DNA of 64,000 nt, taken from the NCBI GenBank assembly GCA_944345705.1, contig CALVML010000002.1, forward strand, positions 19,992 through 83,991, read 5' to 3'. The notes under the pieces are model-generated. The model was not told the DNA's origin, did not search any database, and saw only the letters and a program-made list of their open reading frames with translations. Origin of the DNA: an uncultured Clostridia bacterium. Its GTDB lineage: Bacteria; Bacillota; Clostridia; Christensenellales; UBA1242. The position numbers were made by a program, and so were the translations under genes. How positions within the stretch are numbered: the stretch's first letter is position 1; each line of letters opens with the position of its first letter. Positions 1 to 64,000 of this stretch are shown here, piece after piece.

Positions 1-23
1 TTTTAAATCGGTTTGAATTTTGA

Positions 24-118
24 ATAAAAAACGCTAGAAGCCGTAAGAGATCTTTCTCTTACAATTGCCTAAAGGCAATTCTTAATTTTCACAAGTGAAA
101 ATTAAGCGCTTCTAGCGT
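24..118 (-). terminator. Intrinsic terminator of the ltaS-like gene, with its loop expanded into a perfect four-way junction
   Basis: Read on the minus strand, an 11-bp closing stem ACGCUAGAAGC/GCUUCUAGCGU (31-41 with 108-118) is followed by a U-run (26-30). Inside are three abutting perfect hairpins at 81-106, 63-80 and 43-62. Confidence 0.5.
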
Positions 119-146
119 GCTGAGCCCGCTCAAGTATAATTCTACA

Positions 147-2165
147 TCAAACTTCTACTCCCGCAGGAGATTTTGGCGAAAATGTACCATTTATACCGTT
201 TTTATAGATCTTTTCTATATAATTTTGCTTTTCATAAAATCTATTTGCAATATTTTTGAAATGTTTAATGTCACTTTCAGTAACATCATCACTTAGTACC
301 ACAACATCCGATATATTAGAACTATAAATATATTCAGTAAACATTCCGCTTAGGTTTGATGCAAAGAATGAATTTTGAATTTGTGATGAGAAAATGTTAT
401 ATCCCTGATACAAATTAGTATTTGATGGCAAACCATACAGATAGCAAAGAGTAGGCAGTATGTCGTAAGTATTGCAAAAATCACTTACAAAATAGCTTTC
501 ACCATTTACATACTTTGGACTATAGAAGATCATAGGAATATTGTTTATATAGGTATTGCTACTATTCGATTTTTCAATTCCCTTAATCTTGTAACAAAGA
601 TCACTATAATATGAATTATGATCTGCGAAAAGCAAGATTGAAGTATCATCCGCCCTTCCGCGCATCTCCAGTTCTTGAATTAAATTTTCAACAGTCTTAT
701 CAAGATCAATCATTGCAGCTTTATAATTTTTAAATAGCGTTAAATCATGTTCATTTGTAGGCAAGATGTAATCAGTGTTTTCTGTAAACCACTTTACAAA
801 TTCGTCATAATTCTGCTCAAATAATTGATAATACTCATTGAGATCTGAAGTTTGGCTATCATAAGGACCATGAGTAGAAAGCGTTGCTATAAAAGTGAAA
901 AATCTATCGGTATCAGGGATAATATAATCCATAACATTAGAAGTAAAATCAAGATCTGGGAACCAGTCGCCGAAATAGTTGTAATCATACGATCCTGTAT
1001 AGTCTTCATAACTAATAAAATTGTCAAAGCCAATCCCATCAATGCCATGTGTGACATTTCTATCATAGAAACCTTCATTGTTTGCATGTACATAGGTTGT
1101 AGAAACGGTCCCCCCCCCACAAGATTTGAAGATGTTTGGCAGTGAATAGTCAAAAGTGTAACCATTGTAGTAGGCATCTACAATTAGTGAATCTTTAGGC
1201 ATACTGCCATTTAAAACAATTCCTTCACTGATGTTTGTTCTATTTCTAGCATAAAAATTGTCAAATACGACTGCATTATCGCCATAAACCATATTCCAAA
1301 GAGTTGGAGTGTTGATTGGATCTATAGCATACCAATCTAGACTTTCACATAGCACAACAATCAAATTGTCACCATATAAAGGCGCATTAGTATTCCCCTC
1401 AACATATCCACTATCTATAAAATCTTGATAAGACTTATATTCATCTTCATCTATTGAATTTCCAAAAATTAGATTTAGCACACTTTTAGTATAAAAACCA
1501 TAGTGACCAAATTTCTTAAAGGCTTCAGTTTTGAATTGGAAATTGTCCCAAAGATATTCGTCACTCGTTTCAATCTCGGTGTCAGCACTTGTTGCCTGTA
1601 TTAAATTTGAAGACTGAATTTGAAACATAGTGAAACCAAAACATTCAGCCAAAATGAATACTGCCAAAATTAAATATGGAGTTGAGAAATTTTTAATTTT
1701 TATAGTTGTTTTATTATATTTTACAACTAAGATTGAAATTGTTACCATAATCGCAAATACAGCAACATTGAGAGCCACTCCCTTCCAATCGATGAAATCA
1801 ACCGTAATCGCTGTTGTGGCTTCAGCACCGAGTTTGAGAAGGTCGAACGATAGAATATCGCCAAAGATATAATACATAGTTGAATTGACAATATTCATAA
1901 AAAATTGTATGGTCAAAAATAGATAATAAAGTATTTGCATAGCAATCTTATTGTAAGAAACATAGATTACCCCTGCAATCATGACAATTATCGCAAGATC
2001 AAATAGAAAATAAGTTGGAAGTCCCATTAGTCTTCCTTGCGAATTAGTAAAACCTAAATACAAAAAATTTACCAGTTCTAAAATTATAGCAAAGACTATA
2101 AAAAGACATGGCAATACTAATCTATTACTACTTAATGCTTTTACTTTTGTTTCACTCTTTTCCAT
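147..2165 (-). CDS. LTA synthase (LtaS) family membrane sulfatase-fold phosphoglycerol transferase
   Basis: About five N-terminal TM helices precede an extracellular alkaline-phosphatase/sulfatase-fold domain with motifs RTNISEG, LSTHGPY and LFADHNSYY. The ORF-track start at 2201 is TTG. I prefer the ATG at 2165 (MEKSETKV...), which has no SD. The CDS contains a G9 tract at 1110-1118. Confidence 0.85.
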   Translation of the reverse strand: MEKSETKVKALSSNRLVLPCLFIVFAIILELVNFLYLGFTNSQGRLMGLPTYFLFDLAIIVMIAGVIYVSYNKIAMQILYYLFLTIQFFMNIVNSTMYYIFGDILSFDLLKLGAEATTAITVDFIDWKGVALNVAVFAIMVTISILVVKYNKTTIKIKNFSTPYLILAVFILAECFGFTMFQIQSSNLIQATSADTEIETSDEYLWDNFQFKTEAFKKFGHYGFYTKSVLNLIFGNSIDEDEYKSYQDFIDSGYVEGNTNAPLYGDNLIVVLCESLDWYAIDPINTPTLWNMVYGDNAVVFDNFYARNRTNISEGIVLNGSMPKDSLIVDAYYNGYTFDYSLPNIFKSCGGGTVSTTYVHANNEGFYDRNVTHGIDGIGFDNFISYEDYTGSYDYNYFGDWFPDLDFTSNVMDYIIPDTDRFFTFIATLSTHGPYDSQTSDLNEYYQLFEQNYDEFVKWFTENTDYILPTNEHDLTLFKNYKAAMIDLDKTVENLIQELEMRGRADDTSILLFADHNSYYSDLCYKIKGIEKSNSSNTYINNIPMIFYSPKYVNGESYFVSDFCNTYDILPTLCYLYGLPSNTNLYQGYNIFSSQIQNSFFASNLSGMFTEYIYSSNISDVVVLSDDVTESDIKHFKNIANRFYEKQNYIEKIYKNGINGTFSPKSPAGVEV

Positions 2166-2172
2166 AAGACAT

Positions 2173-2201
2173 ATTATATAATATTTTGTATAATTTTTCA
2201 A
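2173..2201 (-). promoter_or_regulatory. Sigma-A-type promoter TTGAAA-17-TATAAT ending 7 nt before the ltaS-like ATG
   Basis: -35 TTGAAA at 2196-2201, 17-nt spacer, -10 TATAAT at 2173-2178, then ATGTCTT and ATG (2163-2165). No SD is present. Confidence 0.5.
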
Positions 2202-2230
2202 TATTTAACGCAAAAATATAATATATTTTA

Positions 2231-2263
2231 TAAAAAAACACGAAAATTTTTCATTTTTCGTGT
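2231..2263 (-). terminator. Rho-independent terminator
   Basis: The 9-bp stem ACACGAAAA/TTTTCGTGT (2238-2246 with 2255-2263) is followed by a U-run on the minus strand. Confidence 0.6.
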
Positions 2264-2326
2264 TTAATTGATTAAATCGTTCCAGATTCATGCTGTACAA
2301 CCATCAGCCTCACTCTTGCAAGCAAG

Positions 2327-2659
2327 TTATATTACAAGTGGAACGATGATACCTGCAATTACGATCAAAAGGCAGATAACATAAAGCACTTTCCAAACCA
2401 TTGGCTTTGGTCTTACATAACGCCATGCTAAGATCGCAACAATGATGATCATTATAGCAGTCGCTACACCTTGAAGTGCTGATACAACTTTCAAGTTTAC
2501 ATTACAAGCTGCAAGAACAAGAGATACAGCGTAAAGGAAAGTCACTGCAACTATTGTCCAAAATGAAATCTTGTTGAGTCCCCATACAGTTCTTTTAGAA
2601 GAAGATGAAGAACTTGATGAACTTGATGATTTTTTAGTGGTTGTTTTCTTTGTTGCCAT
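2327..2659 (-). CDS. Small membrane protein with an N-terminal poly-Ser tract (hypothetical)
   Basis: AGGAGG SD lies 8 nt before the ATG. An S11 run is followed by three hydrophobic helices. No family recognised. Confidence 0.7.
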   Translation of the reverse strand: MATKKTTTKKSSSSSSSSSSSKRTVWGLNKISFWTIVAVTFLYAVSLVLAACNVNLKVVSALQGVATAIMIIIVAILAWRYVRPKPMVWKVLYVICLLIVIAGIIVPLVI

Positions 2660-2713
2660 AAATAATTCCTCCTAACTATGATTATACTCACTTTTTAAAT
2701 AATGTCAAAAATT

Positions 2714-2944
2714 TTATGTATTTTTATAATATTTTTTTTCATTTTCGCGCTTGTCACCAAACATTTGCAAAAAAGGCAGATATTCTTCCCAGCGATAACT
2801 CCTAATCGGCATAGGTGGGTTATCTTTGAAGTATAGTACGAGTGCCGGCTTTATACCGTTATAATCATCTACAAACTCATATCTTTCTAAAAGTCCTGAC
2901 AAAATCAATTTCTTTACTTTTGCATGATAATTAAAATATGACAT
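2714..2944 (-). CDS. Hypothetical 76-aa protein
   Basis: A GGAGGAG SD lies immediately upstream of the ATG. The sequence is hydrophilic and no family was recognised. Confidence 0.55.
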   Translation of the reverse strand: MSYFNYHAKVKKLILSGLLERYEFVDDYNGIKPALVLYFKDNPPMPIRSYRWEEYLPFLQMFGDKRENEKKYYKNT

Positions 2945-3131
2945 ATCTCCTCCACAAATTTCTTTTCATTAGTTTAGCATATATGTGCATATTCGCAAAC
3001 ACTTCATTGATTTTTAGTAAGAAAATTTATTTATTCTTAAACAATCAAAAATATTAATATTTTTTTGTCTATTTTATCTTTAGCAAACATTATATATTTA
3101 TGCATTTTAAATCGCTTGCGACAAAAGATAT

Positions 3132-3911
3132 CTAACCGAGTGCAACATCAAGTATCATCATAAGTACAAAACCTAGAATGAATCCTAATGTACTGACAAA
3201 TGCGCCACTTTTAAATTTTGCTTCAGGTAAAAGTTCTTCTGCAACAACGAAAAGCATTGCCCCTGCCGAGAAGGCTAGAAGCCATGACATGATCGATGAT
3301 AGCACGCTAGATAAAAATATACCAATTACAGCCATCACTGGCTCTACTGCCCCACTTGCAAATCCAAATAAAAAACCTTTTTTCTTTGAATTATATTCAT
3401 CTTTTATAGGCAGAGATAGCGCTGCACCCTCAGGAAAATTTTGTATACCAATTCCAATAGCAAGCCAAAGAGCAGAATAGAAGGCTGAAATTTGACTTGC
3501 AACAATAGCATTTCCAAAGGCAAGCCCAACTGCAAGCCCTTCTGGAATGTTGTGCAAGGTGACTGCTATAAAAAGTTTGATAGGCTTTGTAAGACCATTA
3601 CCATTTTTGCCCTTTCGCTTAATGATAAACTGCACCAATTTATCTAATAGTATCAAAAACAGCGCGCCAAATATTATCCCTACGGTTGCAGGAACAAAAC
3701 TCCACTTGCCAAGACTTTCCGCCCCTTCAATAGATGGCAAAATAAGTGACCAAATAGATGCGGCAATCATAAGCCCTGATGCAAAACCTAAAAGCAAACT
3801 GTTGATCTTGTCACTTACATTTTTCTTAAATAAAAACACCACTGCAGAACCGAGCGTTGTCATTAAGAATACAAAACCGACACCTAAAACTATGATTATA
3901 GTGCTATCCAA
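3132..3911 (-). CDS. ZIP family divalent-metal transporter (ZupT-like)
   Basis: ZIP signature HNIPEGLAVG plus QNFPEGAA, with multiple TM helices. The likely start is TTG at 3911, preceded by AAAGGAGAAA. The ORF-track start at 3956 is also TTG but has no SD. Confidence 0.85.
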   Translation of the reverse strand: MDSTIIIVLGVGFVFLMTTLGSAVVFLFKKNVSDKINSLLLGFASGLMIAASIWSLILPSIEGAESLGKWSFVPATVGIIFGALFLILLDKLVQFIIKRKGKNGNGLTKPIKLFIAVTLHNIPEGLAVGLAFGNAIVASQISAFYSALWLAIGIGIQNFPEGAALSLPIKDEYNSKKKGFLFGFASGAVEPVMAVIGIFLSSVLSSIMSWLLAFSAGAMLFVVAEELLPEAKFKSGAFVSTLGFILGFVLMMILDVALG

Positions 3912-4136
3912 AAATTTCTCCTTTGTACGCTTTCCCTGTAAAGCCCCTAATATCAAGTTATTTTAAATTTGTGAAAATGTGACAAATAATTTTATAAAAT
4001 TAAACATATAAATCTGATTTGTGTCTAAAATAAAATAGACTGAAAATGGAAAAAATTATCCAAATTCAGTCTATTTTTTGTTGAAAAATCTAAAAATTGA
4101 TATATTTTTTAGTTTTTTTCTAATTTTTAGTTATAT

Positions 4137-7100
4137 TTAATTCTTTTCAAGTTTTTTCTTACTTAAAGATATCTGTTTTACAATATTAGAAATAACTTTA
4201 TTTTTGTTATGCCACCAATCTCTGCTCCATACGCGCATGATATTCCAGCCACGCGATTGCAGGAATTTTGTGCGGTAGACATCTCGCTCTAGAATAGACT
4301 CACTGCTCTTATATGCAGAATAGTCACATTCAATGCCGAGCAGATATCTATCCAACTTCTTGTCATACACGGCAAGTGAGAGTTTATAGTCGGTGTTGCC
4401 GAGATTTGTTTCAACATCATAGCCAAGTTTGACAAGTTCTTCTTTTATTGCATCTTCAAGTTGATTTTCAATGACAATTTCGCTAGTATTGACCTTTGGC
4501 GGTTTAAAACTATCGAGAATAAACTCGGCTTCCTTCTTCTTTTTGTTTGATATTGCCCTTACATATTTTAGATAACTCTTGAAAATCTTAGGTCCTGCAT
4601 TTTTGCTTCCTTCGACCATAAGTTCCTCAGGTTCAATACTTGTCACAACATAAATTTTTTCTTTGGCACGAGTAATTGCAACATTAAGTCTGTTTTCTCC
4701 GCCCTCAACTGAAAGTGAGCCAAAGTGAGCCACAACCTTGCCATATTCGTTACGTGCGTAACCTATACTAAAGATGATTATATCGCGTTCATCACCCTGA
4801 ACATTTTCTAGGTTTTTAATGAAAATTGAAGTGTCTTCACCATTTTCTTTTCTGTTTCTCTCTCGTATATAGGCATCTCTAAAGGCGCTGTCCTTTTGGC
4901 ATTCGGCGTCAATTGCGTCTTCGATTGCGTTTTCTTGTTCTGTATTGAAAGTAATAATGCCGATGGAACTTTTATTGCGTTTATTTTTAATGAGTTTTTT
5001 AAGTAAACTTACAATGGCATTTGCTTCTTCTCTATTACATCTCCCTACCCATTTTCCGTTGACTTTTATCCTTTCAATTGGTTTATTACCTACATTTTTA
5101 GAGATGTTCGGTGCAATCTGTAATTTACCATCATAGAAAGCATAGTTTGAAAAGTTGATAAGTTCTTCATTTTTACTTCTATAGTGATATGTAAGATTTG
5201 TAGATGTATATCTGGAAGTTGCAAGGTCGAGCAGACTTTCTACTTCAAGTGCCGCCTGAGTTGCAAGGTCAAGTTCTTCATCGCTGTCATTACCCATATA
5301 GCGTTTCATAAATGTTGCTGTTGGTCTTAATTGTTTTGAGTCACCCGCCACCACAATATATCGACCGCGATAGATTGTAGGCAAAGTATTCTCAATAAAC
5401 ACCTGACTTGCCTCGTCAAAGAGAATAATATCAAACAAATTCTTATTGAGCGGGAATATTGTCGAAACGCTTTCAGGTGATAAAAGCCAGCAAGGGAATA
5501 ATTTTAGAAGATAATCTCCATAAAGTTCCATCATCTTACGAATTGGAAGCAGACCCTGCTGTTTGGTGATTTGATAGAGATAGTTTTTGTTGTCCTCGCT
5601 GTTATTATAGAAATCTACATACTCTTGTTTGAATTTGTCGAGGCAAAGATTGATGGAAATATTTTTTTCTTCCTCTTTTAGTGAAAGAATTCTGTTTCTA
5701 ATGTTTTCAAAGTCAATTATTTTTGATAGTTCATTCTTATATAATTCCTCATACTTTACCGCTTCGTGATAAACTCTTATTTCAAGCAGTTTTAAAATGA
5801 TTTCCTTGTATCCGCGAGAATTCTTTGAATTTATAAATGCAAAGTTTAAAATAATCTTTTCTTCGCGTGACAGATTTTTAAGGGCGATATTTATATCTCG
5901 CACTTCAACATAGTCATCGAGAGCATTTAGAAGCAAACGCAAGAATATTGTATTTCCATTGACAATGTTGTCTATTGTCATAAGGTAGCCTTTTCTATCA
6001 AGCACCTTTTCAAGCAATGAGTAATTTGTGATATATTCTTTGATATCACTCAAAGTGTTTTCAAACTGCTCTTTAATCTCCTCCTCTTTCTTTAAAGCCT
6101 TATTTTTAACAAATGGATAGGCAGGGAACAACACTTTTGACCAATTTAGACCATTGTAAAGGTTTTTATTGTCCATTTTTGCAATCATCTTGATGAGCGG
6201 TTTCATATCATCAATATTGTCAATGTCATTTTCAAGCATATATACCATCATTTGTCTTGCGTGTGGATGTGAAGCGGTATCAAATGGAATTATGGTTTTT
6301 GCAATAAGGCCATTTATATATGTCTTAGTTTGATTAATTACATGGATATCAACATCTGCTTTGATATGATCGATAAGCGGATTGTTCTTTTTAAGTTCTA
6401 TATATCTATAGTACAGATCACTCTTATTTTTTTCCTTTATAACACGCAAGGTTTGATAGATTTGCTTATAGTCCATAGCCATGATGTCTTTATTTTTAAG
6501 CATTTGCTTATAGATTACATAATCATTGCTATTTTTGCCAATTCGCGCACTGTTTGCATACATTTCCTGCAATGAAAGACCAAAAGGCGTTTTTTGATAG
6601 AGCGTGTCTGAAATTATTTCAAGTTGCCTTATTTCATCATTGATGTACTTATCCACCTGCTCATAGTCTTCAATGCTGGCACTAGTTTCACTATTTGAAA
6701 GCACAGCTTGATGCATCTTGTTGCATCTTTCATAAAATTCAACTTTATTTTTCTCTGCATCTGTTATAAACATACACTTGCTGTTTAAACCTTTCAAGCG
6801 GTTGAAGACAACATCGAGTGCCGCTTTCTTTTGTGAAACAACAAGCACTCTCTTATTTTTGCCGATCGCATCCGATATGATATTGACAATCGTCTGTGAT
6901 TTACCTGTTCCTGGCGGGCCATATATGACAAGATTTCCGCTTTGATTGAGTTTTTCGATGGCGTTTGCCTGAGCATAGTCAAGATCGTTTATAGTGAAGG
7001 TGTAGTCACTTGTCTTTTTGATCTTTTTTGCTGGTTTTCCATCAAGTAATTGATCAATCGCATCAGAAGAAAGACGCTTTTTTTGTAAAATAGAATAATC

Positions 7101-7949
7101 ATTATATATAGCATTTGCAAGTGGAAACCTACCAATTACACAGGCATTGTAAAGTGAAAGGTCTTCTTCACGCAAAGATGGCTCATCAATTTTATCATAA
7201 CTTATAAGTCCTTTAGAAAAACTCTTGTCCACTTCAAATTTAAAGCCATACGCGGATAGATAGTCAAGCACATCTTTGACATTTCGCAGTTTATAATCCA
7301 TAAGATTATCAAACTCCATGATCATGCCATCATAGTTCAATCTATGTTGTTTTGCATAGGCAAGAAGTAGTACCTTGTTAAACTGTATAAGTTCGTTGGA
7401 TTTAGCCTCAATCACGCAAGTTTTGTCATCTTCAATTTCTATAGTAACAGGAAATAATATAAGTGGCGCTTTGATAAGTGTATCCTTACCGATACAACCC
7501 TTTACAAAAGGATAGCCCACAAACATCTCATATCGTCCTGTTTCTTTAGCAAATTCTTCAATCTCTCTTTTGAGTGCTTTAAGTTGAGTTACCTGCGAAG
7601 TGATAATTTTCTTCCCTTCTTCTCGTTTCAATCTTTCACGCCTTAAGTTTTCATTGCGTTTTTCCTCAGTGGAAAGATTTTTTGTATCGACAAAAGATGT
7701 CTTGATTTTTTTCTCAAGGTCAAAATTTTTATAGATGCGGTCCTTTGCTTCCTTTCTTATAAGAGCATAGCCCGTTCGTTTACCCTTCCAAATAAAATTG
7801 TAGAAAAGATCAAATTCTTCCTTATCGTCACCTATAACCTTACCAATATCATAGGCATATTTCTTGCTTATGTTTTTTGAATAAAGACTTCTATTCTTTC
7901 CGCTTATTTCAATTAAGCGTTCCTTATAATATTTGTAAATTGATTTCAT
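4137..7949 (-). CDS. 1270-aa SF1B (Upf1/Dna2-like, AAA_11/AAA_12) helicase with a DUF4011-like N-terminus and a C-terminal restriction-endonuclease-fold domain
   Basis: Helicase motifs: Walker A GPPGTGKSQT, DEASQ, VAGDSKQLRP, YHYRS, VQGDERD, LNVAITRAK. The C-terminus (IECDYSAY...RGWNIMRVWSRDWWHN) resembles the DUF559/REase_MTES_1575 type. The N-terminus resembles DUF4011. Confidence 0.85.
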   Translation of the reverse strand: MKSIYKYYKERLIEISGKNRSLYSKNISKKYAYDIGKVIGDDKEEFDLFYNFIWKGKRTGYALIRKEAKDRIYKNFDLEKKIKTSFVDTKNLSTEEKRNENLRRERLKREEGKKIITSQVTQLKALKREIEEFAKETGRYEMFVGYPFVKGCIGKDTLIKAPLILFPVTIEIEDDKTCVIEAKSNELIQFNKVLLLAYAKQHRLNYDGMIMEFDNLMDYKLRNVKDVLDYLSAYGFKFEVDKSFSKGLISYDKIDEPSLREEDLSLYNACVIGRFPLANAIYNDYSILQKKRLSSDAIDQLLDGKPAKKIKKTSDYTFTINDLDYAQANAIEKLNQSGNLVIYGPPGTGKSQTIVNIISDAIGKNKRVLVVSQKKAALDVVFNRLKGLNSKCMFITDAEKNKVEFYERCNKMHQAVLSNSETSASIEDYEQVDKYINDEIRQLEIISDTLYQKTPFGLSLQEMYANSARIGKNSNDYVIYKQMLKNKDIMAMDYKQIYQTLRVIKEKNKSDLYYRYIELKKNNPLIDHIKADVDIHVINQTKTYINGLIAKTIIPFDTASHPHARQMMVYMLENDIDNIDDMKPLIKMIAKMDNKNLYNGLNWSKVLFPAYPFVKNKALKKEEEIKEQFENTLSDIKEYITNYSLLEKVLDRKGYLMTIDNIVNGNTIFLRLLLNALDDYVEVRDINIALKNLSREEKIILNFAFINSKNSRGYKEIILKLLEIRVYHEAVKYEELYKNELSKIIDFENIRNRILSLKEEEKNISINLCLDKFKQEYVDFYNNSEDNKNYLYQITKQQGLLPIRKMMELYGDYLLKLFPCWLLSPESVSTIFPLNKNLFDIILFDEASQVFIENTLPTIYRGRYIVVAGDSKQLRPTATFMKRYMGNDSDEELDLATQAALEVESLLDLATSRYTSTNLTYHYRSKNEELINFSNYAFYDGKLQIAPNISKNVGNKPIERIKVNGKWVGRCNREEANAIVSLLKKLIKNKRNKSSIGIITFNTEQENAIEDAIDAECQKDSAFRDAYIRERNRKENGEDTSIFIKNLENVQGDERDIIIFSIGYARNEYGKVVAHFGSLSVEGGENRLNVAITRAKEKIYVVTSIEPEELMVEGSKNAGPKIFKSYLKYVRAISNKKKKEAEFILDSFKPPKVNTSEIVIENQLEDAIKEELVKLGYDVETNLGNTDYKLSLAVYDKKLDRYLLGIECDYSAYKSSESILERDVYRTKFLQSRGWNIMRVWSRDWWHNKNKVISNIVKQISLSKKKLEKN

Positions 7950-8022
7950 CTTTTTTATCCTTTTTTAGTATAAATTTTTATGTGGTAATAGTTTAACATG
8001 TTTATATTAAATTGACAATACA

Positions 8023-8670
8023 TTAATCAACAAATTTTTTAATAAATGTTTGCCGATGCAACTGGCATTTGCCATATTTTTTTATATTTTCTATATGCAA
8101 TTTTGTTCCGTAGCCCTTGTGCTTTGCAAATTGGTACTCGGGATATTCAAGATCATATTTCATCATCAACCTATCCCTATAGACCTTTGCAAGTATTGAT
8201 GCCGAAGCAATATTGTAAGATTTGCTATCACCTTTGATAATATTGTCCTGTGGCAAGTCAGTATCAATCTTTACTGCATCTATAAGGACTATGTCAGGTT
8301 TGACTGAAAGCCCGCAAAGTGCATTTTTCATGCCGAGTTTTGTCGCATTTAAAATATTTATCCTATCGATTATATCACTGTCTATCTCAACTATACAATA
8401 ACTTATCGCCTTTTCAATTATAAGCGGATAAAGTCTTTCTCTTTCTTTCTGCGAAAGTTTTTTTGAGTCATCAATCCCTTCAATTATGCTACTTTCATCA
8501 AGTGGCATAATCACACTTGCACAAACGACAGGTCCAGCAAGTGGGCCACGTCCTGCTTCATCTATTCCTGCTATCAACTTTCCTGAATAGTTTTTTTCGT
8601 AGTCTAAAAATTTTCTCTCTCGCATAACTTTTTCCAAAATATATTCTATCATTTTTTGATTATTTTTCAA
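8023..8670 (-). CDS. rnhB: Ribonuclease HII
   Basis: GIDEAGRGPLAGPVV and DSKKLS motifs. The start is uncertain: TTG at 8670 or ATG at 8652, neither with a clear SD. Confidence 0.9.
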   Translation of the reverse strand: MKNNQKMIEYILEKVMRERKFLDYEKNYSGKLIAGIDEAGRGPLAGPVVCASVIMPLDESSIIEGIDDSKKLSQKERERLYPLIIEKAISYCIVEIDSDIIDRINILNATKLGMKNALCGLSVKPDIVLIDAVKIDTDLPQDNIIKGDSKSYNIASASILAKVYRDRLMMKYDLEYPEYQFAKHKGYGTKLHIENIKKYGKCQLHRQTFIKKFVD

Positions 8671-8754
8671 AGTATTTAAAATAATATTAAAGAATTGTTT
8701 TTAAATGATTGACTATTTTTAAAAAAGCCGATAAAATTAAATTAGGAGATAATT

Positions 8755-9717
8755 ATGGAATATGTATTAGTCTTAGGCGGTTGCACACTTGATAAAACCT
8801 ATTATCAAAACAAAAATTTTTCTTTTCCGAAAAAACCTAACATCTTAAAGACAGGCGGAAAAGGTGCAAACCAAGCAATAAGTGCAAGTAAGGCTGGCGC
8901 AAATGTAGTCATGCTTACAAGGCTTAGTGCTAAAAAGGGAGAAAAAGCAACTACAAAACTCATCTTGCAAAACTTAAAGGACAATAAGATCAATGTTGAC
9001 AATGTTGAGCTTGATCCTGATATTTACAACGATTTTAGTAGTATTTATCTTTCAAGCAACGGTGATATCGACTTAAAGAGAATGACAAGCGCTATAGATA
9101 GTTTTGATGATGACTTGATTGAAAAATATCGCCAGCTTATATTAAATGCCAAAATTGTGGTAAGTCAATTCAAAGCTCCAAAAAGTTTTTTACACTCTCT
9201 TATAGACTTTTGTTATCAAAATAACAAGACTATAGTCTTAACCCCTACCCGCCCTGATCATCTTAAAATCTATGATAAGGAAAATGAAGATTTATTAAAT
9301 AAAGTGACGTATATCACGGCAAATGAAATAGAATGCAAGCGAATTTTTGAAGGATATTCAATTGAAGATGCTGTTAAAAAGTATCCTAATAAACTGATTG
9401 TCACTCTCGGCGAAAATGGGCTAATATATCATAATGGCAAAGATATCGTGCGTCTTCCAGCTTTCAATCTTGGTCAAGTCGTGGACACTGCAGGCGCAGG
9501 CGAAACCTTTGTAGGCAATTTTGTGGCAGGACTATTTAATGGCTATACTTTCGAGCAGTCCTTGATAAGAGCAAATGTTGCAAGTGCCATGAAAATTCAA
9601 CACCACTCGGCACAAAATGGAATACCGACCAAAAAAGAAGTTGACAGCCAAATAAACAAACTTATTGCAGAAAACGCCTATCCACAAATCAATTTCTCAA
9701 GTTCAATAGGGAAATAA
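8755..9717 (+). CDS. PfkB-family carbohydrate kinase (ribokinase-like)
   Basis: GGKGANQA and DTAGAGETFVG motifs. A TAGGAG SD lies upstream. Confidence 0.8.
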   Translation: MEYVLVLGGCTLDKTYYQNKNFSFPKKPNILKTGGKGANQAISASKAGANVVMLTRLSAKKGEKATTKLILQNLKDNKINVDNVELDPDIYNDFSSIYLSSNGDIDLKRMTSAIDSFDDDLIEKYRQLILNAKIVVSQFKAPKSFLHSLIDFCYQNNKTIVLTPTRPDHLKIYDKENEDLLNKVTYITANEIECKRIFEGYSIEDAVKKYPNKLIVTLGENGLIYHNGKDIVRLPAFNLGQVVDTAGAGETFVGNFVAGLFNGYTFEQSLIRANVASAMKIQHHSAQNGIPTKKEVDSQINKLIAENAYPQINFSSSIGK

Positions 9718-9748
9718 TCAAAAAAATGCAAAAAAATAGAATAAAAAT

Positions 9749-9792
9749 AAGCCTTTTGCAAATGGACATATTCCATTTTAAAAGGCTTTTAT
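9749..9792. terminator. Bidirectional terminator between convergent genes
   Basis: Stem AAGCCTTTT/AAAAGGCTT with an inner AAATGGA/TCCATTT stem, flanked by A/T runs on both sides. Confidence 0.6.
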
Positions 9793-10332
9793 TTATAGAT
9801 CTCTATCGTTGTCTGAAACTGAATTTTCATTGTCAATATATTTATTAAAGATGTCTAGACTATAATTTTTAAACACTTCAAATACATCTTGTCGGTTTTC
9901 AGAGTCTGCATAAATTTTACTCTGCATTATAGCGTCTAATTTGTCCATCTCTTTAACAAACTGTGCCTCTGGTGTTTTACCTTCTTCAAATTCCTGCCAT
10001 AAAGTCAAAATTTCAGGCATGTTGTATTGCCTTGATAATCTTTGAATACACTTTAATTCACCGAGATATTTTTCTTCCTTAGTAATCTTATCCATCGGCG
10101 TATGATCACCATAATCAATCTCACATAACTCATGGTAAAGAACCATTTTCATTACTTTTTCTTGATCTAATTTAAGCTTAAATTTATTGATCATCTCAAG
10201 CGATAGTAATACCATCGAAAAGGTATGCTCTGCATCACTTTCTACTCTACCATTTTCACCTTTTATATCTCTCACAACCCAGCCTTTGCGTAAAACATTC
10301 TTTAGTTTTGCAATTTCTTGATAAAATGTCAT
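9793..10332 (-). CDS. HD-superfamily phosphohydrolase (YfbR/HD_3-like)
   Basis: SDAEHTFS ... LYHELCEIDYGD ... EMDKLDA spacing is typical of HD_3 5'-nucleotidases. The sequence reads HE where the family usually has HD. A good SD is present. Confidence 0.75.
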   Translation of the reverse strand: MTFYQEIAKLKNVLRKGWVVRDIKGENGRVESDAEHTFSMVLLSLEMINKFKLKLDQEKVMKMVLYHELCEIDYGDHTPMDKITKEEKYLGELKCIQRLSRQYNMPEILTLWQEFEEGKTPEAQFVKEMDKLDAIMQSKIYADSENRQDVFEVFKNYSLDIFNKYIDNENSVSDNDRDL

Positions 10333-10532
10333 TAATTTTCTCCTAGTAAAAATTATATCATATCCAGACTAGAAAGTCAATAGGAAAAATATCGACAAAA
10401 GATATAGCAAAACATGAGAAAAACAGAAGTAAATCTGAAATTTCAAAAATATATTTTCAAGAATATAAAACTACCCTATTTTTATAATTACGAAATCAAA
10501 AAGTAATAATTTAAAAAATATCTATCAAAATA

Positions 10533-10561
10533 TTGCAAAAAGAAAAGAAATATGCTATAAT
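10533..10561 (+). promoter_or_regulatory. Promoter of tRNA-Arg
   Basis: TTGCAA (10533-10538), 17-nt spacer, TGcTATAAT (-10 at 10556-10561), about 40 nt upstream of the tRNA. Confidence 0.6.
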
Positions 10562-10603
10562 AACTAAGCAAAAATCAAAAAATACCTAATAAAAATCGCT
10601 AAT

Positions 10604-10678
10604 GCGTTTGTGGTGAAATGGATATCACGACGGTCTACGGAACCGTTATTCTGGGTTCGAGTCCCGGCAGACGCACCA
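10604..10678 (+). tRNA. tRNA-Arg (anticodon ACG), CCA encoded
   Basis: Hand-folded cloverleaf. Acceptor stem GCGTTTG/CAGACGC, anticodon stem ACGGT/ACCGT with loop CTACGGA (ACG), T arm CTGGG-TTCGAGT-CCCGG, discriminator A plus CCA. Confidence 0.9.
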
Positions 10679-10682
10679 TAGT

Positions 10683-10710
10683 AAACCGCAAAATAGTTTT
10701 GCGGTTTTTT
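10683..10710 (+). terminator. Rho-independent terminator after tRNA-Arg
   Basis: AAACCGCAAAA-TAG-TTTTGCGGTTT followed by TTT. Confidence 0.7.
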
Positions 10711-10760
10711 ATAGACTTTAATCGGGACGAGAACCTAAGGGCTCCCGAAAATACTTTAGT
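10702..10760 (+). repeat. Left copy of a ~60-bp imperfect direct repeat flanking the phage-remnant islet
   Basis: Aligns with 12821-12880. The exact core TCGGGACGAGAACC is at 10722-10735 and 12841-12854, and the flanks are roughly 80% identical by eye. Confidence 0.7.
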
Positions 10761-10838
10761 ATTTTTGGGAAAAGGAGCAAACGAGCGTCAATGGCTAATT
10801 TGCGTTTAGCAAATTGCCCTAAGCGTAGTTTGCGACGA

Positions 10839-10859
10839 CGAGTCCCGGCAGACGCACCA
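10839..10859 (+). repeat. Exact 21-nt duplicate of the tRNA-Arg 3' end (att-like)
   Basis: CGAGTCCCGGCAGACGCACCA is identical to 10658-10678 (T-loop to CCA). Identity stops exactly at the T-loop. Confidence 0.8.
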
Positions 10860-10868
10860 AACAAGAAT

Positions 10869-10910
10869 AAAACGAACCTTGAAAGCAACTCAAAGTTCGT
10901 TTTGTTTTTT
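10869..10910 (+). terminator. Hairpin plus T-run after the tRNA-end duplicate
   Basis: AAAACGAAC ... GTTCGTTTT followed by GTTTTTT. Confidence 0.5.
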
Positions 10911-11021
10911 AATAAAGATTGGTTTGGGTTGACAATTGGGTTAAAATAAAAATTAATAAATTTTATATAAAAATCTTTAAATTTATGTTATAATTGTATT
11001 TAATAAAGGTGGGATTATATT

Positions 11022-12314
11022 ATGAGAAAATTTAAAGGCAAATCTCTTTTGAATTGTGTAAATACTTATTGTGTTATAGATATAGAAACAACAGGATTAG
11101 ATCCACAGATTGATGATATAATTGAGATTGGTATAATAAAAGTAAATAATAATAAAATTATTGACACATTTTCTTCTTTGGTAAAGCCTTTTTCTCCAAT
11201 TTCAGATTTTATATCACAATTAACTGGCATAACTAACGAAAAAGTCAAAGATTGTCCTACTATAGATAAAATACTTCCTTTCGTTAAAGATTTTATATCT
11301 GATAAAATTATAATTGGGCACAACATTAATTTTGATATTAATTTCTTATATGATAATTTTGTTAGGTTTGAAAATTACTTATTCAGAAACGATTATATTG
11401 ACACTATGCGATTAAGTCGCATATTGTTTAAGGAATTACTAGACCATCGCTTATCTACTATTGCGAATCACTTAAATGTTAAATTTAACAAAATGCACAG
11501 GGCACTAATTGATTGCGAAATTACAAATAACTGCTACAGAAAAATTAAAGATTATATTACAAAAAATAATATTGATATATCTCAAATTTTAAGACAAAAT
11601 AAAACAAAACTTAAGGCAAAGGATATTACAACTAATTATACAACTTTTGAAGAAAGCAATCCGTTTTATAATAAAACTTGTGTATTTACTGGTACACTTG
11701 AATTTCCTAGAAGACAGGCTATGAAATATGTTGTTGATTTTGGCGGACATTGTGCAGATAATGTTACACTTAGTACTGATTATTTAATAGTTGGCAATTT
11801 TGAATATTCCGCCAATATAAAAGGGAATAAAAGTTCGAAATTAAGGAAGGCAGAGAGTCTTGTATTGCAAGGATATGATATCAAAATTCTTTCAGAAAAT
11901 GTTTTTTATGATTTGATAGAACAAAACAAGATAAAAGAAAATGAAAAAATTAAAACAAGTCAATTAGTTGATAACAATATACAAACTAAAGAATATATTG
12001 AAGGAAAAGATTATGTGTTGGATACTAAACAAGCTTTATATTTTTCTAACCTAGGGACACAATTTGAAAAAAATAACAACATAAGCGAAGCAATTAATGC
12101 CTATGAAAAATCGGCCTATTTTGCTTTTGAAGGAAATTATGTGTATGAACGACTTTACATATTATACAGAAAAAATAAAGAATATGATAAAGCAATCAAT
12201 ATACTAAATTTTGCAATTTTTGTATTTGATAAATTGATTAATAAAGAACGCCCTGATAGATTAAAAAAATTATATGACTTTAAAGAAAAATTGAAAAAAT
12301 TAACAAAAATTTGA
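11022..12314 (+). CDS. DnaQ-like DEDDh 3'-5' exonuclease fused to a BRCT domain and a TPR-like C-terminus
   Basis: Exo I VIDIETTGL, Exo II GHNINFDINFL, Exo III HRALIDCE. BRCT-like FTGTL...GGHCADNVTLSTDYLIVG. The C-terminus has helical AxxxYEKS/YxxLYxxY repeats. AAAGGTGGG SD. Confidence 0.8.
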   Translation: MRKFKGKSLLNCVNTYCVIDIETTGLDPQIDDIIEIGIIKVNNNKIIDTFSSLVKPFSPISDFISQLTGITNEKVKDCPTIDKILPFVKDFISDKIIIGHNINFDINFLYDNFVRFENYLFRNDYIDTMRLSRILFKELLDHRLSTIANHLNVKFNKMHRALIDCEITNNCYRKIKDYITKNNIDISQILRQNKTKLKAKDITTNYTTFEESNPFYNKTCVFTGTLEFPRRQAMKYVVDFGGHCADNVTLSTDYLIVGNFEYSANIKGNKSSKLRKAESLVLQGYDIKILSENVFYDLIEQNKIKENEKIKTSQLVDNNIQTKEYIEGKDYVLDTKQALYFSNLGTQFEKNNNISEAINAYEKSAYFAFEGNYVYERLYILYRKNKEYDKAINILNFAIFVFDKLINKERPDRLKKLYDFKEKLKKLTKI

Positions 12315-12326
12315 TGGAGATACAAA

Positions 12327-12524
12327 ATGATAGCATTATACATTATTTTAATAGCAATAGGAATAGCTGGAATAGTAGTTGGAATATATGCAAGGAAGAA
12401 AATTGCTGAATGTGAAACAGAAGAAGAGAAAAAGTCGGTCAAAGCAAAATGGCAACTTATATGTGGATTGATAGGTGCTTCTGCTATAATAGTTGCTGGT
12501 ATTTTTATATTTACAATGTTTTAA
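12327..12524 (+). CDS. 65-aa two-TM membrane protein (hypothetical)
   Basis: GGAG SD lies 7 nt before the ATG. Two hydrophobic helices flank a charged loop. Confidence 0.6.
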   Translation: MIALYIILIAIGIAGIVVGIYARKKIAECETEEEKKSVKAKWQLICGLIGASAIIVAGIFIFTMF

Positions 12525-12540
12525 AAGGAGGTAAAAGAGT

Positions 12541-12858
12541 ATGGCTGGTCGACCACCAAAATTACAAAATCAAAAAACAGGTGCATATTCAAAAGCAACA
12601 AAACAAGCACAGTAAGAAAGTTTGCCTATTTATCAAAGTCAAGAGTTTGTTCCACCAAAGTCTTTAAACAAGAAAGAGTTAGAAGTTTGGGGTTTTATTG
12701 TAAATGTATTTAGACAAACCAGAAATTGTCAAGCAAGTGATGCTGATATTTATTTAATGCAGATGTATTGCAGAGATAAAGTAATGCTTGATGAAGCAGC
12801 AGAAAGATGGAGAAAAAATCCGGTTTTTTTATATCTTTATTCGGGACGAGAACCCTAG
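12541..12858 (+). pseudogene. Remnant of a phage terminase small subunit (P27 family-like), with an in-frame TAA and 3' truncation
   Basis: AAGGAGG SD is followed by MAGRPPK..., the typical P27 terS N-terminus. An in-frame TAA lies at 12613-12615, and the same frame continues (PPKSLNKKELEVW...YCRDKVMLDEAAERWRKNP). The reading frame runs into the right direct repeat at about 100 codons. Confidence 0.65.
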
Positions 12859-12880
12859 GGCTTTAAAAAATACCTTAATA
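12821..12880 (+). repeat. Right copy of the ~60-bp imperfect direct repeat
   Basis: See 10702-10760. Confidence 0.7.
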
Positions 12881-12949
12881 AGAAAAGCAATGGAATAAAT
12901 ATTAATTAAAATATTTTTAATAAATGCTATAAACAAAATTTGTTCAGTT

Positions 12950-14581
12950 TTATTTATTTTTTGCCTTTTCTTTTTTATAATTATCATATCCGCCTAGATA
13001 AGAGTGCACTTTGCCATTTTCAAATTCGATTGTTCTATCTGCAAATTTATTGATAAAGTATCTATCGTGGCTGATAAATATAAGTGTGCCTTCAAAATCA
13101 TCAATTGCACTCTCTAGGACTTCTTTTGTGGGAATGTCGATATGATTTGTCGGTTCGTCAAAGATAAGCGTATTGATCTTTTTTTGTAACAATTCAGCTA
13201 ATTTCAGTCTTATTTTCTCACCACCGGATAAATTTTTGACTTTTTTTGTAACATCTTCTTTATAAAAATGAAATCCTGCTAAAATCTGTCTTGCTCTGCG
13301 CTCGTCTATACCGACTTCTCCTTTAAAATATTCAAGTACCTGCTCATTGTCATCAGGGAATGTAATAATTTGTGGCAAATATCCTATTTTTACACTTGGT
13401 CCAACAAACACTTCTCCAGAAAATTTTAAAGTTTGAACTCCCATTATAGTTTTAATAAAAGTAGATTTACCACTGCCGTTAGAGCCGACAATTGCAATTC
13501 TTTCTTTTGAATTAATCATTAGATTTACATTTTCTAAAATCTTTTTGCCATTTGGTAGCCAGACATTGAGATCTCGTACTTCAATAATGCGCTTGCTTGT
13601 TTTGCGTTCTTCTCCAAACCCAAAATCTAATTTTTTGCGTTGTTTAGGAAGTTCAATTTTGTGCTCTAAAATTCTATCAAGTTGTGTTTGCAACGCTTTT
13701 GCTCTATCACAAAGTGTCGAGCTGTTTTTTTGCATTCCAAGTTCTGAAAAATATTTAATTCTTTCCTGCAATCTTTTAATTATTTTTTGCTGAATTTTAA
13801 AATCTGAAATTTGCTTTTCTAGGTATGCTGCTTTTTCTACCATATAGCCTGAATAATTGGTAAAATACATTTTAGGTTCAAGACCATCTAAATCTAAAAT
13901 CCTATTTGATACTTTATCTAGAAAATATCTATCATGAGAAACAATAACTATTGCCCCTTTGAAGTTTTTTATATAAGATTCCAGCCACTCAATTCGTGCA
14001 ATATCCAAGTGATTTGTTGGCTCGTCAAGTAAGAATAAATCTGGCTGTACTAAAAGTGCTTTTGCAAGTTGTACTAAGCTCTTTTCTCCACCACTCAAAT
14101 CATTATAGCTTTTATTCAAGATATCTTTATCTATATTAAGACCTGTTATAACAGAATCTATTTTATAATCTATATCATAACCACCAGCTTTTGCAAATTT
14201 ATCTAAAAGATTACAATATTTGCTCATAGCAATATCATTTGTGCCATCTCGCTCTAGTTCATTTTGAAGTTGACTTAATCTTGCTTCCATATCAATCAAA
14301 TCAGAAAAGGCATCCTTTAAAAGTAAATCAACTTTTCTATCGTCACTTATGCTTGAACCTGTCTGATCAAGATATGCAACTTTAGCTCCTCTTTTTATAT
14401 TTATGCTTCCACTGTCAACTTTTACTAAACCTGCAATCATTTTTAACAAGGTCGATTTTCCGCAACCATTAGATCCTACAATGGATAAGGACTCACCTTC
14501 ATTTAAGAAAAATGAAACTTCTTCAAATAAAGGTCCCTGACCAAAATCTTTTGAAACTTTATTTACATCAAGTATTAACAT
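12950..14581 (-). CDS. ABC-F family ATPase (two canonical NBDs, no TMD)
   Basis: Walker A GSNGCGKST and GSNGSGKST, two LSGGEK signatures, Walker B LLDEPTNHLD and IFDEPTNHID. The ATG at 14581 has a GAAGGGG SD. The track start at 14605 is TTG. Confidence 0.9.
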   Translation of the reverse strand: MLILDVNKVSKDFGQGPLFEEVSFFLNEGESLSIVGSNGCGKSTLLKMIAGLVKVDSGSINIKRGAKVAYLDQTGSSISDDRKVDLLLKDAFSDLIDMEARLSQLQNELERDGTNDIAMSKYCNLLDKFAKAGGYDIDYKIDSVITGLNIDKDILNKSYNDLSGGEKSLVQLAKALLVQPDLFLLDEPTNHLDIARIEWLESYIKNFKGAIVIVSHDRYFLDKVSNRILDLDGLEPKMYFTNYSGYMVEKAAYLEKQISDFKIQQKIIKRLQERIKYFSELGMQKNSSTLCDRAKALQTQLDRILEHKIELPKQRKKLDFGFGEERKTSKRIIEVRDLNVWLPNGKKILENVNLMINSKERIAIVGSNGSGKSTFIKTIMGVQTLKFSGEVFVGPSVKIGYLPQIITFPDDNEQVLEYFKGEVGIDERRARQILAGFHFYKEDVTKKVKNLSGGEKIRLKLAELLQKKINTLIFDEPTNHIDIPTKEVLESAIDDFEGTLIFISHDRYFINKFADRTIEFENGKVHSYLGGYDNYKKEKAKNK

Positions 14582-14764
14582 ACTAAACCCCTTCTTTATC
14601 GACAAAACATATCATGTTACAATATTTTCTTATATGTCTTATAGATTTTTATAAAATGATTTAAAAAACTAAAAATTATTATAAATTTTTTTATTTATTG
14701 TATATCAGCATACCATCAATGTCAACATTTTTAAAATTTAAAGCTATATTTTCTATCATTTCTA

Positions 14765-14808
14765 ATAAAAAAGTGAATCTCTTAAGTTATTTGTTTCGAG
14801 ATTCACTT
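14765..14808 (-). terminator. Rho-independent terminator
   Basis: 11-bp stem AAGTGAATCTC/GAGATTCACTT followed by a U-run on the minus strand. Confidence 0.6.
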
Positions 14809-14831
14809 CATTATTTCGTTGATTTTAGATC

Positions 14832-15143
14832 TTATCTGCCCCTGCCAAAATCATGATAATGCGTTTGCATTTCTTCTTGCTTTTTTCGCAAATATTCATG
14901 TTCATCATGAGTTTTTGGCATATTTTTCTCGTCTTCTTTTTGCTTACGAGCTCTTTCCGATGCTACTCTGCGTTGACTTTGAAATATTGCAGGTATTGCA
15001 CTACTTTCAGGATCGATAGGTTTATCCTGCTCGCTTGGTACTTGTCTTGCGTTCCAGCAAAAAGTTCTACCTTCAATGCTTTTGATTTCTTCTTCGGTAT
15101 AATTACCGCTCATTTTAAATATTGGGTTTTTATTTTTTAACAT
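14832..15143 (-). CDS. Hypothetical 103-aa hydrophilic protein
   Basis: AAAGGTG SD lies 7 nt before the ATG. The overlapping plus-strand ORF (14853-15140) looks like an antisense shadow. Confidence 0.5.
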   Translation of the reverse strand: MLKNKNPIFKMSGNYTEEEIKSIEGRTFCWNARQVPSEQDKPIDPESSAIPAIFQSQRRVASERARKQKEDEKNMPKTHDEHEYLRKKQEEMQTHYHDFGRGR

Positions 15144-15175
15144 ATAATTTCACCTTTTTAAAATAAAAAATATAA

Positions 15176-16786
15176 TTATCCTATGACATCTGCGCATATT
15201 AACTGATAAAATCCATCTGTCTGGTAATCTTCATCTAATTTTGTTACAAAATTTTGAATTGCGACTTTATCTTGATGTTCAACATTTATCATCTTATCTA
15301 TAGCCTTTAAAATATCTATAAATTTATCAAAAGAACTTGCAATAAAACGTGGCATATCGTTTTGTTTCATAAAGCAAACTGGATAGTCCCTTTCTGTAGC
15401 GAGAGCAATAATTGGATAACCAAAAGTTGTTTCCTTGGCTATAACATAGGCATCTGTGTCACTTCGTATATCATCAAATATTTTTTTCCATCTGAGAATA
15501 ACTCGTTCGCCATTTTGCGAGTCAAATCTATATCCATCTTGATATTTCTCAAAATCATCGGCACAAGCTATTTTGATTTTCTCTTTTCCGTTTACTTTGA
15601 AAACTCTAAAATCATTTTTTTCTAATCTTTGAGTTAATCTATTCATAAACTCGCTCGCATCAATTCCAAAATGCATTAACCCTATTTTATCATATAAGTT
15701 ATAGAGTTTATTGCGTTGTAAACTAGCTCCTGGTATTGAATCGACCATCTCATCAATTTTTGTTGGAACCGGCATTTCAGTTGTTGGATGCAAGTCCCCG
15801 TTTGCATATTCTTGTAAAATTGTCATTGTATAATTTAAAATTTGATTTAGACTTTTAAAAGATTGTACATTTTCGTTTAAATTTTTATAATAGTCACAAA
15901 CTGCTGAGAATATTTTTGGATAGTTTTCTCCCTTTAAAAAGATAGTACTCGGACAGATCGCCATGATGTTTGGTCCATAACGCCTTATATAGTCTAGCAC
16001 AACATCTATACTCGCAAATTCTTTTATTTCTAGGAAGGCAAATGGATCATTAAGATCTCTTATAGTTACATTTATTTCATGTCCGTCAAAATATAATAAT
16101 GTGGCTGCCGTTATTGAATCTTCTTCCTTTCTGTTTTCCTTGTATTTTAAGCCATAATATAGCCCAAGATCATAATCTTTGTGACGAATAGAATTCCAAC
16201 TGTCAACAGGTCGGATCGAGTCATAAGGCTTGCTTATTTTTTCGCCTTTGTGGTTTACCAAATAGACTTTGCCGTCTTTTTTGTCTTTTGCATTGCAAAC
16301 GCCAAACATATTAAATGGATAACTATAAAGAAAGTTTAAATCTGAAACTTCTACTACATTTCCAAAATTGTCTATAATAGCAGAATATACAACTTCACCG
16401 TAACCTTTAATAACTTGATTTTCTTCATCAATTAAGTCTTTAGCAATGATACCAATATGATAATTATAGGCAGATAAAATTATTTTAGTGTAGATATGCG
16501 GAGTTAAGTAAACACTTTGTCCTTTATCATAAATTGCATATTTACCATTCTTCTCTGAAATGACCAAATCTTTTGGATCACTTTCAGTTTTTGGACTTTT
16601 CACAAAATAGTCTATAGTAAGATTAAACTCATCACAAACCTTGTTTAAAAACTCTAGATCTGGCGATCTCAACCCATTTTCATAGTTGCTTATTGTTTTT
16701 GGCGTTACAAAAAATTTCTTTGCAAACTGATTTTGTGTTAAATTATTAATCTTTCTAATATTTTTAATTAAATCACCAACATTCAT
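15176..16786 (-). CDS. XRE-family HTH protein fused to WG-type beta-repeat-like and SUKH (SMI1/KNR4)-like regions
   Basis: N-terminal HTH LTQNQFAKKFFVTPKTISNYENG. The middle has G-K/Y...Y/D repeat patterns resembling WG repeats. The C-terminus ...YPVCFMKQNDMPRFIASSFDKFIDIL resembles SUKH. The ATG at 16786 is preceded by a G8 tract acting as SD. Confidence 0.7.
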   Translation of the reverse strand: MNVGDLIKNIRKINNLTQNQFAKKFFVTPKTISNYENGLRSPDLEFLNKVCDEFNLTIDYFVKSPKTESDPKDLVISEKNGKYAIYDKGQSVYLTPHIYTKIILSAYNYHIGIIAKDLIDEENQVIKGYGEVVYSAIIDNFGNVVEVSDLNFLYSYPFNMFGVCNAKDKKDGKVYLVNHKGEKISKPYDSIRPVDSWNSIRHKDYDLGLYYGLKYKENRKEEDSITAATLLYFDGHEINVTIRDLNDPFAFLEIKEFASIDVVLDYIRRYGPNIMAICPSTIFLKGENYPKIFSAVCDYYKNLNENVQSFKSLNQILNYTMTILQEYANGDLHPTTEMPVPTKIDEMVDSIPGASLQRNKLYNLYDKIGLMHFGIDASEFMNRLTQRLEKNDFRVFKVNGKEKIKIACADDFEKYQDGYRFDSQNGERVILRWKKIFDDIRSDTDAYVIAKETTFGYPIIALATERDYPVCFMKQNDMPRFIASSFDKFIDILKAIDKMINVEHQDKVAIQNFVTKLDEDYQTDGFYQLICADVIG

Positions 16787-17095
16787 ATTATCCCCCCCCA
16801 TTACGTAGATAGTATAACACACAATAAAATGATTTTTGTTACATTATTGTGAAGATTAATCCACAAAATGTTCTAGTTTTCAAATAAAACAAATCATGAA
16901 AATATTAGAAATTCGCCAAATTTCTACAAAATTTTACTTAAATTTTATGCAATATTTGAATTTGTTGTTTGCAATTTTTTTGTAATTAAATTGAGAGTTG
17001 TTTTTTAAAATCAAAAACATTAAAAAATTTCCAATCTTCAATTTTATTGGAGATGGAAACTTTTTAAATTGAAAATTATTAAAAACATTTTACTA

Positions 17096-17416
17096 TTACC
17101 ACATAATATATTTTGGATCTTCGCCATCACAATATCTCTTAGCGGCAATAAGCATTCTCTTAAAAAATTCATCTATTATTTGATAGCAAGTCATAAAATT
17201 TTTTAAGTTTATTCGTTTTTCTTCTATTATATATTTATTATTTAAAAAATATTTTTCCCTAGCCAAAATATCTTCTTTTTCTTTATAAAACAAATCTAAT
17301 GCATCTTGCAAATCTACCTCAACCAATCTGCCGATTTCATCACCATTTACCGAAAAATCTTCAAGATTTTTATTACATGAATATAAATAAACATATTGAA
17401 AATAAATATAAAACAA
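17096..17416 (-). CDS. Doubtful ORF or gene remnant (106 codons, TTG start, no SD)
   Basis: The only support is ORF length and a hydrophilic C-terminal half. It starts 19 nt after the GNAT stop codon. Confidence 0.25.
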   Translation of the reverse strand: MFYIYFQYVYLYSCNKNLEDFSVNGDEIGRLVEVDLQDALDLFYKEKEDILAREKYFLNNKYIIEEKRINLKNFMTCYQIIDEFFKRMLIAAKRYCDGEDPKYIMW

Positions 17417-17435
17417 TGGTTTATTTTTTTGTTAT

Positions 17436-17918
17436 CTATAGATATTTTTTATAGTACAAAATTAAATCTCCGCTATCGTAAATGCTGGTAACAAATTCGC
17501 GAAATCCTAAATGAAGGTAAATGGCAAGTGTTCGACTCTCTTTAGCTTCCGCACCTATAGTTATGCATTTTATTCCGATCCCGCGAGCATAATCTTCAGC
17601 AAACCTAACAAGAGTTGAGATATACCCTTGATTTTCATATTTTTTATCTATCCTAAATGTCGAAAAATTTGCGCAGGTTTCCCCGTCACAAAGCTTGTCT
17701 CTGCAACTGACTTTAAGACAATCTTTATTTAAAACAAGAGTGATTTGTCCTACAGGCTGATCTTCATCTTTGGCAACAAAGGTGACTATATCTCCATTCT
17801 TATTCGCCGCGATAAATTCATCTTTCCATTTTATATATCTCCTGTCATCCTTGTTTTCTTCTATATCTCTATTCCATATTTTTTCTAGATCTTCATAACT
17901 TGCTTTACAATAGTTCAT
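17436..17918 (-). CDS. GNAT-family N-acetyltransferase
   Basis: GNAT-like core (...VGQITLV...NQGYISTLVRFAEDYARGIG...). The ATG at 17918 has an AAAGGTG SD. Confidence 0.8.
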   Translation of the reverse strand: MNYCKASYEDLEKIWNRDIEENKDDRRYIKWKDEFIAANKNGDIVTFVAKDEDQPVGQITLVLNKDCLKVSCRDKLCDGETCANFSTFRIDKKYENQGYISTLVRFAEDYARGIGIKCITIGAEAKESRTLAIYLHLGFREFVTSIYDSGDLILYYKKYL

Positions 17919-17933
17919 TTTTTTCACCTTTAA

Positions 17934-19103
17934 CTATTTTTTAGATAAATTAGCATAAGGCTCCCCCATAAGCAAATGCTTAAAAGAGCCATTGTCATTT
18001 TTTTGCAACATAAACTCAACATTGACATCTTTTTGAAAAATCATGATGATGTTGCTTCCGCCAAACAAAAAGTATCCAAGCGGATCGCCACGCCTAACTT
18101 TCTTGCCGACCTTTAAATCTTTTTCAAAATTGCAAGAGCATATTTGTGACATACCAACTGGCAAAATAGCAACATATCCAAATTTATCGGTTTCTAAAAT
18201 AATGCAATCTCGAGTTTCTATCATTTGAAAGCCCATTTCATTGTAGTAAACATATCTCTTTTCCTTTGCATTCCACTCTGTGACACCACCGCCAGCATTC
18301 GCACCGATAATCTTGCGTATCTCGCAAATTTTACCGTCAACCGGAAAATGATATCTATGATAGTCATTGACATCAAGAAAGGTATGTGTCAAAGTACCAC
18401 CTGCAAAAGCGTTGCAAAAGGCACTATCTCTGCCAATCAAATCACCAATAGATGTCAATTTCTTAGATTTTACATAGACATCGTTGTTAATTAGCATATT
18501 ATTTTCATCTATTTGATATATTCCCTGTGGCGTTGAGTCTGCTGGAGCAACAACATCGGTGTCCGCAATCGGTCTATAGCTTTGATCAATCAATTTTCTG
18601 CTGAAAAAATCATTAAAACTATGCCAAATGTTTTTGTTTCCATAATATCCTTTACTCAAGCCAAATTTGTCATCTTTTAGTGCATTATTATAGAAATCAT
18701 CATTCCAACTTTTCTTTTTAGTTAAAAATTTACCCCAAGCGATTGCATAATCTCTTATCCAACTTGCAATTGGCTGACAATATTGTAGAGATGGATAATA
18801 AAACCCCTTATCTTTTAATTCATCCAAGGGCTGATCAAATATAAACCAAAAATAACCTGTCGCTTGATCCATAGCAGAATAAAGTGAGCTGTACTTCTTA
18901 TCTTTCAGTACTTCCCAAGGCAAGCATTTGACTGACCAGTCTAAAAAATCATAGAGCTCTTCAAGAGATTGTGCTGGATTTGTTATTTTGTCTGGATTAA
19001 TGGCTTTTGCCTTTTGCAGACTTTTGACAACTAAATTCTTTAAATTTTCGTCTTTTTCTAAAAATTTGATGAATTTTTTTGTAGTTTTTTCATGTTTTTT
19101 CAT
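17934..19103 (-). CDS. Phosphatidylserine decarboxylase family protein (long form)
   Basis: PSD-like C-terminal core with the F-G-G-S self-cleavage-type motif (GYFLFGGSNIIMIF). Confidence 0.75.
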   Translation of the reverse strand: MKKHEKTTKKFIKFLEKDENLKNLVVKSLQKAKAINPDKITNPAQSLEELYDFLDWSVKCLPWEVLKDKKYSSLYSAMDQATGYFWFIFDQPLDELKDKGFYYPSLQYCQPIASWIRDYAIAWGKFLTKKKSWNDDFYNNALKDDKFGLSKGYYGNKNIWHSFNDFFSRKLIDQSYRPIADTDVVAPADSTPQGIYQIDENNMLINNDVYVKSKKLTSIGDLIGRDSAFCNAFAGGTLTHTFLDVNDYHRYHFPVDGKICEIRKIIGANAGGGVTEWNAKEKRYVYYNEMGFQMIETRDCIILETDKFGYVAILPVGMSQICSCNFEKDLKVGKKVRRGDPLGYFLFGGSNIIMIFQKDVNVEFMLQKNDNGSFKHLLMGEPYANLSKK

Positions 19104-19126
19104 ATTTTTCCTTTTTATTTTAATGT

Positions 19127-19618
19127 CTAATTTTCATTTTTTATATCTAAATGCTGACCTAATTTTTCAAACCACACTTGCTTTGAAAATGAAACATTTG
19201 CAGGGCTTGTAGATGGAAGATAGTCAAAATCAATATTTGGAAAATATTTTTGAGCTATGTCTAAACTTGCCTTTCCATTACAAAAAACCGCCACAATATT
19301 TGGATATTTCTTCAAAAGCAAATTTAAATCGTTAATCTCAAGAATATTATTCTTAAGTTCGCTATCACTTGAGCCTTTTAAAGATGATGACTTCACTATA
19401 TCCCAAATTGCAATATTATGTTTCAAAAGGAATTCCTTTTTATAGTCAATATCGTCTTCAATCATTTCATCAAAATACTCTGCAAGGATCTTCCAAAATC
19501 TATTCTGCTTATTGCCATAATAAAAGCCTATTTCTCTACTTTTAACACTAGGAAAACTACCTAAAATTAAAATTTTGCAATCATTATCAATAACCGGTGC
19601 AAAACATTCTATATTCAT
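19127..19618 (-). CDS. DNA-deoxyinosine (hypoxanthine) glycosylase, UDG superfamily
   Basis: ILILGSFPSVKS...FYYGNKQNRFWKIL N-terminal motif and PSTSPAN near the C-terminus. Confidence 0.75.
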   Translation of the reverse strand: MNIECFAPVIDNDCKILILGSFPSVKSREIGFYYGNKQNRFWKILAEYFDEMIEDDIDYKKEFLLKHNIAIWDIVKSSSLKGSSDSELKNNILEINDLNLLLKKYPNIVAVFCNGKASLDIAQKYFPNIDFDYLPSTSPANVSFSKQVWFEKLGQHLDIKNEN

Positions 19619-19624
19619 AGATAA

Positions 19625-19653
19625 AGTATATAATAATAATTAGATATTTCCAA
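19625..19653 (-). promoter_or_regulatory. Promoter TTGGAA-17-TATACT ending 6 nt before the ATG
   Basis: -35 at 19648-19653, -10 at 19625-19630, then TTATCT and ATG (19616-19618). No SD. Confidence 0.45.
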
Positions 19654-19744
19654 CAATTTTTATGTATATTTTCAATTAAAAAAACGATCAATCATCTATG
19701 AAAAATCGCTTTTTCTTAATTTAAAAGAAATTATTTAATTTAAG

Positions 19745-20014
19745 CTAAAACCAAGGGTTGAACATGTTACAATTGTCAAACCTATTACAACATCTATTGC
19801 ACCTTGTGCATCTATTACATCTAAAGCAATGACACTCGTTGCAATGATTTCTAAAGCGGAAGCAATTACGATTGCAATAATTGCTTAAAAATCTAAAGTT
19901 AAAACAATCGCATCGTGAAAACCCGCAAAAACCACAAAAACAATTTCTTCTATGACAACAACTAGTATTGTTACAATTGCAATAAGGCAGATCAAATATT
20001 AGATTGTTTATCAA
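19745..20014 (-). CDS. Ambiguous 89-codon ORF encoding a ~25% Cys peptide (TTG start, no SD)
   Basis: Only ORF-level support. The +1 frame of the same strand reads as a hydrophobic peptide broken by one TAA. See the finding at these coordinates. Confidence 0.3.
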   Translation of the reverse strand: MINNLIFDLPYCNCNNTSCCHRRNCFCGFCGFSRCDCFNFRFLSNYCNRNCFRFRNHCNECHCFRCNRCTRCNRCCNRFDNCNMFNPWF

Positions 20015-20034
20015 GATTGTAAAAGGGATATAAC

Positions 20035-20062
20035 AAAAAAACGCTATACTAAAAAGTATAGC
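20035..20062 (-). terminator. Rho-independent terminator of the U32 peptidase gene
   Basis: GCTATAC/GTATAGC stem followed by U7 on the minus strand. Confidence 0.7.
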
Positions 20063-20121
20063 ATTTTAAGTTACGTTAAAATATTGTCCAAGTTATAAAA
20101 CTTTAAATATAAATGCAAACA

Positions 20122-22290
20122 CTAGATTTCAATTATTTCGCTTATATTATCTGGTAAAGACTTGTCAAATTTTTGTTTTGATTTTAAAACAAATTGACAA
20201 GAGGAGATTTTTTTTCTTTTAAGATCAAAATTATATTGATTTAAACTATAAGAAATCCCTTCTTTATACCTGCAGTTTTTACAGTCACCGCCAATATGTT
20301 CTTTAAACGGACAATGTTTAAAATACATGAAGTTTGGATAATAAGATGAAAAAGCAAAAAGCCTAGCCCCAGAATTAAAAATTTTTGCAAGCTCATTATC
20401 TTCAATGCTTAAGATAATATTTTCAAAATTATTTTCCTTGTAAAACTTAACTGAATAGGAATTATAGACATTCATATTGTTGCCAATTATTATTCTATCA
20501 CTAGAAGTTAAAGATAAATGCGAATAATTAGATGCCACTATGCCCAGATTTTCTATTCTTTCTAGAAAGGATTTTATAACGCACAAATCTTCTTCAGTCG
20601 AGATTACTGGTAAAAATAAATATAGTTTATTTTCCCTACAAAAATTTTCCAATTCTTCAAAACTTAATCTGTTAAAGTCATATACTAAAATTGTATTTTC
20701 ATCAGCATTTTTAGCAAGCTTTTCGAGATTTTGTGATAAAATCATCTTTTTTGACGCATTTTTTTGATTTTTTAGTGAAATTTTTTCATTTTTTTGTATT
20801 TTATGTTTTTCAAGGTCATTTTCTAATTGATAGCATTTTAGTATTTCATTTTGTAGTTGCGAAAATGCTTGTCGCCTAAATTCATTCAATTTACTTTTAG
20901 CAATAAAGATATCATCCATGTAGGTTTTAATTGATTTAATGTAAAATATTTCACCACATTTTTCAAAACAGTTTTTGACATCTTCTCTTGTTATTGGTTG
21001 ATTTTGTGCAGGCTCTAAAACAAAATCAGACTTTAGTTCTATTTTACTATCGCCACATTCAAGTTTGACTTTTAAATGATGATTTGCTCTAGCGATAAAT
21101 TCTACCATTACAGGCAATTTTCGCTTTCGATCTAAAATCTCCTTTTCAAACTCTATATCTACAATTCGATTTACCTGCCAAAGTTTTTTAGGCAGAAAGG
21201 TTGAAGTTATTTTATATAACTTGTCCCCGACCTTTTGAACATCATTTGCAACAATAGATCCGCATTCCTTTTCATTATCAAAAAATTTTAGTGCATCGCC
21301 TCTATTTATCTTTTGACTTGATTGAATAAAAATTTCGTTGAATTTTCGTCCACTATTACATTTTATTACTTTGCCAATATATTCGCCTATGTGGTTTTGA
21401 CATTTGTCATAGATAATCTTTTCATCTTTAAAATACCCTTGCACAAAATTACCGCGATTGAAAACCTTCTTTGCGTTTTCAATTGCTTGATCCTCCAAAG
21501 TGAATTGATGATCAAGTGAATATCTATACAAACGAACTATCTCGCCAACATAACTTGCCCGTCTTGCCCTGCCTTCAATCTTTAAGCTTGTAACTCCCGC
21601 ATCACATAATTCCTTTAAAGATGGAAGCATACAAAAATCTTTTGTACTTAGTAGATAGCCTTCTTTTTGCAAATTTTCCGTTTGCAAACTATACTTAAGC
21701 CTACAGAATTGTTTGCACTTGCCACGATTACCACTCGCCCCAGCAAGCAAACTGCATAAGTAGCAATTACCAGAAAATGCCACACACAGCGCTCCATGCA
21801 CAAAATACTCAATCTCTATAGGGGTATTTTCTTTTATTCGTCTTATCTCCTTAAGCGAAGTTTCTCTTGCAAGCACAACCCGAGAAAACCCTAATCTTTC
21901 TAAAAACTGCACTCCTTCCAGTGTCTGCACACCCATTTGTGTACTTGCGTGAAGCACAATAGAAGGAAAAGTAAGTCTTAATAAATAAGCCATGCCGATA
22001 TCCTGGATGATAAAGGCGTCAACATTACTTTCTAATGCAAATTTGACAAGATTTAAAAAATCATCTACCTCTTCATCTTTGATAAGCGTGTTTATAGTTA
22101 AATATATTTTGACGCCAAAAAGATGAGCAAAATCTACACACTGCGCGAGATTTTCTCTATTAAAGTTTTCAATATTTCCCCTTGCGTTAAAATCGTCAAG
22201 ACCAAGATAGACCGCATTCGCACCATTAAAAATTGCCATCTTTAGACTGTCCAAATTCCCTGCAGGAGCAAGTAATTCAATATTTGCCAT
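20122..22290 (-). CDS. Peptidase U32 family protein (long form)
   Basis: N-terminal ELLAPAGN...GANAVYLG and the U32 signature EYFVHGALCVAFSGNCYLCS. Confidence 0.9.
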   Translation of the reverse strand: MANIELLAPAGNLDSLKMAIFNGANAVYLGLDDFNARGNIENFNRENLAQCVDFAHLFGVKIYLTINTLIKDEEVDDFLNLVKFALESNVDAFIIQDIGMAYLLRLTFPSIVLHASTQMGVQTLEGVQFLERLGFSRVVLARETSLKEIRRIKENTPIEIEYFVHGALCVAFSGNCYLCSLLAGASGNRGKCKQFCRLKYSLQTENLQKEGYLLSTKDFCMLPSLKELCDAGVTSLKIEGRARRASYVGEIVRLYRYSLDHQFTLEDQAIENAKKVFNRGNFVQGYFKDEKIIYDKCQNHIGEYIGKVIKCNSGRKFNEIFIQSSQKINRGDALKFFDNEKECGSIVANDVQKVGDKLYKITSTFLPKKLWQVNRIVDIEFEKEILDRKRKLPVMVEFIARANHHLKVKLECGDSKIELKSDFVLEPAQNQPITREDVKNCFEKCGEIFYIKSIKTYMDDIFIAKSKLNEFRRQAFSQLQNEILKCYQLENDLEKHKIQKNEKISLKNQKNASKKMILSQNLEKLAKNADENTILVYDFNRLSFEELENFCRENKLYLFLPVISTEEDLCVIKSFLERIENLGIVASNYSHLSLTSSDRIIIGNNMNVYNSYSVKFYKENNFENIILSIEDNELAKIFNSGARLFAFSSYYPNFMYFKHCPFKEHIGGDCKNCRYKEGISYSLNQYNFDLKRKKISSCQFVLKSKQKFDKSLPDNISEIIEI

Positions 22291-22357
22291 AAGTTGTCCT
22301 TTTATGTCGAAAGATTATTAAAATTAAGAGTTAGATCTCAAATTTTAAAATTTCAAA

Positions 22358-22386
22358 TTGACAAATTTGCCCTTTTGTCATATAAT
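22358..22386 (+). promoter_or_regulatory. Consensus promoter TTGACA-17-TATAAT
   Basis: -35 at 22358-22363, -10 at 22381-22386. The 7-bp inverted repeat TGACAAA/TTTGTCA overlaps the -35 hexamer and the 3' end of the spacer. It lies about 95 nt upstream of the ATG at 22482. Confidence 0.6.
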
Positions 22387-22481
22387 TGTAATACAAAGAA
22401 GGTATTTAAACAAATAAAATCACCTACTTTAAAAATTTTTATCACCTTAAAAACATTAGGTATTCTAAAAAAGGAGAATAA

Positions 22482-23198
22482 ATGAATAAACAACTAGAAA
22501 AAGCAATGCTAGATGGCAAAATAAGACTTGTCGACTGCAAACTTGAGGATGTCGCCTATTTATATGATAAATATTTCTTTAATTTTGAACATGAATTCTT
22601 TACCACAAAACCTTATGGATACTATTCAAGTGCACAGGCACAATCTACACAGATGATAGATATGCAGGTTTTGGATAAAGGTATAGTGACAAATGATGGA
22701 GCAATTTATCCCGTTTACAATCTTGACCGAAGCAAGAGTGTTTGGCTTGAAGAAAACCACATCAACAATCATGTCATCTCCAGCGCGTGGCTTAGACTTA
22801 ATGGTATTGATCTATCAAATTCAGTGCGTTATGCAAGATATGAAAAAGGGCTTGAATTTTATCCATGTCATGAATGCTTTCAAAAACTTGAAGGTATAGA
22901 AGATGTGGACACACTTATCAAAACCTATGTTGAAATATATGAAAAAAGCTTGCACAAAGACCATGTTGTTGGCCTGTTGCCAGACCAAATCAGAACCATG
23001 TCAAAAGTTGCTCAATCGCTCAACGAAAACTTTGTAGACGCAGTAACCAAAACCGACTGTTTTGGCTACACAAAAAAACCAAATCAATATGAAGATTATA
23101 AAGATCACAAAAATGCAAAATATAACCGACTATATCTAAAAGAAGTATTTCAATATGATGAAAACGATCTGGCAAATATAGAAAGACGAAATTTTTGA
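22482..23198 (+). CDS. Hypothetical 238-aa protein
   Basis: AAAGGAG SD. Soluble, and no family recognised. Confidence 0.65.
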   Translation: MNKQLEKAMLDGKIRLVDCKLEDVAYLYDKYFFNFEHEFFTTKPYGYYSSAQAQSTQMIDMQVLDKGIVTNDGAIYPVYNLDRSKSVWLEENHINNHVISSAWLRLNGIDLSNSVRYARYEKGLEFYPCHECFQKLEGIEDVDTLIKTYVEIYEKSLHKDHVVGLLPDQIRTMSKVAQSLNENFVDAVTKTDCFGYTKKPNQYEDYKDHKNAKYNRLYLKEVFQYDENDLANIERRNF

Positions 23199-23218
23199 TA
23201 AAAAATTTAATATTATAA

Positions 23219-23253
23219 AATATCTCAAAGTATGAAAACTCTGAGATATTTTT
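23219..23253. terminator. Bidirectional terminator
   Basis: TATCTCA ... TGAGATA stem flanked by A and T runs, between convergent genes. Confidence 0.6.
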
Positions 23254-23288
23254 GTATAACCTTTTCTTTACAAAAGATTAATATCTTT

Positions 23289-25448
23289 TTAATACTTACT
23301 AGCATAAACAGCATATCCATTTTCTGAATTTTTATATTCATAATTATTTTTAATAGTATTATTCAAAACACCTTGCAATTCTTCAGGAATTCTAAGCGTG
23401 TTTACAACGTAAAATAATCCACCAAAATCAAAATAAGACTCATCTGCATTTGCAATTAATGGCTCACTTTCAATTGTAAGATCTCTTAATACGACGCCAT
23501 TATTGACAAAAGCTTCTTCTCCAATACTTTCAACGTCCTTCGGTATAGTGATTTTAGCTAATTCGTCACAATTTTTAAACGCATAAGCTCCAATAGTTTG
23601 CAGTTTTGATCCTTCTTCAAATTTTATTTCTTTTATAGACAACCAATAACCATCCTCAGTCATCAAATCAGAAGGCTGAGCAAACGCATAGTCTCCAATG
23701 CTTACTACACTTGCTGGTATTGTAATTGTTTCCAGTTTATTACATCCATAAAAAGTATAGTCTCCTATTGATTCAAGTTGAGAATTCGGTTCAAAAATCA
23801 CCTCTTTTAAGTTACTGATCATCTGAGGATATGGGTCTGGAATAACAGAACCACGACCTAGTAAATTAATACAAGATTCAGGATAATATGATGAAACAGA
23901 AAATGCACCATCCATATTTTTAACGCTTTGCGGTATTGTAATACTTTGTAAACTTTCACACCCAATGAATACACGACCATAAATAATATGACAATTGTCA
24001 TTTATTATGAAACTAGTGATCGACGATTTATCTCCATTAACTCCAACTAACATGAAATAAGGATTTGATGAATCACCAAGATATTTTCCGTATCCATCTA
24101 TGGTACCTTGCAAGTTTGAACAACTATCGAAGATTATAGATCCTAGTTTTTTAATTGTTGATGGTATATTGATTGACTGTAATGCATAACAATCTGCAAA
24201 TGCAGCATCATCTATTTCTTCTATATTTGTAGGTATATTTATAATTTCTATTCTTTTACAATAAGAAAATGCTTGTACACCAATTCTTTTCAGTGTTGAT
24301 GGCAATACTAAGGTTTGCAGATTTGCTTGACATGCGAAAGCTCTGTCATCAATCGTTTCCACTTTGGAATCTTGCGAAAATGTAACACTAATTAGTGGTG
24401 CTCCGTCTATATATCCATCGCTTGTGAACTGGCGAAAAGAGTCCTGACCAACTGTAATTATGTTTGTTCCCTCTTTCTCTACTATATAATCAACAGAATT
24501 TACTGATACAGTATCATAATATGATGGAATAACAATATCTTTATCACTGCCTATATAATTTGTAAGAGTGTTACCATCAAAAGTAAAGTCATCAAGTCTG
24601 CGATATGTTCCACCATCTGCATAGATTGTTATGTTACTCTCTGGCATAGTGAACGAATATTGTCCGTCTATTTGATTGATAGTGATATGTTCTTCACTGC
24701 CATTTTCAATATAATAGAGTCCTGAAAAGAGTGTAACATAATCTTCAGTTACTGAATCTTGTCCATTTGCAGTGACGATAATCTGTTCACCATTTGTTGC
24801 GCTATCTTTGCTTACTGCACTCACTATTCCACTTGCTGATGGATCAATTGATACTGAATAGATTGCTGGAGCTTCTTCATCAGTGTTTTCAAAGGTGTAA
24901 TTTAGTGAAAAACCTTGAATAGATGCGCTTTTTGTTGGATCTTTGATATGGAATACTATTTGACAATCTACTGAGTTATCGCTTGAGCCGTCATTTGCTG
25001 AAATAATTGTGTTTGTCTTTACGTTTCCATCAATCTTTGCTTGCATGGTCATATTGTTCATTTGAGTATAACTTGTTTCCAATGCCATCTTTAGATTGCT
25101 CTCTGTATGATTGTTGGTCACGCTAAATGATATTGTCACGTCTTCTAATCCATCGAATGTGATCTCTAAATTTTGCCATGTTGCTTTTTCTGTTGTTCCG
25201 TCTGTGGTAGGTGAAAGTACAATCTCTTGCATCTTGTTTTCACCTGCAACTGTTCCATTAGTTAATATACCTTGTGAGATAGTCGCTTGGACATCTGTTG
25301 CTTGGAATGATATATTTCCGCCGATATTCATATCAAACTTCTTGATAGCAAGTGTAACCGATACCGCTGTAGTGATAAGTAAAAGTAATGTAAGCAAGAT
25401 ATTGCATACAATCATTACTGATTTATTCTTTATCTTTTGATCTTTCAC
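23289..25448 (-). CDS. Membrane-anchored surface protein with a shared N-terminal domain and BspA-type leucine-rich repeats
   Basis: GTG start with an AAAGGAG SD. There is an N-terminal TM/signal anchor. Residues ~30-200 are paralogous to the upstream gene. The C-terminal half has repeated IP.s...IG..AF..C..L units (e.g. ITIPASVVSIGDYAF, INIPSTIKKLGSIIFDSCSNLQ). Confidence 0.8.
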   Translation of the reverse strand: MKDQKIKNKSVMIVCNILLTLLLLITTAVSVTLAIKKFDMNIGGNISFQATDVQATISQGILTNGTVAGENKMQEIVLSPTTDGTTEKATWQNLEITFDGLEDVTISFSVTNNHTESNLKMALETSYTQMNNMTMQAKIDGNVKTNTIISANDGSSDNSVDCQIVFHIKDPTKSASIQGFSLNYTFENTDEEAPAIYSVSIDPSASGIVSAVSKDSATNGEQIIVTANGQDSVTEDYVTLFSGLYYIENGSEEHITINQIDGQYSFTMPESNITIYADGGTYRRLDDFTFDGNTLTNYIGSDKDIVIPSYYDTVSVNSVDYIVEKEGTNIITVGQDSFRQFTSDGYIDGAPLISVTFSQDSKVETIDDRAFACQANLQTLVLPSTLKRIGVQAFSYCKRIEIINIPTNIEEIDDAAFADCYALQSINIPSTIKKLGSIIFDSCSNLQGTIDGYGKYLGDSSNPYFMLVGVNGDKSSITSFIINDNCHIIYGRVFIGCESLQSITIPQSVKNMDGAFSVSSYYPESCINLLGRGSVIPDPYPQMISNLKEVIFEPNSQLESIGDYTFYGCNKLETITIPASVVSIGDYAFAQPSDLMTEDGYWLSIKEIKFEEGSKLQTIGAYAFKNCDELAKITIPKDVESIGEEAFVNNGVVLRDLTIESEPLIANADESYFDFGGLFYVVNTLRIPEELQGVLNNTIKNNYEYKNSENGYAVYASKY

Positions 25449-25466
25449 TTTCTATCTCCTTTTAGT

Positions 25467-26054
25467 TTATTCGTTTACTTGTTCAAGGTCACATGTAAAT
25501 GTAAAGCCATCTATACTTGCGCTTTGTGTATTGTTTGTAATATGAAATTTGATCACACAATCTACTTCATTGTCGTTTGAGCCTGCGTCTGCTGGTATTG
25601 TCACTGTAGGAGTTGTTGATACATCAGTTCCATCTACTGTAGCTGTCATCTTCATATTATCTGCCGATGTTGAGTTTGTACTCAATGTCATCTTTAAGCC
25701 ACTTTCTGTATGGTTGTTTGTTACTGTAAATGTAATTGTCACATCTTGAAGTCCGTCAAATGTGATTACTAAGTTTTGCCATGTTGCCTTTTCTGTAGCA
25801 CCATCTGTCCCTGGTGTCAATGTAATTGCCTGCATCTTGCTTTCGCTGTCTGCTAGTGTTCCGTTTGCTACCACTCCTTTAGAGATAGTTGCCTGTACTT
25901 CACTTGCCTGGAAATTGATATTTCCACCTATATTCATATTAAACCTGTCTATGGCAAGTGTTATCGTCACAGCTGTAGTGACAAGTAAAAGTAGTGTGAG
26001 TAAAACGTTGCAAATTATCAAAAATGATTTTCTTTTTACATTTGAATCTTTCAT
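25467..26054 (-). CDS. 195-aa membrane-anchored protein, paralogue of the N-terminal domain of the downstream LRR protein
   Basis: ATG at 26054 with an AAAGGAGGG SD. It has a TM anchor and is ~60-65% identical by eye to residues 1-190 of the 23289-25448 product (NIGGNI.FQA..VQATIS.G...EKATWQNL.ITFDGL.DVTI.F.VTNNHTES.LKM). Confidence 0.75.
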   Translation of the reverse strand: MKDSNVKRKSFLIICNVLLTLLLLVTTAVTITLAIDRFNMNIGGNINFQASEVQATISKGVVANGTLADSESKMQAITLTPGTDGATEKATWQNLVITFDGLQDVTITFTVTNNHTESGLKMTLSTNSTSADNMKMTATVDGTDVSTTPTVTIPADAGSNDNEVDCVIKFHITNNTQSASIDGFTFTCDLEQVNE

Positions 26055-26106
26055 CTTTTGCCCTCCTTTTAAAAAATTCAATGTCAATCTTTTTTTGACA
26101 ACTTCT

Positions 26107-26134
26107 ATTATATCCCCCCCCCGCAAAATGTCAA
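26107..26134 (-). promoter_or_regulatory. Consensus promoter TTGACA-16-TATAAT with a G9 homopolymer in the spacer
   Basis: The minus strand reads TTGACATTTTGCGGGGGGGGGATATAAT. -35 at 26129-26134, G9 at 26114-26122, -10 at 26107-26112. Confidence 0.65.
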
Positions 26135-26332
26135 ATTTTTAAGCGTTTTTTTTCAAAAAACATTTGACATTTTGCGAAAATTTCTGAAAATATCGGAAAA
26201 TTAATGAGATTTTTAATAAAATTTTATACCATTTCACATTTTTTACGCATTTGTTTGAAAATATGTAAAATTTCTAAAACATAAAAATTAATGGAATTTA
26301 AAAAATTGATTTAGTTAACGTCGTTAGCTTCA

Positions 26333-26357
26333 ACAAAAAACAAGGCTGTAAAGCCTT
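26333..26357 (-). terminator. Rho-independent terminator of ndk
   Basis: CAAGGCT-(4-nt loop)-AGCCTTG followed by a U-run on the minus strand. Confidence 0.7.
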
Positions 26358-26397
26358 GCTTGATTACTAATATAGTTTTATAATAAATGAATATAAT

Positions 26398-26841
26398 TTA
26401 ATTTCTTATATAAATATACCATTTTAAAAGAGTGTAAAATATTTCAAGTTCGCTTGTCGCAGACTTTTCGCTGTCCGATGCATGCACTACATTTTGCGTA
26501 ATGCGCAGTGGTAGATTGAGCATCTTTGGCACTTCATATCTAATGGTGTGCGGATCAGGATTTTTAGTTGCTCCAACAAGTTTGCGTATCTTTGCAATTG
26601 CATCGTCACCCTGAACTTCCATTCCGTATGCCTTATCACTTGTGATATATTCTTCAAGTCCTTGATAAAAGTCTTTGCCGACATGTTCAGCATAGTGTTT
26701 GCGTGCAGAGAGTGCATCATATTTTATATATCCTTCTTTGACAACTTGCATACCAACTGATTGCAACTGGCTTTTTACATAATCTATCACTTGTGGATAG
26801 TTTGCAAATTCAGGCTTTACCATAACATAAGATTTTTCCAT
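26398..26841 (-). CDS. ndk: Nucleoside diphosphate kinase
   Basis: The N-terminus YVMVKPE and the active-site region NVVHASDS fit NDK. Length ~147 aa, with an AAGGGG SD. Confidence 0.8.
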   Translation of the reverse strand: MEKSYVMVKPEFANYPQVIDYVKSQLQSVGMQVVKEGYIKYDALSARKHYAEHVGKDFYQGLEEYITSDKAYGMEVQGDDAIAKIRKLVGATKNPDPHTIRYEVPKMLNLPLRITQNVVHASDSEKSATSELEIFYTLLKWYIYIRN

Positions 26842-26977
26842 TTTTTCTTTCCCCTTATATAAATTTGAATAATTATAGCAAAAAATTTAGAAAATAAGCA
26901 AAAAATTTAGAAAATTATTAAAATTTTATTAATAATTATGAAATTTCCATTTTTAATTTTAAAAAACGCAAATAAAA

Positions 26978-28435
26978 CTAGAATAATGAAGATAATAGAC
27001 GCATAATCGCTTGTAAGAATTTTGTTATCCAGCGTTTCTTTTGGAAATAGCTGACGCCTGCAAGTCTAGAACAAGAGATATCCTTTTTTATTTGTTCAAA
27101 GTAAGTGGCATTGAGATCATTTGAATAGATAATTGCTGTATCTTCAAAGTTGAGTCCAAATGAACGATTGTCAGTATTACAGGTTCCTATTGAAAGTTTG
27201 TTATAATCTACTAAGATCACTTTGCTATGCAAAAACCCGTCATATAGATAGATCTTTACTCCAAGTTCTGCCATCTCTCTTAAGAAGGATAGAGTTACAA
27301 AGTAGACTGTTTTCTTGTCTGGCTTTGCTGGCACCATTATTGAGATATCAATTCCGCTTTTAACTGCAATGCGAATTGCCGATATAAAGACATCATCTGG
27401 CACAAAGTATGGCGTTTGAATAAAAATTCTCTCTTTGGCATTTATGATCATGTGCACAAAGGTTTCTTTTATTCTCTGCACCTGACTATCAGGCCCTGAA
27501 GTCATGATCTGCATTGTGGCATTCCCCTTAAACTCTGGCGAAGGAAAATAGCCATTTGTAAGATATAGTTGTGGTGGTGTATTGTCGTTTTTACAATAAC
27601 GCCAATCATCTAAGAATATGTTTTGGAGTGCGTATACTCCGCTTCCTTCAATCTTGATATGAGTGTCACGCCACGGCTTTAGTTTCTTATCCTTGCCCAT
27701 GTGATCATCTCGAATATTGATACCACCAGTATAGCCGATTTTGCCATCAATAACCACAATTTTGCGGTGATTGCGATAGTTAAGCTTGAGATTTAGAAGT
27801 CTTATGTGCATAAATGGCGGAAAGAATTCCCCTACCTGCCCGCCAGCACTTACAAGCCTATTGAAAAACTTGCGCGGTGCATGACGAGAACCGATTGAGT
27901 CGTATATCAATTTGACATCAACGCCTTCTTTTGCCTTCTTACAAAGGATGTTCATGATCTCGGTTCCTACCCCATCATTTGCAAAGATATAATACTCCAT
28001 GTGTATTGTGCTTTTGGCATTTAATAGGTCTTGTTTTAAACTTTCAATTTTGCTCTCGCCAAAGTTGAAAATGGTTACTTTGCTAGCTGGAAGCGGATAT
28101 GCACCAAATGAATAACAAAATGTTGCAAGTTCTCGATCATTGATTAAAATTCCGTCAAGTCTTGCTTGTTCAAGTGTTTGAATACCTTTGATATTCTTGA
28201 TAATGTCACGCTCTGAAATCGCCTTTTTCTTGATCATTCGTCTGGTACGAACAGATAGTCCACTGCCAAATACTATATAGAGCAAGAAACCTAATATTGG
28301 CAAGAATGTCATCACGGTCATCCAAGCAATGATATTTTGTGGTTTTCTCTTTTCAAGAAAAATCATACCTATGAGAAGGAAAAAGTTTACAATTGCTATT
28401 ACTGTAATCATAATTACAAACCAGTTGCCAAACAT
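26978..28435 (-). CDS. cls: Cardiolipin synthase
   Basis: Two N-terminal TM helices and two HKD motifs (NHRKIVVIDG, LHSKVILVD). Strong SD. Confidence 0.9.
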   Translation of the reverse strand: MFGNWFVIMITVIAIVNFFLLIGMIFLEKRKPQNIIAWMTVMTFLPILGFLLYIVFGSGLSVRTRRMIKKKAISERDIIKNIKGIQTLEQARLDGILINDRELATFCYSFGAYPLPASKVTIFNFGESKIESLKQDLLNAKSTIHMEYYIFANDGVGTEIMNILCKKAKEGVDVKLIYDSIGSRHAPRKFFNRLVSAGGQVGEFFPPFMHIRLLNLKLNYRNHRKIVVIDGKIGYTGGINIRDDHMGKDKKLKPWRDTHIKIEGSGVYALQNIFLDDWRYCKNDNTPPQLYLTNGYFPSPEFKGNATMQIMTSGPDSQVQRIKETFVHMIINAKERIFIQTPYFVPDDVFISAIRIAVKSGIDISIMVPAKPDKKTVYFVTLSFLREMAELGVKIYLYDGFLHSKVILVDYNKLSIGTCNTDNRSFGLNFEDTAIIYSNDLNATYFEQIKKDISCSRLAGVSYFQKKRWITKFLQAIMRLLSSLF

Positions 28436-28641
28436 TTCCCTCTCCTTTTAGTATATTTTTTATAATTTTAGTTTATTTTTTGTATTTTTTTTAAAAATTT
28501 ATCAATATTTTTAATAATTTTTAATTGTCACTTTTGGCAATTCTAAAAAGCAAGAAAAATTATCTATAATTTTTCGGTCGCGCCGCTTGTATACAGTCTA
28601 AAAGGGCTTTATCAGCCCTTCTAGATTTTAACTGCCTGTAA

Positions 28642-31600
28642 CTACGCTCTAAAATCTTCAGCCCAGCCAACTAAGATCGAGCCAAGTTCATAGGATATAT
28701 TAACATTGCCTACATCATATCCATTGTCAAGAGTCGATATATCTCTATCTGCACCTGAAACAACAACTCTAAATACAATTTCGATATATTGGTCGTAAGT
28801 GTAGTTGGATCCATAGGTTATTCTACCATAACTATAATCAGTGTCATTTCGCTTGCTATAATCATTATTGATAGATACATCACCCGAACCGCTTCCGCCA
28901 AGTGGGTCAATCATAAACCAGATATAGTCTTTATTAAAACCTTTTTCACTACCATTGCTTACTGTTGTATTATCCACAGCTGCGCCACGTAGCGTTAAAA
29001 CAGGTGAATAATTTTCTTGTGGTGGTTCTGTTGCTGGAGTCCAAGAACTTAAGCTAGTGTAAATATTACCGCTATCTGTTCCACTCTCTTGTAATCTTCT
29101 GATAATTTGATCGGTTGTTGCACCACTCATACTAAAATATTTTCCTGTTACATAGTATCTATGGCTTACTCTATAATTTAAGGACTGATCGCCACCTTTC
29201 GAATCTTTACCCTTCTCAACTTGAGCAATGTAGTATTTATCTATAGTATAGTAACTGTTTGATCCCGACAATCGTTGTGCATTTTCTACATAGATATAGT
29301 CGTTTGTGGTAGTTTGAATTTGGAATGTGATCTTGGCTCCACTTGTCAAAACGTTACCATTATTCAATTTGCCCGTTGTATCATCACCTTGATTGTTATA
29401 AACAATATAATAGAATGTCGCATTGCCGTTGGCATTTGATATTGTTATTGTATCACCCAATTGGACACTTGTATTTAGAAGCGATGAGATTGAAAGATAT
29501 GTCGTCTTATCATAGGAATCATGGTTCGATCTTGATACTGCGACATCTGAAACAATTGTTGCATTTTTTCTTGTCAATGATATATTAAAACTTGCTGTAG
29601 ATTGCGCTTTGATCAATAGTTCAAGCGTATCATTTAAGTAAGTTGTTTCCAATGTTTGATTCAGTCCATCAGTCACAGTAAATGCTTTCTTTAAATCAAT
29701 ACTTTCACCATCTGCAACTACTTTAGCATGCTCAACTATCTTAACTTCTCGTACAACAGTTACAATAGTTTGAAGATCGGTATATTCTACAGTATCACCT
29801 TTCTCATATTTAAGTCTAATCACTAATATCATGTCTGTTTCTGTAGAATTTGCGTATACTTCACCAGCAAAAGAAGGTACTTGAATTGCTTGTTGTACTT
29901 CGCTTCCAAATTCATTCTCAAAAGTACCTGAGATGAAAGGTTCGCGAATTTTATCTTCTAGTCCATTGAAGAATGCATTTTGAGTAGTAGTTGTTGCAAG
30001 ATTATATTTATCAGATCCGCTTGTAAGTGTAATTTTTGTTGCATTTCCTATATTATTAAGTTTTATGTTGAATGTGGCAGTATTTGAATTAATAGTATCA
30101 TGTTCTGCAGTAATTCCTGATGGAAGTAGACTATCGATATTTGCGGTTATATCGTTTGCTATTTCATTTGTTATTGATGCAGTATCGGCTTTTATAGTTA
30201 GAGAAACAGTAGAGTTTGCTGTAACTGTCATTTTGTAAGTCTGTTCGTCTAGAGTATAACTTAAAGCAGTAGTGTCACTACCATAGTTTGTAGACCATGT
30301 ACCGCCAGTCTTTGTTGCTAAGATATAAGATGTGGCTTTTGGCATGATTGCAGTGCCTAGTGGTTCACCTGCTGGGTTGTCTTCTTCATTGATTGCATAG
30401 AACTTTGCACTATCCACAGTCACATATTTGAAACTTGGCGAATCGAACTTTTCTTTTGCTGCAGGTGTCCACATACCAACTTCACTATAATCAGTTTCTT
30501 TTTCTTCTGTTCTTGGATTATCACCTGTAATAGGTTTATATCCATTAGAACCGTTAGCTTGCAAATATTTATTATTAGTTGGTCCGCTCTCTGTCCCAGT
30601 TGTGCTTGTAGTATAATCTCTATCGAAGAAATATGTGCCTACATTAGCAATATTGATAAGTGGCACTTCTGCCGAGCTTTCAGGAGAAACAGGAGTACTT
30701 TGATTGATTGCATAACTGCCAGGATCACCTTCACCACTGCCTGCACTATATTCAATATTTAGCATAGTGTAAATAGAACCAATGTCAAAATAGTCAAGTT
30801 CATTCAAAACAGGATTTCCCCCTGTTGCAATGGATGGTTGAGTGTATTGAGATTTTAGACAGAAATAGAATTGATATTTATATCCGTAGACATCCACGCC
30901 TTCAATCATATAGTACTGATTGCCGAAGATGACTTCTTTGACAGCACTAAATGTGATTGCAGATGTTTGTCTAATGCCATCCTTAGTTTTATATGCATAT
31001 CCAGTTGTTGTTGATGCGGTAGGTGGTAGTGCTTGCCAATTCGTCATATTTGTACTATTGGCATACGCAAACTTTTGTTTAAAGTTTTCTTTATCATTTA
31101 TCGCTCTGCCTGATATCGTTTGATCAAGAGTAAGAGTTATATCAAAGTTGGTTGTAGAATATTCAGTGCTTGTATTATTTCCATATCGATGTTTGATTGA
31201 TAACTCTCCTTCGGTGCTATCAGTTGATGTCAATGTAAATGCTGAATAATTATTCTGTCCGTCAGCATTTGTTATTGAATATACATCAAATGGCTTATTA
31301 ACATTAGATACTATGCCTAAGCCATCTTCGCCAGTAGAAGTGGTCTTGTTATCAGTTGAACCGCTGAATGAAACGATATAGTCAGGCAAAACCTGATATA
31401 CCACATAGAATGTTTCACTATACCCGCCAGTTGAACTATAAGTAATCTTGCTGAGTACAAAGTCGCCATTTACTTGAGCGCCGAGTGGCATTACGCTTGC
31501 GTCATAGATTGCACCTGATGCATTTCTCATTGGAGAGTAAGCAATATATTCGTTTGTACCTTGATCATAGTTTGTTCCAGTATAAGTTGCATAATGTTTG

Positions 31601-34600
31601 AACTCGCTTATTCCATTCAATGTCATAAATGCTTCAAGAGAATTTTGCACTGAAGTATCAGGAACATTAGTTTTATAATCCGTACTATAATAGATAATTT
31701 CAAATTGAATATTTGCTTTGCCATCGCCAAAGTCAGATGCTGAAACATAGCTGTCATTGGTTGGATGTTTGATGCCAAGCTGTTGAACTATACTTGGGTA
31801 TTTTTCATTGACAGTAACATCTTCATGGTTGTTGACAGTAAATGCCTTTTCAACTTCAATGTCAATTCTTGGCATAAAGTAATATGTTGTTGACAATGAC
31901 TTTATGTAACTTTTGCCATTAATGCTTGTTAAAGTGTCATTAGTAGAATTTGTAGTTATCACAACTTGACTTACACCATTTGCAACTGAAATTCGACTAA
32001 TTGGAGTAAGAGATTTGATTTCGTTAATTGGATCTTGGGCAACAGTTGATGTTCCGTCACTAGTTAATGTCGTTGCGCTTACATCATGGTCTGTAATATA
32101 ATTACTAAAATAGCTATAATCAACTTTATTGCCACCATAGTAGAGTTGTATTCTGCTTACAAGTTGTTTTGTAGTAAAGAGTGCATTGTTTTCATCGACA
32201 TTTGTAATTGATTCAAGATCATCTGCTGTTATATTTACTGTGCTGGTTGTTACTGTACCTGATTCATTTGTAGTTCTTACTGTCTTTTGCATTAAGCCAG
32301 TTCCATCAAAACCTATGCCTTCGTTTTCAATGGCAGATGCTCTATAAGTGCCATAATATTCTTTACCATGCATTGAATAGCCTAAATCAAGATATTGATT
32401 TGAGCCTTGGTCTTCAAGACTGATATATTGAGCATAGGATGCATAGAATTTATCATCTGTGCCTTTGAATACAAGGTAGTAAGTGTCGTCGTTTGTAAGA
32501 GTGTTTGCAATCTGCACTTGGAACATTCTATCACCCGAGAAAATATTATTTGTATTTGTCTTGTCGACATAGATTGTTTCGTGAGTGACAGTTGAAGTTG
32601 TATCATCTCCATTATCTATAACGCCACTTGTTGCATACTTTGTATAGATTGCAGGAATTGTGAAGACGCTGTCAAGAAGTTCTATAGTATAAGTAGTAGT
32701 TGCCTCTCTATATGTAATCTCAAATATGATTACAGAGCGTTCTCCACTTGTAACATAATCGTTTTGATCGGTCTTATCGCCATCTGTATCATTGGTCTGA
32801 CTGTAAGTACCGCGTCTTAAGTATAGACCTTGACCTTGAGTTAAATTAATGGCATTTGATGCATAGTATTGTGTCGTTCCTATACCACCTTGACTATATT
32901 GCCAAATAGTTGCATTTTGAATTTCTTGAATAACCACACTTATTGTGTCAGCAGTCAACCCTTCAGTAATTTGCGATCCTTGTACAGTGCCATTTTTGTC
33001 AGCATTCAAATTGTTTTGGTATGCTGTAAATCTATTAGCATTTTCCCCCATATTATATATAGGATTTGAAAGGACGAAATCAGAAAGAGTATTGTTGATT
33101 ACCGAGCCATTTTCAAAGTATTCAATTTTAAGTTCGGTCTTACCGTCTGGCACTGGATAATTGGTGTCAACAGTGACTGCCTTATATACATTGAATGTAT
33201 AGGTAAATGTAATAGATTCGCTAGGCTTACTTGTTTCACCTGATGCACTAAATGCAAAGTGCATAGTAATATTGATTGATACCGATTGCATTTCAGATGA
33301 GATATCCTTGATTGTAACTGAAGTGCTTTTAGAATCTGCAAATATTCCCTCGCTTGTATCAACAGCTGAACTTGTAGAAGATGCAGAATAGGTAAGAGTA
33401 GTTCTATCATCTATTTCTTTATTTAAAGCGTTGATATATAAGTAATCTTTGTTCAGATTATTATTATCGATAAGATCATAATCATTTACCCCTGCAAGTG
33501 AAGATTCGCCTGTGATTGCTTGTACTGAAATATTTCTCTTAAAGGTCAAGGTATCAGTGAATGTAAAGGTGTTGTTATCATTAAACGTGATCGTGAAATC
33601 AAAGGTCACCGTCTTGTCAGATACGATATCTGCAACAACGAACTTGTTGCCTTCAATTTTGACAAATCTATGATCATTATTATTAGCACTTCGCATTTCT
33701 GCTGTAACAGTGTAGTCTGTGGCTTCATCATTATTTAATTTTATATCATAAACTTTACTAAAATTGATATCTTGTCCGCCAACAAGGTTGCTTGCGACTT
33801 CGACAGGGTTGTCGCCTTCCGTCATTTTACGAGCATAGCTTGCATTTGCTTTGATATTAATGCGCAAGGTTGCAAGATAGCCATACTGCGTATAGACAGA
33901 GAATTTTATTGTTGTGTCCTTTGAAATATAGTCTTTAAGTGTAAGTTTGAATTGATATGGAGAAAGTCCCTTATCATCAATATAAGAATGAGTGTTGTAA
34001 GCATAACTTTCAAAATCAACGTCTTCATTTCCGTCTACGAGTTTGATTTGAAGAAGATCTGAAACGACTGTACCTGTTGTCGTTTCTTGTCCAGCATCTG
34101 AATTGGATACAAGTTGTACTGTGAGAGTCTGCTCTCTTGGATTATCTGCAGTGTATGCATTTTCAAGTTCCCATGTATAGACGCCGTCATAAACGCTTTG
34201 AACATTGCCTTCATTTGTTGTAAATCTTGCATTGTAACTGCTATTGTTTTCATCATTTAAAACAATAGTATAATACTGCTCTGCTCCATAGATTGAGCGC
34301 TTATATTTTTGTTCGAGTGAAGTGTCACTTTCATAGGTACGCTTGATTACTATCTCTATTCTTTCACTTGTCTTTACCACATAGTCAAAAGTTGATCCTT
34401 CGATCACATTGCCATTGACATTATAGAATGTGATATCTTCTGCCCATTGCTCAGGGAATGTATATGGATCTTGTCCACCTACCTTCACGCTTTCAATAAC
34501 ATTTGTAGAAACAAGGTTTGCAAAGATTGCTCTATTTACAGAAGAAGTTCCTGATGCATCTTGCTTGCTTATAAATTCAGCAACAGCCTTTAAGTCTTCA

Positions 34601-37600
34601 CTGTCTGTATAAATACCACCAGTAAATGATAAAGTCAAAGATGAGCCATCATAGATATAGCATGAGCCAGAGCGAACGATAAGTTCAACACTCTCAATAT
34701 TGATATTAGTTGCATTTTCACTGAGTATGTCAGACAATTGAAGATATAGATAACTATTTATATTATTACCAATATTAATAGCGCAATCGCTTGTAATATC
34801 GTCTAAGATAACCATTTGATCGGCAAAAGATTTTGGTTCATCATTTTCAATATAATTTCCGCTAACTTTAAAAGCAAGCGATACTTCACTGCTAGAGCGA
34901 ACATCAACAACAAGAATACCAATATTGCTACTCAACATCTTGCTGACATTGAAACGAGAGAACCCTTCATTCAAAGTAGTTTCATCATAGATCTTGTCAA
35001 GATCAAATGTCTGTCGAGAATTTTGGTCTACTCTTATATGTTCTTCGCCCTCTTCGCCGTAATTTGTATAGGCATAAGTTGACGCTTCGACATTGATATC
35101 AGGAGTGATCTTAAGCAAGTAATAGAATATTTGATATCTTCCATTATAATTGATATTATATGATAGTCCTAAATAGAAGTTTTCATATAGAGTGTCATTT
35201 GTAAGATGGTTAAGGTCGAGATAGCCGTTGTTACTATCAATACCCTTAATTATAGATTTATTTGTAAGGTTTGTGCCATCTGTTACTGTTGGATAATATG
35301 TAATAGTTGGAGTAACTGAATAGCCACCATCTCGTATAGGCCTAATAAGTCCATTTTCGCCAGTAGAATTTTCGTAGTAGCTGACTTCTTTTATTATTTG
35401 AGTAGCTTGACCTGCAGTAATTTCATTATATATGCCTTGTTTTAAAAGTTCGCTTGGATCAGTAAGAGCAGTTTCTAGCGTGCGATTGTCTTCTACTCCA
35501 CTATTATATTCTACAAAATTGTAGCCTATTGCAGAATTGATCAAAGGAACATACATGATGGCTTTTGCGTTGGTACTACCAGTTTCGCTTCCTTGATTGA
35601 AGTATAATACAAGATATGAGTTTTCGTTGCCTAGTCCTCCAAGAAGTTGATTTTGGCTTCTGAGAGTGAATGTGTTTTGATTTTCTCCCGTGCTATAATA
35701 TGTATTTGCAGTGTCTGCATTTCTTATATACATTGTATAACTGCTGTCAAAATAATTATTATTATCCGATCTAGAGTTTGGCAAGGTGTATGCACTTGTA
35801 TCATATACAAGCATGATATACTCAACTCCATCAACTATTTGAGTGGTAGTATTATATGAGACATTATCTTTACTTATTTGAATTTGAGATGCAATATATT
35901 GATATATAGTTTGATCTTCTGTATTATACAGTTCAATATATACATCAACAGAACCTAGTGCGTTTCCATTAAGCATCAACGAGAGTTTTGTTGCATAACT
36001 TGTTGTATTATATTCAAATATAAAAGCCGATGAATTTAAAAGCTCTACATTGCTTCCATTGATTGTCAAATAATCTTCAAATTCACCACTAAAGTCTATA
36101 TTTTCTATAAGTGAACCATCGTGACGCTTGTATTGAATGAAATCTGTCCATTGTGGTGTTGAGCCTGTATTCAAAATGTAGAAAGTGTCAGTACCTGTTG
36201 CTAGATTGTCTAGATCAAGGTCACGCAAGATGATGAATGTAAGAGTATAACTTATTGCATACTGATTGTTGCCTTCTGGCTGGAATACTACTGAGAACTG
36301 TTTGTAATCGGTATCCCAGAAGTCATAGAACCTAATTGTCGCATTGCCTTCTTCATCAACAACCATTTTTCCAACTGCACTTCCTGTATATTGAGTTTTT
36401 AAGACATATTGTCCAGAACTTGGCTCAATATAATATGTACCTACTGTATAAAGACTTCCAAAACTTGACTGTTTACCTGCATTATTATTATTTGTCACCA
36501 TATTGGAAATTTGAGTGCCTTCACTATCACCATCTTCATCAGTTGCATAGATAAATCTTGATGAATCTGTAGTAGAACCATAGGTAGTTGCACCAGATAT
36601 TGCAATATTAGGCAATATTGTCATATTTAAAGTGATATTTACTACGCCTGAATTTGCTTCATCTGAAATAGTCAACTGTACTGATCTAGATTGATAGAAA
36701 TTTTTGTTTATCTGAATACTTGTAATCACCTTGCCCTGCAAGTTGCTTCTAATAGTGCTTGCATCAGTACCAGTTTGAATTTTTTGACCATTATTGTATA
36801 CAGTAAGCATTCCGTCTGTACCAAATAGGTCTACAATTGCTGAGCCTAAGTTTTCAAGATAAGAAGTCGAAAGTGTAAATTGTATCTTAGTAAACTGAAC
36901 ACCATTAACTTCAAGTCTAACTTGATTTGCAAGAATAATTGTATTATTAGAAGCGCCATATTTTGACATAGCGACAGATATCGTGCTTTCCGATTCTTCT
37001 TGATTTGTACCTTCGGTAATACTTGAATTAGGATCTAAATTGCTGTTAAAGAATACATCAGTAATTCCTGTTGAAGTAACATTGAATTTCATTTTAATAA
37101 CATCATCTGCCGATCCTGTTTCTACATTCCCATCAAGTGAAACAATGTCGATTACAACAATGCTTCCATTGCCATTTATGAATTGAATAGTCTGTCCTTG
37201 TACTGCTACAACATGACTGCTTCCTTCAAGCAATCTAAAACTCCACTCGCCTGCTAAGGTGTCTGTGCGACCTACTTGGTCAGTGATAACAATGTTTGCA
37301 AAGTTTTCGCCAAAGAAGCGGTTGAATAATGCTGTCAATGCGCTTTGTCCATCTTGTGCCTCTATTGGTGTTCCACCTAAAGAGATATTGAGAACTGTTT
37401 CGCCACTGTCAGCGTCAAGTGTTTGATTGACTGTGATTTCGCTGTCGCCTGTTAAATAGATTTGATCGTTAGGATCATATTCAAGAGTGATTGACTTTGC
37501 AATAGGATCATAGATCATAACTGTTTGATTTTCAAGAAGATCGCTTACTCTAAAGCCATTTCCGCCACCCCAAACAATATTGTTTTCTTCCTGAGTGTTA

Positions 37601-39933
37601 TAGGTAAGAGTAAATGAATTTACAATAACACCTAAGTCATCATTTTGAGTAACGATAGTAGTTGTTGGATTAAGTTGAAGTTCAAAAGTGAAAACGCCAT
37701 ATCCTTCTTCTTGATTTATTGAGAAGTCGCTTCTTACTAGGATAAAATTACCTTCGCTTACACTTTGAGTGATCGTTGAAATAACCTGATTATAACTATC
37801 GTAGATTGTTAGTGTCATAGAGCCAAGTTGTTCGCTAAACACTTCAACAGAGTCGCTGTTTACAATGAATGAAATTGAGAATGTACCATTATTGCCAAGA
37901 TCGATATAGTACATTTGATTATCTTCGTTGACAACAAACTGTCCCATTGACATGGTTGCCCCTATCACAGAGTCTTGACTCAACTCTTTCTTTACATCTA
38001 CCGAAATCGCCTCACTCATTCTTGCAATGCGATATAGGCCGTTTTCACTAACAACAGGAACGCCGTCCTGCACCATGATTGTGGCAAAATATAGATCAAA
38101 TAGTCCTGTATTATAAACTGTCAAACTTGTGCTTTCAATGCAATATAGGTAAAGTTCTTCAAGTCCAACACTGTAAAGTCCGCTTCGCTCGCTATTAAAT
38201 CCGCCATTTCCTAAAATTGAAATAACAGTGCTTGTGTCTACACCTTCACCAAAGTATGCAAATAGATATTTAGGCTTTTTATATATATTTTGTTCAGGCA
38301 CATACATATATTGACTTAAATCTTCGGTCTGTGAAATGATTGAGCCGTCACCCGAATAGTCGAGCATTATATCTAAACTTTCAATACCACTCCAATAAAC
38401 ATTTTGCTCTGTATGTTCTGTGACATTCATAGTTGATTCAAATAGAAGTGGAGCGCCATTTGATTGATATAAGCCTTTTTCGCCATTTTCAAGTTCAATC
38501 AAAAGACCTACTTTTACCTGTATAGTAGCAACCTGAGATGAAATCACACTCCAATATGAATTACCCTTATTTGAAAGCCCTTCAGAATAAGGTCTATAAT
38601 AGGTTTGTCCATCAATGACAACCGCGTCTCCGCCACTCACTTGCAAGAAAGCATCATTGCCAAGTGTTGGATCTATAGTCTGTCCTTGTCTATCAGTATA
38701 TGAGAAAGATAAAAGGACATTAGAAAGCATTGAAGGAACCGCCATTAAATTTGAATCTTGCACATAAGCGCCAACATTGATGCTTCCGCTTACCTGATTT
38801 GATACATAAATTCTTGTCGTATAGTTTTGAATTATATCAAAGGAATTTGCAAGACTGATATTGAAAGCACTTACATCTGCAGTGCCGATATCAATGCGAG
38901 TGCTAGTTAAGTATGCACTGTCTTGACTAGATGCAAGCATAGACACCATTTGAGTATAATAGTTTTCGTTCGTCACGCCAGACTCGGCAAGTTCCTGCTC
39001 AGCGATAAGTTGCGATTTCGCGTCTTTGAATACATAAGCATTGAGTTGTACGCCATCAACAATATCGTCACCTGCAACAAAATGCATGGTAGTGCTTGTG
39101 TCATAGACAGGCGTTACATTGTCAGAAGAAGATTGATAGAAAGCAAGTTTTTTTCTAACATTCTCACTTGTTATATTGCCCTGCTCAGAATTAACATCAT
39201 CGCTATACATATATTCGCTCTTTGCAGGAATAAATTTTGTTTGAATTGTGAATGTTTCACCGATTACAATTTTTTCAGCAGGATTGCCATCATCATTGAG
39301 AATGATTGCCTCAGTAGAATAAACAGGTACATCGACTGCAACTTTAACATTTATAGCACTTGCTTGAGATTGAGAGTATGCACTTCTTGCAGTGATTGTA
39401 GCAATGCCACCTGCAATCCAGTCAACCCGCTGTCCATTTTCCCAAATATATTCGCCATTTTCGTCTTTAAGATGTTCGGGGATAAGTTCAACAGTGAAAG
39501 GAGTGTTGAGTTGTACAACACTAGGCACGCGAATGACGCCATTTGATATGTATTGTCCATCAGCCGAAGTTCTTGAATTGCCATCAAGCGAAAGATTTAC
39601 AGAGCGTTGATTGACAACTGCCTCGGTGTCAGTAGATGTGATAGTAAGAGTAAAGTTGTCGGTAACCTCTAGTTGACCGTTGGCTTGATTGTAAAGTTCT
39701 AGATAACTATCATCTTGCACAAAGGTTATCCCTGAAGGATAGACTGGAGTTTCGCCGGTCTGCCCACCCCTTGAAAGATAAACGCCGAGCAAAGTTGCGC
39801 CCGCAATCAATCCAATACCGAGAATGACAGAAACAATGGTCATCCAAAGCTTCCACTTAGGCTTTATCTCGCCTGTGTCGACCTTCTCTTTATTTTTAAC
39901 CTTTTTGACTTTTTTCTCTTCTTTCTTACTCAT
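28642..39933 (-). CDS. Giant (3763 aa) N-terminally anchored extracellular protein, family unknown
   Basis: An uninterrupted 11.3-kb ORF with TAGGAG SD. A Lys-rich cytoplasmic head and a single TM (WMTIVSVILGIGLIAGATLLGVYL) are followed by ~3700 aa rich in T/S/N/Y/G/V. There is no LPXTG or other C-terminal sorting signal and no obvious internal tandem repeats by eye. Confidence 0.85.
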   Translation of the reverse strand: MSKKEEKKVKKVKNKEKVDTGEIKPKWKLWMTIVSVILGIGLIAGATLLGVYLSRGGQTGETPVYPSGITFVQDDSYLELYNQANGQLEVTDNFTLTITSTDTEAVVNQRSVNLSLDGNSRTSADGQYISNGVIRVPSVVQLNTPFTVELIPEHLKDENGEYIWENGQRVDWIAGGIATITARSAYSQSQASAINVKVAVDVPVYSTEAIILNDDGNPAEKIVIGETFTIQTKFIPAKSEYMYSDDVNSEQGNITSENVRKKLAFYQSSSDNVTPVYDTSTTMHFVAGDDIVDGVQLNAYVFKDAKSQLIAEQELAESGVTNENYYTQMVSMLASSQDSAYLTSTRIDIGTADVSAFNISLANSFDIIQNYTTRIYVSNQVSGSINVGAYVQDSNLMAVPSMLSNVLLSFSYTDRQGQTIDPTLGNDAFLQVSGGDAVVIDGQTYYRPYSEGLSNKGNSYWSVISSQVATIQVKVGLLIELENGEKGLYQSNGAPLLFESTMNVTEHTEQNVYWSGIESLDIMLDYSGDGSIISQTEDLSQYMYVPEQNIYKKPKYLFAYFGEGVDTSTVISILGNGGFNSERSGLYSVGLEELYLYCIESTSLTVYNTGLFDLYFATIMVQDGVPVVSENGLYRIARMSEAISVDVKKELSQDSVIGATMSMGQFVVNEDNQMYYIDLGNNGTFSISFIVNSDSVEVFSEQLGSMTLTIYDSYNQVISTITQSVSEGNFILVRSDFSINQEEGYGVFTFELQLNPTTTIVTQNDDLGVIVNSFTLTYNTQEENNIVWGGGNGFRVSDLLENQTVMIYDPIAKSITLEYDPNDQIYLTGDSEITVNQTLDADSGETVLNISLGGTPIEAQDGQSALTALFNRFFGENFANIVITDQVGRTDTLAGEWSFRLLEGSSHVVAVQGQTIQFINGNGSIVVIDIVSLDGNVETGSADDVIKMKFNVTSTGITDVFFNSNLDPNSSITEGTNQEESESTISVAMSKYGASNNTIILANQVRLEVNGVQFTKIQFTLSTSYLENLGSAIVDLFGTDGMLTVYNNGQKIQTGTDASTIRSNLQGKVITSIQINKNFYQSRSVQLTISDEANSGVVNITLNMTILPNIAISGATTYGSTTDSSRFIYATDEDGDSEGTQISNMVTNNNNAGKQSSFGSLYTVGTYYIEPSSGQYVLKTQYTGSAVGKMVVDEEGNATIRFYDFWDTDYKQFSVVFQPEGNNQYAISYTLTFIILRDLDLDNLATGTDTFYILNTGSTPQWTDFIQYKRHDGSLIENIDFSGEFEDYLTINGSNVELLNSSAFIFEYNTTSYATKLSLMLNGNALGSVDVYIELYNTEDQTIYQYIASQIQISKDNVSYNTTTQIVDGVEYIMLVYDTSAYTLPNSRSDNNNYFDSSYTMYIRNADTANTYYSTGENQNTFTLRSQNQLLGGLGNENSYLVLYFNQGSETGSTNAKAIMYVPLINSAIGYNFVEYNSGVEDNRTLETALTDPSELLKQGIYNEITAGQATQIIKEVSYYENSTGENGLIRPIRDGGYSVTPTITYYPTVTDGTNLTNKSIIKGIDSNNGYLDLNHLTNDTLYENFYLGLSYNINYNGRYQIFYYLLKITPDINVEASTYAYTNYGEEGEEHIRVDQNSRQTFDLDKIYDETTLNEGFSRFNVSKMLSSNIGILVVDVRSSSEVSLAFKVSGNYIENDEPKSFADQMVILDDITSDCAINIGNNINSYLYLQLSDILSENATNINIESVELIVRSGSCYIYDGSSLTLSFTGGIYTDSEDLKAVAEFISKQDASGTSSVNRAIFANLVSTNVIESVKVGGQDPYTFPEQWAEDITFYNVNGNVIEGSTFDYVVKTSERIEIVIKRTYESDTSLEQKYKRSIYGAEQYYTIVLNDENNSSYNARFTTNEGNVQSVYDGVYTWELENAYTADNPREQTLTVQLVSNSDAGQETTTGTVVSDLLQIKLVDGNEDVDFESYAYNTHSYIDDKGLSPYQFKLTLKDYISKDTTIKFSVYTQYGYLATLRINIKANASYARKMTEGDNPVEVASNLVGGQDINFSKVYDIKLNNDEATDYTVTAEMRSANNNDHRFVKIEGNKFVVADIVSDKTVTFDFTITFNDNNTFTFTDTLTFKRNISVQAITGESSLAGVNDYDLIDNNNLNKDYLYINALNKEIDDRTTLTYSASSTSSAVDTSEGIFADSKSTSVTIKDISSEMQSVSINITMHFAFSASGETSKPSESITFTYTFNVYKAVTVDTNYPVPDGKTELKIEYFENGSVINNTLSDFVLSNPIYNMGENANRFTAYQNNLNADKNGTVQGSQITEGLTADTISVVIQEIQNATIWQYSQGGIGTTQYYASNAINLTQGQGLYLRRGTYSQTNDTDGDKTDQNDYVTSGERSVIIFEITYREATTTYTIELLDSVFTIPAIYTKYATSGVIDNGDDTTSTVTHETIYVDKTNTNNIFSGDRMFQVQIANTLTNDDTYYLVFKGTDDKFYASYAQYISLEDQGSNQYLDLGYSMHGKEYYGTYRASAIENEGIGFDGTGLMQKTVRTTNESGTVTTSTVNITADDLESITNVDENNALFTTKQLVSRIQLYYGGNKVDYSYFSNYITDHDVSATTLTSDGTSTVAQDPINEIKSLTPISRISVANGVSQVVITTNSTNDTLTSINGKSYIKSLSTTYYFMPRIDIEVEKAFTVNNHEDVTVNEKYPSIVQQLGIKHPTNDSYVSASDFGDGKANIQFEIIYYSTDYKTNVPDTSVQNSLEAFMTLNGISEFKHYATYTGTNYDQGTNEYIAYSPMRNASGAIYDASVMPLGAQVNGDFVLSKITYSSTGGYSETFYVVYQVLPDYIVSFSGSTDNKTTSTGEDGLGIVSNVNKPFDVYSITNADGQNNYSAFTLTSTDSTEGELSIKHRYGNNTSTEYSTTNFDITLTLDQTISGRAINDKENFKQKFAYANSTNMTNWQALPPTASTTTGYAYKTKDGIRQTSAITFSAVKEVIFGNQYYMIEGVDVYGYKYQFYFCLKSQYTQPSIATGGNPVLNELDYFDIGSIYTMLNIEYSAGSGEGDPGSYAINQSTPVSPESSAEVPLINIANVGTYFFDRDYTTSTTGTESGPTNNKYLQANGSNGYKPITGDNPRTEEKETDYSEVGMWTPAAKEKFDSPSFKYVTVDSAKFYAINEEDNPAGEPLGTAIMPKATSYILATKTGGTWSTNYGSDTTALSYTLDEQTYKMTVTANSTVSLTIKADTASITNEIANDITANIDSLLPSGITAEHDTINSNTATFNIKLNNIGNATKITLTSGSDKYNLATTTTQNAFFNGLEDKIREPFISGTFENEFGSEVQQAIQVPSFAGEVYANSTETDMILVIRLKYEKGDTVEYTDLQTIVTVVREVKIVEHAKVVADGESIDLKKAFTVTDGLNQTLETTYLNDTLELLIKAQSTASFNISLTRKNATIVSDVAVSRSNHDSYDKTTYLSISSLLNTSVQLGDTITISNANGNATFYYIVYNNQGDDTTGKLNNGNVLTSGAKITFQIQTTTNDYIYVENAQRLSGSNSYYTIDKYYIAQVEKGKDSKGGDQSLNYRVSHRYYVTGKYFSMSGATTDQIIRRLQESGTDSGNIYTSLSSWTPATEPPQENYSPVLTLRGAAVDNTTVSNGSEKGFNKDYIWFMIDPLGGSGSGDVSINNDYSKRNDTDYSYGRITYGSNYTYDQYIEIVFRVVVSGADRDISTLDNGYDVGNVNISYELGSILVGWAEDFRA

Positions 39934-39978
39934 CTTAAACTCCTAACAAAATCGGCTGTTCGACTTCATGTTTAAAAT

Positions 39979-40008
39979 ATTATAAAATATTTTAATAATA
40001 AAAGGCAA
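39979..40008 (-). promoter_or_regulatory. Putative promoter of the giant gene (TTGCCT-18-TATAAT)
   Basis: -35 at 40003-40008, -10 at 39979-39984, about 40 nt upstream of the ATG. Confidence 0.4.
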
Positions 40009-40251
40009 ACAATTTTCATATTTTGTCGATATTATTTAATTAATATATTATAAATATTTTACCTAAAAATTATTTATCGTTTTTTGTTAAGATCTTTTAT
40101 TAAAATTTTTATTTTCATAAAAATCACTTTTACCCTGAAAAAAAAGGCTTCTTTAAACAAATATAGGCAAATTAAAAGCGAATTTGCGACCTTTAGTTGA
40201 CTTTTTGAAAGGTATAATTTATAATCAAAAAGAATAATCGAAGGAGAAGAT

Positions 40252-41832
40252 ATGATACAAGTAACAAATGTTTCACTCGCCTTTGGCGGACGAGTGTTAT
40301 ATAAAGATGTCAACTTAAAATTTACAAAGGGCAACTGCTATGGCATAATCGGCGCAAATGGCGCAGGCAAAAGTACTTTTTTGAAGATTTTAACAGGCGA
40401 AATTGAAGCAAATACAGGCGAAATTTTTATCACACCTGGTGAGCGTATGAGCGTACTGAGCCAAAATCAAAATGCCTATGACAGCGAAACCGTGCTTGAC
40501 ACCGTCCTTTTAGGTCATAAAAGACTTATGGAGATCCAGAAAGAAAAGGACGCTCTCTATGCAAAGGAAGATTTTAGCGAAGAAGATGGTATTCGCGCTG
40601 GTGAACTAGAAACTGAATTTGCTGAACTTGGTGGCTGGGAAGCAGAAAGCGAAGCAAAACAACTTCTTCAAAGCCTTAAAATTGAAGAAGAACTTTACTA
40701 TACCCCTATGGCTGAAGTAGATCCAAAAATAAAGGTCAAGGTGTTGCTTGCACAGGCTCTATTTGGCAACCCTGACATCTTAGTACTTGACGAGCCTACC
40801 AACAACCTAGATTTCAAGACTGTAAGATGGCTTGAAGAGTTTTTGCTTGACTTTGAGAATATCGTCATCATTGTATCACACAACCGCCACTTTTTGAATA
40901 AGGTCTGCACACACATCTGCGATGTGGACTATGGCAAAATAAATATGTATATAGGAAACTATGATTTTTGGTATGAATCAAGCCAACTTATCTTAAGACA
41001 GATGAAGGATCAAAACAAGAAAGCCGAACAACGTGCCAAAGAACTCAAAGAATTTATCGCAAGATTCTCGGCAAATGCTTCAAAATCTAAACAGGCAACA
41101 AGCAGAAAGAAGGAACTTGAAAGACTTACAATCGAAGATATCAAACCGTCATCTCGCAAATATCCATATATTAACTTTGAATTCACTCAAGAAATCGGCA
41201 AGGAAGTGCTTAAACTTGAAGGCATATCCAAGAAAGGTATGTTTAGCAAACTAACTTTCAATATTGAAAAAGGTCAAAAAGTTGCATTCTTTGCAAAAAA
41301 CAGCCAGGTACTGACCACCCTATTCAATATCATACAGGGCACAGAAAAAGCCGACTGCGGAAATGTTTTCGTCGGCAAGACAATCAAGATCACTTCATTG
41401 CCACAAAACAATGACAGTTATTTCGAAGGCAATACAATGTCAATAGTCGACTGGCTTAGACAATACTCAAAAGACCAAAACGAAACATATATCCGCTCAT
41501 GGCTTGGCAGAATGCTCTTCACAGGCGAAGAAAATCTCAAACCTGCAAATGTGCTTTCTGGTGGCGAGCGCGTAAGATGTATGCTTGCAAAGATGATGTT
41601 AGAGCAAGGCAACCTACTGATTTTAGACGAACCAACAAACCACCTAGACCTTGAAAGTATCACTGCACTCAATAAAGGAATGCAAAATTTTAGAGGCAAT
41701 ATTCTATTTGCATCACACGACCAAGAGATCATAGAAACGGTTGCCAACCGAATAATAGACATAGTAGATGAAAATCACTACATTGACTTCACAGGCACCT
41801 ACGAAGAATACGCCGAAAAGTATTTAAAATAA
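40252..41832 (+). CDS. ABC-F family ATPase (YbiT-like) with one degenerate composite ATP site
   Basis: NBD1 has Walker A GANGAGKST and Walker B LVLDEPTNNLD. NBD2 has signature LSGGERVR and Walker B LILDEPTNHLD. The NBD2 Walker A position reads FFAKNSQVLTT, and the NBD1 signature position reads VDPKIKVKV. Confidence 0.9.
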   Translation: MIQVTNVSLAFGGRVLYKDVNLKFTKGNCYGIIGANGAGKSTFLKILTGEIEANTGEIFITPGERMSVLSQNQNAYDSETVLDTVLLGHKRLMEIQKEKDALYAKEDFSEEDGIRAGELETEFAELGGWEAESEAKQLLQSLKIEEELYYTPMAEVDPKIKVKVLLAQALFGNPDILVLDEPTNNLDFKTVRWLEEFLLDFENIVIIVSHNRHFLNKVCTHICDVDYGKINMYIGNYDFWYESSQLILRQMKDQNKKAEQRAKELKEFIARFSANASKSKQATSRKKELERLTIEDIKPSSRKYPYINFEFTQEIGKEVLKLEGISKKGMFSKLTFNIEKGQKVAFFAKNSQVLTTLFNIIQGTEKADCGNVFVGKTIKITSLPQNNDSYFEGNTMSIVDWLRQYSKDQNETYIRSWLGRMLFTGEENLKPANVLSGGERVRCMLAKMMLEQGNLLILDEPTNHLDLESITALNKGMQNFRGNILFASHDQEIIETVANRIIDIVDENHYIDFTGTYEEYAEKYLK

Positions 41833-41837
41833 CAAAT

Positions 41838-41870
41838 AAATCGCGATAACAAACATATCGCGATTTTTTC
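41838..41870 (+). terminator. Rho-independent terminator
   Basis: ATCGCGAT ... ATCGCGAT 8-bp stem followed by T5. Confidence 0.7.
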
Positions 41871-41903
41871 TTGCCTTCTATTTCTCTTTTATTCAACTAA
41901 AAT

Positions 41904-42146
41904 TCAAATTGATAAATTATCTTCGTCAAAAAGTGGACTATCTAAAAACTCACTGACTTTCATGTCAAAACCACCAGCAATTTGTATTATTGTTGATAAT
42001 AGATTGTCTTTAATTGTTTCGTGCATGATATTTTTAAGCGTTGAATGAGTTACTCCACTATTCATCGCTAATCTATATTGTGTAATACCCTTTTTTCTCA
42101 ATAACTCTGATATTCTTAAAGCAACCGCTCTATTAACATTATTCAT
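41904..42146 (-). CDS. XRE-family HTH transcriptional regulator
   Basis: ALRISELLRKKGITQYRLAMNSGVTHSTLKNI. The ATG at 42146 has a GGAG SD. The track start at 42173 is less likely. Confidence 0.75.
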   Translation of the reverse strand: MNNVNRAVALRISELLRKKGITQYRLAMNSGVTHSTLKNIMHETIKDNLLSTIIQIAGGFDMKVSEFLDSPLFDEDNLSI

Positions 42147-42200
42147 AAATACTCCATGATTTTGTATTAACATTGTAATATTAATAATTTTTTAAATATA

Positions 42201-42229
42201 GTTGCACATAACCATAAAAAATGATATAA
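42201..42229 (+). promoter_or_regulatory. Promoter TTGCAC-17-TATAAT
   Basis: -35 at 42201-42206, -10 at 42224-42229, upstream of the SLOG gene. Confidence 0.55.
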
Positions 42230-42263
42230 TCATTATGTTTACATATAACTATAGGGGGTTCAA

Positions 42264-42902
42264 ATGATATCAAACACAGTGTGTTTTATAGGACATAGAA
42301 ATCAAAAGTTACCATGGAAAGATAAAATTGATTTAAGATATGCATTAACTAGAATTGCCGTTCAAAAAGAAATTGAAATATGTATATCAAATGGCAAAAC
42401 CCACTTTATTTCAGGGATGACGCTAGGTTTTGATATTATGTGCAGTAGAATTGTACTTGACTTAAAAGAAAAATATCCATTTATTACACTTGAGTGTGCC
42501 TTGCCTTATTATGATCAAGATAAGTATTGGAGTTTGGGCGATAAAATTATTTACAAAAATATATTAGAAAGAGCAGACAAAGTTCGGTGCATATATGACC
42601 ATTACACAAGGGGTTGTATGCATGAGCGAAATCGATATATGGTAAATTCTTCATCAATGGTGATTGCTCTTTTTGACAATATAGCAGGTGGCACAGAAAA
42701 GACAATAGCTTATGCAAAAAAACAGGGCAAATATGTCGTAATCATACCACCAAGTCAAGAAAGAGTCTACACAAGTAAAGTGCTTGAATTGTTGCTCGCA
42801 GATTACATAGACAGCGAACCAGATATCAGCGAAGAAAAAATCATGGCTAGAAAAAGACTATTAAGCTCATTATATATGCAAGTCGATAATGACGAAAATT
42901 AG
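42264..42902 (+). CDS. SLOG-fold DUF1273 (YoqJ/UPF0398-like) protein
   Basis: CFIGHR...THFISGMTLGFDIMCSRIVLDLKEKYP...LECALPY...RNRYMV..SSMVIALFD...GGT is the pattern of DUF1273. Confidence 0.7.
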   Translation: MISNTVCFIGHRNQKLPWKDKIDLRYALTRIAVQKEIEICISNGKTHFISGMTLGFDIMCSRIVLDLKEKYPFITLECALPYYDQDKYWSLGDKIIYKNILERADKVRCIYDHYTRGCMHERNRYMVNSSSMVIALFDNIAGGTEKTIAYAKKQGKYVVIIPPSQERVYTSKVLELLLADYIDSEPDISEEKIMARKRLLSSLYMQVDNDEN

Positions 42903-43189
42903 GTGTTATCGCGATATTTTTGATCTTCGATTTGAGTTACATCATCTAAAAGATCTTCAAAACTAAAGTACTCGTCACTTGCTTCAACATTTGATGACGA
43001 GAGTTTATCTTCATCTTGTAAATTTTCTTGAAAAGAACTATCACTATTTGAAATATAACTTTTGCAAAAATGATGTTCTCCTTCTCCCTTAGAGATGGTC
43101 ACTCGCTCAAGATTGCAATTTGAGCCCTTTTCATTGAATACACAGTTTTTGACATTGCAAATAATTCCCTTGTTTATATCATTCTTCAT
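42899..43189 (-). CDS. DUF1540 domain protein
   Basis: C-x-V-x-N-C-x-x-N...C pattern (ICNVKNCVFNEKGSNCNL...HHFC). ATG at 43189 with a GGGAG SD. Its stop codon overlaps the convergent SLOG gene's stop. Confidence 0.7.
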   Translation of the reverse strand: MKNDINKGIICNVKNCVFNEKGSNCNLERVTISKGEGEHHFCKSYISNSDSSFQENLQDEDKLSSSNVEASDEYFSFEDLLDDVTQIEDQKYRDNT

Positions 43190-43224
43190 ATTATATTCTC
43201 CCATTTCAATTATTTGCAATTATC

Positions 43225-43380
43225 AAAAAAATATAATAAAATTAAATAAAAATAAAAAAGAAAATAAAAAATAATTACAAAAATATTTAAAAAATCAATA
43301 AAAAAATAATTAAAAAAATAACAAAAAATACTAAAAAAATGCAAAAAAGGGCAAAAAAATTAGTTTAAAAAATAAAAAAA
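43225..43380 (+). other. Array of helically phased A-tracts (intrinsically curved DNA)
   Basis: Fifteen A5-A7 tracts. Starts at 43279, 43289, 43300, 43312, 43323, 43333, 43343 and 43353 are spaced 10-12 bp apart (mean about 10.6). Confidence 0.6.
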
Positions 43381-43410
43381 GGCAATTTTTCTGCCTTTTT
43401 TTGTTTTTTT
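43374..43410. terminator. Weak bidirectional hairpin terminator
   Basis: AGGCA-N7-TGCCT flanked by A7 and T-runs. Confidence 0.4.
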
Positions 43411-43484
43411 GATTTTAATTATAATTTAATTTTGATTTTATTTTTTATTAATTAATTTTATATTCCATTAAAATAAGATAAATT

Positions 43485-43739
43485 ATCAGACTGTCGAAAA
43501 ACAAGCGGGGCAAGGCTCGAAAAATGCCTAAAGCCAGGAGTTTAGTTTTCCTAAATGACTGGTTTTAGGCGTTTTATTTGGGGTACCCCGTAAATGCTTT
43601 TGCATTTATGGGGAGAGGAAAAGGCGAGCGTTAAAGTCTAAGTTGTCTTGACAACTTGACATAAGCGTAGCCTTTGACGATACGATGCAAGAAAAATTAC
43701 TTGTAATTTTTCGACCGCGATGTTTTTCGACAGTCTGAT
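43485..43739. repeat. 255-bp element bounded by perfect 19-bp terminal inverted repeats (MITE-like, or a structured 3'-UTR RNA)
   Basis: ATCAGACTGTCGAAAAACA at 43485-43503 pairs with TGTTTTTCGACAGTCTGAT at 43721-43739. Internal perfect or near-perfect hairpins lie at 43526-43570, 43586-43613, 43640-43657 and 43691-43712. The element abuts the glyQS stop codon (43740-43742). Confidence 0.6.
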
Positions 43740-45113
43740 TTAGTTAAATTTGATTTTTTCGGCTATATAACCCTTTAATTCATCGATTTTTAATCTGATT
43801 TGTGCCATGCTATCTCTATCACGAATGGTGACTGTATCATCTTCGAGCGTGTCAAAGTCGATTGTCACGCAGAAAGGTGTGCCGATCTCGTCTTGTCTGC
43901 GATAGCGTTTGCCAATTGAGCCTGCTTCATCATAATCGCACATAAAGTCTTTGCTTAAATAAGAGTAAACTTCTTTTGCTTTCTGTGAAAGATTTTTCTG
44001 CAAAGGCAATATTGCAACTTTGAAAGGTGCAAGTGCTGGCGAGAAGTGCATAACCACCCTTGTGTCACCATTTTCAAGAGTTTCTTCATCATAAGCCTGA
44101 CAAAGAATTGCAAGTGTCAATCTGTCTGCTCCAATTGAATATTCAATTACATTTGGCATATATTTTTCATTTGTATAAGGATCGGTATATTCCATATTTT
44201 TACCACTAAACTCACTATGTCTAGATAGATCCCAATTTCCGCGGTGATGAATTCCGTTAAGTTCCTGCCAGCCGATAGGGAACAAATATTGAATATCGCA
44301 AGCAGCCTTTGCATAGTGTGCAAGTTTGTCGTGGTCATGGAAGCGCAAGTTTTCTGCTTTTAATCCTAAGTCTTCTACAAATTTCATTGCCCTATCTTTG
44401 TATGAATTGTAAAAGTCCATACTCTCACTTTCTTTGCAGAACATTTGAAGTTCCATCTGCTCAAACTCAACCGTTCTAAAAAGGAAATTGCCAGGGGTTA
44501 TCTCATTTCTAAATGACTTACCTATCTGTGCAATTGCAAAAGGCACTTTTGCTCTCATAGTACGCTGTACATTCAAGAAATTGACATACTCACCTTGACA
44601 GGTTTCAGGTCTAAGATAGACAATATCCTTGTCATCGCCTACCATATTGCGTGAAGTGGTAAACATAGGATTGAATTTGCGAATAGGTGTCCAGTCGCGT
44701 TTGCCACAGATTGGACACTTGATATCATGCTCTTCAATATATCTTTCCATCTCCTCGTTTGTCATTCCTTCAGCCGATACTGTGCCTTTAGAATGATTTT
44801 CAATAATAGTATCTGCCCTATGTCTAGTCTTGCAATTACGGCAATCCATTTTAGGATCACCAAAACTCTGTACATGCCCACTTGCTTCCCAGACTTTAGG
44901 GTTCATAAGAATTGCAGCATCGACACCATAGCAGTTTGCGTCTTCTTGGACAAATCTTTTCCACCATGCTCGCTTGATATTGTTTTTGAGTTCCACTCCG
45001 ACTGGTCCAAAGTCCCAAGTGTTTGCAAATCCGCCATATATTTCACTGCCTTGGAAAACAAATCCGCGATTTTTGCAAAGATTTACTATTGTATCCATTG
45101 TGATTTTTTTCAT
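43740..45113 (-). CDS. glyQS: Glycine--tRNA ligase (homodimeric GlyQS type)
   Basis: The N-terminus MDTIVNLCKNRGFVFQGSEIYGGFANTWDFGPVGVELKNNIKRAWW matches class II GlyRS. The ATG at 45113 has an AAAGGAG SD. The track start at 45149 lies in a tandem repeat. A glycine T-box lies upstream. Confidence 0.93.
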   Translation of the reverse strand: MKKITMDTIVNLCKNRGFVFQGSEIYGGFANTWDFGPVGVELKNNIKRAWWKRFVQEDANCYGVDAAILMNPKVWEASGHVQSFGDPKMDCRNCKTRHRADTIIENHSKGTVSAEGMTNEEMERYIEEHDIKCPICGKRDWTPIRKFNPMFTTSRNMVGDDKDIVYLRPETCQGEYVNFLNVQRTMRAKVPFAIAQIGKSFRNEITPGNFLFRTVEFEQMELQMFCKESESMDFYNSYKDRAMKFVEDLGLKAENLRFHDHDKLAHYAKAACDIQYLFPIGWQELNGIHHRGNWDLSRHSEFSGKNMEYTDPYTNEKYMPNVIEYSIGADRLTLAILCQAYDEETLENGDTRVVMHFSPALAPFKVAILPLQKNLSQKAKEVYSYLSKDFMCDYDEAGSIGKRYRRQDEIGTPFCVTIDFDTLEDDTVTIRDRDSMAQIRLKIDELKGYIAEKIKFN

Positions 45114-45140
45114 TACTATTTCTCCTTTTTCATTTTTTAG

Positions 45141-45224
45141 TGATGGCATTGATTTTTTTATTTCTTAGTGATGGCATTGACTTTTTTATTTCTTGGTGAT
45201 GGCTTGGATTTTTTTGCCAATACA
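45141..45224 (-). repeat. Three 28-bp tandem repeats between the T-box terminator and the glyQS SD
   Basis: TAGTGATGGCATTGA at 45148 and 45176, and TGGTGATGGCTTGGA at 45204 (period 28). Confidence 0.8.
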
Positions 45225-45362
45225 ATAAAAAACCCTATGCCATAGCATAGGGGCGATTTATATGACCGCTGTTCCACCCTAATTCGCATTTTCATGCCTT
45301 CATTGACCGTCTTTACGCCGACAAGCGTTTAGCTCTGGAGTTGCCAATTCCGTCATTGCTTT
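45224..45362 (-). promoter_or_regulatory. Glycine-specific T-box riboswitch leader
   Basis: T-box sequence AATTAGGGTGGAACAGCG (45267-45284, minus strand). Candidate specifier GGC at 45317-45319 in a stem I internal loop. Terminator CCCTATGC-TATG-GCATAGGG followed by U7 (45224-45252). Confidence 0.85.
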
Positions 45363-45368
45363 AAAAGT

Positions 45369-45397
45369 ATTATATTCCTTTTAACAATTTTTGTCAA
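45369..45397 (-). promoter_or_regulatory. Consensus promoter TTGACA-17-TATAAT of the glyQS leader
   Basis: -35 at 45392-45397, -10 at 45369-45374. Confidence 0.7.
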
Positions 45398-45461
45398 CGA
45401 TTTTGCAAATTATTTATATGCTAAAGACTAAATTGTCTAGTTTTTTTAATATATAAACTTT

Positions 45462-46175
45462 TCAATCTCGTCTTATTGCTAAAAGTAAGAATATATAGCG
45501 AAGAAGATATGCCATACTGACAAGCAAGCTTGCAACATAGGTCATTGCCGCCGCATTAAGCACGCTATCCACTCCCTTTTGCTGACTTTTATCAATTCCA
45601 AAACTGTCAAGCATCTTCTTTGCCCTGCTTGAAGCATTGAATTCGACAGGCAATGTGGCAATAGATGCAATAACACTGACTGCATAGAGAGCAACAGACA
45701 GATAAATTATTATAGCTCCGCCGAGTGCTATCCAGAATAATTGCAACAATATACCTATAATCAATAATGGCAAAAATAATGAAGACACCAAATTGCTAGT
45801 TTTCACTACAAACTGTCGCACTTTGTATGGAAAATATTCTTGATCGTCTTGCTGAGCGTGACCAAACTCATGTGCAACAATGGCAAGTGAAGCGATTGAT
45901 GACGAATTATAATTTTCTTCACTTATGTTTATGCTGTGATCACTAGGATCATAATGATCGGATAGGTGTCCACGGCAAGAACGCAAATTAAGTGCCAAAC
46001 TCTCATTTTCCATAAGTTTTTGGGCAAATTCCGCCCCTGTTAAGCCAATAGAAGAAGGCATATCCTTATATTTTGAATATGCACGGCTTACTTTACTTTG
46101 CGCGACAAGTGCAATAATGATACAAATCAATATCACCACGCCTGAAATCAAATAACCAATATAATAAATATCCAT
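45462..46175 (-). CDS. Membrane Zn-metallopeptidase (Zn_peptidase_2/YpfJ-like family)
   Basis: N-terminal TM, HEFGHAQQ zinc motif, C-terminal TM helices. Confidence 0.8.
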   Translation of the reverse strand: MDIYYIGYLISGVVILICIIIALVAQSKVSRAYSKYKDMPSSIGLTGAEFAQKLMENESLALNLRSCRGHLSDHYDPSDHSINISEENYNSSSIASLAIVAHEFGHAQQDDQEYFPYKVRQFVVKTSNLVSSLFLPLLIIGILLQLFWIALGGAIIIYLSVALYAVSVIASIATLPVEFNASSRAKKMLDSFGIDKSQQKGVDSVLNAAAMTYVASLLVSMAYLLRYIFLLLAIRRD

Positions 46176-46248
46176 TTTTAACCTTCTATATAGTATATGA
46201 ACATTTTATTCAAATTAATATTACAAAAATAAAACTTAAAACAAAACT

Positions 46249-46956
46249 TTAGTTGAAAAGTTTACTCTTCTTTGAAATACCAGTCCAGCCTAGAATTATT
46301 CGCAAGAAATCAGCCCAATAGGTTAGCCCCGCGTCCTTTAAAAATCTTTTAGAAGTGCGAAGTTCTTCATCGCCTAGTATCATCTCTAAAAATCCTAGTG
46401 CCTTTTTGGATGCATCCTTTTCTATAGCTATAGTCATAAGTTTTATCACAAGCGCTAAGATAAAAATACCACCAGCAACTCCAAACAAGACAAAGCCAAT
46501 CAAACTATAGCCTAAAATCAACATAACTATTCCAGCAATTAGGCAAGGGGTAAGAAGTAAGCCGACAATTCGACCGAGTTTTCGCAAAAAGTTTAGTCTT
46601 TTAAGTTTCTTTCCTTCTATATCTTGTTTGGCGTGACCGATTTCATGTGCAATAATGGTAAAAGATGCAATAGACGGCTGATAGATTGTTTTAGTTGAAA
46701 GGAATAGTCTTCCGCCACCATAGGCATCACCTGCTTCTTTTTCTATCTGCACGATCTTCAATGTTCCGCCAAAGTACTGACTATTCAACATATCGACAAA
46801 TTGCAAGGTTGTTATGCCTGAGCGTATAGACTGATTGCTAAGCTGTCTATACCTTTGCATAAATTTATCGTATGAAAAGTTGGCAATAGCAAGCAAAAAA
46901 CATAGTAGCACTGCCACTGCAATCACACAAATAATAATTATCCAAGTCATATTCAT
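46249..46956 (-). CDS. Membrane Zn-metallopeptidase, paralogue of the neighbouring gene
   Basis: Same architecture as its neighbour, with HEIGHAKQD motif. No SD. Confidence 0.8.
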   Translation of the reverse strand: MNMTWIIIICVIAVAVLLCFLLAIANFSYDKFMQRYRQLSNQSIRSGITTLQFVDMLNSQYFGGTLKIVQIEKEAGDAYGGGRLFLSTKTIYQPSIASFTIIAHEIGHAKQDIEGKKLKRLNFLRKLGRIVGLLLTPCLIAGIVMLILGYSLIGFVLFGVAGGIFILALVIKLMTIAIEKDASKKALGFLEMILGDEELRTSKRFLKDAGLTYWADFLRIILGWTGISKKSKLFN

Positions 46957-46962
46957 GCTTTT

Positions 46963-46991
46963 ATTCTATACTAAATCGCAAAAAAATACAA
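46963..46991 (-). promoter_or_regulatory. Putative promoter TTGTAT-17-TAGAAT ending 6 nt before the ATG
   Basis: -35 at 46986-46991, -10 at 46963-46968, then AAAAGC and ATG (46954-46956). Confidence 0.4.
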
Positions 46992-47103
46992 ATATTTTTA
47001 GCAAAATTAATTAAATCTAATTTTATAAATAAATATTCCTTTACATTTGATTTTAAAAAAATGTATCTTCAAAATTATTTTTACTGTTGCATTTTGATTT
47101 GTA

Positions 47104-49002
47104 TCAAGTTATCAGTACAATTGTACTGCCCTTTGCAATCTCGGTTTGTGGTGGCGGAAGTTGATCTAAAACAAACTCACCTTCTCCGTCTATTTCATAA
47201 AAAAGCTGGTTTTCTTTTAAGATCTTAACTGCTTGCGTAAGAGGAAGTCCTACTAAATTTGGCATACTGATATACTCAACTTTAGCGTTTGGATCTTGCT
47301 TTTCTTCGCCTAAATACTCAAAAAGGTTTTCAAACACGACTTTTCCGTAAGGCGCTGCAACTATACTTCCATAATATGCTCCAGCACTTGGCTCATCAAC
47401 CATAATAAACACCAAATATTCAGGATCGCTTGCAGGATATGTGCCGATAAAACTTGAGATATATTTTCCCTGATCAATACCGCCCGTTTCCTTATATTTC
47501 TGTGCAGTACCTGTTTTACCACCTACTTCATAACCTTCGACAAAGGTGTATTTTCCTAGTTTGTTTTCTGCAAATTCAAGAAGCGTATTAACTTTTTGAG
47601 AAGTTGATTGAGATACGATATTAGTTTTAGTTGTTACACTTGCACTTTTAACCACATTTCCATCAATATCGGTTGCATAATCGAATATGGTCGGATTTAT
47701 CCTTGTACCGCCATTGACAATGGATGCAACAGCGGTCAAAAGTTGGATAGGAGTAAGGGCTATCGCATGACCAAAGCCCATTCGCGCAAGGTCAACATTG
47801 CGAACAAGGCTTTTTGCCATAAGCATACCGCTTCCTTCACCGCTTGCGTCTATGTCCGTTTTTTGACCAAGTCCAAACTTTTCCATATATTGATAAAATC
47901 TATCTACTCCAAGCCTTAACGCTAAATCCATAAAACAACAGTTGCAAGAATTTGCAAAGGCTTCGGTCAAGGTTTGCGTGCCATGTCCTATTGTCTTCCA
48001 ACACTTTATTCGCTCGCCGTCAATCACCCTATATCCTGGGCAATAGAAGGTGTCGTCAAGTGTCACAACGCCCGACTCCAAGGCGGCTGCAACAGTCAGA
48101 ATTTTAAAGGTTGAGCCTGGCTCATATATATCCGTTATGGCTTTCAGTTTTGAGTTTTCAAACAGCGCATCGAGATCATCTCTCGGCACATCATTGAGGT
48201 CAAAACTAGGCTTAGAGGATAGTGCTAAAACCTTGCCAGTTTTCGCTTGTAAGACCATTCCTGTTACACTTTTAGCCTTTTGCTCATTCATGATTTGAGC
48301 AAGAGCATTTTCTAGAATAAGCTGAATTTTGCTGTCGATATTGAGATGAAGATCGTTCCCTGCTGTTGCTGAAATATAGTAGCGTAGTGATCCACCTATC
48401 TCCTTGCCTTGAAGGTCACTTTGAACATAACTGAAGCCGTCTTCACCTGCAAGATAGGAGTCATAATATGCTTCAATTCCGCTTTGACCGACATTATCTA
48501 TACTCGTAAAGCCTAAAACTTGCGTAAGCAGATCGCCATAAGGATAATATCGATTTGAGTTTTCTGCCAAATATATTCCGTCAAGTTTTAAATCGTAAAT
48601 TTCTTCTGCCGTCTCACCTTCTATCTGCATCTTTAAAAGCACCTCGCTAACATTCTTTTTTGACAATTTCTCATATAGAGTGGCAAAGTCAATATCAAGT
48701 ATACTTGATAGTGCATGAGCGGTCTGCGATGGAGAAGAAATCTCTCTTGCTCTTGCATAGACATTATAGGTCGTATAGCTGACGGCAAGAGTTGATCCTG
48801 TGGAGTCTATAATATTCCCCCGCGGCGCAACAATCTTTAAATCTCTTGTCCACTGATCAGTTGCACGCGATTGCAGTGATTTTCCGTTTATAATTTGAAT
48901 TACAAATAATCGCACGATTAGAGCGCAAAAAATAAAGGATATCACAAGGAGTATTGCGAGTATCCTTTTTTTCAATGAATATAGCGTAAAGGCTTTTTGC
49001 AA
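47104..49002 (-). CDS. Class B penicillin-binding protein (FtsI/PBP2B/SpoVD type) with a C-terminal PASTA domain
   Basis: STFK, SCN and KTGT motifs, an N-terminal TM helix and a PASTA-like C-terminus. TTG start with a GGAGG SD. Confidence 0.9.
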   Translation of the reverse strand: MQKAFTLYSLKKRILAILLVISFIFCALIVRLFVIQIINGKSLQSRATDQWTRDLKIVAPRGNIIDSTGSTLAVSYTTYNVYARAREISSPSQTAHALSSILDIDFATLYEKLSKKNVSEVLLKMQIEGETAEEIYDLKLDGIYLAENSNRYYPYGDLLTQVLGFTSIDNVGQSGIEAYYDSYLAGEDGFSYVQSDLQGKEIGGSLRYYISATAGNDLHLNIDSKIQLILENALAQIMNEQKAKSVTGMVLQAKTGKVLALSSKPSFDLNDVPRDDLDALFENSKLKAITDIYEPGSTFKILTVAAALESGVVTLDDTFYCPGYRVIDGERIKCWKTIGHGTQTLTEAFANSCNCCFMDLALRLGVDRFYQYMEKFGLGQKTDIDASGEGSGMLMAKSLVRNVDLARMGFGHAIALTPIQLLTAVASIVNGGTRINPTIFDYATDIDGNVVKSASVTTKTNIVSQSTSQKVNTLLEFAENKLGKYTFVEGYEVGGKTGTAQKYKETGGIDQGKYISSFIGTYPASDPEYLVFIMVDEPSAGAYYGSIVAAPYGKVVFENLFEYLGEEKQDPNAKVEYISMPNLVGLPLTQAVKILKENQLFYEIDGEGEFVLDQLPPPQTEIAKGSTIVLIT

Positions 49003-49004
49003 TT

Positions 49005-49751
49005 TTAACCTCCAAATAAGCCCGCTATGAAATCACAAAATCTATCAAACCAATTCGATTGTTTTTCTAGAGTGTTTGGTGGCACACTCTCGTCAGGCAA
49101 AGTTTGGAATAAATTTTCCATATTTTCGCCATTTGTAGCATCGATATTGTGAAGATTGTTGAGATATGAAACAAGATTTATTGAATATTGTGTGTTTACT
49201 GCATCCAAAGACGCAATATTTACAATTCCCCAAACACCAAATATAGCAAATATTATGGCAACGATTGCGATTTTTATTTTGTTCTTTTTAGGTTTTGGCT
49301 TTGAATCTACCTTTTCTTCTTCAAAAATAAATATTTTCTCTTTTTCTTCAGGCGAGAGAGTCTGTAATAAATCATAGTTTGGCTTTTCAATTACTTGAGA
49401 ACTCTCTTTTGCTTGAACTTGAATTTCTTCTGCCTGCTCTTCCGTTTCGCTGTCTGTTTGGACATCTTGACTGGCTTGCTTTTTACTTTTAATCTTGTCA
49501 AATATGCGGTTTGAACTTTCATTAAAAGCGCTAGAAGAAAAGATATTTATAGGCTGATAAGCTTTCTCTTCTTTTTGCTTTTGATAGGCTTGCGAAGAAA
49601 TGGAAGCGTTTTCGCTCCCTGCAATATTTTGACTACTAGATTGAGAGAGTACGCTTTCTTTAGAATAACTACTTTGCGCACTTTCAAACTTTTCTTTAGC
49701 AAGTTTTTCCTTGTCTTTTTCAAGTTCTTTTAAAAGGGTTTTCTCACTCAT
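49005..49751 (-). CDS. Bitopic membrane protein at the ftsL position of the dcw cluster
   Basis: It sits between rsmH and the PBP gene. It has an S/Q/E-rich cytoplasmic region, a single TM (IAIVAIIFAIFGVWGIVNIASL) and a short ectodomain. No sequence-level match is claimed. Confidence 0.55.
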   Translation of the reverse strand: MSEKTLLKELEKDKEKLAKEKFESAQSSYSKESVLSQSSSQNIAGSENASISSQAYQKQKEEKAYQPINIFSSSAFNESSNRIFDKIKSKKQASQDVQTDSETEEQAEEIQVQAKESSQVIEKPNYDLLQTLSPEEKEKIFIFEEEKVDSKPKPKKNKIKIAIVAIIFAIFGVWGIVNIASLDAVNTQYSINLVSYLNNLHNIDATNGENMENLFQTLPDESVPPNTLEKQSNWFDRFCDFIAGLFGG

Positions 49752-49954
49752 AATATACTCGCCTTTTACTTTAAATATGATTTTTTCGACTTTTAATATG
49801 GATTTGTAAATAATTTTAATAAGTTTTGTTTAGTTTAAAAAATTTTAGCAGATAGTGACCCTTTTGTCAAAGATAAATTGCATGTTTGCAAAATTTATAG
49901 CGATCACTTTTTGCAATTTACTTTCATTTTTTATCTTTTCTAATTACTTCCACT

Positions 49955-50887
49955 TTAAATCTTCTCTATAACTCGCAGTTTTGCACTTGTCGACCTAGAA
50001 TTTGCTTTAATCTCTTGATTTTGTGCAACTATCGGCTTTCTATTTACTAAAATTGCTGACTTTTTATGATGACAAATACAGATTGGCGTCTTTGGCGGAC
50101 AAATGCAATCGGTTGATGCAAGTTTAAATGTATCCTTGACTATTCTATCTTCAAGGCTATGGAAGCTTATGACTGCTCCGCGTCCGCCACTCTTCAAAAG
50201 TCCAATCATCTCGTCTAGTAAACTTTTTAAGCCGTCAAGTTCTCCATTGACTTCAATTCTTATTGCCTGAAAGGTCTTTTTGGATACTCCTCCCTTGCCG
50301 TAAACCACACTTTTAGGAAAGCTATCTTCAATAATTGCCTTCAATTGCCCTGTCGTTACAATTGGTTTGATTTTCCTTGCGTTTAATATATTCTCTACAA
50401 TTTTTTTTGCGTTTGACTCCTCTCCATATTGATAGAGAATACGCAATAGTTCTTCCTTGGAATAGTTATTTACAACATAGTAAGCATCAAGCTCCTGCTC
50501 TCTATCCATTCTCATATCAAGTCTGCCATCGTTTGATATACTAAAACCACGCTCGGCATTGTCTATTTGATAGGAGCTGACTCCTAAATCAATCAAAAAT
50601 CCATCGATTGCACATATTCCCATCTCTTGCAAAACTAAAGGCGCTCTTTTAAAATCACCGTGTACAACGGTCACATTTTGGTAATCTTTGAATTTCTCTT
50701 TGCACACTTTAACCGCATCCATATCCTTATCAAATCCGATAAGTCTGCCATCTTTAGATAGTTTTTTTAGTATTGCACTCGAGTGACCACCGCCACCCAT
50801 TGTGCAATCTACATATATCCCATCACTCTTTATATTGAGGCCTTGAATTACTTCATCTAACAAAACTGGTATATGCTTAAATTCCAT
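49955..50887 (-). CDS. rsmH: 16S rRNA (cytosine1402-N4)-methyltransferase
   Basis: HIPVLLDEV, DCTMGGGGHS and DLGVSSYQ motifs. The ATG at 50887 has an AAAGGAG SD. Confidence 0.93.
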   Translation of the reverse strand: MEFKHIPVLLDEVIQGLNIKSDGIYVDCTMGGGGHSSAILKKLSKDGRLIGFDKDMDAVKVCKEKFKDYQNVTVVHGDFKRAPLVLQEMGICAIDGFLIDLGVSSYQIDNAERGFSISNDGRLDMRMDREQELDAYYVVNNYSKEELLRILYQYGEESNAKKIVENILNARKIKPIVTTGQLKAIIEDSFPKSVVYGKGGVSKKTFQAIRIEVNGELDGLKSLLDEMIGLLKSGGRGAVISFHSLEDRIVKDTFKLASTDCICPPKTPICICHHKKSAILVNRKPIVAQNQEIKANSRSTSAKLRVIEKI

Positions 50888-50990
50888 TTTTTCTCCTTTA
50901 AATTGTAAAGACATTATAATATAAAAAAAGATTAAAATTCAACCTTTTAAATCAATTTAAAAAAGAGAATTTTAATCTTTGTTATTTTAA

Positions 50991-53690
50991 TTAATTACTA
51001 CCGGAAATTGCGTCCTTTAACTGATTTAAAACATCAACAATATCGCCATTTTTAAGGTTTTCATCAGATAAGATGTCATTTATGTTTGGCACTTCATCCA
51101 TATATTCAAGTTTGATTTCGCCTATAATATCGTTGTAAATACCACCAAACATTGTATCTTCTTTAAGATTTCCTTCTTCATCATAAAGTGTATCACGAAT
51201 AGCATTTAAAACATTTCCTATGTCTTCTGTGTTCATTTCAACAAGGCTATCTATAGTGATATCCTGTGCGGAAGTGATAACTTTATTGAGAGAGATAAAT
51301 GATTTAATAATGCTTATGATTTCATCTACGTTATCTGCAATATTTATAGTTGGAATTTCAGTTTGTCTATTTGTAATGCTGTTGATATTCTCGTTTATAA
51401 GGCTGATAACTTGCGTTTTCAAGTTTTCTGTGCATTGCGCTTCTAGTATCGGTCTAAAGATGCCGTCAACATCTTCTTCTTGAAGGTTATTGATAAGTGT
51501 ATTGTAATCGCCACTCAAAATGATTTGCAAATATGTTTGATAATTTGGTTGTTCTTGCGAGCCAATATTGACAGAAGTTGTATTTACTTTTGTAATTAGG
51601 CTTGAGATATAATCAAGTTCACTTTCCCACTCCTCTATTGTATCGATATTTACAAAAGTGATTATCTCATCTTCGCCAAGAGCAGACTGTAAGTTGGATA
51701 CAATAAGTTCATTTGTAAAATCTATTTGATAAAGTGGCAAAACTATCTTGTGAAGCAAATACTTATCACCTGCAACTGTATCTCCGTCATTTTTAGCAAT
51801 CTTGTCGGCTAGAGTTTGAAGCAGGCTTTGTGCATCACTTCCAGAAGTGATTATACTGTAAAGGTTATTATCTTTTACGGTAATCAAAGTAGGCGTAACA
51901 AATTCAAATAACTCATTATAACTAGAAATTGTTACTTCTTCTTTTACTAATTCGCCACTCTCATTTGTATTTACTTTTAATACCGTGCCACTAGGAAGCG
52001 TCAATTTATATTCAGTCAATATTCCGTCAAATATTGTAGTATTTTCGCCTGTTGTGGTTTTGAATAAATCTATATTTAGTAGCTCGTCAAGCAAACTACC
52101 TAAACTAGATAGTGTTGCGGACAATGTTTCGCTTGATTCATCAAGTATGCTTGCCGGATCTTTAATAACTCCTTCAAGCCCGCCAGAGAAGCCACTGTTG
52201 ATGTCGCCAACAATCTTTAAAATGCTAGTAAATTTAGCACTTAAATTTTTCCATTGTTCATCTGTATAGTTTGACGAATCTTCAATGTCAGAAACTTCTT
52301 CATTTAAAATCTTTTCAAATGTAACCTTGATAACACTTGAGATTGAGTCTTGAATTGTATTCATTGAGAATACATTTTCAAGCGCAGATTGCAATACTGT
52401 AAGATTTTCATCACTTGTAAGAACATTTAATATTTCATTCAAGCCACTTAGATCTTTTACTTGATCAAGTGCACCACTCTTTGCAAGGGTCTTAAACGCT
52501 GAGAATAGATTTTTAAAGTCGCTTGCAAAATACTCGCCCTTTTCTTTTGTAGTAGTAAGGCTTGATAAATTTGCCTTTAGGTCATCAAGTATTATTCCAT
52601 ATTCTTGCACAATTTGACTGTCTGCAATAAATGCATAGTCTTGATAGTTCTCTATTACATTTGCAACGGTTGACGCGAGTACCGACTGGAATAGTCCGCT
52701 ATCTACAAAATTATTAAAGTATTTTTCAATCCTGTCAAAATCTGCATTATTCAAATTGACAAGTCCTTCTTCATCGTAGTAGGTGCGAAGTTGGTATACA
52801 AAGTTTGCCATAGGATAGATGTTTTCTATCTCCTTGCGCACTTCAACCTTTTCTCCGTCAACAGTAACTTGTGATAGATAATCAAATACATAGTTGTCAA
52901 GTCCGAAGACCTTTGAAATTTTAATAAGTGCATTGTTTTCAAGTCCAGAGATTACATTTTTAACTTCACTAGGAATATATTCATCAATAAGGCTGTTTAC
53001 CTTTGTTTCTTCTGTGGTTTGCTCGCCTTCCTGCTGTCCTTCTCCAGTTTGATCTTCACTTTCGCCATCATCAATGATTATTTCACCATCTTCTGCATTT
53101 ACTACTGTGGTATCTGTCTGAACCTGTTCAACAAAATATGTGTCCTCATACATGATGTTATTCAAAGTACCAATCAATGCCGAAAGTGGCATGAAAGCAA
53201 ATACTACTATGATTAAAGTCTTTATAGCGCCAACTACACCACCAGTTATTCTATGTTTTTTTGCGCCAGGCTTATATCTTAAGAAGATGCTTGCAATAAT
53301 TTTATATATGATATACATTATAAGTTCTATAACAACTGTCAGCACTATAAACACAACAACATTCACAAGTGCCGATGGAAGCTGTGCAAAGAAACTTTCT
53401 AGATTTGGGTTTGCATTTACTAACGCTTCTATATCTTCACTTGCAGATTTTATCATTTCAACTAGATAATTGTTTATGCTCGTCTGCGTACCGTTTACTG
53501 TGATATTGATGCCGAGAATAGCATTGGTTATCACCGGCGTCAAGAAAAAAGCAAGTAGCGCACCGACAAGTCCAAAGATTAAACTTGCAGTTGACCTTTT
53601 GAGTCCACGCCAAAAGCCTATAAAGAAACCGATGACAAGAATTACAATAAAAACGATTGAAACAATCCAGCCTATTGCACTTGCACTCAT
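50991..53690 (-). CDS. CvpA-like membrane protein with a ~700-aa acidic C-terminal extension
   Basis: The N-terminal ~200 aa has 4 TM helices and a GFWRGLKRS motif, as in the CvpA family. The remainder is D/E/N/S/T/I-rich and has no family I recognise. Strong SD. Confidence 0.6.
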   Translation of the reverse strand: MSASAIGWIVSIVFIVILVIGFFIGFWRGLKRSTASLIFGLVGALLAFFLTPVITNAILGINITVNGTQTSINNYLVEMIKSASEDIEALVNANPNLESFFAQLPSALVNVVVFIVLTVVIELIMYIIYKIIASIFLRYKPGAKKHRITGGVVGAIKTLIIVVFAFMPLSALIGTLNNIMYEDTYFVEQVQTDTTVVNAEDGEIIIDDGESEDQTGEGQQEGEQTTEETKVNSLIDEYIPSEVKNVISGLENNALIKISKVFGLDNYVFDYLSQVTVDGEKVEVRKEIENIYPMANFVYQLRTYYDEEGLVNLNNADFDRIEKYFNNFVDSGLFQSVLASTVANVIENYQDYAFIADSQIVQEYGIILDDLKANLSSLTTTKEKGEYFASDFKNLFSAFKTLAKSGALDQVKDLSGLNEILNVLTSDENLTVLQSALENVFSMNTIQDSISSVIKVTFEKILNEEVSDIEDSSNYTDEQWKNLSAKFTSILKIVGDINSGFSGGLEGVIKDPASILDESSETLSATLSSLGSLLDELLNIDLFKTTTGENTTIFDGILTEYKLTLPSGTVLKVNTNESGELVKEEVTISSYNELFEFVTPTLITVKDNNLYSIITSGSDAQSLLQTLADKIAKNDGDTVAGDKYLLHKIVLPLYQIDFTNELIVSNLQSALGEDEIITFVNIDTIEEWESELDYISSLITKVNTTSVNIGSQEQPNYQTYLQIILSGDYNTLINNLQEEDVDGIFRPILEAQCTENLKTQVISLINENINSITNRQTEIPTINIADNVDEIISIIKSFISLNKVITSAQDITIDSLVEMNTEDIGNVLNAIRDTLYDEEGNLKEDTMFGGIYNDIIGEIKLEYMDEVPNINDILSDENLKNGDIVDVLNQLKDAISGSN

Positions 53691-54111
53691 AATTTTTCTC
53701 CTCCTTTTAGAAGTCCTTTCTATTTATATGATAACAAATATTTGCTTTGATAGCAATATTTTTTTAGTTTTTCTTAAAAATTCTATTCGCATAAAATAAT
53801 TGTCAAAAATTCATAAAATTAAACTTGATTTAGAATAATTTCAAAGACCTATATTGACTATGTTTTATAAGCTGACACATTTTCAACAAAAGGAGCGAGA
53901 TTATATAAAATTTCGACAAATTGATAGTTTTTTTGATTTCTAAAGCATTTTTAAACTGTGTTAAAATGATACTATGAAACATACCTTTGCTTTTATATTT
54001 GGAATAGTGTTACTCGTTGCATTCATCTGGCTTGCCACGACTTTAACTCTACAATATAACAAGTCAAAGGAAAATGACGAAAAACTGAATGTGCAGAGCT
54101 ATTGCTATCAG

Positions 54112-54226
54112 CAGAATATAAACTATGTGATGTTAAAATTTTACTATCATAAAATTTTAATAAATTCTGGCGAATTTGTGTACTAACGCACACTCATCAC
54201 ATAGTATGTATGACCATCAGTCTCAC
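54112..54226 (+). repeat. Copy A of a ~115-bp structured intergenic repeat
   Basis: Aligns with 54260-54376 (period ~148 bp). Internal stems: ACTATGTGATG/CATCACATAGT, TTAAAATTTTA/TAAAATTTTAA, and GTGT(A/G)C-TAAC-GCACAC. Confidence 0.75.
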
Positions 54227-54259
54227 TCAAATGCGACTTCGTCGCGCTTGGTTCGACTT

Positions 54260-54376
54260 CAGATAATATAAACTATGCGATCTTAAAATTTTATTAGTAT
54301 AAAATTTTAATAAATTCTGGCGAATTTGTGTGCTAACGCACACTCTTCACATAGTATGTATAACCATCAGCCTCAC
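54260..54376 (+). repeat. Copy B of the ~115-bp structured intergenic repeat
   Basis: See copy A. Its 3' end plus flank (AACCATCAGCCTCAC-NN-TTGCAAGCAAGTT, 54362-54391) recurs at 2299-2328. Confidence 0.75.
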
Positions 54377-54461
54377 CATTGCAAGCAAGTTCGGCTTCCG
54401 GTAATATAGACTACAAAATGTGTAAGAAATTTTAGAATTTGTCAAATTTTTCTTGCTGTTA

Positions 54462-54491
54462 TTGCTTTTTGGTGGCGAAATATGCTATAAT
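54462..54491 (+). promoter_or_regulatory. Extended -10 promoter TTGCTT-18-TGcTATAAT ending 6 nt before the ATG
   Basis: -35 at 54462-54467, -10 at 54486-54491, ATG at 54498. No SD. Confidence 0.5.
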
Positions 54492-54497
54492 ATGCAC

Positions 54498-55280
54498 ATG
54501 AGAATTGTCAATTTATCATCAGGAAGCGATGGAAATATTACATATATAGAAAGTGACTTAGTCAAGATTTTGCTTGATGATGGTTTGTCTTGCGCTGAAA
54601 GCGTGAAAAGACTTGACGCAATAGGAATTTCACCAAACGAGATAGATGCAATTGTTGTCACCCACGAGCATAGCGACCATATCAAAGGAATTGACCTATT
54701 CTCTAAAAAATTTGATGTCCCCGTCTATGCACACAGCGATGTTTGGAAAGGGCTTGACGGCAAACTTTCAAAGGTTGAAGAAAAAAACAGAAGACAATTT
54801 GATGGAAAGTTTGAACTTAAGGATCTTCTTGTAAGTCCAGTGGAAGTGCCACATGATGTTAAGTGTTATGGCTTTAGCTTCAGCGTCAAAGAGAAAAAGA
54901 TCTCAGTTGTAACAGATATCGGCCACTTTAATGATAAGATAATAAACGAGATTAAAGGAAGCCAAATTGCATATATCGAAGCAAATTATGATAAGGATAT
55001 GCTCTTTAACGGCACCAAATATCCACTTTCTTTAAAACGGCGTATCGCAGGACCTAATGGACACCTTTCAAATATTGATAGTAGCGATGCAATAGATTAC
55101 TTGGCACTTAATGGAGCAAAACAAATTGTGCTTTCTCACTTAAGCAAAGAAAATAATACTCCACTTCTTGCATATAATTCAGTATGCAACAGGTTAAAGA
55201 AAGACGATATCATTGAAGGTCGGGACATTAGAATAGATGTCGCAACTACACAAATAGGCGCAATTTTTAGACTAAAATAG
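54498..55280 (+). CDS. MBL-fold metallo-hydrolase (YycJ/WalJ-like)
   Basis: MRIVNLSSGSDGN N-terminus and HEHSDH motif. The track start at 54453 is TTG and overlaps the promoter. Confidence 0.85.
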   Translation: MRIVNLSSGSDGNITYIESDLVKILLDDGLSCAESVKRLDAIGISPNEIDAIVVTHEHSDHIKGIDLFSKKFDVPVYAHSDVWKGLDGKLSKVEEKNRRQFDGKFELKDLLVSPVEVPHDVKCYGFSFSVKEKKISVVTDIGHFNDKIINEIKGSQIAYIEANYDKDMLFNGTKYPLSLKRRIAGPNGHLSNIDSSDAIDYLALNGAKQIVLSHLSKENNTPLLAYNSVCNRLKKDDIIEGRDIRIDVATTQIGAIFRLK

Positions 55281-55398
55281 ACTAATATATTATGAAATCT
55301 ATATAATATGTCGATTTTTTTTAAAATAACTATTGAAATTGCTTGATAGTTGTGGTAAAATATAGTGTAGGAAAAAGATATAGGAGGAATATATCAAT

Positions 55399-58300
55399 AT
55401 GGAAAATGTTAAAAATAGTCTTGTAAAATCACTTGTGAATTTTGTATATGGTGGTAATGCTTATAGTAAACGAGCTGACAATATTCAAGATCATATTATA
55501 AGTGAATACTTGGCAGAACTACCTGTTTCTTTTGAATTAAGTTTAGTTAAAGAAGATTTTACATCTAAATTCTTGACTGATTCAAAGTTCACTGTTCAAA
55601 ACGGCTTTTGTCGCACAATAAAGAATATCTTATCTAATAATTCTAATTTGAAAATGAGATATGATGCAATAACTGAAGAATACGAAAAGATCACAAATGC
55701 AAAAAATGCCGACATTGATAAAAAAGATGAAATAAAGGATAAAAAATTAGCAAAATTATATGATGCTGTTAAAAGTTCAGCAGGAACATCATCTTTTACA
55801 TCATTAACCAAAAGTAATACTTTAATGCAATGTTTAGAATTTTACTCTATTATCGATGACAATTATGTTCAAAAAACTGCTAACGAAAATAAACTTAAAA
55901 TAAATAACGAAGATTTTATTAAATTAAGTACACCAATAAGATTAATATGTGCATATACCCATGCAAAGATAAAATTAAATGATGAATTAATGAAATTAAA
56001 TGATAAACTAATGGAATTAAAAAATGCACATGAAGATACAAATGCTGTAGATCAAGAAATTGAAGCTGTAAAGCAAGAAATTGAAAATTTAACATCAGAA
56101 AACGTAAGGGCTGTATTAACAGCAATTATTCAAAAAGAATTCTCTTCATTAAAATATATTAATACTAAAACTTCTGACATACAAAATAAAATATTTGCAA
56201 CTTTAAAAGTATCCTTAAGTAAAAACAACTTGCTTGAATCTTATTATAGCGGAAGCAGAATCTACAAGGAATTATTCAGTAATAGCTCTAGCAAAGATGA
56301 TATACCAAATATTGAAGATTTAAGATTGTTATCATTTAATGGCTATACACAACCTATTTTCACAAGTAACATAGTCAGAAAAGCAAAAGATCTTGACAAT
56401 AATAATATCTTTGACTTGGTATCAAATATTACAGTTTCTAATTCAGCTAAAAACTATGGTACAATAGATGAAACAAGCGCTGTTAATATGTATAAAGCAT
56501 TGACTCTTATCAGAAATAAAGTTGACCAATACAAAACTGCTAGTAAAACAGTTGAAAGCAAAACTTACACAACCTATCTCACTTTTGCTTTAATTCAGGC
56601 TTATGCTGGAAAAGTAGACCACACAAATCAAATTGGAGCAATAATAAGCGATCCTTTAATTCAAGCCTATCACCTAATCGATGCTAGCGAACTTGACAAC
56701 TACGCAAGTGTAGCAATTGATATCGCAAAAGATATTGCAAAAGAATCTGGAAAATTAGACGCTGAGTTTGAAAATTATTTAAATGGTTTAAAGAAATCTT
56801 TAATAAATGCTGAAAGTGAAAATTCTGGCGATGGTATTATATCTCAACCTGAGCCTCAACCTGAACCTGAACCTCAACCACAGCCAGATCCGCAACCTGA
56901 ACCTGAGCCTCAACCACAGCCGGATCCACAGCCACAACCTGAACCTGAGCCTCAACCACAGCCGGATCCACAGCCACAACCTGAACCTGAGCCTCAACCA
57001 CAGCCAGATCCACAGCCACAACCTGAACCACAACCAGAACCTCAACCTGATCCACAACCTGAACCTGAGCCTCAACCACAGCCAGATCCACAACCTAAAC
57101 CTGAACCACAACCTAAGCCTGAACCTAAACCTGAACCACAACCTAAGCCAGTACCTACTAAGAAAAAAGACGTTACTGTTGCACGTAATGAAGGCGTTAA
57201 AACACTACAAGGGCTTGTACAAGTTGCGCTAGACGATACCGAAGTTTCTATAAGAACTTATGGCGAAATGCAGAAACAACTTGAAAAACTTGAGAGAGAA
57301 AATACTAAACTTGCTCACCTTGCTAAAGAAAAGGAGATCATGGATAAGACAGTTGCAGATCTTGCCGAGCAAAAGAGCGAATTGGAGAGAAGTCAAGGCA
57401 CTTTAAAGAGACAACTTACACAACAGAAAAACTTAATCTTGAAAACTTTCTTTAATGAACAATTTATTCAAGATGCACATATACGCATCAATAAATTAGT
57501 TGCAAGTAAAAAGCGTAGATTGACACAAGCCGAACTTGGATTCAAAGAAGACCTTAATAAACTACAAGATGTAAATAGACAAATTCGTGAAGTTAGAGCA
57601 GAACTCAAAAAATATGATGATCTTGAAGCATTAAATAAAGCAAGCGGTAAGCGCAAAGTAGACATTGCTAAAGAGTCACTAAAGAGCTCTACTGCTATTA
57701 ATAAAGAAATCGCCCTTCAACTTCAAGAAAATACTAACAAGATCGCTCAAATTAGCATATCTATCATGCACGAAAAAAGTGAGCTTTCGAAATTGCAAGA
57801 AAAGCTAAAACCTGTTCTTAATGAGGTTTCTTTAGAGATAGACAAACTTCAAAAGGTAATTAAAGCTGTTGAAACAGCCAACCCTACACTCAAACTTGCA
57901 AGCAAGGCAGATTGTCAAAATCAAAAGGATAGCCTAGAAATATATCTTAGTTTTATACAAGATCAAATTTCTAAAACAACTGATCAAACTAAATTGGATA
58001 AGTTAAGTAAAGAAGTTGAAGAAACTAGCTCTCAACTTGCAATATATACTAAACAATTAAGTAGATTTGAAAAGTTAGAAAAGCTTGAACAAAATGTTGA
58101 GGTTAAGATAGATAGAACTAAACAAGAAATCCAATCTGCCGTTGAAGCTAACCCTACACTCCAACTTACAAGCGTGGCAGATTGTCAAGAACAAAAGGAC
58201 AGCCTAGAAACATACCGTGGCTATATACAAGATCAAATCTCTAAAACAACTGATCAAGATAAGGTTGCTAAATTAAATAAGCAAACCGAAACAATTGACT

Positions 58301-59838
58301 CTCAACTTGCTTTATATACTGAACAATTAAAAAGGTTTGAAAAGTTAGAAGAATATAGACAAGAAAAAGCTGATATAGAAAAACCTATTAGAGATGAAAT
58401 AGAACAGAAAGAACTTCAAATTGCTAAGTTAGAAGAAGAGCAAAAAAGACTTAATCAAGAAAATGCCAACCTAACTCAACAAAAAGTCAACACATCATAT
58501 ATAGTTCAAGACAACGAAGAAAAACTTCATCAGGCACAGGAATATGCAGCAACCTCTACCCCTGCTAAAGAACATATTAAAGGAAATTTCACCGATGAGA
58601 TGTATTTTGAATTACAAGACAAACTTAGTGAATTGCAGAAAGAAAAAAATCGTCTTGTCGAAAACATCAAAAAATATTTCTATGATATGCAGATTCTTGA
58701 ACTTCTTAAAGAAGCAAAAGTTGGCACATTTGACACATTCTTTGGCATGATGGAAGAATATGACGATGTAAGCAAAAAGCTTAATGAAACAAGCGATAAA
58801 CTTACACAAGAAAGTGCAAACAAAGAGCAACTTGATCAAGTAGTTGAAAAACAAACAGAAGTTGTTACTAAGATCAAATCAGAAATCATCGATAAGCTTG
58901 ATGACATGCTTGCACAAAAACATGGCTTATGGCTTGTAGAAACTGATATTAAAAACAGCGAAAACCCTATTGCAAAATACAGCGATCAATTACAAGAAGA
59001 GAAAGAAATTCTTTCAAAACTTCAAGCAGAATATAAAAAAGCAGTCAATGCTTTCACTGACAAATATAGTTTTGCATTGCACAACGAAGATACAGCAAAT
59101 GAAGCATATAGTACAGATGACTGGAAAAAGATTGAAGAGTTGAAAAATCAAGTCAACAGTCAAAAAGCAAAAATAAATAAACTTGAAGGTAAATTTAATA
59201 AAGCTCGTGAAACTAAAACAGCTCTTGAAAATAGACGCAATGAAATCATTGAAACAATCAATGCTGAAAAAGCTATGTTGACACAAAAAATTATAGCAGT
59301 TGACCTTACTTCAATCAAAAATGAAAATCAAAGAGCAACTATTGATTTGAATGAAAATAAACTTGCATACTTGACAATGCTTCATGAACTTGCAAAACTT
59401 GCTGCTGCATTATCTAAGAAAGAGAGTACTATATCAGAAGATTTGATATATAAATATACACTTGATAGTGACAAATATTCTGACGAGTTTACAAGACTTG
59501 ATGTATATAACGCCCTACTTGAAATAGCAAAAGCAAACTATAGTAAAGAAGTACTTGACGAAATCAAGGGTGAAACTAAAAAGTCTGTAGTTAATGGTAT
59601 GCTTGAGATCCTTAAAAATCCAGAAAAATATGTCATTTCTGATGATTTACAAGCAATTGTAAATAGCGAATCACTTCAAAAACTTGTTCCTATTACACAG
59701 GCAGTCAAGAAAGCCGAAATAAGAAAACAAAAAGAAGAAGAAAAAGCAAAAAGAAAGACAAAAAAAGAGAAGACTGCGAAAGAACCTAAGGTTAAAAAAG
59801 CAGAAGAAAAAGGATCTGACGACGGAAGAAGCATTTAA
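55399..59838 (+). CDS. 1479-aa coiled-coil protein with a Pro-rich tandem-repeat linker and a Lys-rich tail
   Basis: TAGGAGG SD. No signal peptide or TM helix. A ~470-aa N-terminal region is followed by about 104 aa of ([12 protein letters not shown])n, ~880 aa of heptad-like E/K/Q/L sequence containing a 90-aa duplication, and a [15 protein letters not shown] tail. Confidence 0.8.
56845..57156 (+). repeat. In-frame Pro-rich tandem repeats (36/42-bp units)
   Basis: CCTGAACCTGAGCCTCAACCACAGCCGGATCCACAGCCACAA occurs twice in perfect tandem (from 56938 and 56980), flanked by diverged units. Confidence 0.9.
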
Positions 59839-59854
59839 TCATTTAACAAACTAA

Positions 59855-59887
59855 AACACCTTAATAGACAACATTAAGGTGTTTTTT
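59855..59887 (+). terminator. Rho-independent terminator
   Basis: AACACCTTAAT ... ATTAAGGTGTT 11-bp stem followed by a T-run. Confidence 0.8.
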
Positions 59888-60076
59888 GTTACTTTTTTTC
59901 TGTTTTTTATGAATAATTTTCATTTAAACAAAAAAAGAAAGACTATTATTTGTCTTTCTCAATTTATATATTTAACAGCATAAAAATACTATATGTCTTT
60001 CTTTTTAGTAATTACTTTGTAAAGCGAAGTTGCATATTGCTGACTTTTGCATTTAAATTTTATTAATTAAGATGAT

Positions 60077-62908
60077 TTAATTTAACATCTTTTTTAAATA
60101 TTGACCAGTATAAGATTTCTCATTTTGTGCCACCTGTTCTGGCGTTCCTTCGGCGACAATTTCTCCACCACCACTGCCACCTTCTGGCCCAAGATCAATA
60201 AGATAATCTGCACTCTTGATAACATCAAGGTTATGCTCAATGACAACAACCGTATTCCCATTTTCCACAAGTCTATTTAAAATGTTTATCAACTTTCGAA
60301 CATCATACATATGAAGTCCAGTTGTTGGTTCATCAAGCAAATAGATAGTCTTTCCTGTTGATTTTTTAGATAACTCTGTCGCAAGTTTGACTCTTTGAGC
60401 CTCCCCGCCTGAGAGTGTTGTAGCAGGCTGACCTAGTTTTATATAATCAAGTCCTACATCATGAAGAGCCTGTACTTTATTCTTTATGGACGGTATATTT
60501 TCAAAGAACTTCAAAGCCTCTTCCACCGTCATATCAAGTACATCGGCAATGCTCTTATCTTTATATCTTACTTCCAAAGTTTCGCGGTTATAGCGATTGC
60601 CCTTACAAACTTCACAAGGCACGATAATATCAGGCAAGAAATACATTTCAATTTCCTTTACGCCAGCGCCTTCACAGGCTTCACATCTTCCCCCTTTCAC
60701 ATTAAAAGAAAACCTTCCACTACCATATCCGCGTGCCTTCGCTTGAGCAGTAGACGCAAAAAGATCGCGAATATAGGTAAACATACCAGTATATGTCGCT
60801 GGATTTGAGCGTGGTGTGCGTCCAATTGGTGATTGATCGATATTGATAACTTTATCTAATAGATCCACATTCTCAATCTTTTTATAATTTCCTTCAGCAA
60901 GGCTTGCATTATTTAATTTATTTGCAAGATAAGGATAGACAATTTCCGTCAAAAGTGATGACTTGCCACTTCCAGACACGCCTGTTATACAAGTAAATAC
61001 ACCAATAGGTATATTCACGTCAATATTTTTCAGATTATTTTGTTTCGCACCCTTCACCTTAAGATAACCCTTGGCTTTGTGTCGAACGAGTGGAACTTCA
61101 ATCTTTTCTTCACCACGCATAAACTGAGCCGTGATAGACGAGCCATGCTCAAGCATATCTTGATAAGTACCATTGCCAACTATTTCACCGCCATGCACTC
61201 CAGCATAAGGCCCGATATCCACGATCCAGTCTGCAGATGCGATTGTATCTTGATCATGCTCTACCACTATCAAGGTATTGCCAAGATCGCGAAGATGTTT
61301 AAGTGTCGCAATAAGTTTATCATTATCACGCTGATGTAAACCAATAGATGGCTCATCGAGAATATACAACACGCCGGAAAGCCCACTTCCAATTTGAGTT
61401 GCAAGTCTAATTCTCTGTGACTCACCTCCTGACAGTGTTTCACTAGAACGCGACAAGGTTAGATAATTTAAGCCTACGTCAGATAGGAATTTAAGTCTTG
61501 CCTTAATCTCTTTTAAAATGCTCCTGGCAATTTCAGTTTTCTCTGTTGAAAGTTTCAAGTCATCAAAAAAATCTAGCAGTTTATCTACTGACATATCGCA
61601 AACATCGGCAATATTTTTACCCTTAATTCGTACAGATAAAGCACTCTCATTCAATCTTTGACCATGACACAAAGGACAAGTGACTTCGGTGACAAACTTT
61701 CCTATTTCAAATCTAACAAATTCGCTTTTGGCTTCGGCAAGTCTACGACGCAAATTGTTTGATATCCCTTCAAAAGACAGCGCTTTTTTGCCATTAAAAT
61801 GTTCAAAAGTCTTGTTTCTTGCCTCATTTTCATAAAGATCCAGTTTTTCTCCGTTATTACCATACAGCAGGATATCAATCTGCTTTTTAGGAAGATCTTT
61901 AACTGGCGTGTCAAGATCAATGTTATATTTCTTTGACAATGCTAAAAAATATCGCTCGGCAAGTCCACCGCCATCAATTCGCCAGCCTGTCGCATTGAAA
62001 GCCCCTTGTTTTATTGAAAGATGGCTATCTTTCAAAATCAAATCTTTTGATACATCTGAATATACTCCAAGTCCCAAACATTTTGGACAGGCTCCGTATG
62101 GCGCATTGAATGAAAATAATCTTGGACTCACTTCTTCAAGTGTCCAGCCACAATATGGACAGGCATAATTGGTAGAAAAAAGTTCTCTTTCTTCATCGCA
62201 CTGTACGATAACTATTCCAGAGCCGAGTTTTAAAGCAGTTTCAATACTGTCTGTTAGTCTGGAATTTACCCCTTCTTTTAGTACTATTCTATCGAGCACC
62301 ACCATGATGTCGTGCTTTATATTTTTATCAAGGACAATTTCTTCATCTAGAGAATAGATGCTACCATCCACTTCAACACGCACATACCCCGACTTTTTTA
62401 GGCTTTCGAATTGTTTAGCAAAAGTTCCCTTTTCACCACGAGCAATAGGAGCGAGTATTGTAAGTTTGCTTCCGTTTTCTTTCTGAAGTACTTTATCGAC
62501 TATCTGGTCAATGCTAACCTGAGAAATTGGTTTATTGCAATGTGGACAATATGGCACGCCAACTCTTGCGTAGAGAAGTCTTAGATAGTCATATATTTCA
62601 GTCACTGTACCAACAGTAGAACGCGGATTATGATTTGTTGTCTTTTGATCAATAGAGATTGCAGGACTAAGTCCATCAATCGACTCAACGTCTGGCTTTT
62701 GTGCTTGTCCTAGGAATTGTCTTGCATAGGACGAAAGACTTTCAATATATCTTCGCTGACCTTCAGCAAAAATAGTGCCAAAGGCGAGGCTAGATTTGCC
62801 ACAGCCACTGACACCTGTGAACACTACCAATTTGTTTTTTGGAAATTCAAGATTTATATTTTTTAAGTTGTTTTCTTTTGCACCTTTAATAATTATCCAA
62901 TCTTTCAT
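60077..62908 (-). CDS. uvrA: Excinuclease ABC subunit A
   Basis: GVSGCGKSSLAF and GVSGSGKSSL Walker A motifs, several CxxC zinc modules, and two LSGGE signatures. I prefer the ATG at 62908 (MKDWIIIKGAKENNLKNI). The track start at 62941 is TTG. Confidence 0.95.
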   Translation of the reverse strand: MKDWIIIKGAKENNLKNINLEFPKNKLVVFTGVSGCGKSSLAFGTIFAEGQRRYIESLSSYARQFLGQAQKPDVESIDGLSPAISIDQKTTNHNPRSTVGTVTEIYDYLRLLYARVGVPYCPHCNKPISQVSIDQIVDKVLQKENGSKLTILAPIARGEKGTFAKQFESLKKSGYVRVEVDGSIYSLDEEIVLDKNIKHDIMVVLDRIVLKEGVNSRLTDSIETALKLGSGIVIVQCDEERELFSTNYACPYCGWTLEEVSPRLFSFNAPYGACPKCLGLGVYSDVSKDLILKDSHLSIKQGAFNATGWRIDGGGLAERYFLALSKKYNIDLDTPVKDLPKKQIDILLYGNNGEKLDLYENEARNKTFEHFNGKKALSFEGISNNLRRRLAEAKSEFVRFEIGKFVTEVTCPLCHGQRLNESALSVRIKGKNIADVCDMSVDKLLDFFDDLKLSTEKTEIARSILKEIKARLKFLSDVGLNYLTLSRSSETLSGGESQRIRLATQIGSGLSGVLYILDEPSIGLHQRDNDKLIATLKHLRDLGNTLIVVEHDQDTIASADWIVDIGPYAGVHGGEIVGNGTYQDMLEHGSSITAQFMRGEEKIEVPLVRHKAKGYLKVKGAKQNNLKNIDVNIPIGVFTCITGVSGSGKSSLLTEIVYPYLANKLNNASLAEGNYKKIENVDLLDKVINIDQSPIGRTPRSNPATYTGMFTYIRDLFASTAQAKARGYGSGRFSFNVKGGRCEACEGAGVKEIEMYFLPDIIVPCEVCKGNRYNRETLEVRYKDKSIADVLDMTVEEALKFFENIPSIKNKVQALHDVGLDYIKLGQPATTLSGGEAQRVKLATELSKKSTGKTIYLLDEPTTGLHMYDVRKLINILNRLVENGNTVVVIEHNLDVIKSADYLIDLGPEGGSGGGEIVAEGTPEQVAQNEKSYTGQYLKKMLN

Positions 62909-62914
62909 GTCTTT

Positions 62915-62941
62915 ATTATACCACTTTTTTTGATATTTCAA
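62915..62941 (-). promoter_or_regulatory. Putative internal promoter TTGAAA-15-TGgTATAAT ending 6 nt before the uvrA ATG
   Basis: -35 at 62936-62941, -10 at 62915-62920, then AAAGAC and ATG (62906-62908). It lies within the 65-nt gap between the uvrB stop (62974) and the preferred uvrA ATG (62908). Confidence 0.4.
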
Positions 62942-62973
62942 TAGTTTCGCACGTAATTTTTCTTATTTAAAAA

Positions 62974-64000
62974 TCATTTTTTCCTATTATACTTTTCGAG
63001 TTGTTTTTTAAGTTTGGCTATTTGATTGCGAAGCTCGATTGCCCTCTCAAAGTCAAGTGCACCTGAGGCAATCTTCATCATTGCAGTCAATCTTTCAATC
63101 TCTTTAGGAATTTGATCTTTATTTAAATTATTCTTTTCAATTTTCTTTGTTATCTCAAGACTATTCTTGACATCTTTTATAATAGTCTTTGGCGTTATGC
63201 CATGCTCTGCATTATATTTCTGTTGCAAGGCGCGTCTATTATGAGTCTTGTCAATTGCGCGTTTCATAGAGTCTGTTATCACATCTGCATACATGATAAC
63301 CCTTCCATTTGCATTTCTTGCAGCTCGACCTATGGTCTGTATCAAAGCTCCTTCGCTACGCAAAAAGCCTTCTTTATCAGCATCAAGTATAGCCACAAGT
63401 TCCACCTCAGGCATATCTAGCCCTTCTCGCAAAAGGTTTATTCCAACAAGCACATCAAATTCACCCTTGCGCAATCCGTTTACAATTTCCACTCGCTCCA
63501 TGGTATCAATTTCAGAATGCATATACTTTGTTTTGAAACCATGCTCCTGTAAGTAGAGAGTCAAACTCTCTGCCATTTTTTTTGTAAGCGTTGTGACAAG
63601 CACCCTTGCATTGTTACTTATGACTTTTTCAATCTCTTGCATTAAATCTTCTATCTGTGTCTTTATTGGACGCACATCTACAAGCGGATCGAGAAGCCCT
63701 GTCGGTCTTAGTATCTGCTCAACAACCGCTCCTGCCCTTGACAACTCATAATCGGCAGGCGTTGCAGAAACATATAGAACTTGCCCTAGTCTTTCGTTGA
63801 ATTCATCAAATTTGAGCGGTCTATTATCTTTTGCGGCTGGAAGTCTAAAGCCATAATCTACAAGTGATGTTTTTCTTGCTCTATCTCCATTGTACATGGC
63901 ACGGATTTGTGGAAGCGTCATGTGACTTTCATCAATGATGGTCAAAAAATCCTTTGGAAAATAATCTAAAAGAGTATAAGGTGCCTCTCCTTCCTGTCGC
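62974..64000 (-). CDS. uvrB: Excinuclease ABC subunit B (3' part; the gene continues beyond the window)
   Basis: [19 protein letters not shown] and the C-terminal UVR motif [18 protein letters not shown]. The reading frame stays open to position 64000. Confidence 0.93.

Follow-up and report, generated by a model that had tools for sequence, protein, structure and literature searches.

A perfect consensus promoter with a long G homopolymer in its spacer precedes two genes for putative surface proteins in the 64,000-nt stretch of DNA that was analysed (hereafter, the window), and slippage within this homopolymer probably switches the expression of the two genes as an operon. The promoter was read on the minus strand from 26134 to 26107 as TTGACA-ttttgc-GGGGGGGGG-a-TATAAT, and its hexamers matched the consensus at 12 of 12 positions. 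The spacer between the -35 and -10 hexamers was 16 nt long (26113-26128), and nine of these 16 nt belonged to a single G run, which appears as C9 on the plus strand (26114-26122). The promoter region comprised the following features:

26398..26841: ndk, with a Pfam NDK match
26338..26361, minus strand: intrinsic terminator belonging to ndk, the gene upstream (terminator scan; -12.5 kcal/mol, z = -3.2), with a U-run after it
26129..26134, minus strand: -35 hexamer TTGACA, invariant in 11 of 11 homologous promoters read as DNA
26114..26122, minus strand: G9 homopolymer, the proposed hypermutable element, with natural alleles and an indel hotspot
26107..26112, minus strand: -10 hexamer TATAAT; TATAATAGA is invariant in relatives
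26061..26069, minus strand: Shine-Dalgarno sequence AAAGGAGGG of gene 1

The promoter was located after the ndk terminator, which isolates it from read-through, and 46 nt upstream of the Shine-Dalgarno sequence and ATG of gene 1. It was the sole strong match in a promoter scan from the ndk terminator to the ATG at 26054. Perfect promoters of the form TTGACA-N16-18-TATAAT were found four times in the window, compared with 0.12 ± 0.33 in shuffled sequences, and therefore canonical promoters are clearly in use in this organism. Only the promoter at 26107-26134 carried a homopolymer in its spacer; the other perfect (12/12) promoters were located at 2681-2708 (minus strand), 22358-22386 (plus strand), and 45369-45397 (minus strand). 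From their match to the consensus, the TTGACA and TATAAT hexamers would be expected to form a working promoter of the sigma-A/sigma-70 type, and the transcription start is predicted at ~26099-26102 from the usual distance to the -10 hexamer.

The genes downstream of the promoter and the structure that follows them were as follows:

25467..26054, minus strand: gene 1 (195 aa), starting at ATG 26054, encoding a TM helix at the N-terminus and, beyond it, an all-beta ectodomain
23289..25448, minus strand: gene 2 (719 aa), starting at GTG 25448, 18 nt after the gene 1 stop and with its own SD AAAGGAGA
23212..23260, minus strand: hairpin downstream of gene 2, with UUUUAU after it (-18.4 kcal/mol, z = -6.8)

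The 195-aa protein matched no Pfam family and contained no LRR. Its AlphaFold2 model (pLDDT 77) placed a helix at residues 3-37 ahead of an all-beta sandwich, for which Foldseek retrieved only weak and generic beta-sandwich matches (CBM35, Epf, and FimG; TM-score <=0.41). A structure-based function for this protein was considered and dropped, as the matches were weak and generic (CBM35- or adhesin-like). The gene 2 product shares the TM anchor and N-domain of the gene 1 product and continues into BspA-type LRRs, which matched Pfam PF13306 (LRR_5, 'BspA type') in three stretches with E = 1.9e-49 and 167.2 bits against a cut-off of 27.7. Gene 1 was 60% identical in amino acids to the first ~195 residues of gene 2 (24876-25448), a similarity that points to partial duplication, in tandem, of the part nearest the promoter. 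Taken together, the TM anchor, the modelled beta-sandwich, and the LRR_5 repeats suggest that both products are membrane-anchored surface proteins.

No terminator was found between gene 1 and gene 2, and the strong hairpin with its U-run after gene 2, which lies between convergent genes, is probably the operon terminator. From this arrangement, we infer that the two genes are co-transcribed as a two-gene operon. Genes for MraW, UvrA, an LtaS-like enzyme, and a PBP that carries a PASTA domain are also present in the window, and this gene content corresponds to a walled, low-GC Firmicute type. The promoter had been pointed out in an earlier, sequence-only reading of the window, in which the perfect hexamers, the 16-nt spacer, and the C9 run at 26114-26122 were given with correct coordinates and numbers throughout. 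That reading had also identified a 195-aa membrane-anchored protein and, 18 bp further on, a 719-aa BspA-type LRR protein, and these identifications were right.

Homologous promoters were retrieved from independent metagenome assemblies by a DNA pattern scan and by exact-protein look-ups of family members. The homologous promoter was read as DNA in 11 contigs, one of which (L001) corresponds to the window (100% identical). The alleles of the spacer were as follows:

L001 (the window) and L007: ttttgc-G9-a, spacer of 16 nt
L003: ttttgc-A-G8-a, spacer of 16 nt
L005 and L006 (same ndk/LRR locus, ~97% identity, two different studies): ttttgc-G7-a, spacer of 14 nt
L008: ttttgta-G10, spacer of 17 nt
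L012 and L013: ttttgta-G9, spacer of 16 nt
L014 and L016: ttttgc-G9, spacer of 15 nt
L009 (64% protein identity): ttttgc-G9, spacer of 15 nt

The G tract was thus present in 11 of 11 homologous promoters as G7, G8, G9, or G10, giving spacers of 14, 15, 16, and 17 nt, while both hexamers were invariant in all 11, and the blocks ATTTGACATTTTG and TATAATAGA were invariant in the alignment of relatives. Read as DNA, the tract persisted to a protein identity of 64% (L009), and protein extensions imply its presence at 63%. In other clades, the open reading frames were extended through the tract as MRGGD (G9 plus a, spacer of 16 nt), RGGGII (G10, spacer of 16 nt), and RGGEGII (interrupted tract, spacer of 19 nt); such gene-caller extensions reveal only those spacers that keep the extension in frame. 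A short Logan contig yielded an uncertain allele of ~11 nt. Across ~50 kb of related loci, the tract was the only G/C run of at least 7, and the promoter was absent from a distant paralog locus (L015, 41% identity). Pattern scans with the promoter flanks in metagenome, genome, and viral collections gave only L003 as a true relative; L002, L004, L033, and L034 matched by chance, lacking both a G tract and homology. Gene 1 and gene 2 were both intact in the G7 strains, which fits reversible silencing over decay.

Indels between close relatives were concentrated at the tract. The window and L005 (97% identical) differed by 105 substitutions over 4180 aligned bp and by only two indels, G9 to G7 in the tract and A8 to A7 in the run at 26146-26153. 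In a second clade, the tract was an indel site in two of four pairwise comparisons: L008 and L016 (2.68 kb) differed by three indels, one of which was at the tract, and of the two indels between L012 and L008 (0.9 kb), one fell at the tract and the other in the loop of the promoter's inverted repeat.

In the proposed mechanism, replication slippage would add or remove G residues and thereby change the distance between the -35 and -10 hexamers. In other organisms, sigma-70-type promoters are near-optimal with spacers of 16-17 nt, weak with 15 nt, and non-functional with 14 or 19 nt. At this locus, spacers of 16 and 17 nt would permit transcription, a spacer of 15 nt would be weak, and spacers of 14 nt or of at least 18 nt would be near off. 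On this view, transcription would depend on spacer length, and cells within a population would switch often and reversibly. The outcome would be heritable and reversible differences in expression from cell to cell, in the form of either on/off phase variation or 'volume control'. The recurrent tract changes in two clades are compatible with frequent and reversible switching; the tract differences across the assembly consensus sequences could be fixed strain differences.

The window contained three G/C runs of at least 8 (C9 at 1110-1118, C8 at 16792-16799, and C9 at 26114-26122) and none of 6 or 7. The expected number of runs of at least 8 was 0.08 (order 0) or 0.06 (order 1), with a Poisson P(>=3) of ~1e-4, and all three runs read as poly-G on the coding (minus) strand. 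The two tracts outside the promoter were as follows:

16792..16799, minus strand: G8 directly 5' of ATG 16786, the start of an HTH_3 gene (536 aa)
1110..1118, minus strand: G9 within an LtaS/sulfatase-family ORF (147..2165), encoding Gly-Gly-Gly

The G8 tract is located where an SD for ATG 16786 would be, and ATG 16801, which uses its first G, is in frame with it. The tract served as a control and was identical in 13 of 13 contigs from the same studies as the promoter contigs; three of the 13 had been found via a protein form that sets no constraint on tract length. These assemblies are thus not just noisy in poly-G length. Two forms of the HTH protein (536 aa and 541 aa) were considered as tract-length alleles and ruled out, as G8 in all 13 contigs makes them a gene-caller artefact.

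The G9 tract in the LtaS-like ORF was G10 in three independent assemblies (L017-L019), in which the gene was split into parts of 363 aa and ~259 aa. At this position, the tract was interrupted in some other strains (CGEGS) and missing from others (CDIDGS). The tract was ruled out as a mere code for conserved glycines because the GGG falls within a loop that varies, and only near-identical strains share it. From its alleles, it is likely a translational contingency locus in a cell-envelope enzyme. A truncation of the LtaS-like gene to 350 aa (P0213) was rejected as tract-mediated, since it starts upstream of the tract and in a strain type that has no tract. Two of the three G tracts within these 64 kb of genome therefore vary in length, namely those in the promoter and in the LtaS-like ORF.

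The sequence-only reading had put forward the promoter tract as a candidate slipped-strand spacer switch, had roughly estimated that far fewer than one such run would be expected where three occur, and had suggested comparing the orthologous promoter in relatives. The computed expectation of 0.06-0.08 bears out the estimate. The comparison showed that the tract is not invariant, and the candidate switch gained support from tracts of G7-G10 and spacers of 14-17 nt between constant hexamers, with the indels concentrated at the tract.

Similar alleles could also accumulate at an ordinary constitutive or regulated promoter with a mutable homopolymer, where length differences are neutral or slightly deleterious and no switch has evolved; we consider this unlikely. 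It would suit the predominance of the 16-nt spacer (5 of the 11 contigs read as DNA), which is not the 17-nt optimum, and the length-preserving nature of some changes (A plus G8 in L003 versus G9, and G10 versus G9 plus a in P0253 and P0258), which hints at some selection on length. It is also in line with the stable G8 tract, which shows that poly-G is not automatically variable here. However, G9 and G10 runs in DNA of 34% GC should be eroded by substitutions, and the tract was kept in every clade down to 63-64% identity, even where the adjacent spacer bases changed (gc, gta, and presence or absence of a). Moreover, the occurrence of four spacer lengths, including 14 nt with both genes intact, is hard to explain under purifying selection. 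We therefore retain the slippage switch as the preferred reading of the tract.

The promoter was also surrounded by conserved repeats, which the sequence-only reading had missed:

26162..26176, minus strand: left arm of an inverted repeat, CGCAAAATGTCAAAT (blastn self-match), at the start of the conserved module
26146..26153, minus strand: A8 run in the inverted-repeat loop, length-polymorphic
26122..26136, minus strand: right arm of the inverted repeat, ATTTGACATTTTGCG, which includes the -35 hexamer and whose last base is the first G of the tract
26082..26100, minus strand: palindrome TGTCAA-N7-TTGACA, at ~+1 to +19 of the predicted transcript

The two arms form a perfect 15-bp inverted repeat, CGCAAAATGTCAAAT-N25-ATTTGACATTTTGCG (26176-26162 and 26136-26122), that encloses the -35 hexamer and abuts the G tract. 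Its core AAAATGTCAAA was invariant in 10 aligned relatives, and a core of 11-12 bp was kept in all relatives aligned. As a single strand, the segment 26118-26180 folded at -22 kcal/mol (z = -5.7). The A-run in the loop was A7 in L005 and L006 and A5-A6 in other clades, and a change in its length alters the spacing of the two arms. The downstream palindrome has its TTGACA sites at 26082-26087 (minus strand) and 26095-26100 (plus strand), with both halves conserved in relatives; its RNA fold was not significant (z = -0.6), and it is probably an operator. TTGACA/TGTCAA half-sites occurred four times within 88 bp, compared with ~0.14 expected, and all four were conserved. The most economical reading is that they would serve as operators for a hypothetical regulator, which would probably bind both palindromes, the pair bracketing the -35 hexamer and the one at ~+1 to +19. 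Stochastic and regulated control may accordingly be layered at this promoter.

Just upstream of the inverted repeat, ATTTTCAGAAATTTT at 26181-26195 (minus strand) resembles the CodY-box consensus, a weak lead in AT-rich DNA. The CodY-box consensus is AATTTTCWGAAAATT. The CodY-like core TCAGAAAT (TCAGAAAC in L012) was present in 8 of 10 aligned relatives.

These repeats raise the possibility that the G tract and the inverted repeats are mainly protein-binding or structural elements (an operator or a cruciform), with deterministic control by a regulator and tract length acting via helical phasing. The density and conservation of the half-sites, the perfect inverted repeat around the -35 hexamer with its single-strand fold, and the variable length of the A-run between the arms would all agree with such control. 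We nevertheless judge it improbable as the main explanation, because the half-sites were invariant only, with no covariation, and the cognate regulator is hypothetical, while known systems (nadA and sabA) pair a regulator with a repeat tract. Regulator binding would also be compatible with the spacer mechanism, since the tract is situated precisely between the two hexamers, both of them invariant and at consensus.

That the differences in tract length are sequencing or assembly artefacts at poly-G is highly implausible. The data consist throughout of consensus sequences from short-read metagenome assemblies, with coverage as low as 2.95x for L007 and 1.8x for L013, but two studies independently yielded an identical G7/A7 allele (L005, covered 11.6x, and L006), the G10 frameshift allele of the LtaS-like tract appeared in three assemblies, and the control G8 was the same in 13 contigs from the same studies.

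The spacer switch may belong to a larger unit. The segment 26174-25483 of the window, which runs from the left inverted-repeat arm through the promoter and 5'UTR to where the N-terminal domain ends, recurred in L003 (6660-7351) over 692 bp at 97.7% identity, after which the two sequences diverged. In L003, the unit was fused to a different C-terminal region (~306 aa) in a different neighbourhood, with an NMT1-like gene downstream and a lone terminase-large-subunit gene ~3 kb upstream. This recurrence indicates that the promoter and the N-terminal domain behave as a unit common to several surface-protein genes, which had also escaped notice in the sequence-only reading. L009 carried two tandem family genes. 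L007 joined the window-type upstream side to the L003-type downstream side, and it may be an assembly chimera (2.95x) or else a recombinant. A phage association of the module was considered and set aside, as it was limited to the lone terminase of L003 and the protein family had no relatives in IMG/VR.

More tentatively, the unit could possibly be a portable phase-variable cassette common to several surface-protein loci and part of an SSR-based phasome together with the LtaS-like tract. The cassette would consist of an operator-flanked consensus promoter, the poly-G spacer, the 5'UTR palindrome, the TM anchor, and the beta-sandwich stalk domain, and it would perhaps be homogenised by gene conversion. 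Its C-terminal cargo would vary among stand-alone forms, ~306-aa forms, and BspA-LRR forms. Through such a phasome, a non-pathogenic lineage of uncultured, walled Firmicutes would vary its surface combinatorially, with stochastic control and control by a repressor in layers.

Promoter-spacer homopolymer switches are textbook examples of phase variation in Neisseria and Mycoplasma. In the original work on porA and opc, the tract reportedly lay in the promoter spacer, as a poly-G between the -35 and -10 hexamers in porA and as a poly-C in opc. The locus described here is like porA and opc of Neisseria meningitidis in that a G/C homopolymer lies within the spacer of a core promoter, upstream of a gene for an outer-surface protein. 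It differs from these genes of a Gram-negative pathogen in its host of a walled, low-GC Firmicute type, its perfect hexamers, its conserved palindromes, and its unrelated cargo family. In porA and opc, tract length sets the spacing and thereby graded expression, whereas at the present locus such an effect is a prediction from the sequence.

In the vlp genes of Mycoplasma hyorhinis, a poly-A between the -35 and -10 hexamers is an on/off switch, and the family combines a conserved 5' block (promoter, leader, and membrane-anchoring N-terminus) with differing external C-terminal parts. The sharing of 692 bp at 97.7% identity between the window and L003, followed by divergence, is similar. Unlike in vlp, the tract is poly-G and not poly-A, the products are TM-anchored and not lipoproteins, and the host has a cell wall; the family members are, as far as visible, at separate loci and not in a tandem array. 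To our knowledge, few promoter-spacer homopolymer switches have been documented in walled Firmicutes; work on phase variation in these bacteria deals mostly with invertible promoters.

The mechanism itself is already known; the host and the gene family are new. The literature searched, with incomplete coverage, contained no account of a poly-G in a promoter spacer, either for BspA-type proteins or for walled Firmicutes. The sequence-only reading had known of no such switch for BspA-like proteins, and this holds, in the literature searched, for the promoter-tract type; for SSR phase variation in general it does not, as this has been reported from metagenomic data for the BspA-like proteins of Candidatus Mycoplasma girerdii (PMC5476646). 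In that organism, CA repeats within or near genes lead to truncation by frameshift (PMC5476646), whereas the homopolymer described here lies in a promoter spacer and leaves the coding sequence untouched.

SSR phase variation has been defined in PhasomeIt (PMC5953494). Transcriptional SSRs of Neisseria give low, intermediate, and high expression, with repeat numbers that differ among isolates, and SSRs mutate at rates of >1e-5 per division (PMC6735796). In Neisseria nadA (TAAA repeats and the NadR repressor, as cited in PMC5953494) and in Helicobacter pylori sabA (poly-T and ArsR; PMC11162790), one promoter is subject to both a repeat tract and a regulator. As in nadA and sabA, the conserved TGTCAA/TTGACA palindromes suggest a layered arrangement of the tract with a hypothetical regulator. 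The nadA and sabA tracts are located upstream of the core promoter and change the phasing of distal elements, whereas the tract described here is inside the core spacer.

If the switch operates as proposed, an uncultured Firmicute known only from metagenomes would vary BspA-type and related surface proteins via SSR contingency loci, and its LtaS-like cell-envelope enzyme would probably be varied by an SSR as well. Tract length would then be a marker of surface-antigen states that can be counted in reads directly in metagenomes. The organism would also be another case for the question, asked in a 2025 review, of whether multi-locus phase-variable genomes are restricted to pathogens (PMC11868660).

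Several other observations were made in the window. An Rfam scan found one tRNA only. A giant ORF of 3,763 aa (28642-39933, minus strand) is located immediately upstream of cls and ndk and had no Pfam match at E <= 1e-4. The 1,270-aa protein encoded at 4137-7949 (minus strand) combines DUF4011, an AAA_11/AAA_12 helicase, and a C-terminal REase_MTES_1575 nuclease, and it has a defence-like look. The 1,479-aa ORF at 55399-59838 (plus strand), which gave an acidic, repetitive PARP match below threshold (29 bits against a cut-off of 100), may encode another repetitive surface protein.

Follow-up and report, generated by a model that had tools for sequence, protein, structure and literature searches.

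A single open reading frame of 11.3 kb in the genome of an uncultured Clostridia bacterium raises the question of what kind of protein it specifies, whether so long a gene is genuine and what its product would do for the cell. The window analysed here is the whole stretch of 64,000 nucleotides in which this frame lies. A first-pass annotation had described a giant protein with a lysine-rich cytoplasmic head, one N-terminal transmembrane (TM) helix and a beta-rich ectodomain, belonging to no recognisable family, free of repeats and poorly characterised. The present analysis points, with a probability of roughly 0.55, to a fibril or adhesin of the cell surface that is rooted in the membrane, its base conserved and its tip diversifying. 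The features on which the argument draws are collected in Table 1.

Table 1. Coordinates of the giant gene, its predicted protein segments and its neighbours in the window
Feature	Position in window	Strand	Residues	Basis or remark
Giant gene	28642..39933	(-)	3763 aa	One open frame, ATG to TAG, 3763 codons plus stop, 11.3 kb
Predicted cytoplasmic Lys-rich tail	39856..39933	(-)	1-26	12 K+R against 5 D+E in aa 1-29
Predicted single TM helix (signal anchor)	39775..39855	(-)	~27-53	Sole segment at Kyte-Doolittle >=1.6
Predicted tandem Ig-like beta-sandwich domains (~10)	36172..39771	(-)	55-1254	AF2 model mfda884ae2c51, Foldseek
Span of cryptic recurring domain segment (at least 8 copies)	29614..36723	(-)		hhalign
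Lineage-specific insertion	34534..34956	(-)	~1660-1800	Occupancy 0.08-0.41 in 119-member alignment; gapped against L003
Lineage-specific insertion	29914..30336	(-)	~3200-3340	Occupancy 0.08-0.44; most strain-variable block
Membrane-distal part	28755..33225	(-)	~2237-3726	Hypervariable between conspecific strains (against L010)
Shine-Dalgarno AGGAG	39944-39940	(-)		6 nt 5' of the ATG; read directly in sequence
Sigma-70-like promoter match	39979..40008	(-)		TTGCCT, 18 nt spacer, TATAAT; consensus match only
Palindromic hairpin, 7-bp, then TTTT	28602..28620	(-)		~20 nt past the giant gene's stop; pattern only
Cardiolipin synthase gene (cls)	26978..28435	(-)		TIGR04265 436.7 bits (cutoff 290); Pfam PLDc_N and two PLDc_2
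ABC-F ATPase gene	40252..41832	(+)		Divergent upstream neighbour; kept in L003, L009, L011, L012

The frame is uninterrupted and preceded by a Shine-Dalgarno sequence, as had been claimed. A stop is expected at 0.077 per codon from the base composition of the window, so that a stop-free run of 3763 codons would arise by chance at about 1e-132. The identical protein was found on seven independently assembled contigs from different samples, and intact collinear orthologs of 3571-3683 aa at 25-36% identity are present in L003, L007, L008 and L009; the frame is thus confirmed as a real gene and not an assembly artefact. Frameshifts in related genomes had been named as an observation that would count against it, and against the single relative with a frameshift (L010) stand many copies that are intact. 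The sigma-70-like match sits within a 318-nt divergent intergenic region common to the giant and the ABC-F genes, and the hairpin beyond the stop codon is possibly a weak terminator or attenuator ahead of cls. A distant tRNA was the sole match in the Rfam scan. Paralogy with the other large open reading frames of the window was rejected, as blastp returned zero matches between them and the giant protein.

The anchoring and the composition of the protein agree with the earlier description. By the positive-inside rule, the basic N-terminus would lie inside the cell, and in a Kyte-Doolittle window the only hydrophobic segment of the protein falls at aa ~27-55. A motif in this segment (KWKLWMTI...GxTxLGVYL) is kept across lineages, and a short basic tail followed by a single hydrophobic segment was seen in all family members inspected. 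Motif scans revealed neither an AXA cleavage site following the TM helix nor a lipobox. A C-terminal LPXTG-type sorting signal is absent, the sole pattern match (LPPTA, aa 2969) being internal; the C-terminus of the giant protein also lacks a hydrophobic segment, and there is no YSIRK, CxEQ or RTX (GGxGxD) motif. SLH and CWB2 wall-anchoring Pfam domains were found in none of the family members scanned, and motif and Pfam scans of the giant protein likewise gave no choline-binding or catalytic signature. The composition (T 10.7, S 9.9, N 8.3, I 7.6, G 7.2, V 7.0, D 6.7 and Y 6.6%, with four Cys in total) is of the beta-rich kind, and the ectodomain is acidic (457 D+E against 218 K+R).

Profile searches of the giant protein gave no domain match in Pfam or NCBIfam (in Pfam none at E <=1, apart from a weak Sipho_tail match at E 0.33) and zero matches in PHROG and PADLOC; a concatenation of well-known adhesin domains, which would have counted against the first-pass description, is not resolved by them. 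Big/Ig-like Pfam HMMs matched neither the giant protein at E <=1 nor the cores of 17 other members, and a search of PDB sequences with three family profiles returned noise only (BONZAI C2, titin and Atg19, E ~1).

Structure prediction was more informative. An AF2 model of aa 55-1254 (mfda884ae2c51), built from an alignment of 41 rows, has a mean pLDDT of 87.9 and a pTM of 0.44. Strand makes up 45% of it and helix 11%, a helical hairpin lies at aa ~305-335, and the domains average roughly 110-120 aa; an alignment of six rows had given a pLDDT of 51, and that poor model was left out of the fold search. Foldseek matched the model exclusively to tandem Ig-like arrays (Nup210, titin I65-70, alpha2M/C3 MG arrays, cadherins and SbsC, E 1e-17 to 1e-7, and also phage Ig-like proteins), at 7-10% identity and TM-scores of ~0.1. 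The region is thus confidently predicted to be a tandem array of Ig-like beta-sandwiches, in line with the beta-rich ectodomain that had been proposed from composition. The best matches (E 2e-17 to 1e-14) are to Nup210, the titin I-band and large chains of the sperm-axoneme central apparatus, eukaryotic proteins with sequence-distinct Ig-like domains in fixed order and length, and this resemblance is one of fold class only, without evidence of common descent. Nup210 is itself a single-pass membrane protein. The Ig-like domain chain of Geobacillus SbsC matches the model at Foldseek rank 33.

The earlier view that the protein lacks Ig-like periodicity or repeats holds at the sequence level: tile BLAST of the protein against itself revealed no repeats, and tile HMMs built from the orthologs gave nothing significant in a self-search (top off-diagonal score 8.5 bits). 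It does not hold for the predicted Ig-like array, nor for profile-profile comparison. With hhalign, 120-aa tiles cut from the 119-sequence family alignment revealed a recurring segment at aa ~1071-1150, 1199-1270, 1570-1660, 1993-2060, 2096-2150, 2206-2300, 2823-2855 and 3366-3440, with the best pairs scoring 33-34 (probability 85%, E 6e-6) and some 20 pairs in mutual agreement exceeding 22.5, against a maximum of 21.0, and 18.7 for the next, in a control with reversed profiles. The first two copies fall inside the modelled beta-sandwich region, and this cryptic repeat is ancient. The unmodelled part (aa 1255-3763) matches the modelled part in composition, and a crude composition scan found in it no helix-former-rich stretch longer than ~160 aa. 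The remaining 2500 aa could nevertheless include a non-Ig functional domain, for instance where conserved blocks lie (aa 2800-2850 and 3000-3050).

Relatives of the protein were found by an exhaustive HMM search, word-indexed searches having given six fragments only. The family comprises 199 clusters at 50% identity and hundreds of intact relatives, with the giant protein (P0007) as the top match (E 3e-255). Complete members among the 150 best matches are all 3119-5670 aa long, with none at 1850-3100 aa. They share the basic tail and a single TM helix at the N-terminus, and their core of ~3500 aa (median 3466 aa) is collinear and free of repeats at the sequence level. A set of 119 representatives aligns collinearly over the whole length, with 85 columns conserved at 85% or more, mostly Y, G, F and P and spread from the N- to the C-terminus; none of the four Cys of the giant protein is among the conserved columns, and conservation across the family is highest at aa 55-700. 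Of the 119 members, 64 have a C-terminal tail longer than 150 aa. Most of these tails, including the 1824-aa tail of P0129, are without a recognisable domain, and the few recognisable ones appear to be ligand-binding modules: LRR_5 (BspA-LRR), with E 6e-133 in one of the scanned A7 members and also recorded for P0168, which shares a 90% cluster with P0057; Flg_new (Listeria-Bacteroides repeat) and Laminin_G_2 (LamG) in P0024; and Flg_new at the very C-terminal end of the L003 protein. The window's protein carries no appended C-terminal module.

As had been stated, no named family matches the protein, but it is not an orphan: it belongs to a large, syntenic and consistently giant family from uncultured Clostridia, largely from human-gut metagenomes. 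A cluster look-up returned no name for any member, the family core has no Pfam, NCBIfam or PDB-sequence relatives even with family profiles, and a literature search found no description of the family. A survey of giant genes deals with Clostridia proteins that are repetitive and exceed 10,000 aa (10.1101/2023.11.21.568195).

Gene length and synteny, the comparison suggested at the outset, gave a consistent picture of giant genes at a conserved locus. The immediate downstream neighbour is cls in every locus examined (L003, L005, L007, L009, L010, L011 and L012), and the order ABC-F, giant gene, cls is kept among chromosomal housekeeping genes in divergent gut Clostridia metagenome-assembled genomes. 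This gene order, the N-terminal profile match and the collinear core of at least ~3100 aa, which together define the family, are all found in the window. A separate N-anchored BspA-LRR protein is encoded three genes downstream. Across lineages the giant protein is 24-32% identical, against 78-90% for ABC-F, 59-80% for GlyRS and 57-74% for cls; it evolves far faster than its neighbours.

The most informative property of the protein, invisible in a single sequence, is the strain-level hypervariability of its distal part. The comparison is with one conspecific strain, L010 (cls 99% identical), whose copy is frameshifted. DNA identity in the distal part forms a mosaic of 56-95% per 200 nt, against 96-100% in the adjacent cls and ndk, and protein identity is 65-74%, against 96-99% for the neighbours. 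The distal third has a dS of 0.32, a dN of 0.15 and a dN/dS of 0.48, while the flanks have a dS of 0.07-0.10 and a dN/dS of 0.05-0.08; the boundary of divergence is sharp and lies just inside the 3' end of the giant gene. At aa 3237-3295 pN reaches 0.41. The N-terminal 1245 aa have no excess of dS and a dN/dS of 0.28-0.53, and the dN of ABC-F is 0. Since the L010 copy is split by a 10-nt tandem duplication that causes the frameshift, decay as a pseudogene could account for some of its dN; against decay as a full account, the downstream frame of 902 codons is still open and dS is raised as well. A diversity-generating retroelement is an unlikely source of this variability, because the divergence extends over more than 4 kb, is mosaic and includes raised synonymous divergence, unlike a short adenine-targeted variable repeat.

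These observations suggest a strongly acidic surface fibril of type-II topology (N-in, C-out) in a low-GC gut Clostridia of the Gram-positive type. The host has a wall, as judged from its genes for a PASTA-domain PBP and for an LtaS-like sulfatase. The protein would be held in the membrane by its Lys-rich tail and uncleaved TM helix, and the ectodomain of ~3700 residues would be exported and fold into ~30-35 sequence-distinct Ig-like domains, a number extrapolated from the ~10 domains in 1200 modelled residues. Such a chain, if extended, would exceed 100 nm, cross the wall and project outward. The conservation of the membrane-proximal part (about the first six domains) would fit shielding in, or interaction with, the wall zone, whereas the distal third, presumably exposed, may diversify through recombination of divergent alleles together with relaxed or diversifying selection. 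Variable C-terminal tails are added in about half of the full-length members. The role is most likely adhesion or surface recognition, of host mucus, particles or other cells, and the variation may be driven by phage and/or host immune pressure. Repeat number usually varies in stalk-type adhesins; the present family, with its domains in set order and a firm lower bound on its length, is atypical of them, which counts against the adhesin reading.

The same fixed length lends itself to a tentative second reading, in which the protein is a structural envelope scaffold or coat, either a brush-like fibrillar substitute for an S-layer or a ruler for envelope dimensions; each domain could then be packed in a way of its own, and cls could be linked to the gene functionally, through membrane-domain anchoring. 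The strictly collinear, non-repetitive core with its lower limit of 3119 aa among the 150 best matches argues for it, as do the gene's constant place on the chromosome, beside housekeeping genes in all lineages examined, the non-identical Ig scaffolds among the best structural analogues (Nup210, titin, the sperm-axoneme central apparatus and SbsC) and a pTM that is fairly high for a 1200-residue chain of bead-like domains. In addition, cls lies directly next to the giant gene, separated in other lineages by anything from a 1-base overlap to ~45 nt, and in L011 its start falls on the final base of the giant gene's stop codon; in the window, however, a 206-nt gap with the hairpin parts the two genes, and the synteny may be inherited gene order in a fairly narrow clade, in which ABC-F is 78-90% identical. 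Strain-level cassette hypervariability beside conserved flanks, as in the giant gene, is known from S-layer genes such as the slpA (SlpA) cassette of Clostridioides difficile, so that surface coats can be hypervariable too. Against a scaffold stand the lack of a lattice-forming or wall-binding module (SLH, CWB2) and the variable C-terminal binding modules, which suit recognition better; the protein also differs from S-layer proteins in its TM-helix anchor and in being 2-10 times larger. An extended version, more speculative again, would make the protein the clade's principal envelope scaffold, a brush of fibrils of more than 100 nm with ~32 non-interchangeable Ig-like domains, acting as a ruler of the Nup210/titin type in replacement of an S-layer, with cls co-expressed and the outer third swapped between strains, in the form of allelic cassettes, under pressure from phage or IgA.

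Human alpha2M, E. coli ECAM and the MG arrays of C3/C5 recur among the Foldseek matches (ranks 7-9, 13, 17 and 19-21), and bacterial alpha2-macroglobulins are N-terminally membrane-tethered and non-repetitive, so a membrane-tethered alpha2-macroglobulin-like or complement-like protease trap or defence protein was also weighed. It is improbable. ECAM/YfhM has beta-sandwich arrays that are non-repetitive, but the giant protein is more than twice as long and lacks the CxEQ thioester and the lipobox, its Cys residues lie outside the conserved columns, the 18 members scanned have no A2M, TED or CUB Pfam match, and the unmodelled part shows no long helix-former-rich stretch. The matches themselves, at the identity and TM-score of any Ig-like array, are no better than those to titin or cadherin.

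The closest likeness in overall layout is to Gli349 of Mycoplasma mobile, which has 3183 aa, an N-terminal TM segment, a long middle of ~100-aa units and a C-terminal binding end with LRR-like similarity (PMC6376172). The giant protein, with its TM helix, its modelled domains and its cryptic repeats, has this layout, and a motility 'leg' that catches, pulls and releases host glycans may be imagined. Such a role is slightly less probable still, since Gli349, in whose sequence 18 repeats are recognisable, acts together with Gli123, Gli521 and an internal motor in a cell that has no wall, whereas the repeats here are cryptic, no Gli123/Gli521 partners or F1-like motor genes are adjacent and the host is walled. 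The split L010 copy, the weak Sipho_tail match and the fold shared with phage Ig-like proteins might point to an artefact, to a pseudogene in decay or to a tail-fibre-like gene carried by a prophage. This reading is already refuted by the seven identical copies, the intact family, the synteny with housekeeping genes, the absence of a PHROG match and a GC content resembling that of the flanks.

Among known adhesins, the fibril proposed here is set apart from several established types. Ebh, SasG/Aap, Mub and Esp are very large, acidic, beta-rich surface proteins whose tandem Ig-like or related domains project past the wall; their tandem repeats are nearly identical, their signal peptides (often YSIRK) are cleaved, they are anchored by LPXTG or a C-terminal TM segment and they match Pfam, in contrast to the giant protein, which has an N-terminal signal anchor and none of the near-identical repeats, C-terminal LPXTG or Pfam matches of the LPXTG/MSCRAMM/SasG/Mub type. 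Giant adhesins of the RTX/T1SS type (LapA, SiiE, MpIBP) are likewise not matched, as the protein has no RTX nonapeptides or HemolysinCabind match and no T1SS genes lie nearby. The Big_*/E-set family is not recovered by HMM, and its tandem Ig-like fold is predicted for aa 55-1254 only.

Giant Ig-like surface proteins are already known, and this one defines a sizeable unnamed family, of 199 clusters at 50% identity, whose combination of properties is unusual: an N-terminal signal anchor, a collinear core of ~3500 aa and at least ~3100 aa, a fixed place by cls and a tip that varies between strains above a conserved base. The case also illustrates the shortfall of annotation from sequence alone, as it was the 41-row alignment that raised the pLDDT from 51 to ~88. 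The protein is probably the largest exposed protein of these organisms and thus a prime candidate for attachment to the host or to particles, for a phage receptor and for a target of IgA, and its gene could serve as a locus for strain typing.

The giant gene is a single uninterrupted reading frame with a well-placed ribosome-binding site (see table); given the base composition of the window, the chance of a stop-free run over 3763 codons is about 1e-132. Twelve of the first 29 residues of its product are K or R. An AXA site, a lipobox and a YSIRK motif are all missing at the sole hydrophobic segment (aa ~27-55), and motif scans of the protein detected neither an LPXTG sorting signal at the C-terminus nor a thioester or RTX motif. 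The abundant residues are T, S, N, I, G, V, D and Y; there are four Cys, and the ectodomain is strongly acidic (D+E 457 vs K+R 218). The first-pass annotation of a long frame with a good Shine-Dalgarno sequence, a Lys-rich head, one transmembrane helix and a T/S/N/Y/G/V-rich ectodomain devoid of LPXTG was thus borne out.

The giant gene is not an assembly artefact, a possibility also raised there. Seven contigs, drawn from different samples, encode the exact 3763-aa protein in one and the same gene context, and intact ORFs of 3683, 3602, 3642 and 3571 aa, spread over three lineages, encode orthologs that are 25-36% identical to it, yet align collinearly end to end. The related loci derive from species-representative genomes and metagenomes (uncultured Clostridia/Firmicutes MAGs, several from human gut metagenomes). 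The one split gene is an isolated case: in L010, a locus on a single metagenome scaffold, the frame is shifted by a tandem duplication of 10 nt (GACTTTGTAC/GACTTTGTAT), with the 902 codons 3' of it still open; the gene may have been inactivated very recently, the event may resemble phase variation, or the assembly may be wrong. The giant locus is chromosomal with a GC content like its flanks, and PHROGs and PADLOC searches gave no matches. An artefact, a pseudogene or a phage gene is considered exceedingly improbable.

Coordinates of the giant gene, of other features of the window and of features in related loci (aa positions refer to the window giant protein)
Feature	Location	Strand	Remark
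Giant ORF, 3763 codons	28642-39933	minus	uninterrupted; read from window sequence
AGGAG (Shine-Dalgarno)	6 nt upstream of giant-gene ATG	minus	read from sequence
Lineage-specific insertion	aa ~1660-1800	minus	119-member alignment
Lineage-specific insertion	aa ~3200-3340	minus	119-member alignment
Frameshifting duplication	L010:1880-1900 (~aa 2826)		10 nt
N-anchored gene pair	23289-26126	minus	719 aa and 219 aa
Tandem Zn_peptidase_2 paralogs	45462-46175, 46249-46956	minus	putative neutral zinc metallopeptidase family
T4SS coupling-protein gene	L011:28317-30302		TraG/VirD4-like
~6.2-kb block	10860-17028		~125 nt in L010
tRNA gene	10604-10675		adjoins the block
Helicase-nuclease protein	4137-7949	minus	1270 aa
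CvpA-domain protein	50991-53690	minus	899 aa
Second large ORF	55399-59838	plus	1479 aa

Pfam and NCBIfam searches with the giant protein gave no matches. An exhaustive HMM scan of 1.84 billion representatives with an N-terminal profile matched 199 clusters (156 at E <= 1e-30); word-indexed searches returned six fragments only. Among the best 150 of the 199 matches, complete members measure 3119-5670 aa and the remainder, presumed to be fragments cut at contig ends, at most 1840 aa, with none in between. In every member inspected, a single transmembrane helix follows a short basic tail at the N-terminus, and no source looked up holds a named annotation. In a local alignment of 119 full-length representatives, occupancy is 0.7-0.95 across almost the entire window protein, aa 55-700 being the best-conserved stretch. 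The 85 columns conserved at >=85% span aa 45 to aa 3727 and look like a structural rather than a catalytic signature, since they consist mostly of Y, G, F and P without H or C. Length differences are mainly due to a variable C-terminal tail (r = 0.87), which exceeds 150 aa in 64 of the 119 members; the collinear core has a median length of 3466 aa.

The first-pass view of a protein with no recognisable family or repeats holds at the sequence level: tile BLAST and tile HMMs from orthologs detected no repeats, and profiles of the family, the longest with 3621 positions, matched no PDB sequence. It does not hold for the fold. AF2 reached a pLDDT of only 51 with a 6-row alignment; with 41 rows, aa 55-1254 were modelled at a mean pLDDT of 87.9 (strand 45%, helix 11%) as ~10 sandwich-sized units, counted by strand pattern, with a helical hairpin at aa ~305-335. 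Foldseek with this model matched exclusively tandem Ig-like arrays in the PDB at 6-10% identity, led by Nup210 (E 2e-17) and including titin I65-I70, large chains of the sperm-axoneme central apparatus, alpha2-macroglobulin/ECAM, C3/C5 MG arrays, VEGFR/KIT, cadherins, mastigoneme and S-layer SbsC; BFVD matches were phage Ig-like tail and decoration proteins. When 120-aa profile tiles of the family alignment were compared by hhalign, one segment type recurred at aa ~1071, 1199, 1570, 1993, 2096, 2206, 2823 and 3366, with top scores of 33-34 and ~20 mutually consistent pairs above 22.5 (reversed-profile control: highest 21.0, second 18.7). Because this segment recurs, its first two copies sit within modelled sandwiches and the composition of the modelled part matches that of the remaining ~2500 residues, we infer from the aa 55-1254 model that ~30-35 Ig-like domains, ancient in origin but now distinct in sequence, are strung together over the whole ectodomain.

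Across lineages the giant protein is 24-32% identical, compared with 78-90% for the divergent upstream ABC-F, 59-80% for GlyRS and 57-74% for cardiolipin synthase (cls). L010 is conspecific with the window strain (cls 99.2%, U32 peptidase 98.2%, NDK 96.4% identity), and giant aa 2237-3763 are only 65-74% identical between the two; at the DNA level they agree at 96-100% of positions in cls and ndk, and from ~300 nt inside the 3' end of the giant gene onward identity varies in a mosaic of 56-95%. For aa 2824-3763, dS is 0.32, dN 0.15 and dN/dS 0.48 (0.18-0.84 in most blocks), against 0.07-0.10, 0.003-0.008 and 0.05-0.08 in the cls and U32 flanks. The N-terminal 1245 aa (vs locus L004) and 438 aa (vs L002) give dS 0.06-0.09, dN 0.017-0.045 and dN/dS 0.28-0.53, with 0.10-0.12, 0 and 0 for the ABC-F flank. 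Synonymous divergence in the N-terminal part is thus not above that of the flanks, yet the part is weakly constrained. Constraint is weak throughout the protein, and the distal third also carries older or imported alleles, a hypervariability seen in one strain pair whose L010 copy is frameshifted; within that scope, the pattern is the one expected for an exposed surface structure.

Across loci, the genes keep the order GlyRS <- ... <- ABC-F / giant -> cls (-> ndk -> U32 peptidase), even around P0129 (5670 aa, locus L011), the most distant member examined, where the cls start overlaps the last base of the giant-gene stop codon; in the window the two genes lie 206 nt apart, and this stretch contains a hairpin as well as a separate Shine-Dalgarno sequence ahead of cls. 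Among the host's genes are those for a PBP with PASTA domains and for an LtaS-like enzyme, so the host has a Gram-positive-type wall. The tandem Zn_peptidase_2 pair is also kept upstream of the giant-gene locus in L002 and L003. The T4SS coupling-protein gene, ~3 kb 3' of cls, is confined to L011 among the loci compared and is probably part of some unrelated mobile element. Elsewhere in the window, the ~6.2-kb block contains an RNase_T/BRCT exonuclease-like ORF together with genes for a second ABC-F-like ATPase and an HTH protein of 548 aa. It adjoins the tRNA gene and was probably integrated there as a strain-specific island. The 1270-aa protein, with DUF4011, AAA_11/AAA_12 helicase and MTES_1575 restriction-endonuclease-like domains, has a defence-like helicase-nuclease architecture; in the 899-aa protein only a CvpA (colicin V production) membrane domain at the N-terminus is recognised, the other ~700 aa having no assignment. 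The 1479-aa product, a second large protein outside Pfam and NCBIfam families, gave only a low-complexity PARP-like match and no similarity to the giant protein.

Pfam matched nothing in the core of any of the 18 members scanned. At the C-terminus, one scanned member carries BspA-type LRR_5 (E 6e-133), and P0168, which shares a cluster with P0057, has an LRR_5 record too, the module being fused onto the giant protein in that lineage; P0024 ends in a Listeria-Bacteroides repeat and laminin-G, and the 3683-aa protein of L003 has the former at aa 3618-3676. Most tails, including the 1824-aa tail of P0129, lack a recognisable domain. A separate N-anchored BspA-LRR protein is encoded three genes downstream in the window, in a segment that L010 lacks, a weak Rosetta-stone link. 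The two products of the N-anchored gene pair in this segment share a paralogous N-terminal domain, the larger one bearing BspA-type LRR_5 repeats (weakly similar to adhesin HupY/LrrG); in L010 the entire segment is missing, and ndk leads directly to a 237-aa gene and the U32 peptidase.

Taken together, with a probability of roughly 55%, the protein would be an acidic fibril built from Ig-like domains, rooted in the membrane in type-II orientation and crossing the wall, whose conserved base (aa 55-700) may sit in the wall zone and whose tip diversifies; because the tip sometimes bears binding modules, a role in adhesion or recognition is suggested, with phage or immune pressure behind the variation. 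A fixed-length structural coat or ruler, the main rival, is possible though unlikely: the strict collinearity of the core, the hard lower size floor, scaffold-type structural analogues and the linkage to cls speak for it. An alpha2-macroglobulin-like trap is very unlikely, and so is a motility leg like Gli349 of Mycoplasma mobile, in which an N-terminal transmembrane segment is followed by 18 units of ~100 aa and the binding foot, at the C-terminus, shows LRR-like similarity (PMC6376172).

Gli349 is nevertheless the closest match in layout (PMC6376172), and non-repetitive Ig arrays of the Nup210/titin type are the closest in fold class (Foldseek). The giant protein fails the tests on the defining sequence features of LPXTG and RTX adhesins, of alpha2-macroglobulins and of S-layer proteins with SLH or CWB2 modules, and no Big-domain HMM matches it. 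It is therefore placed in a sizeable family that has no name, made up of giant Ig-array surface proteins and distinctive in its anchoring, collinearity, synteny and variability.
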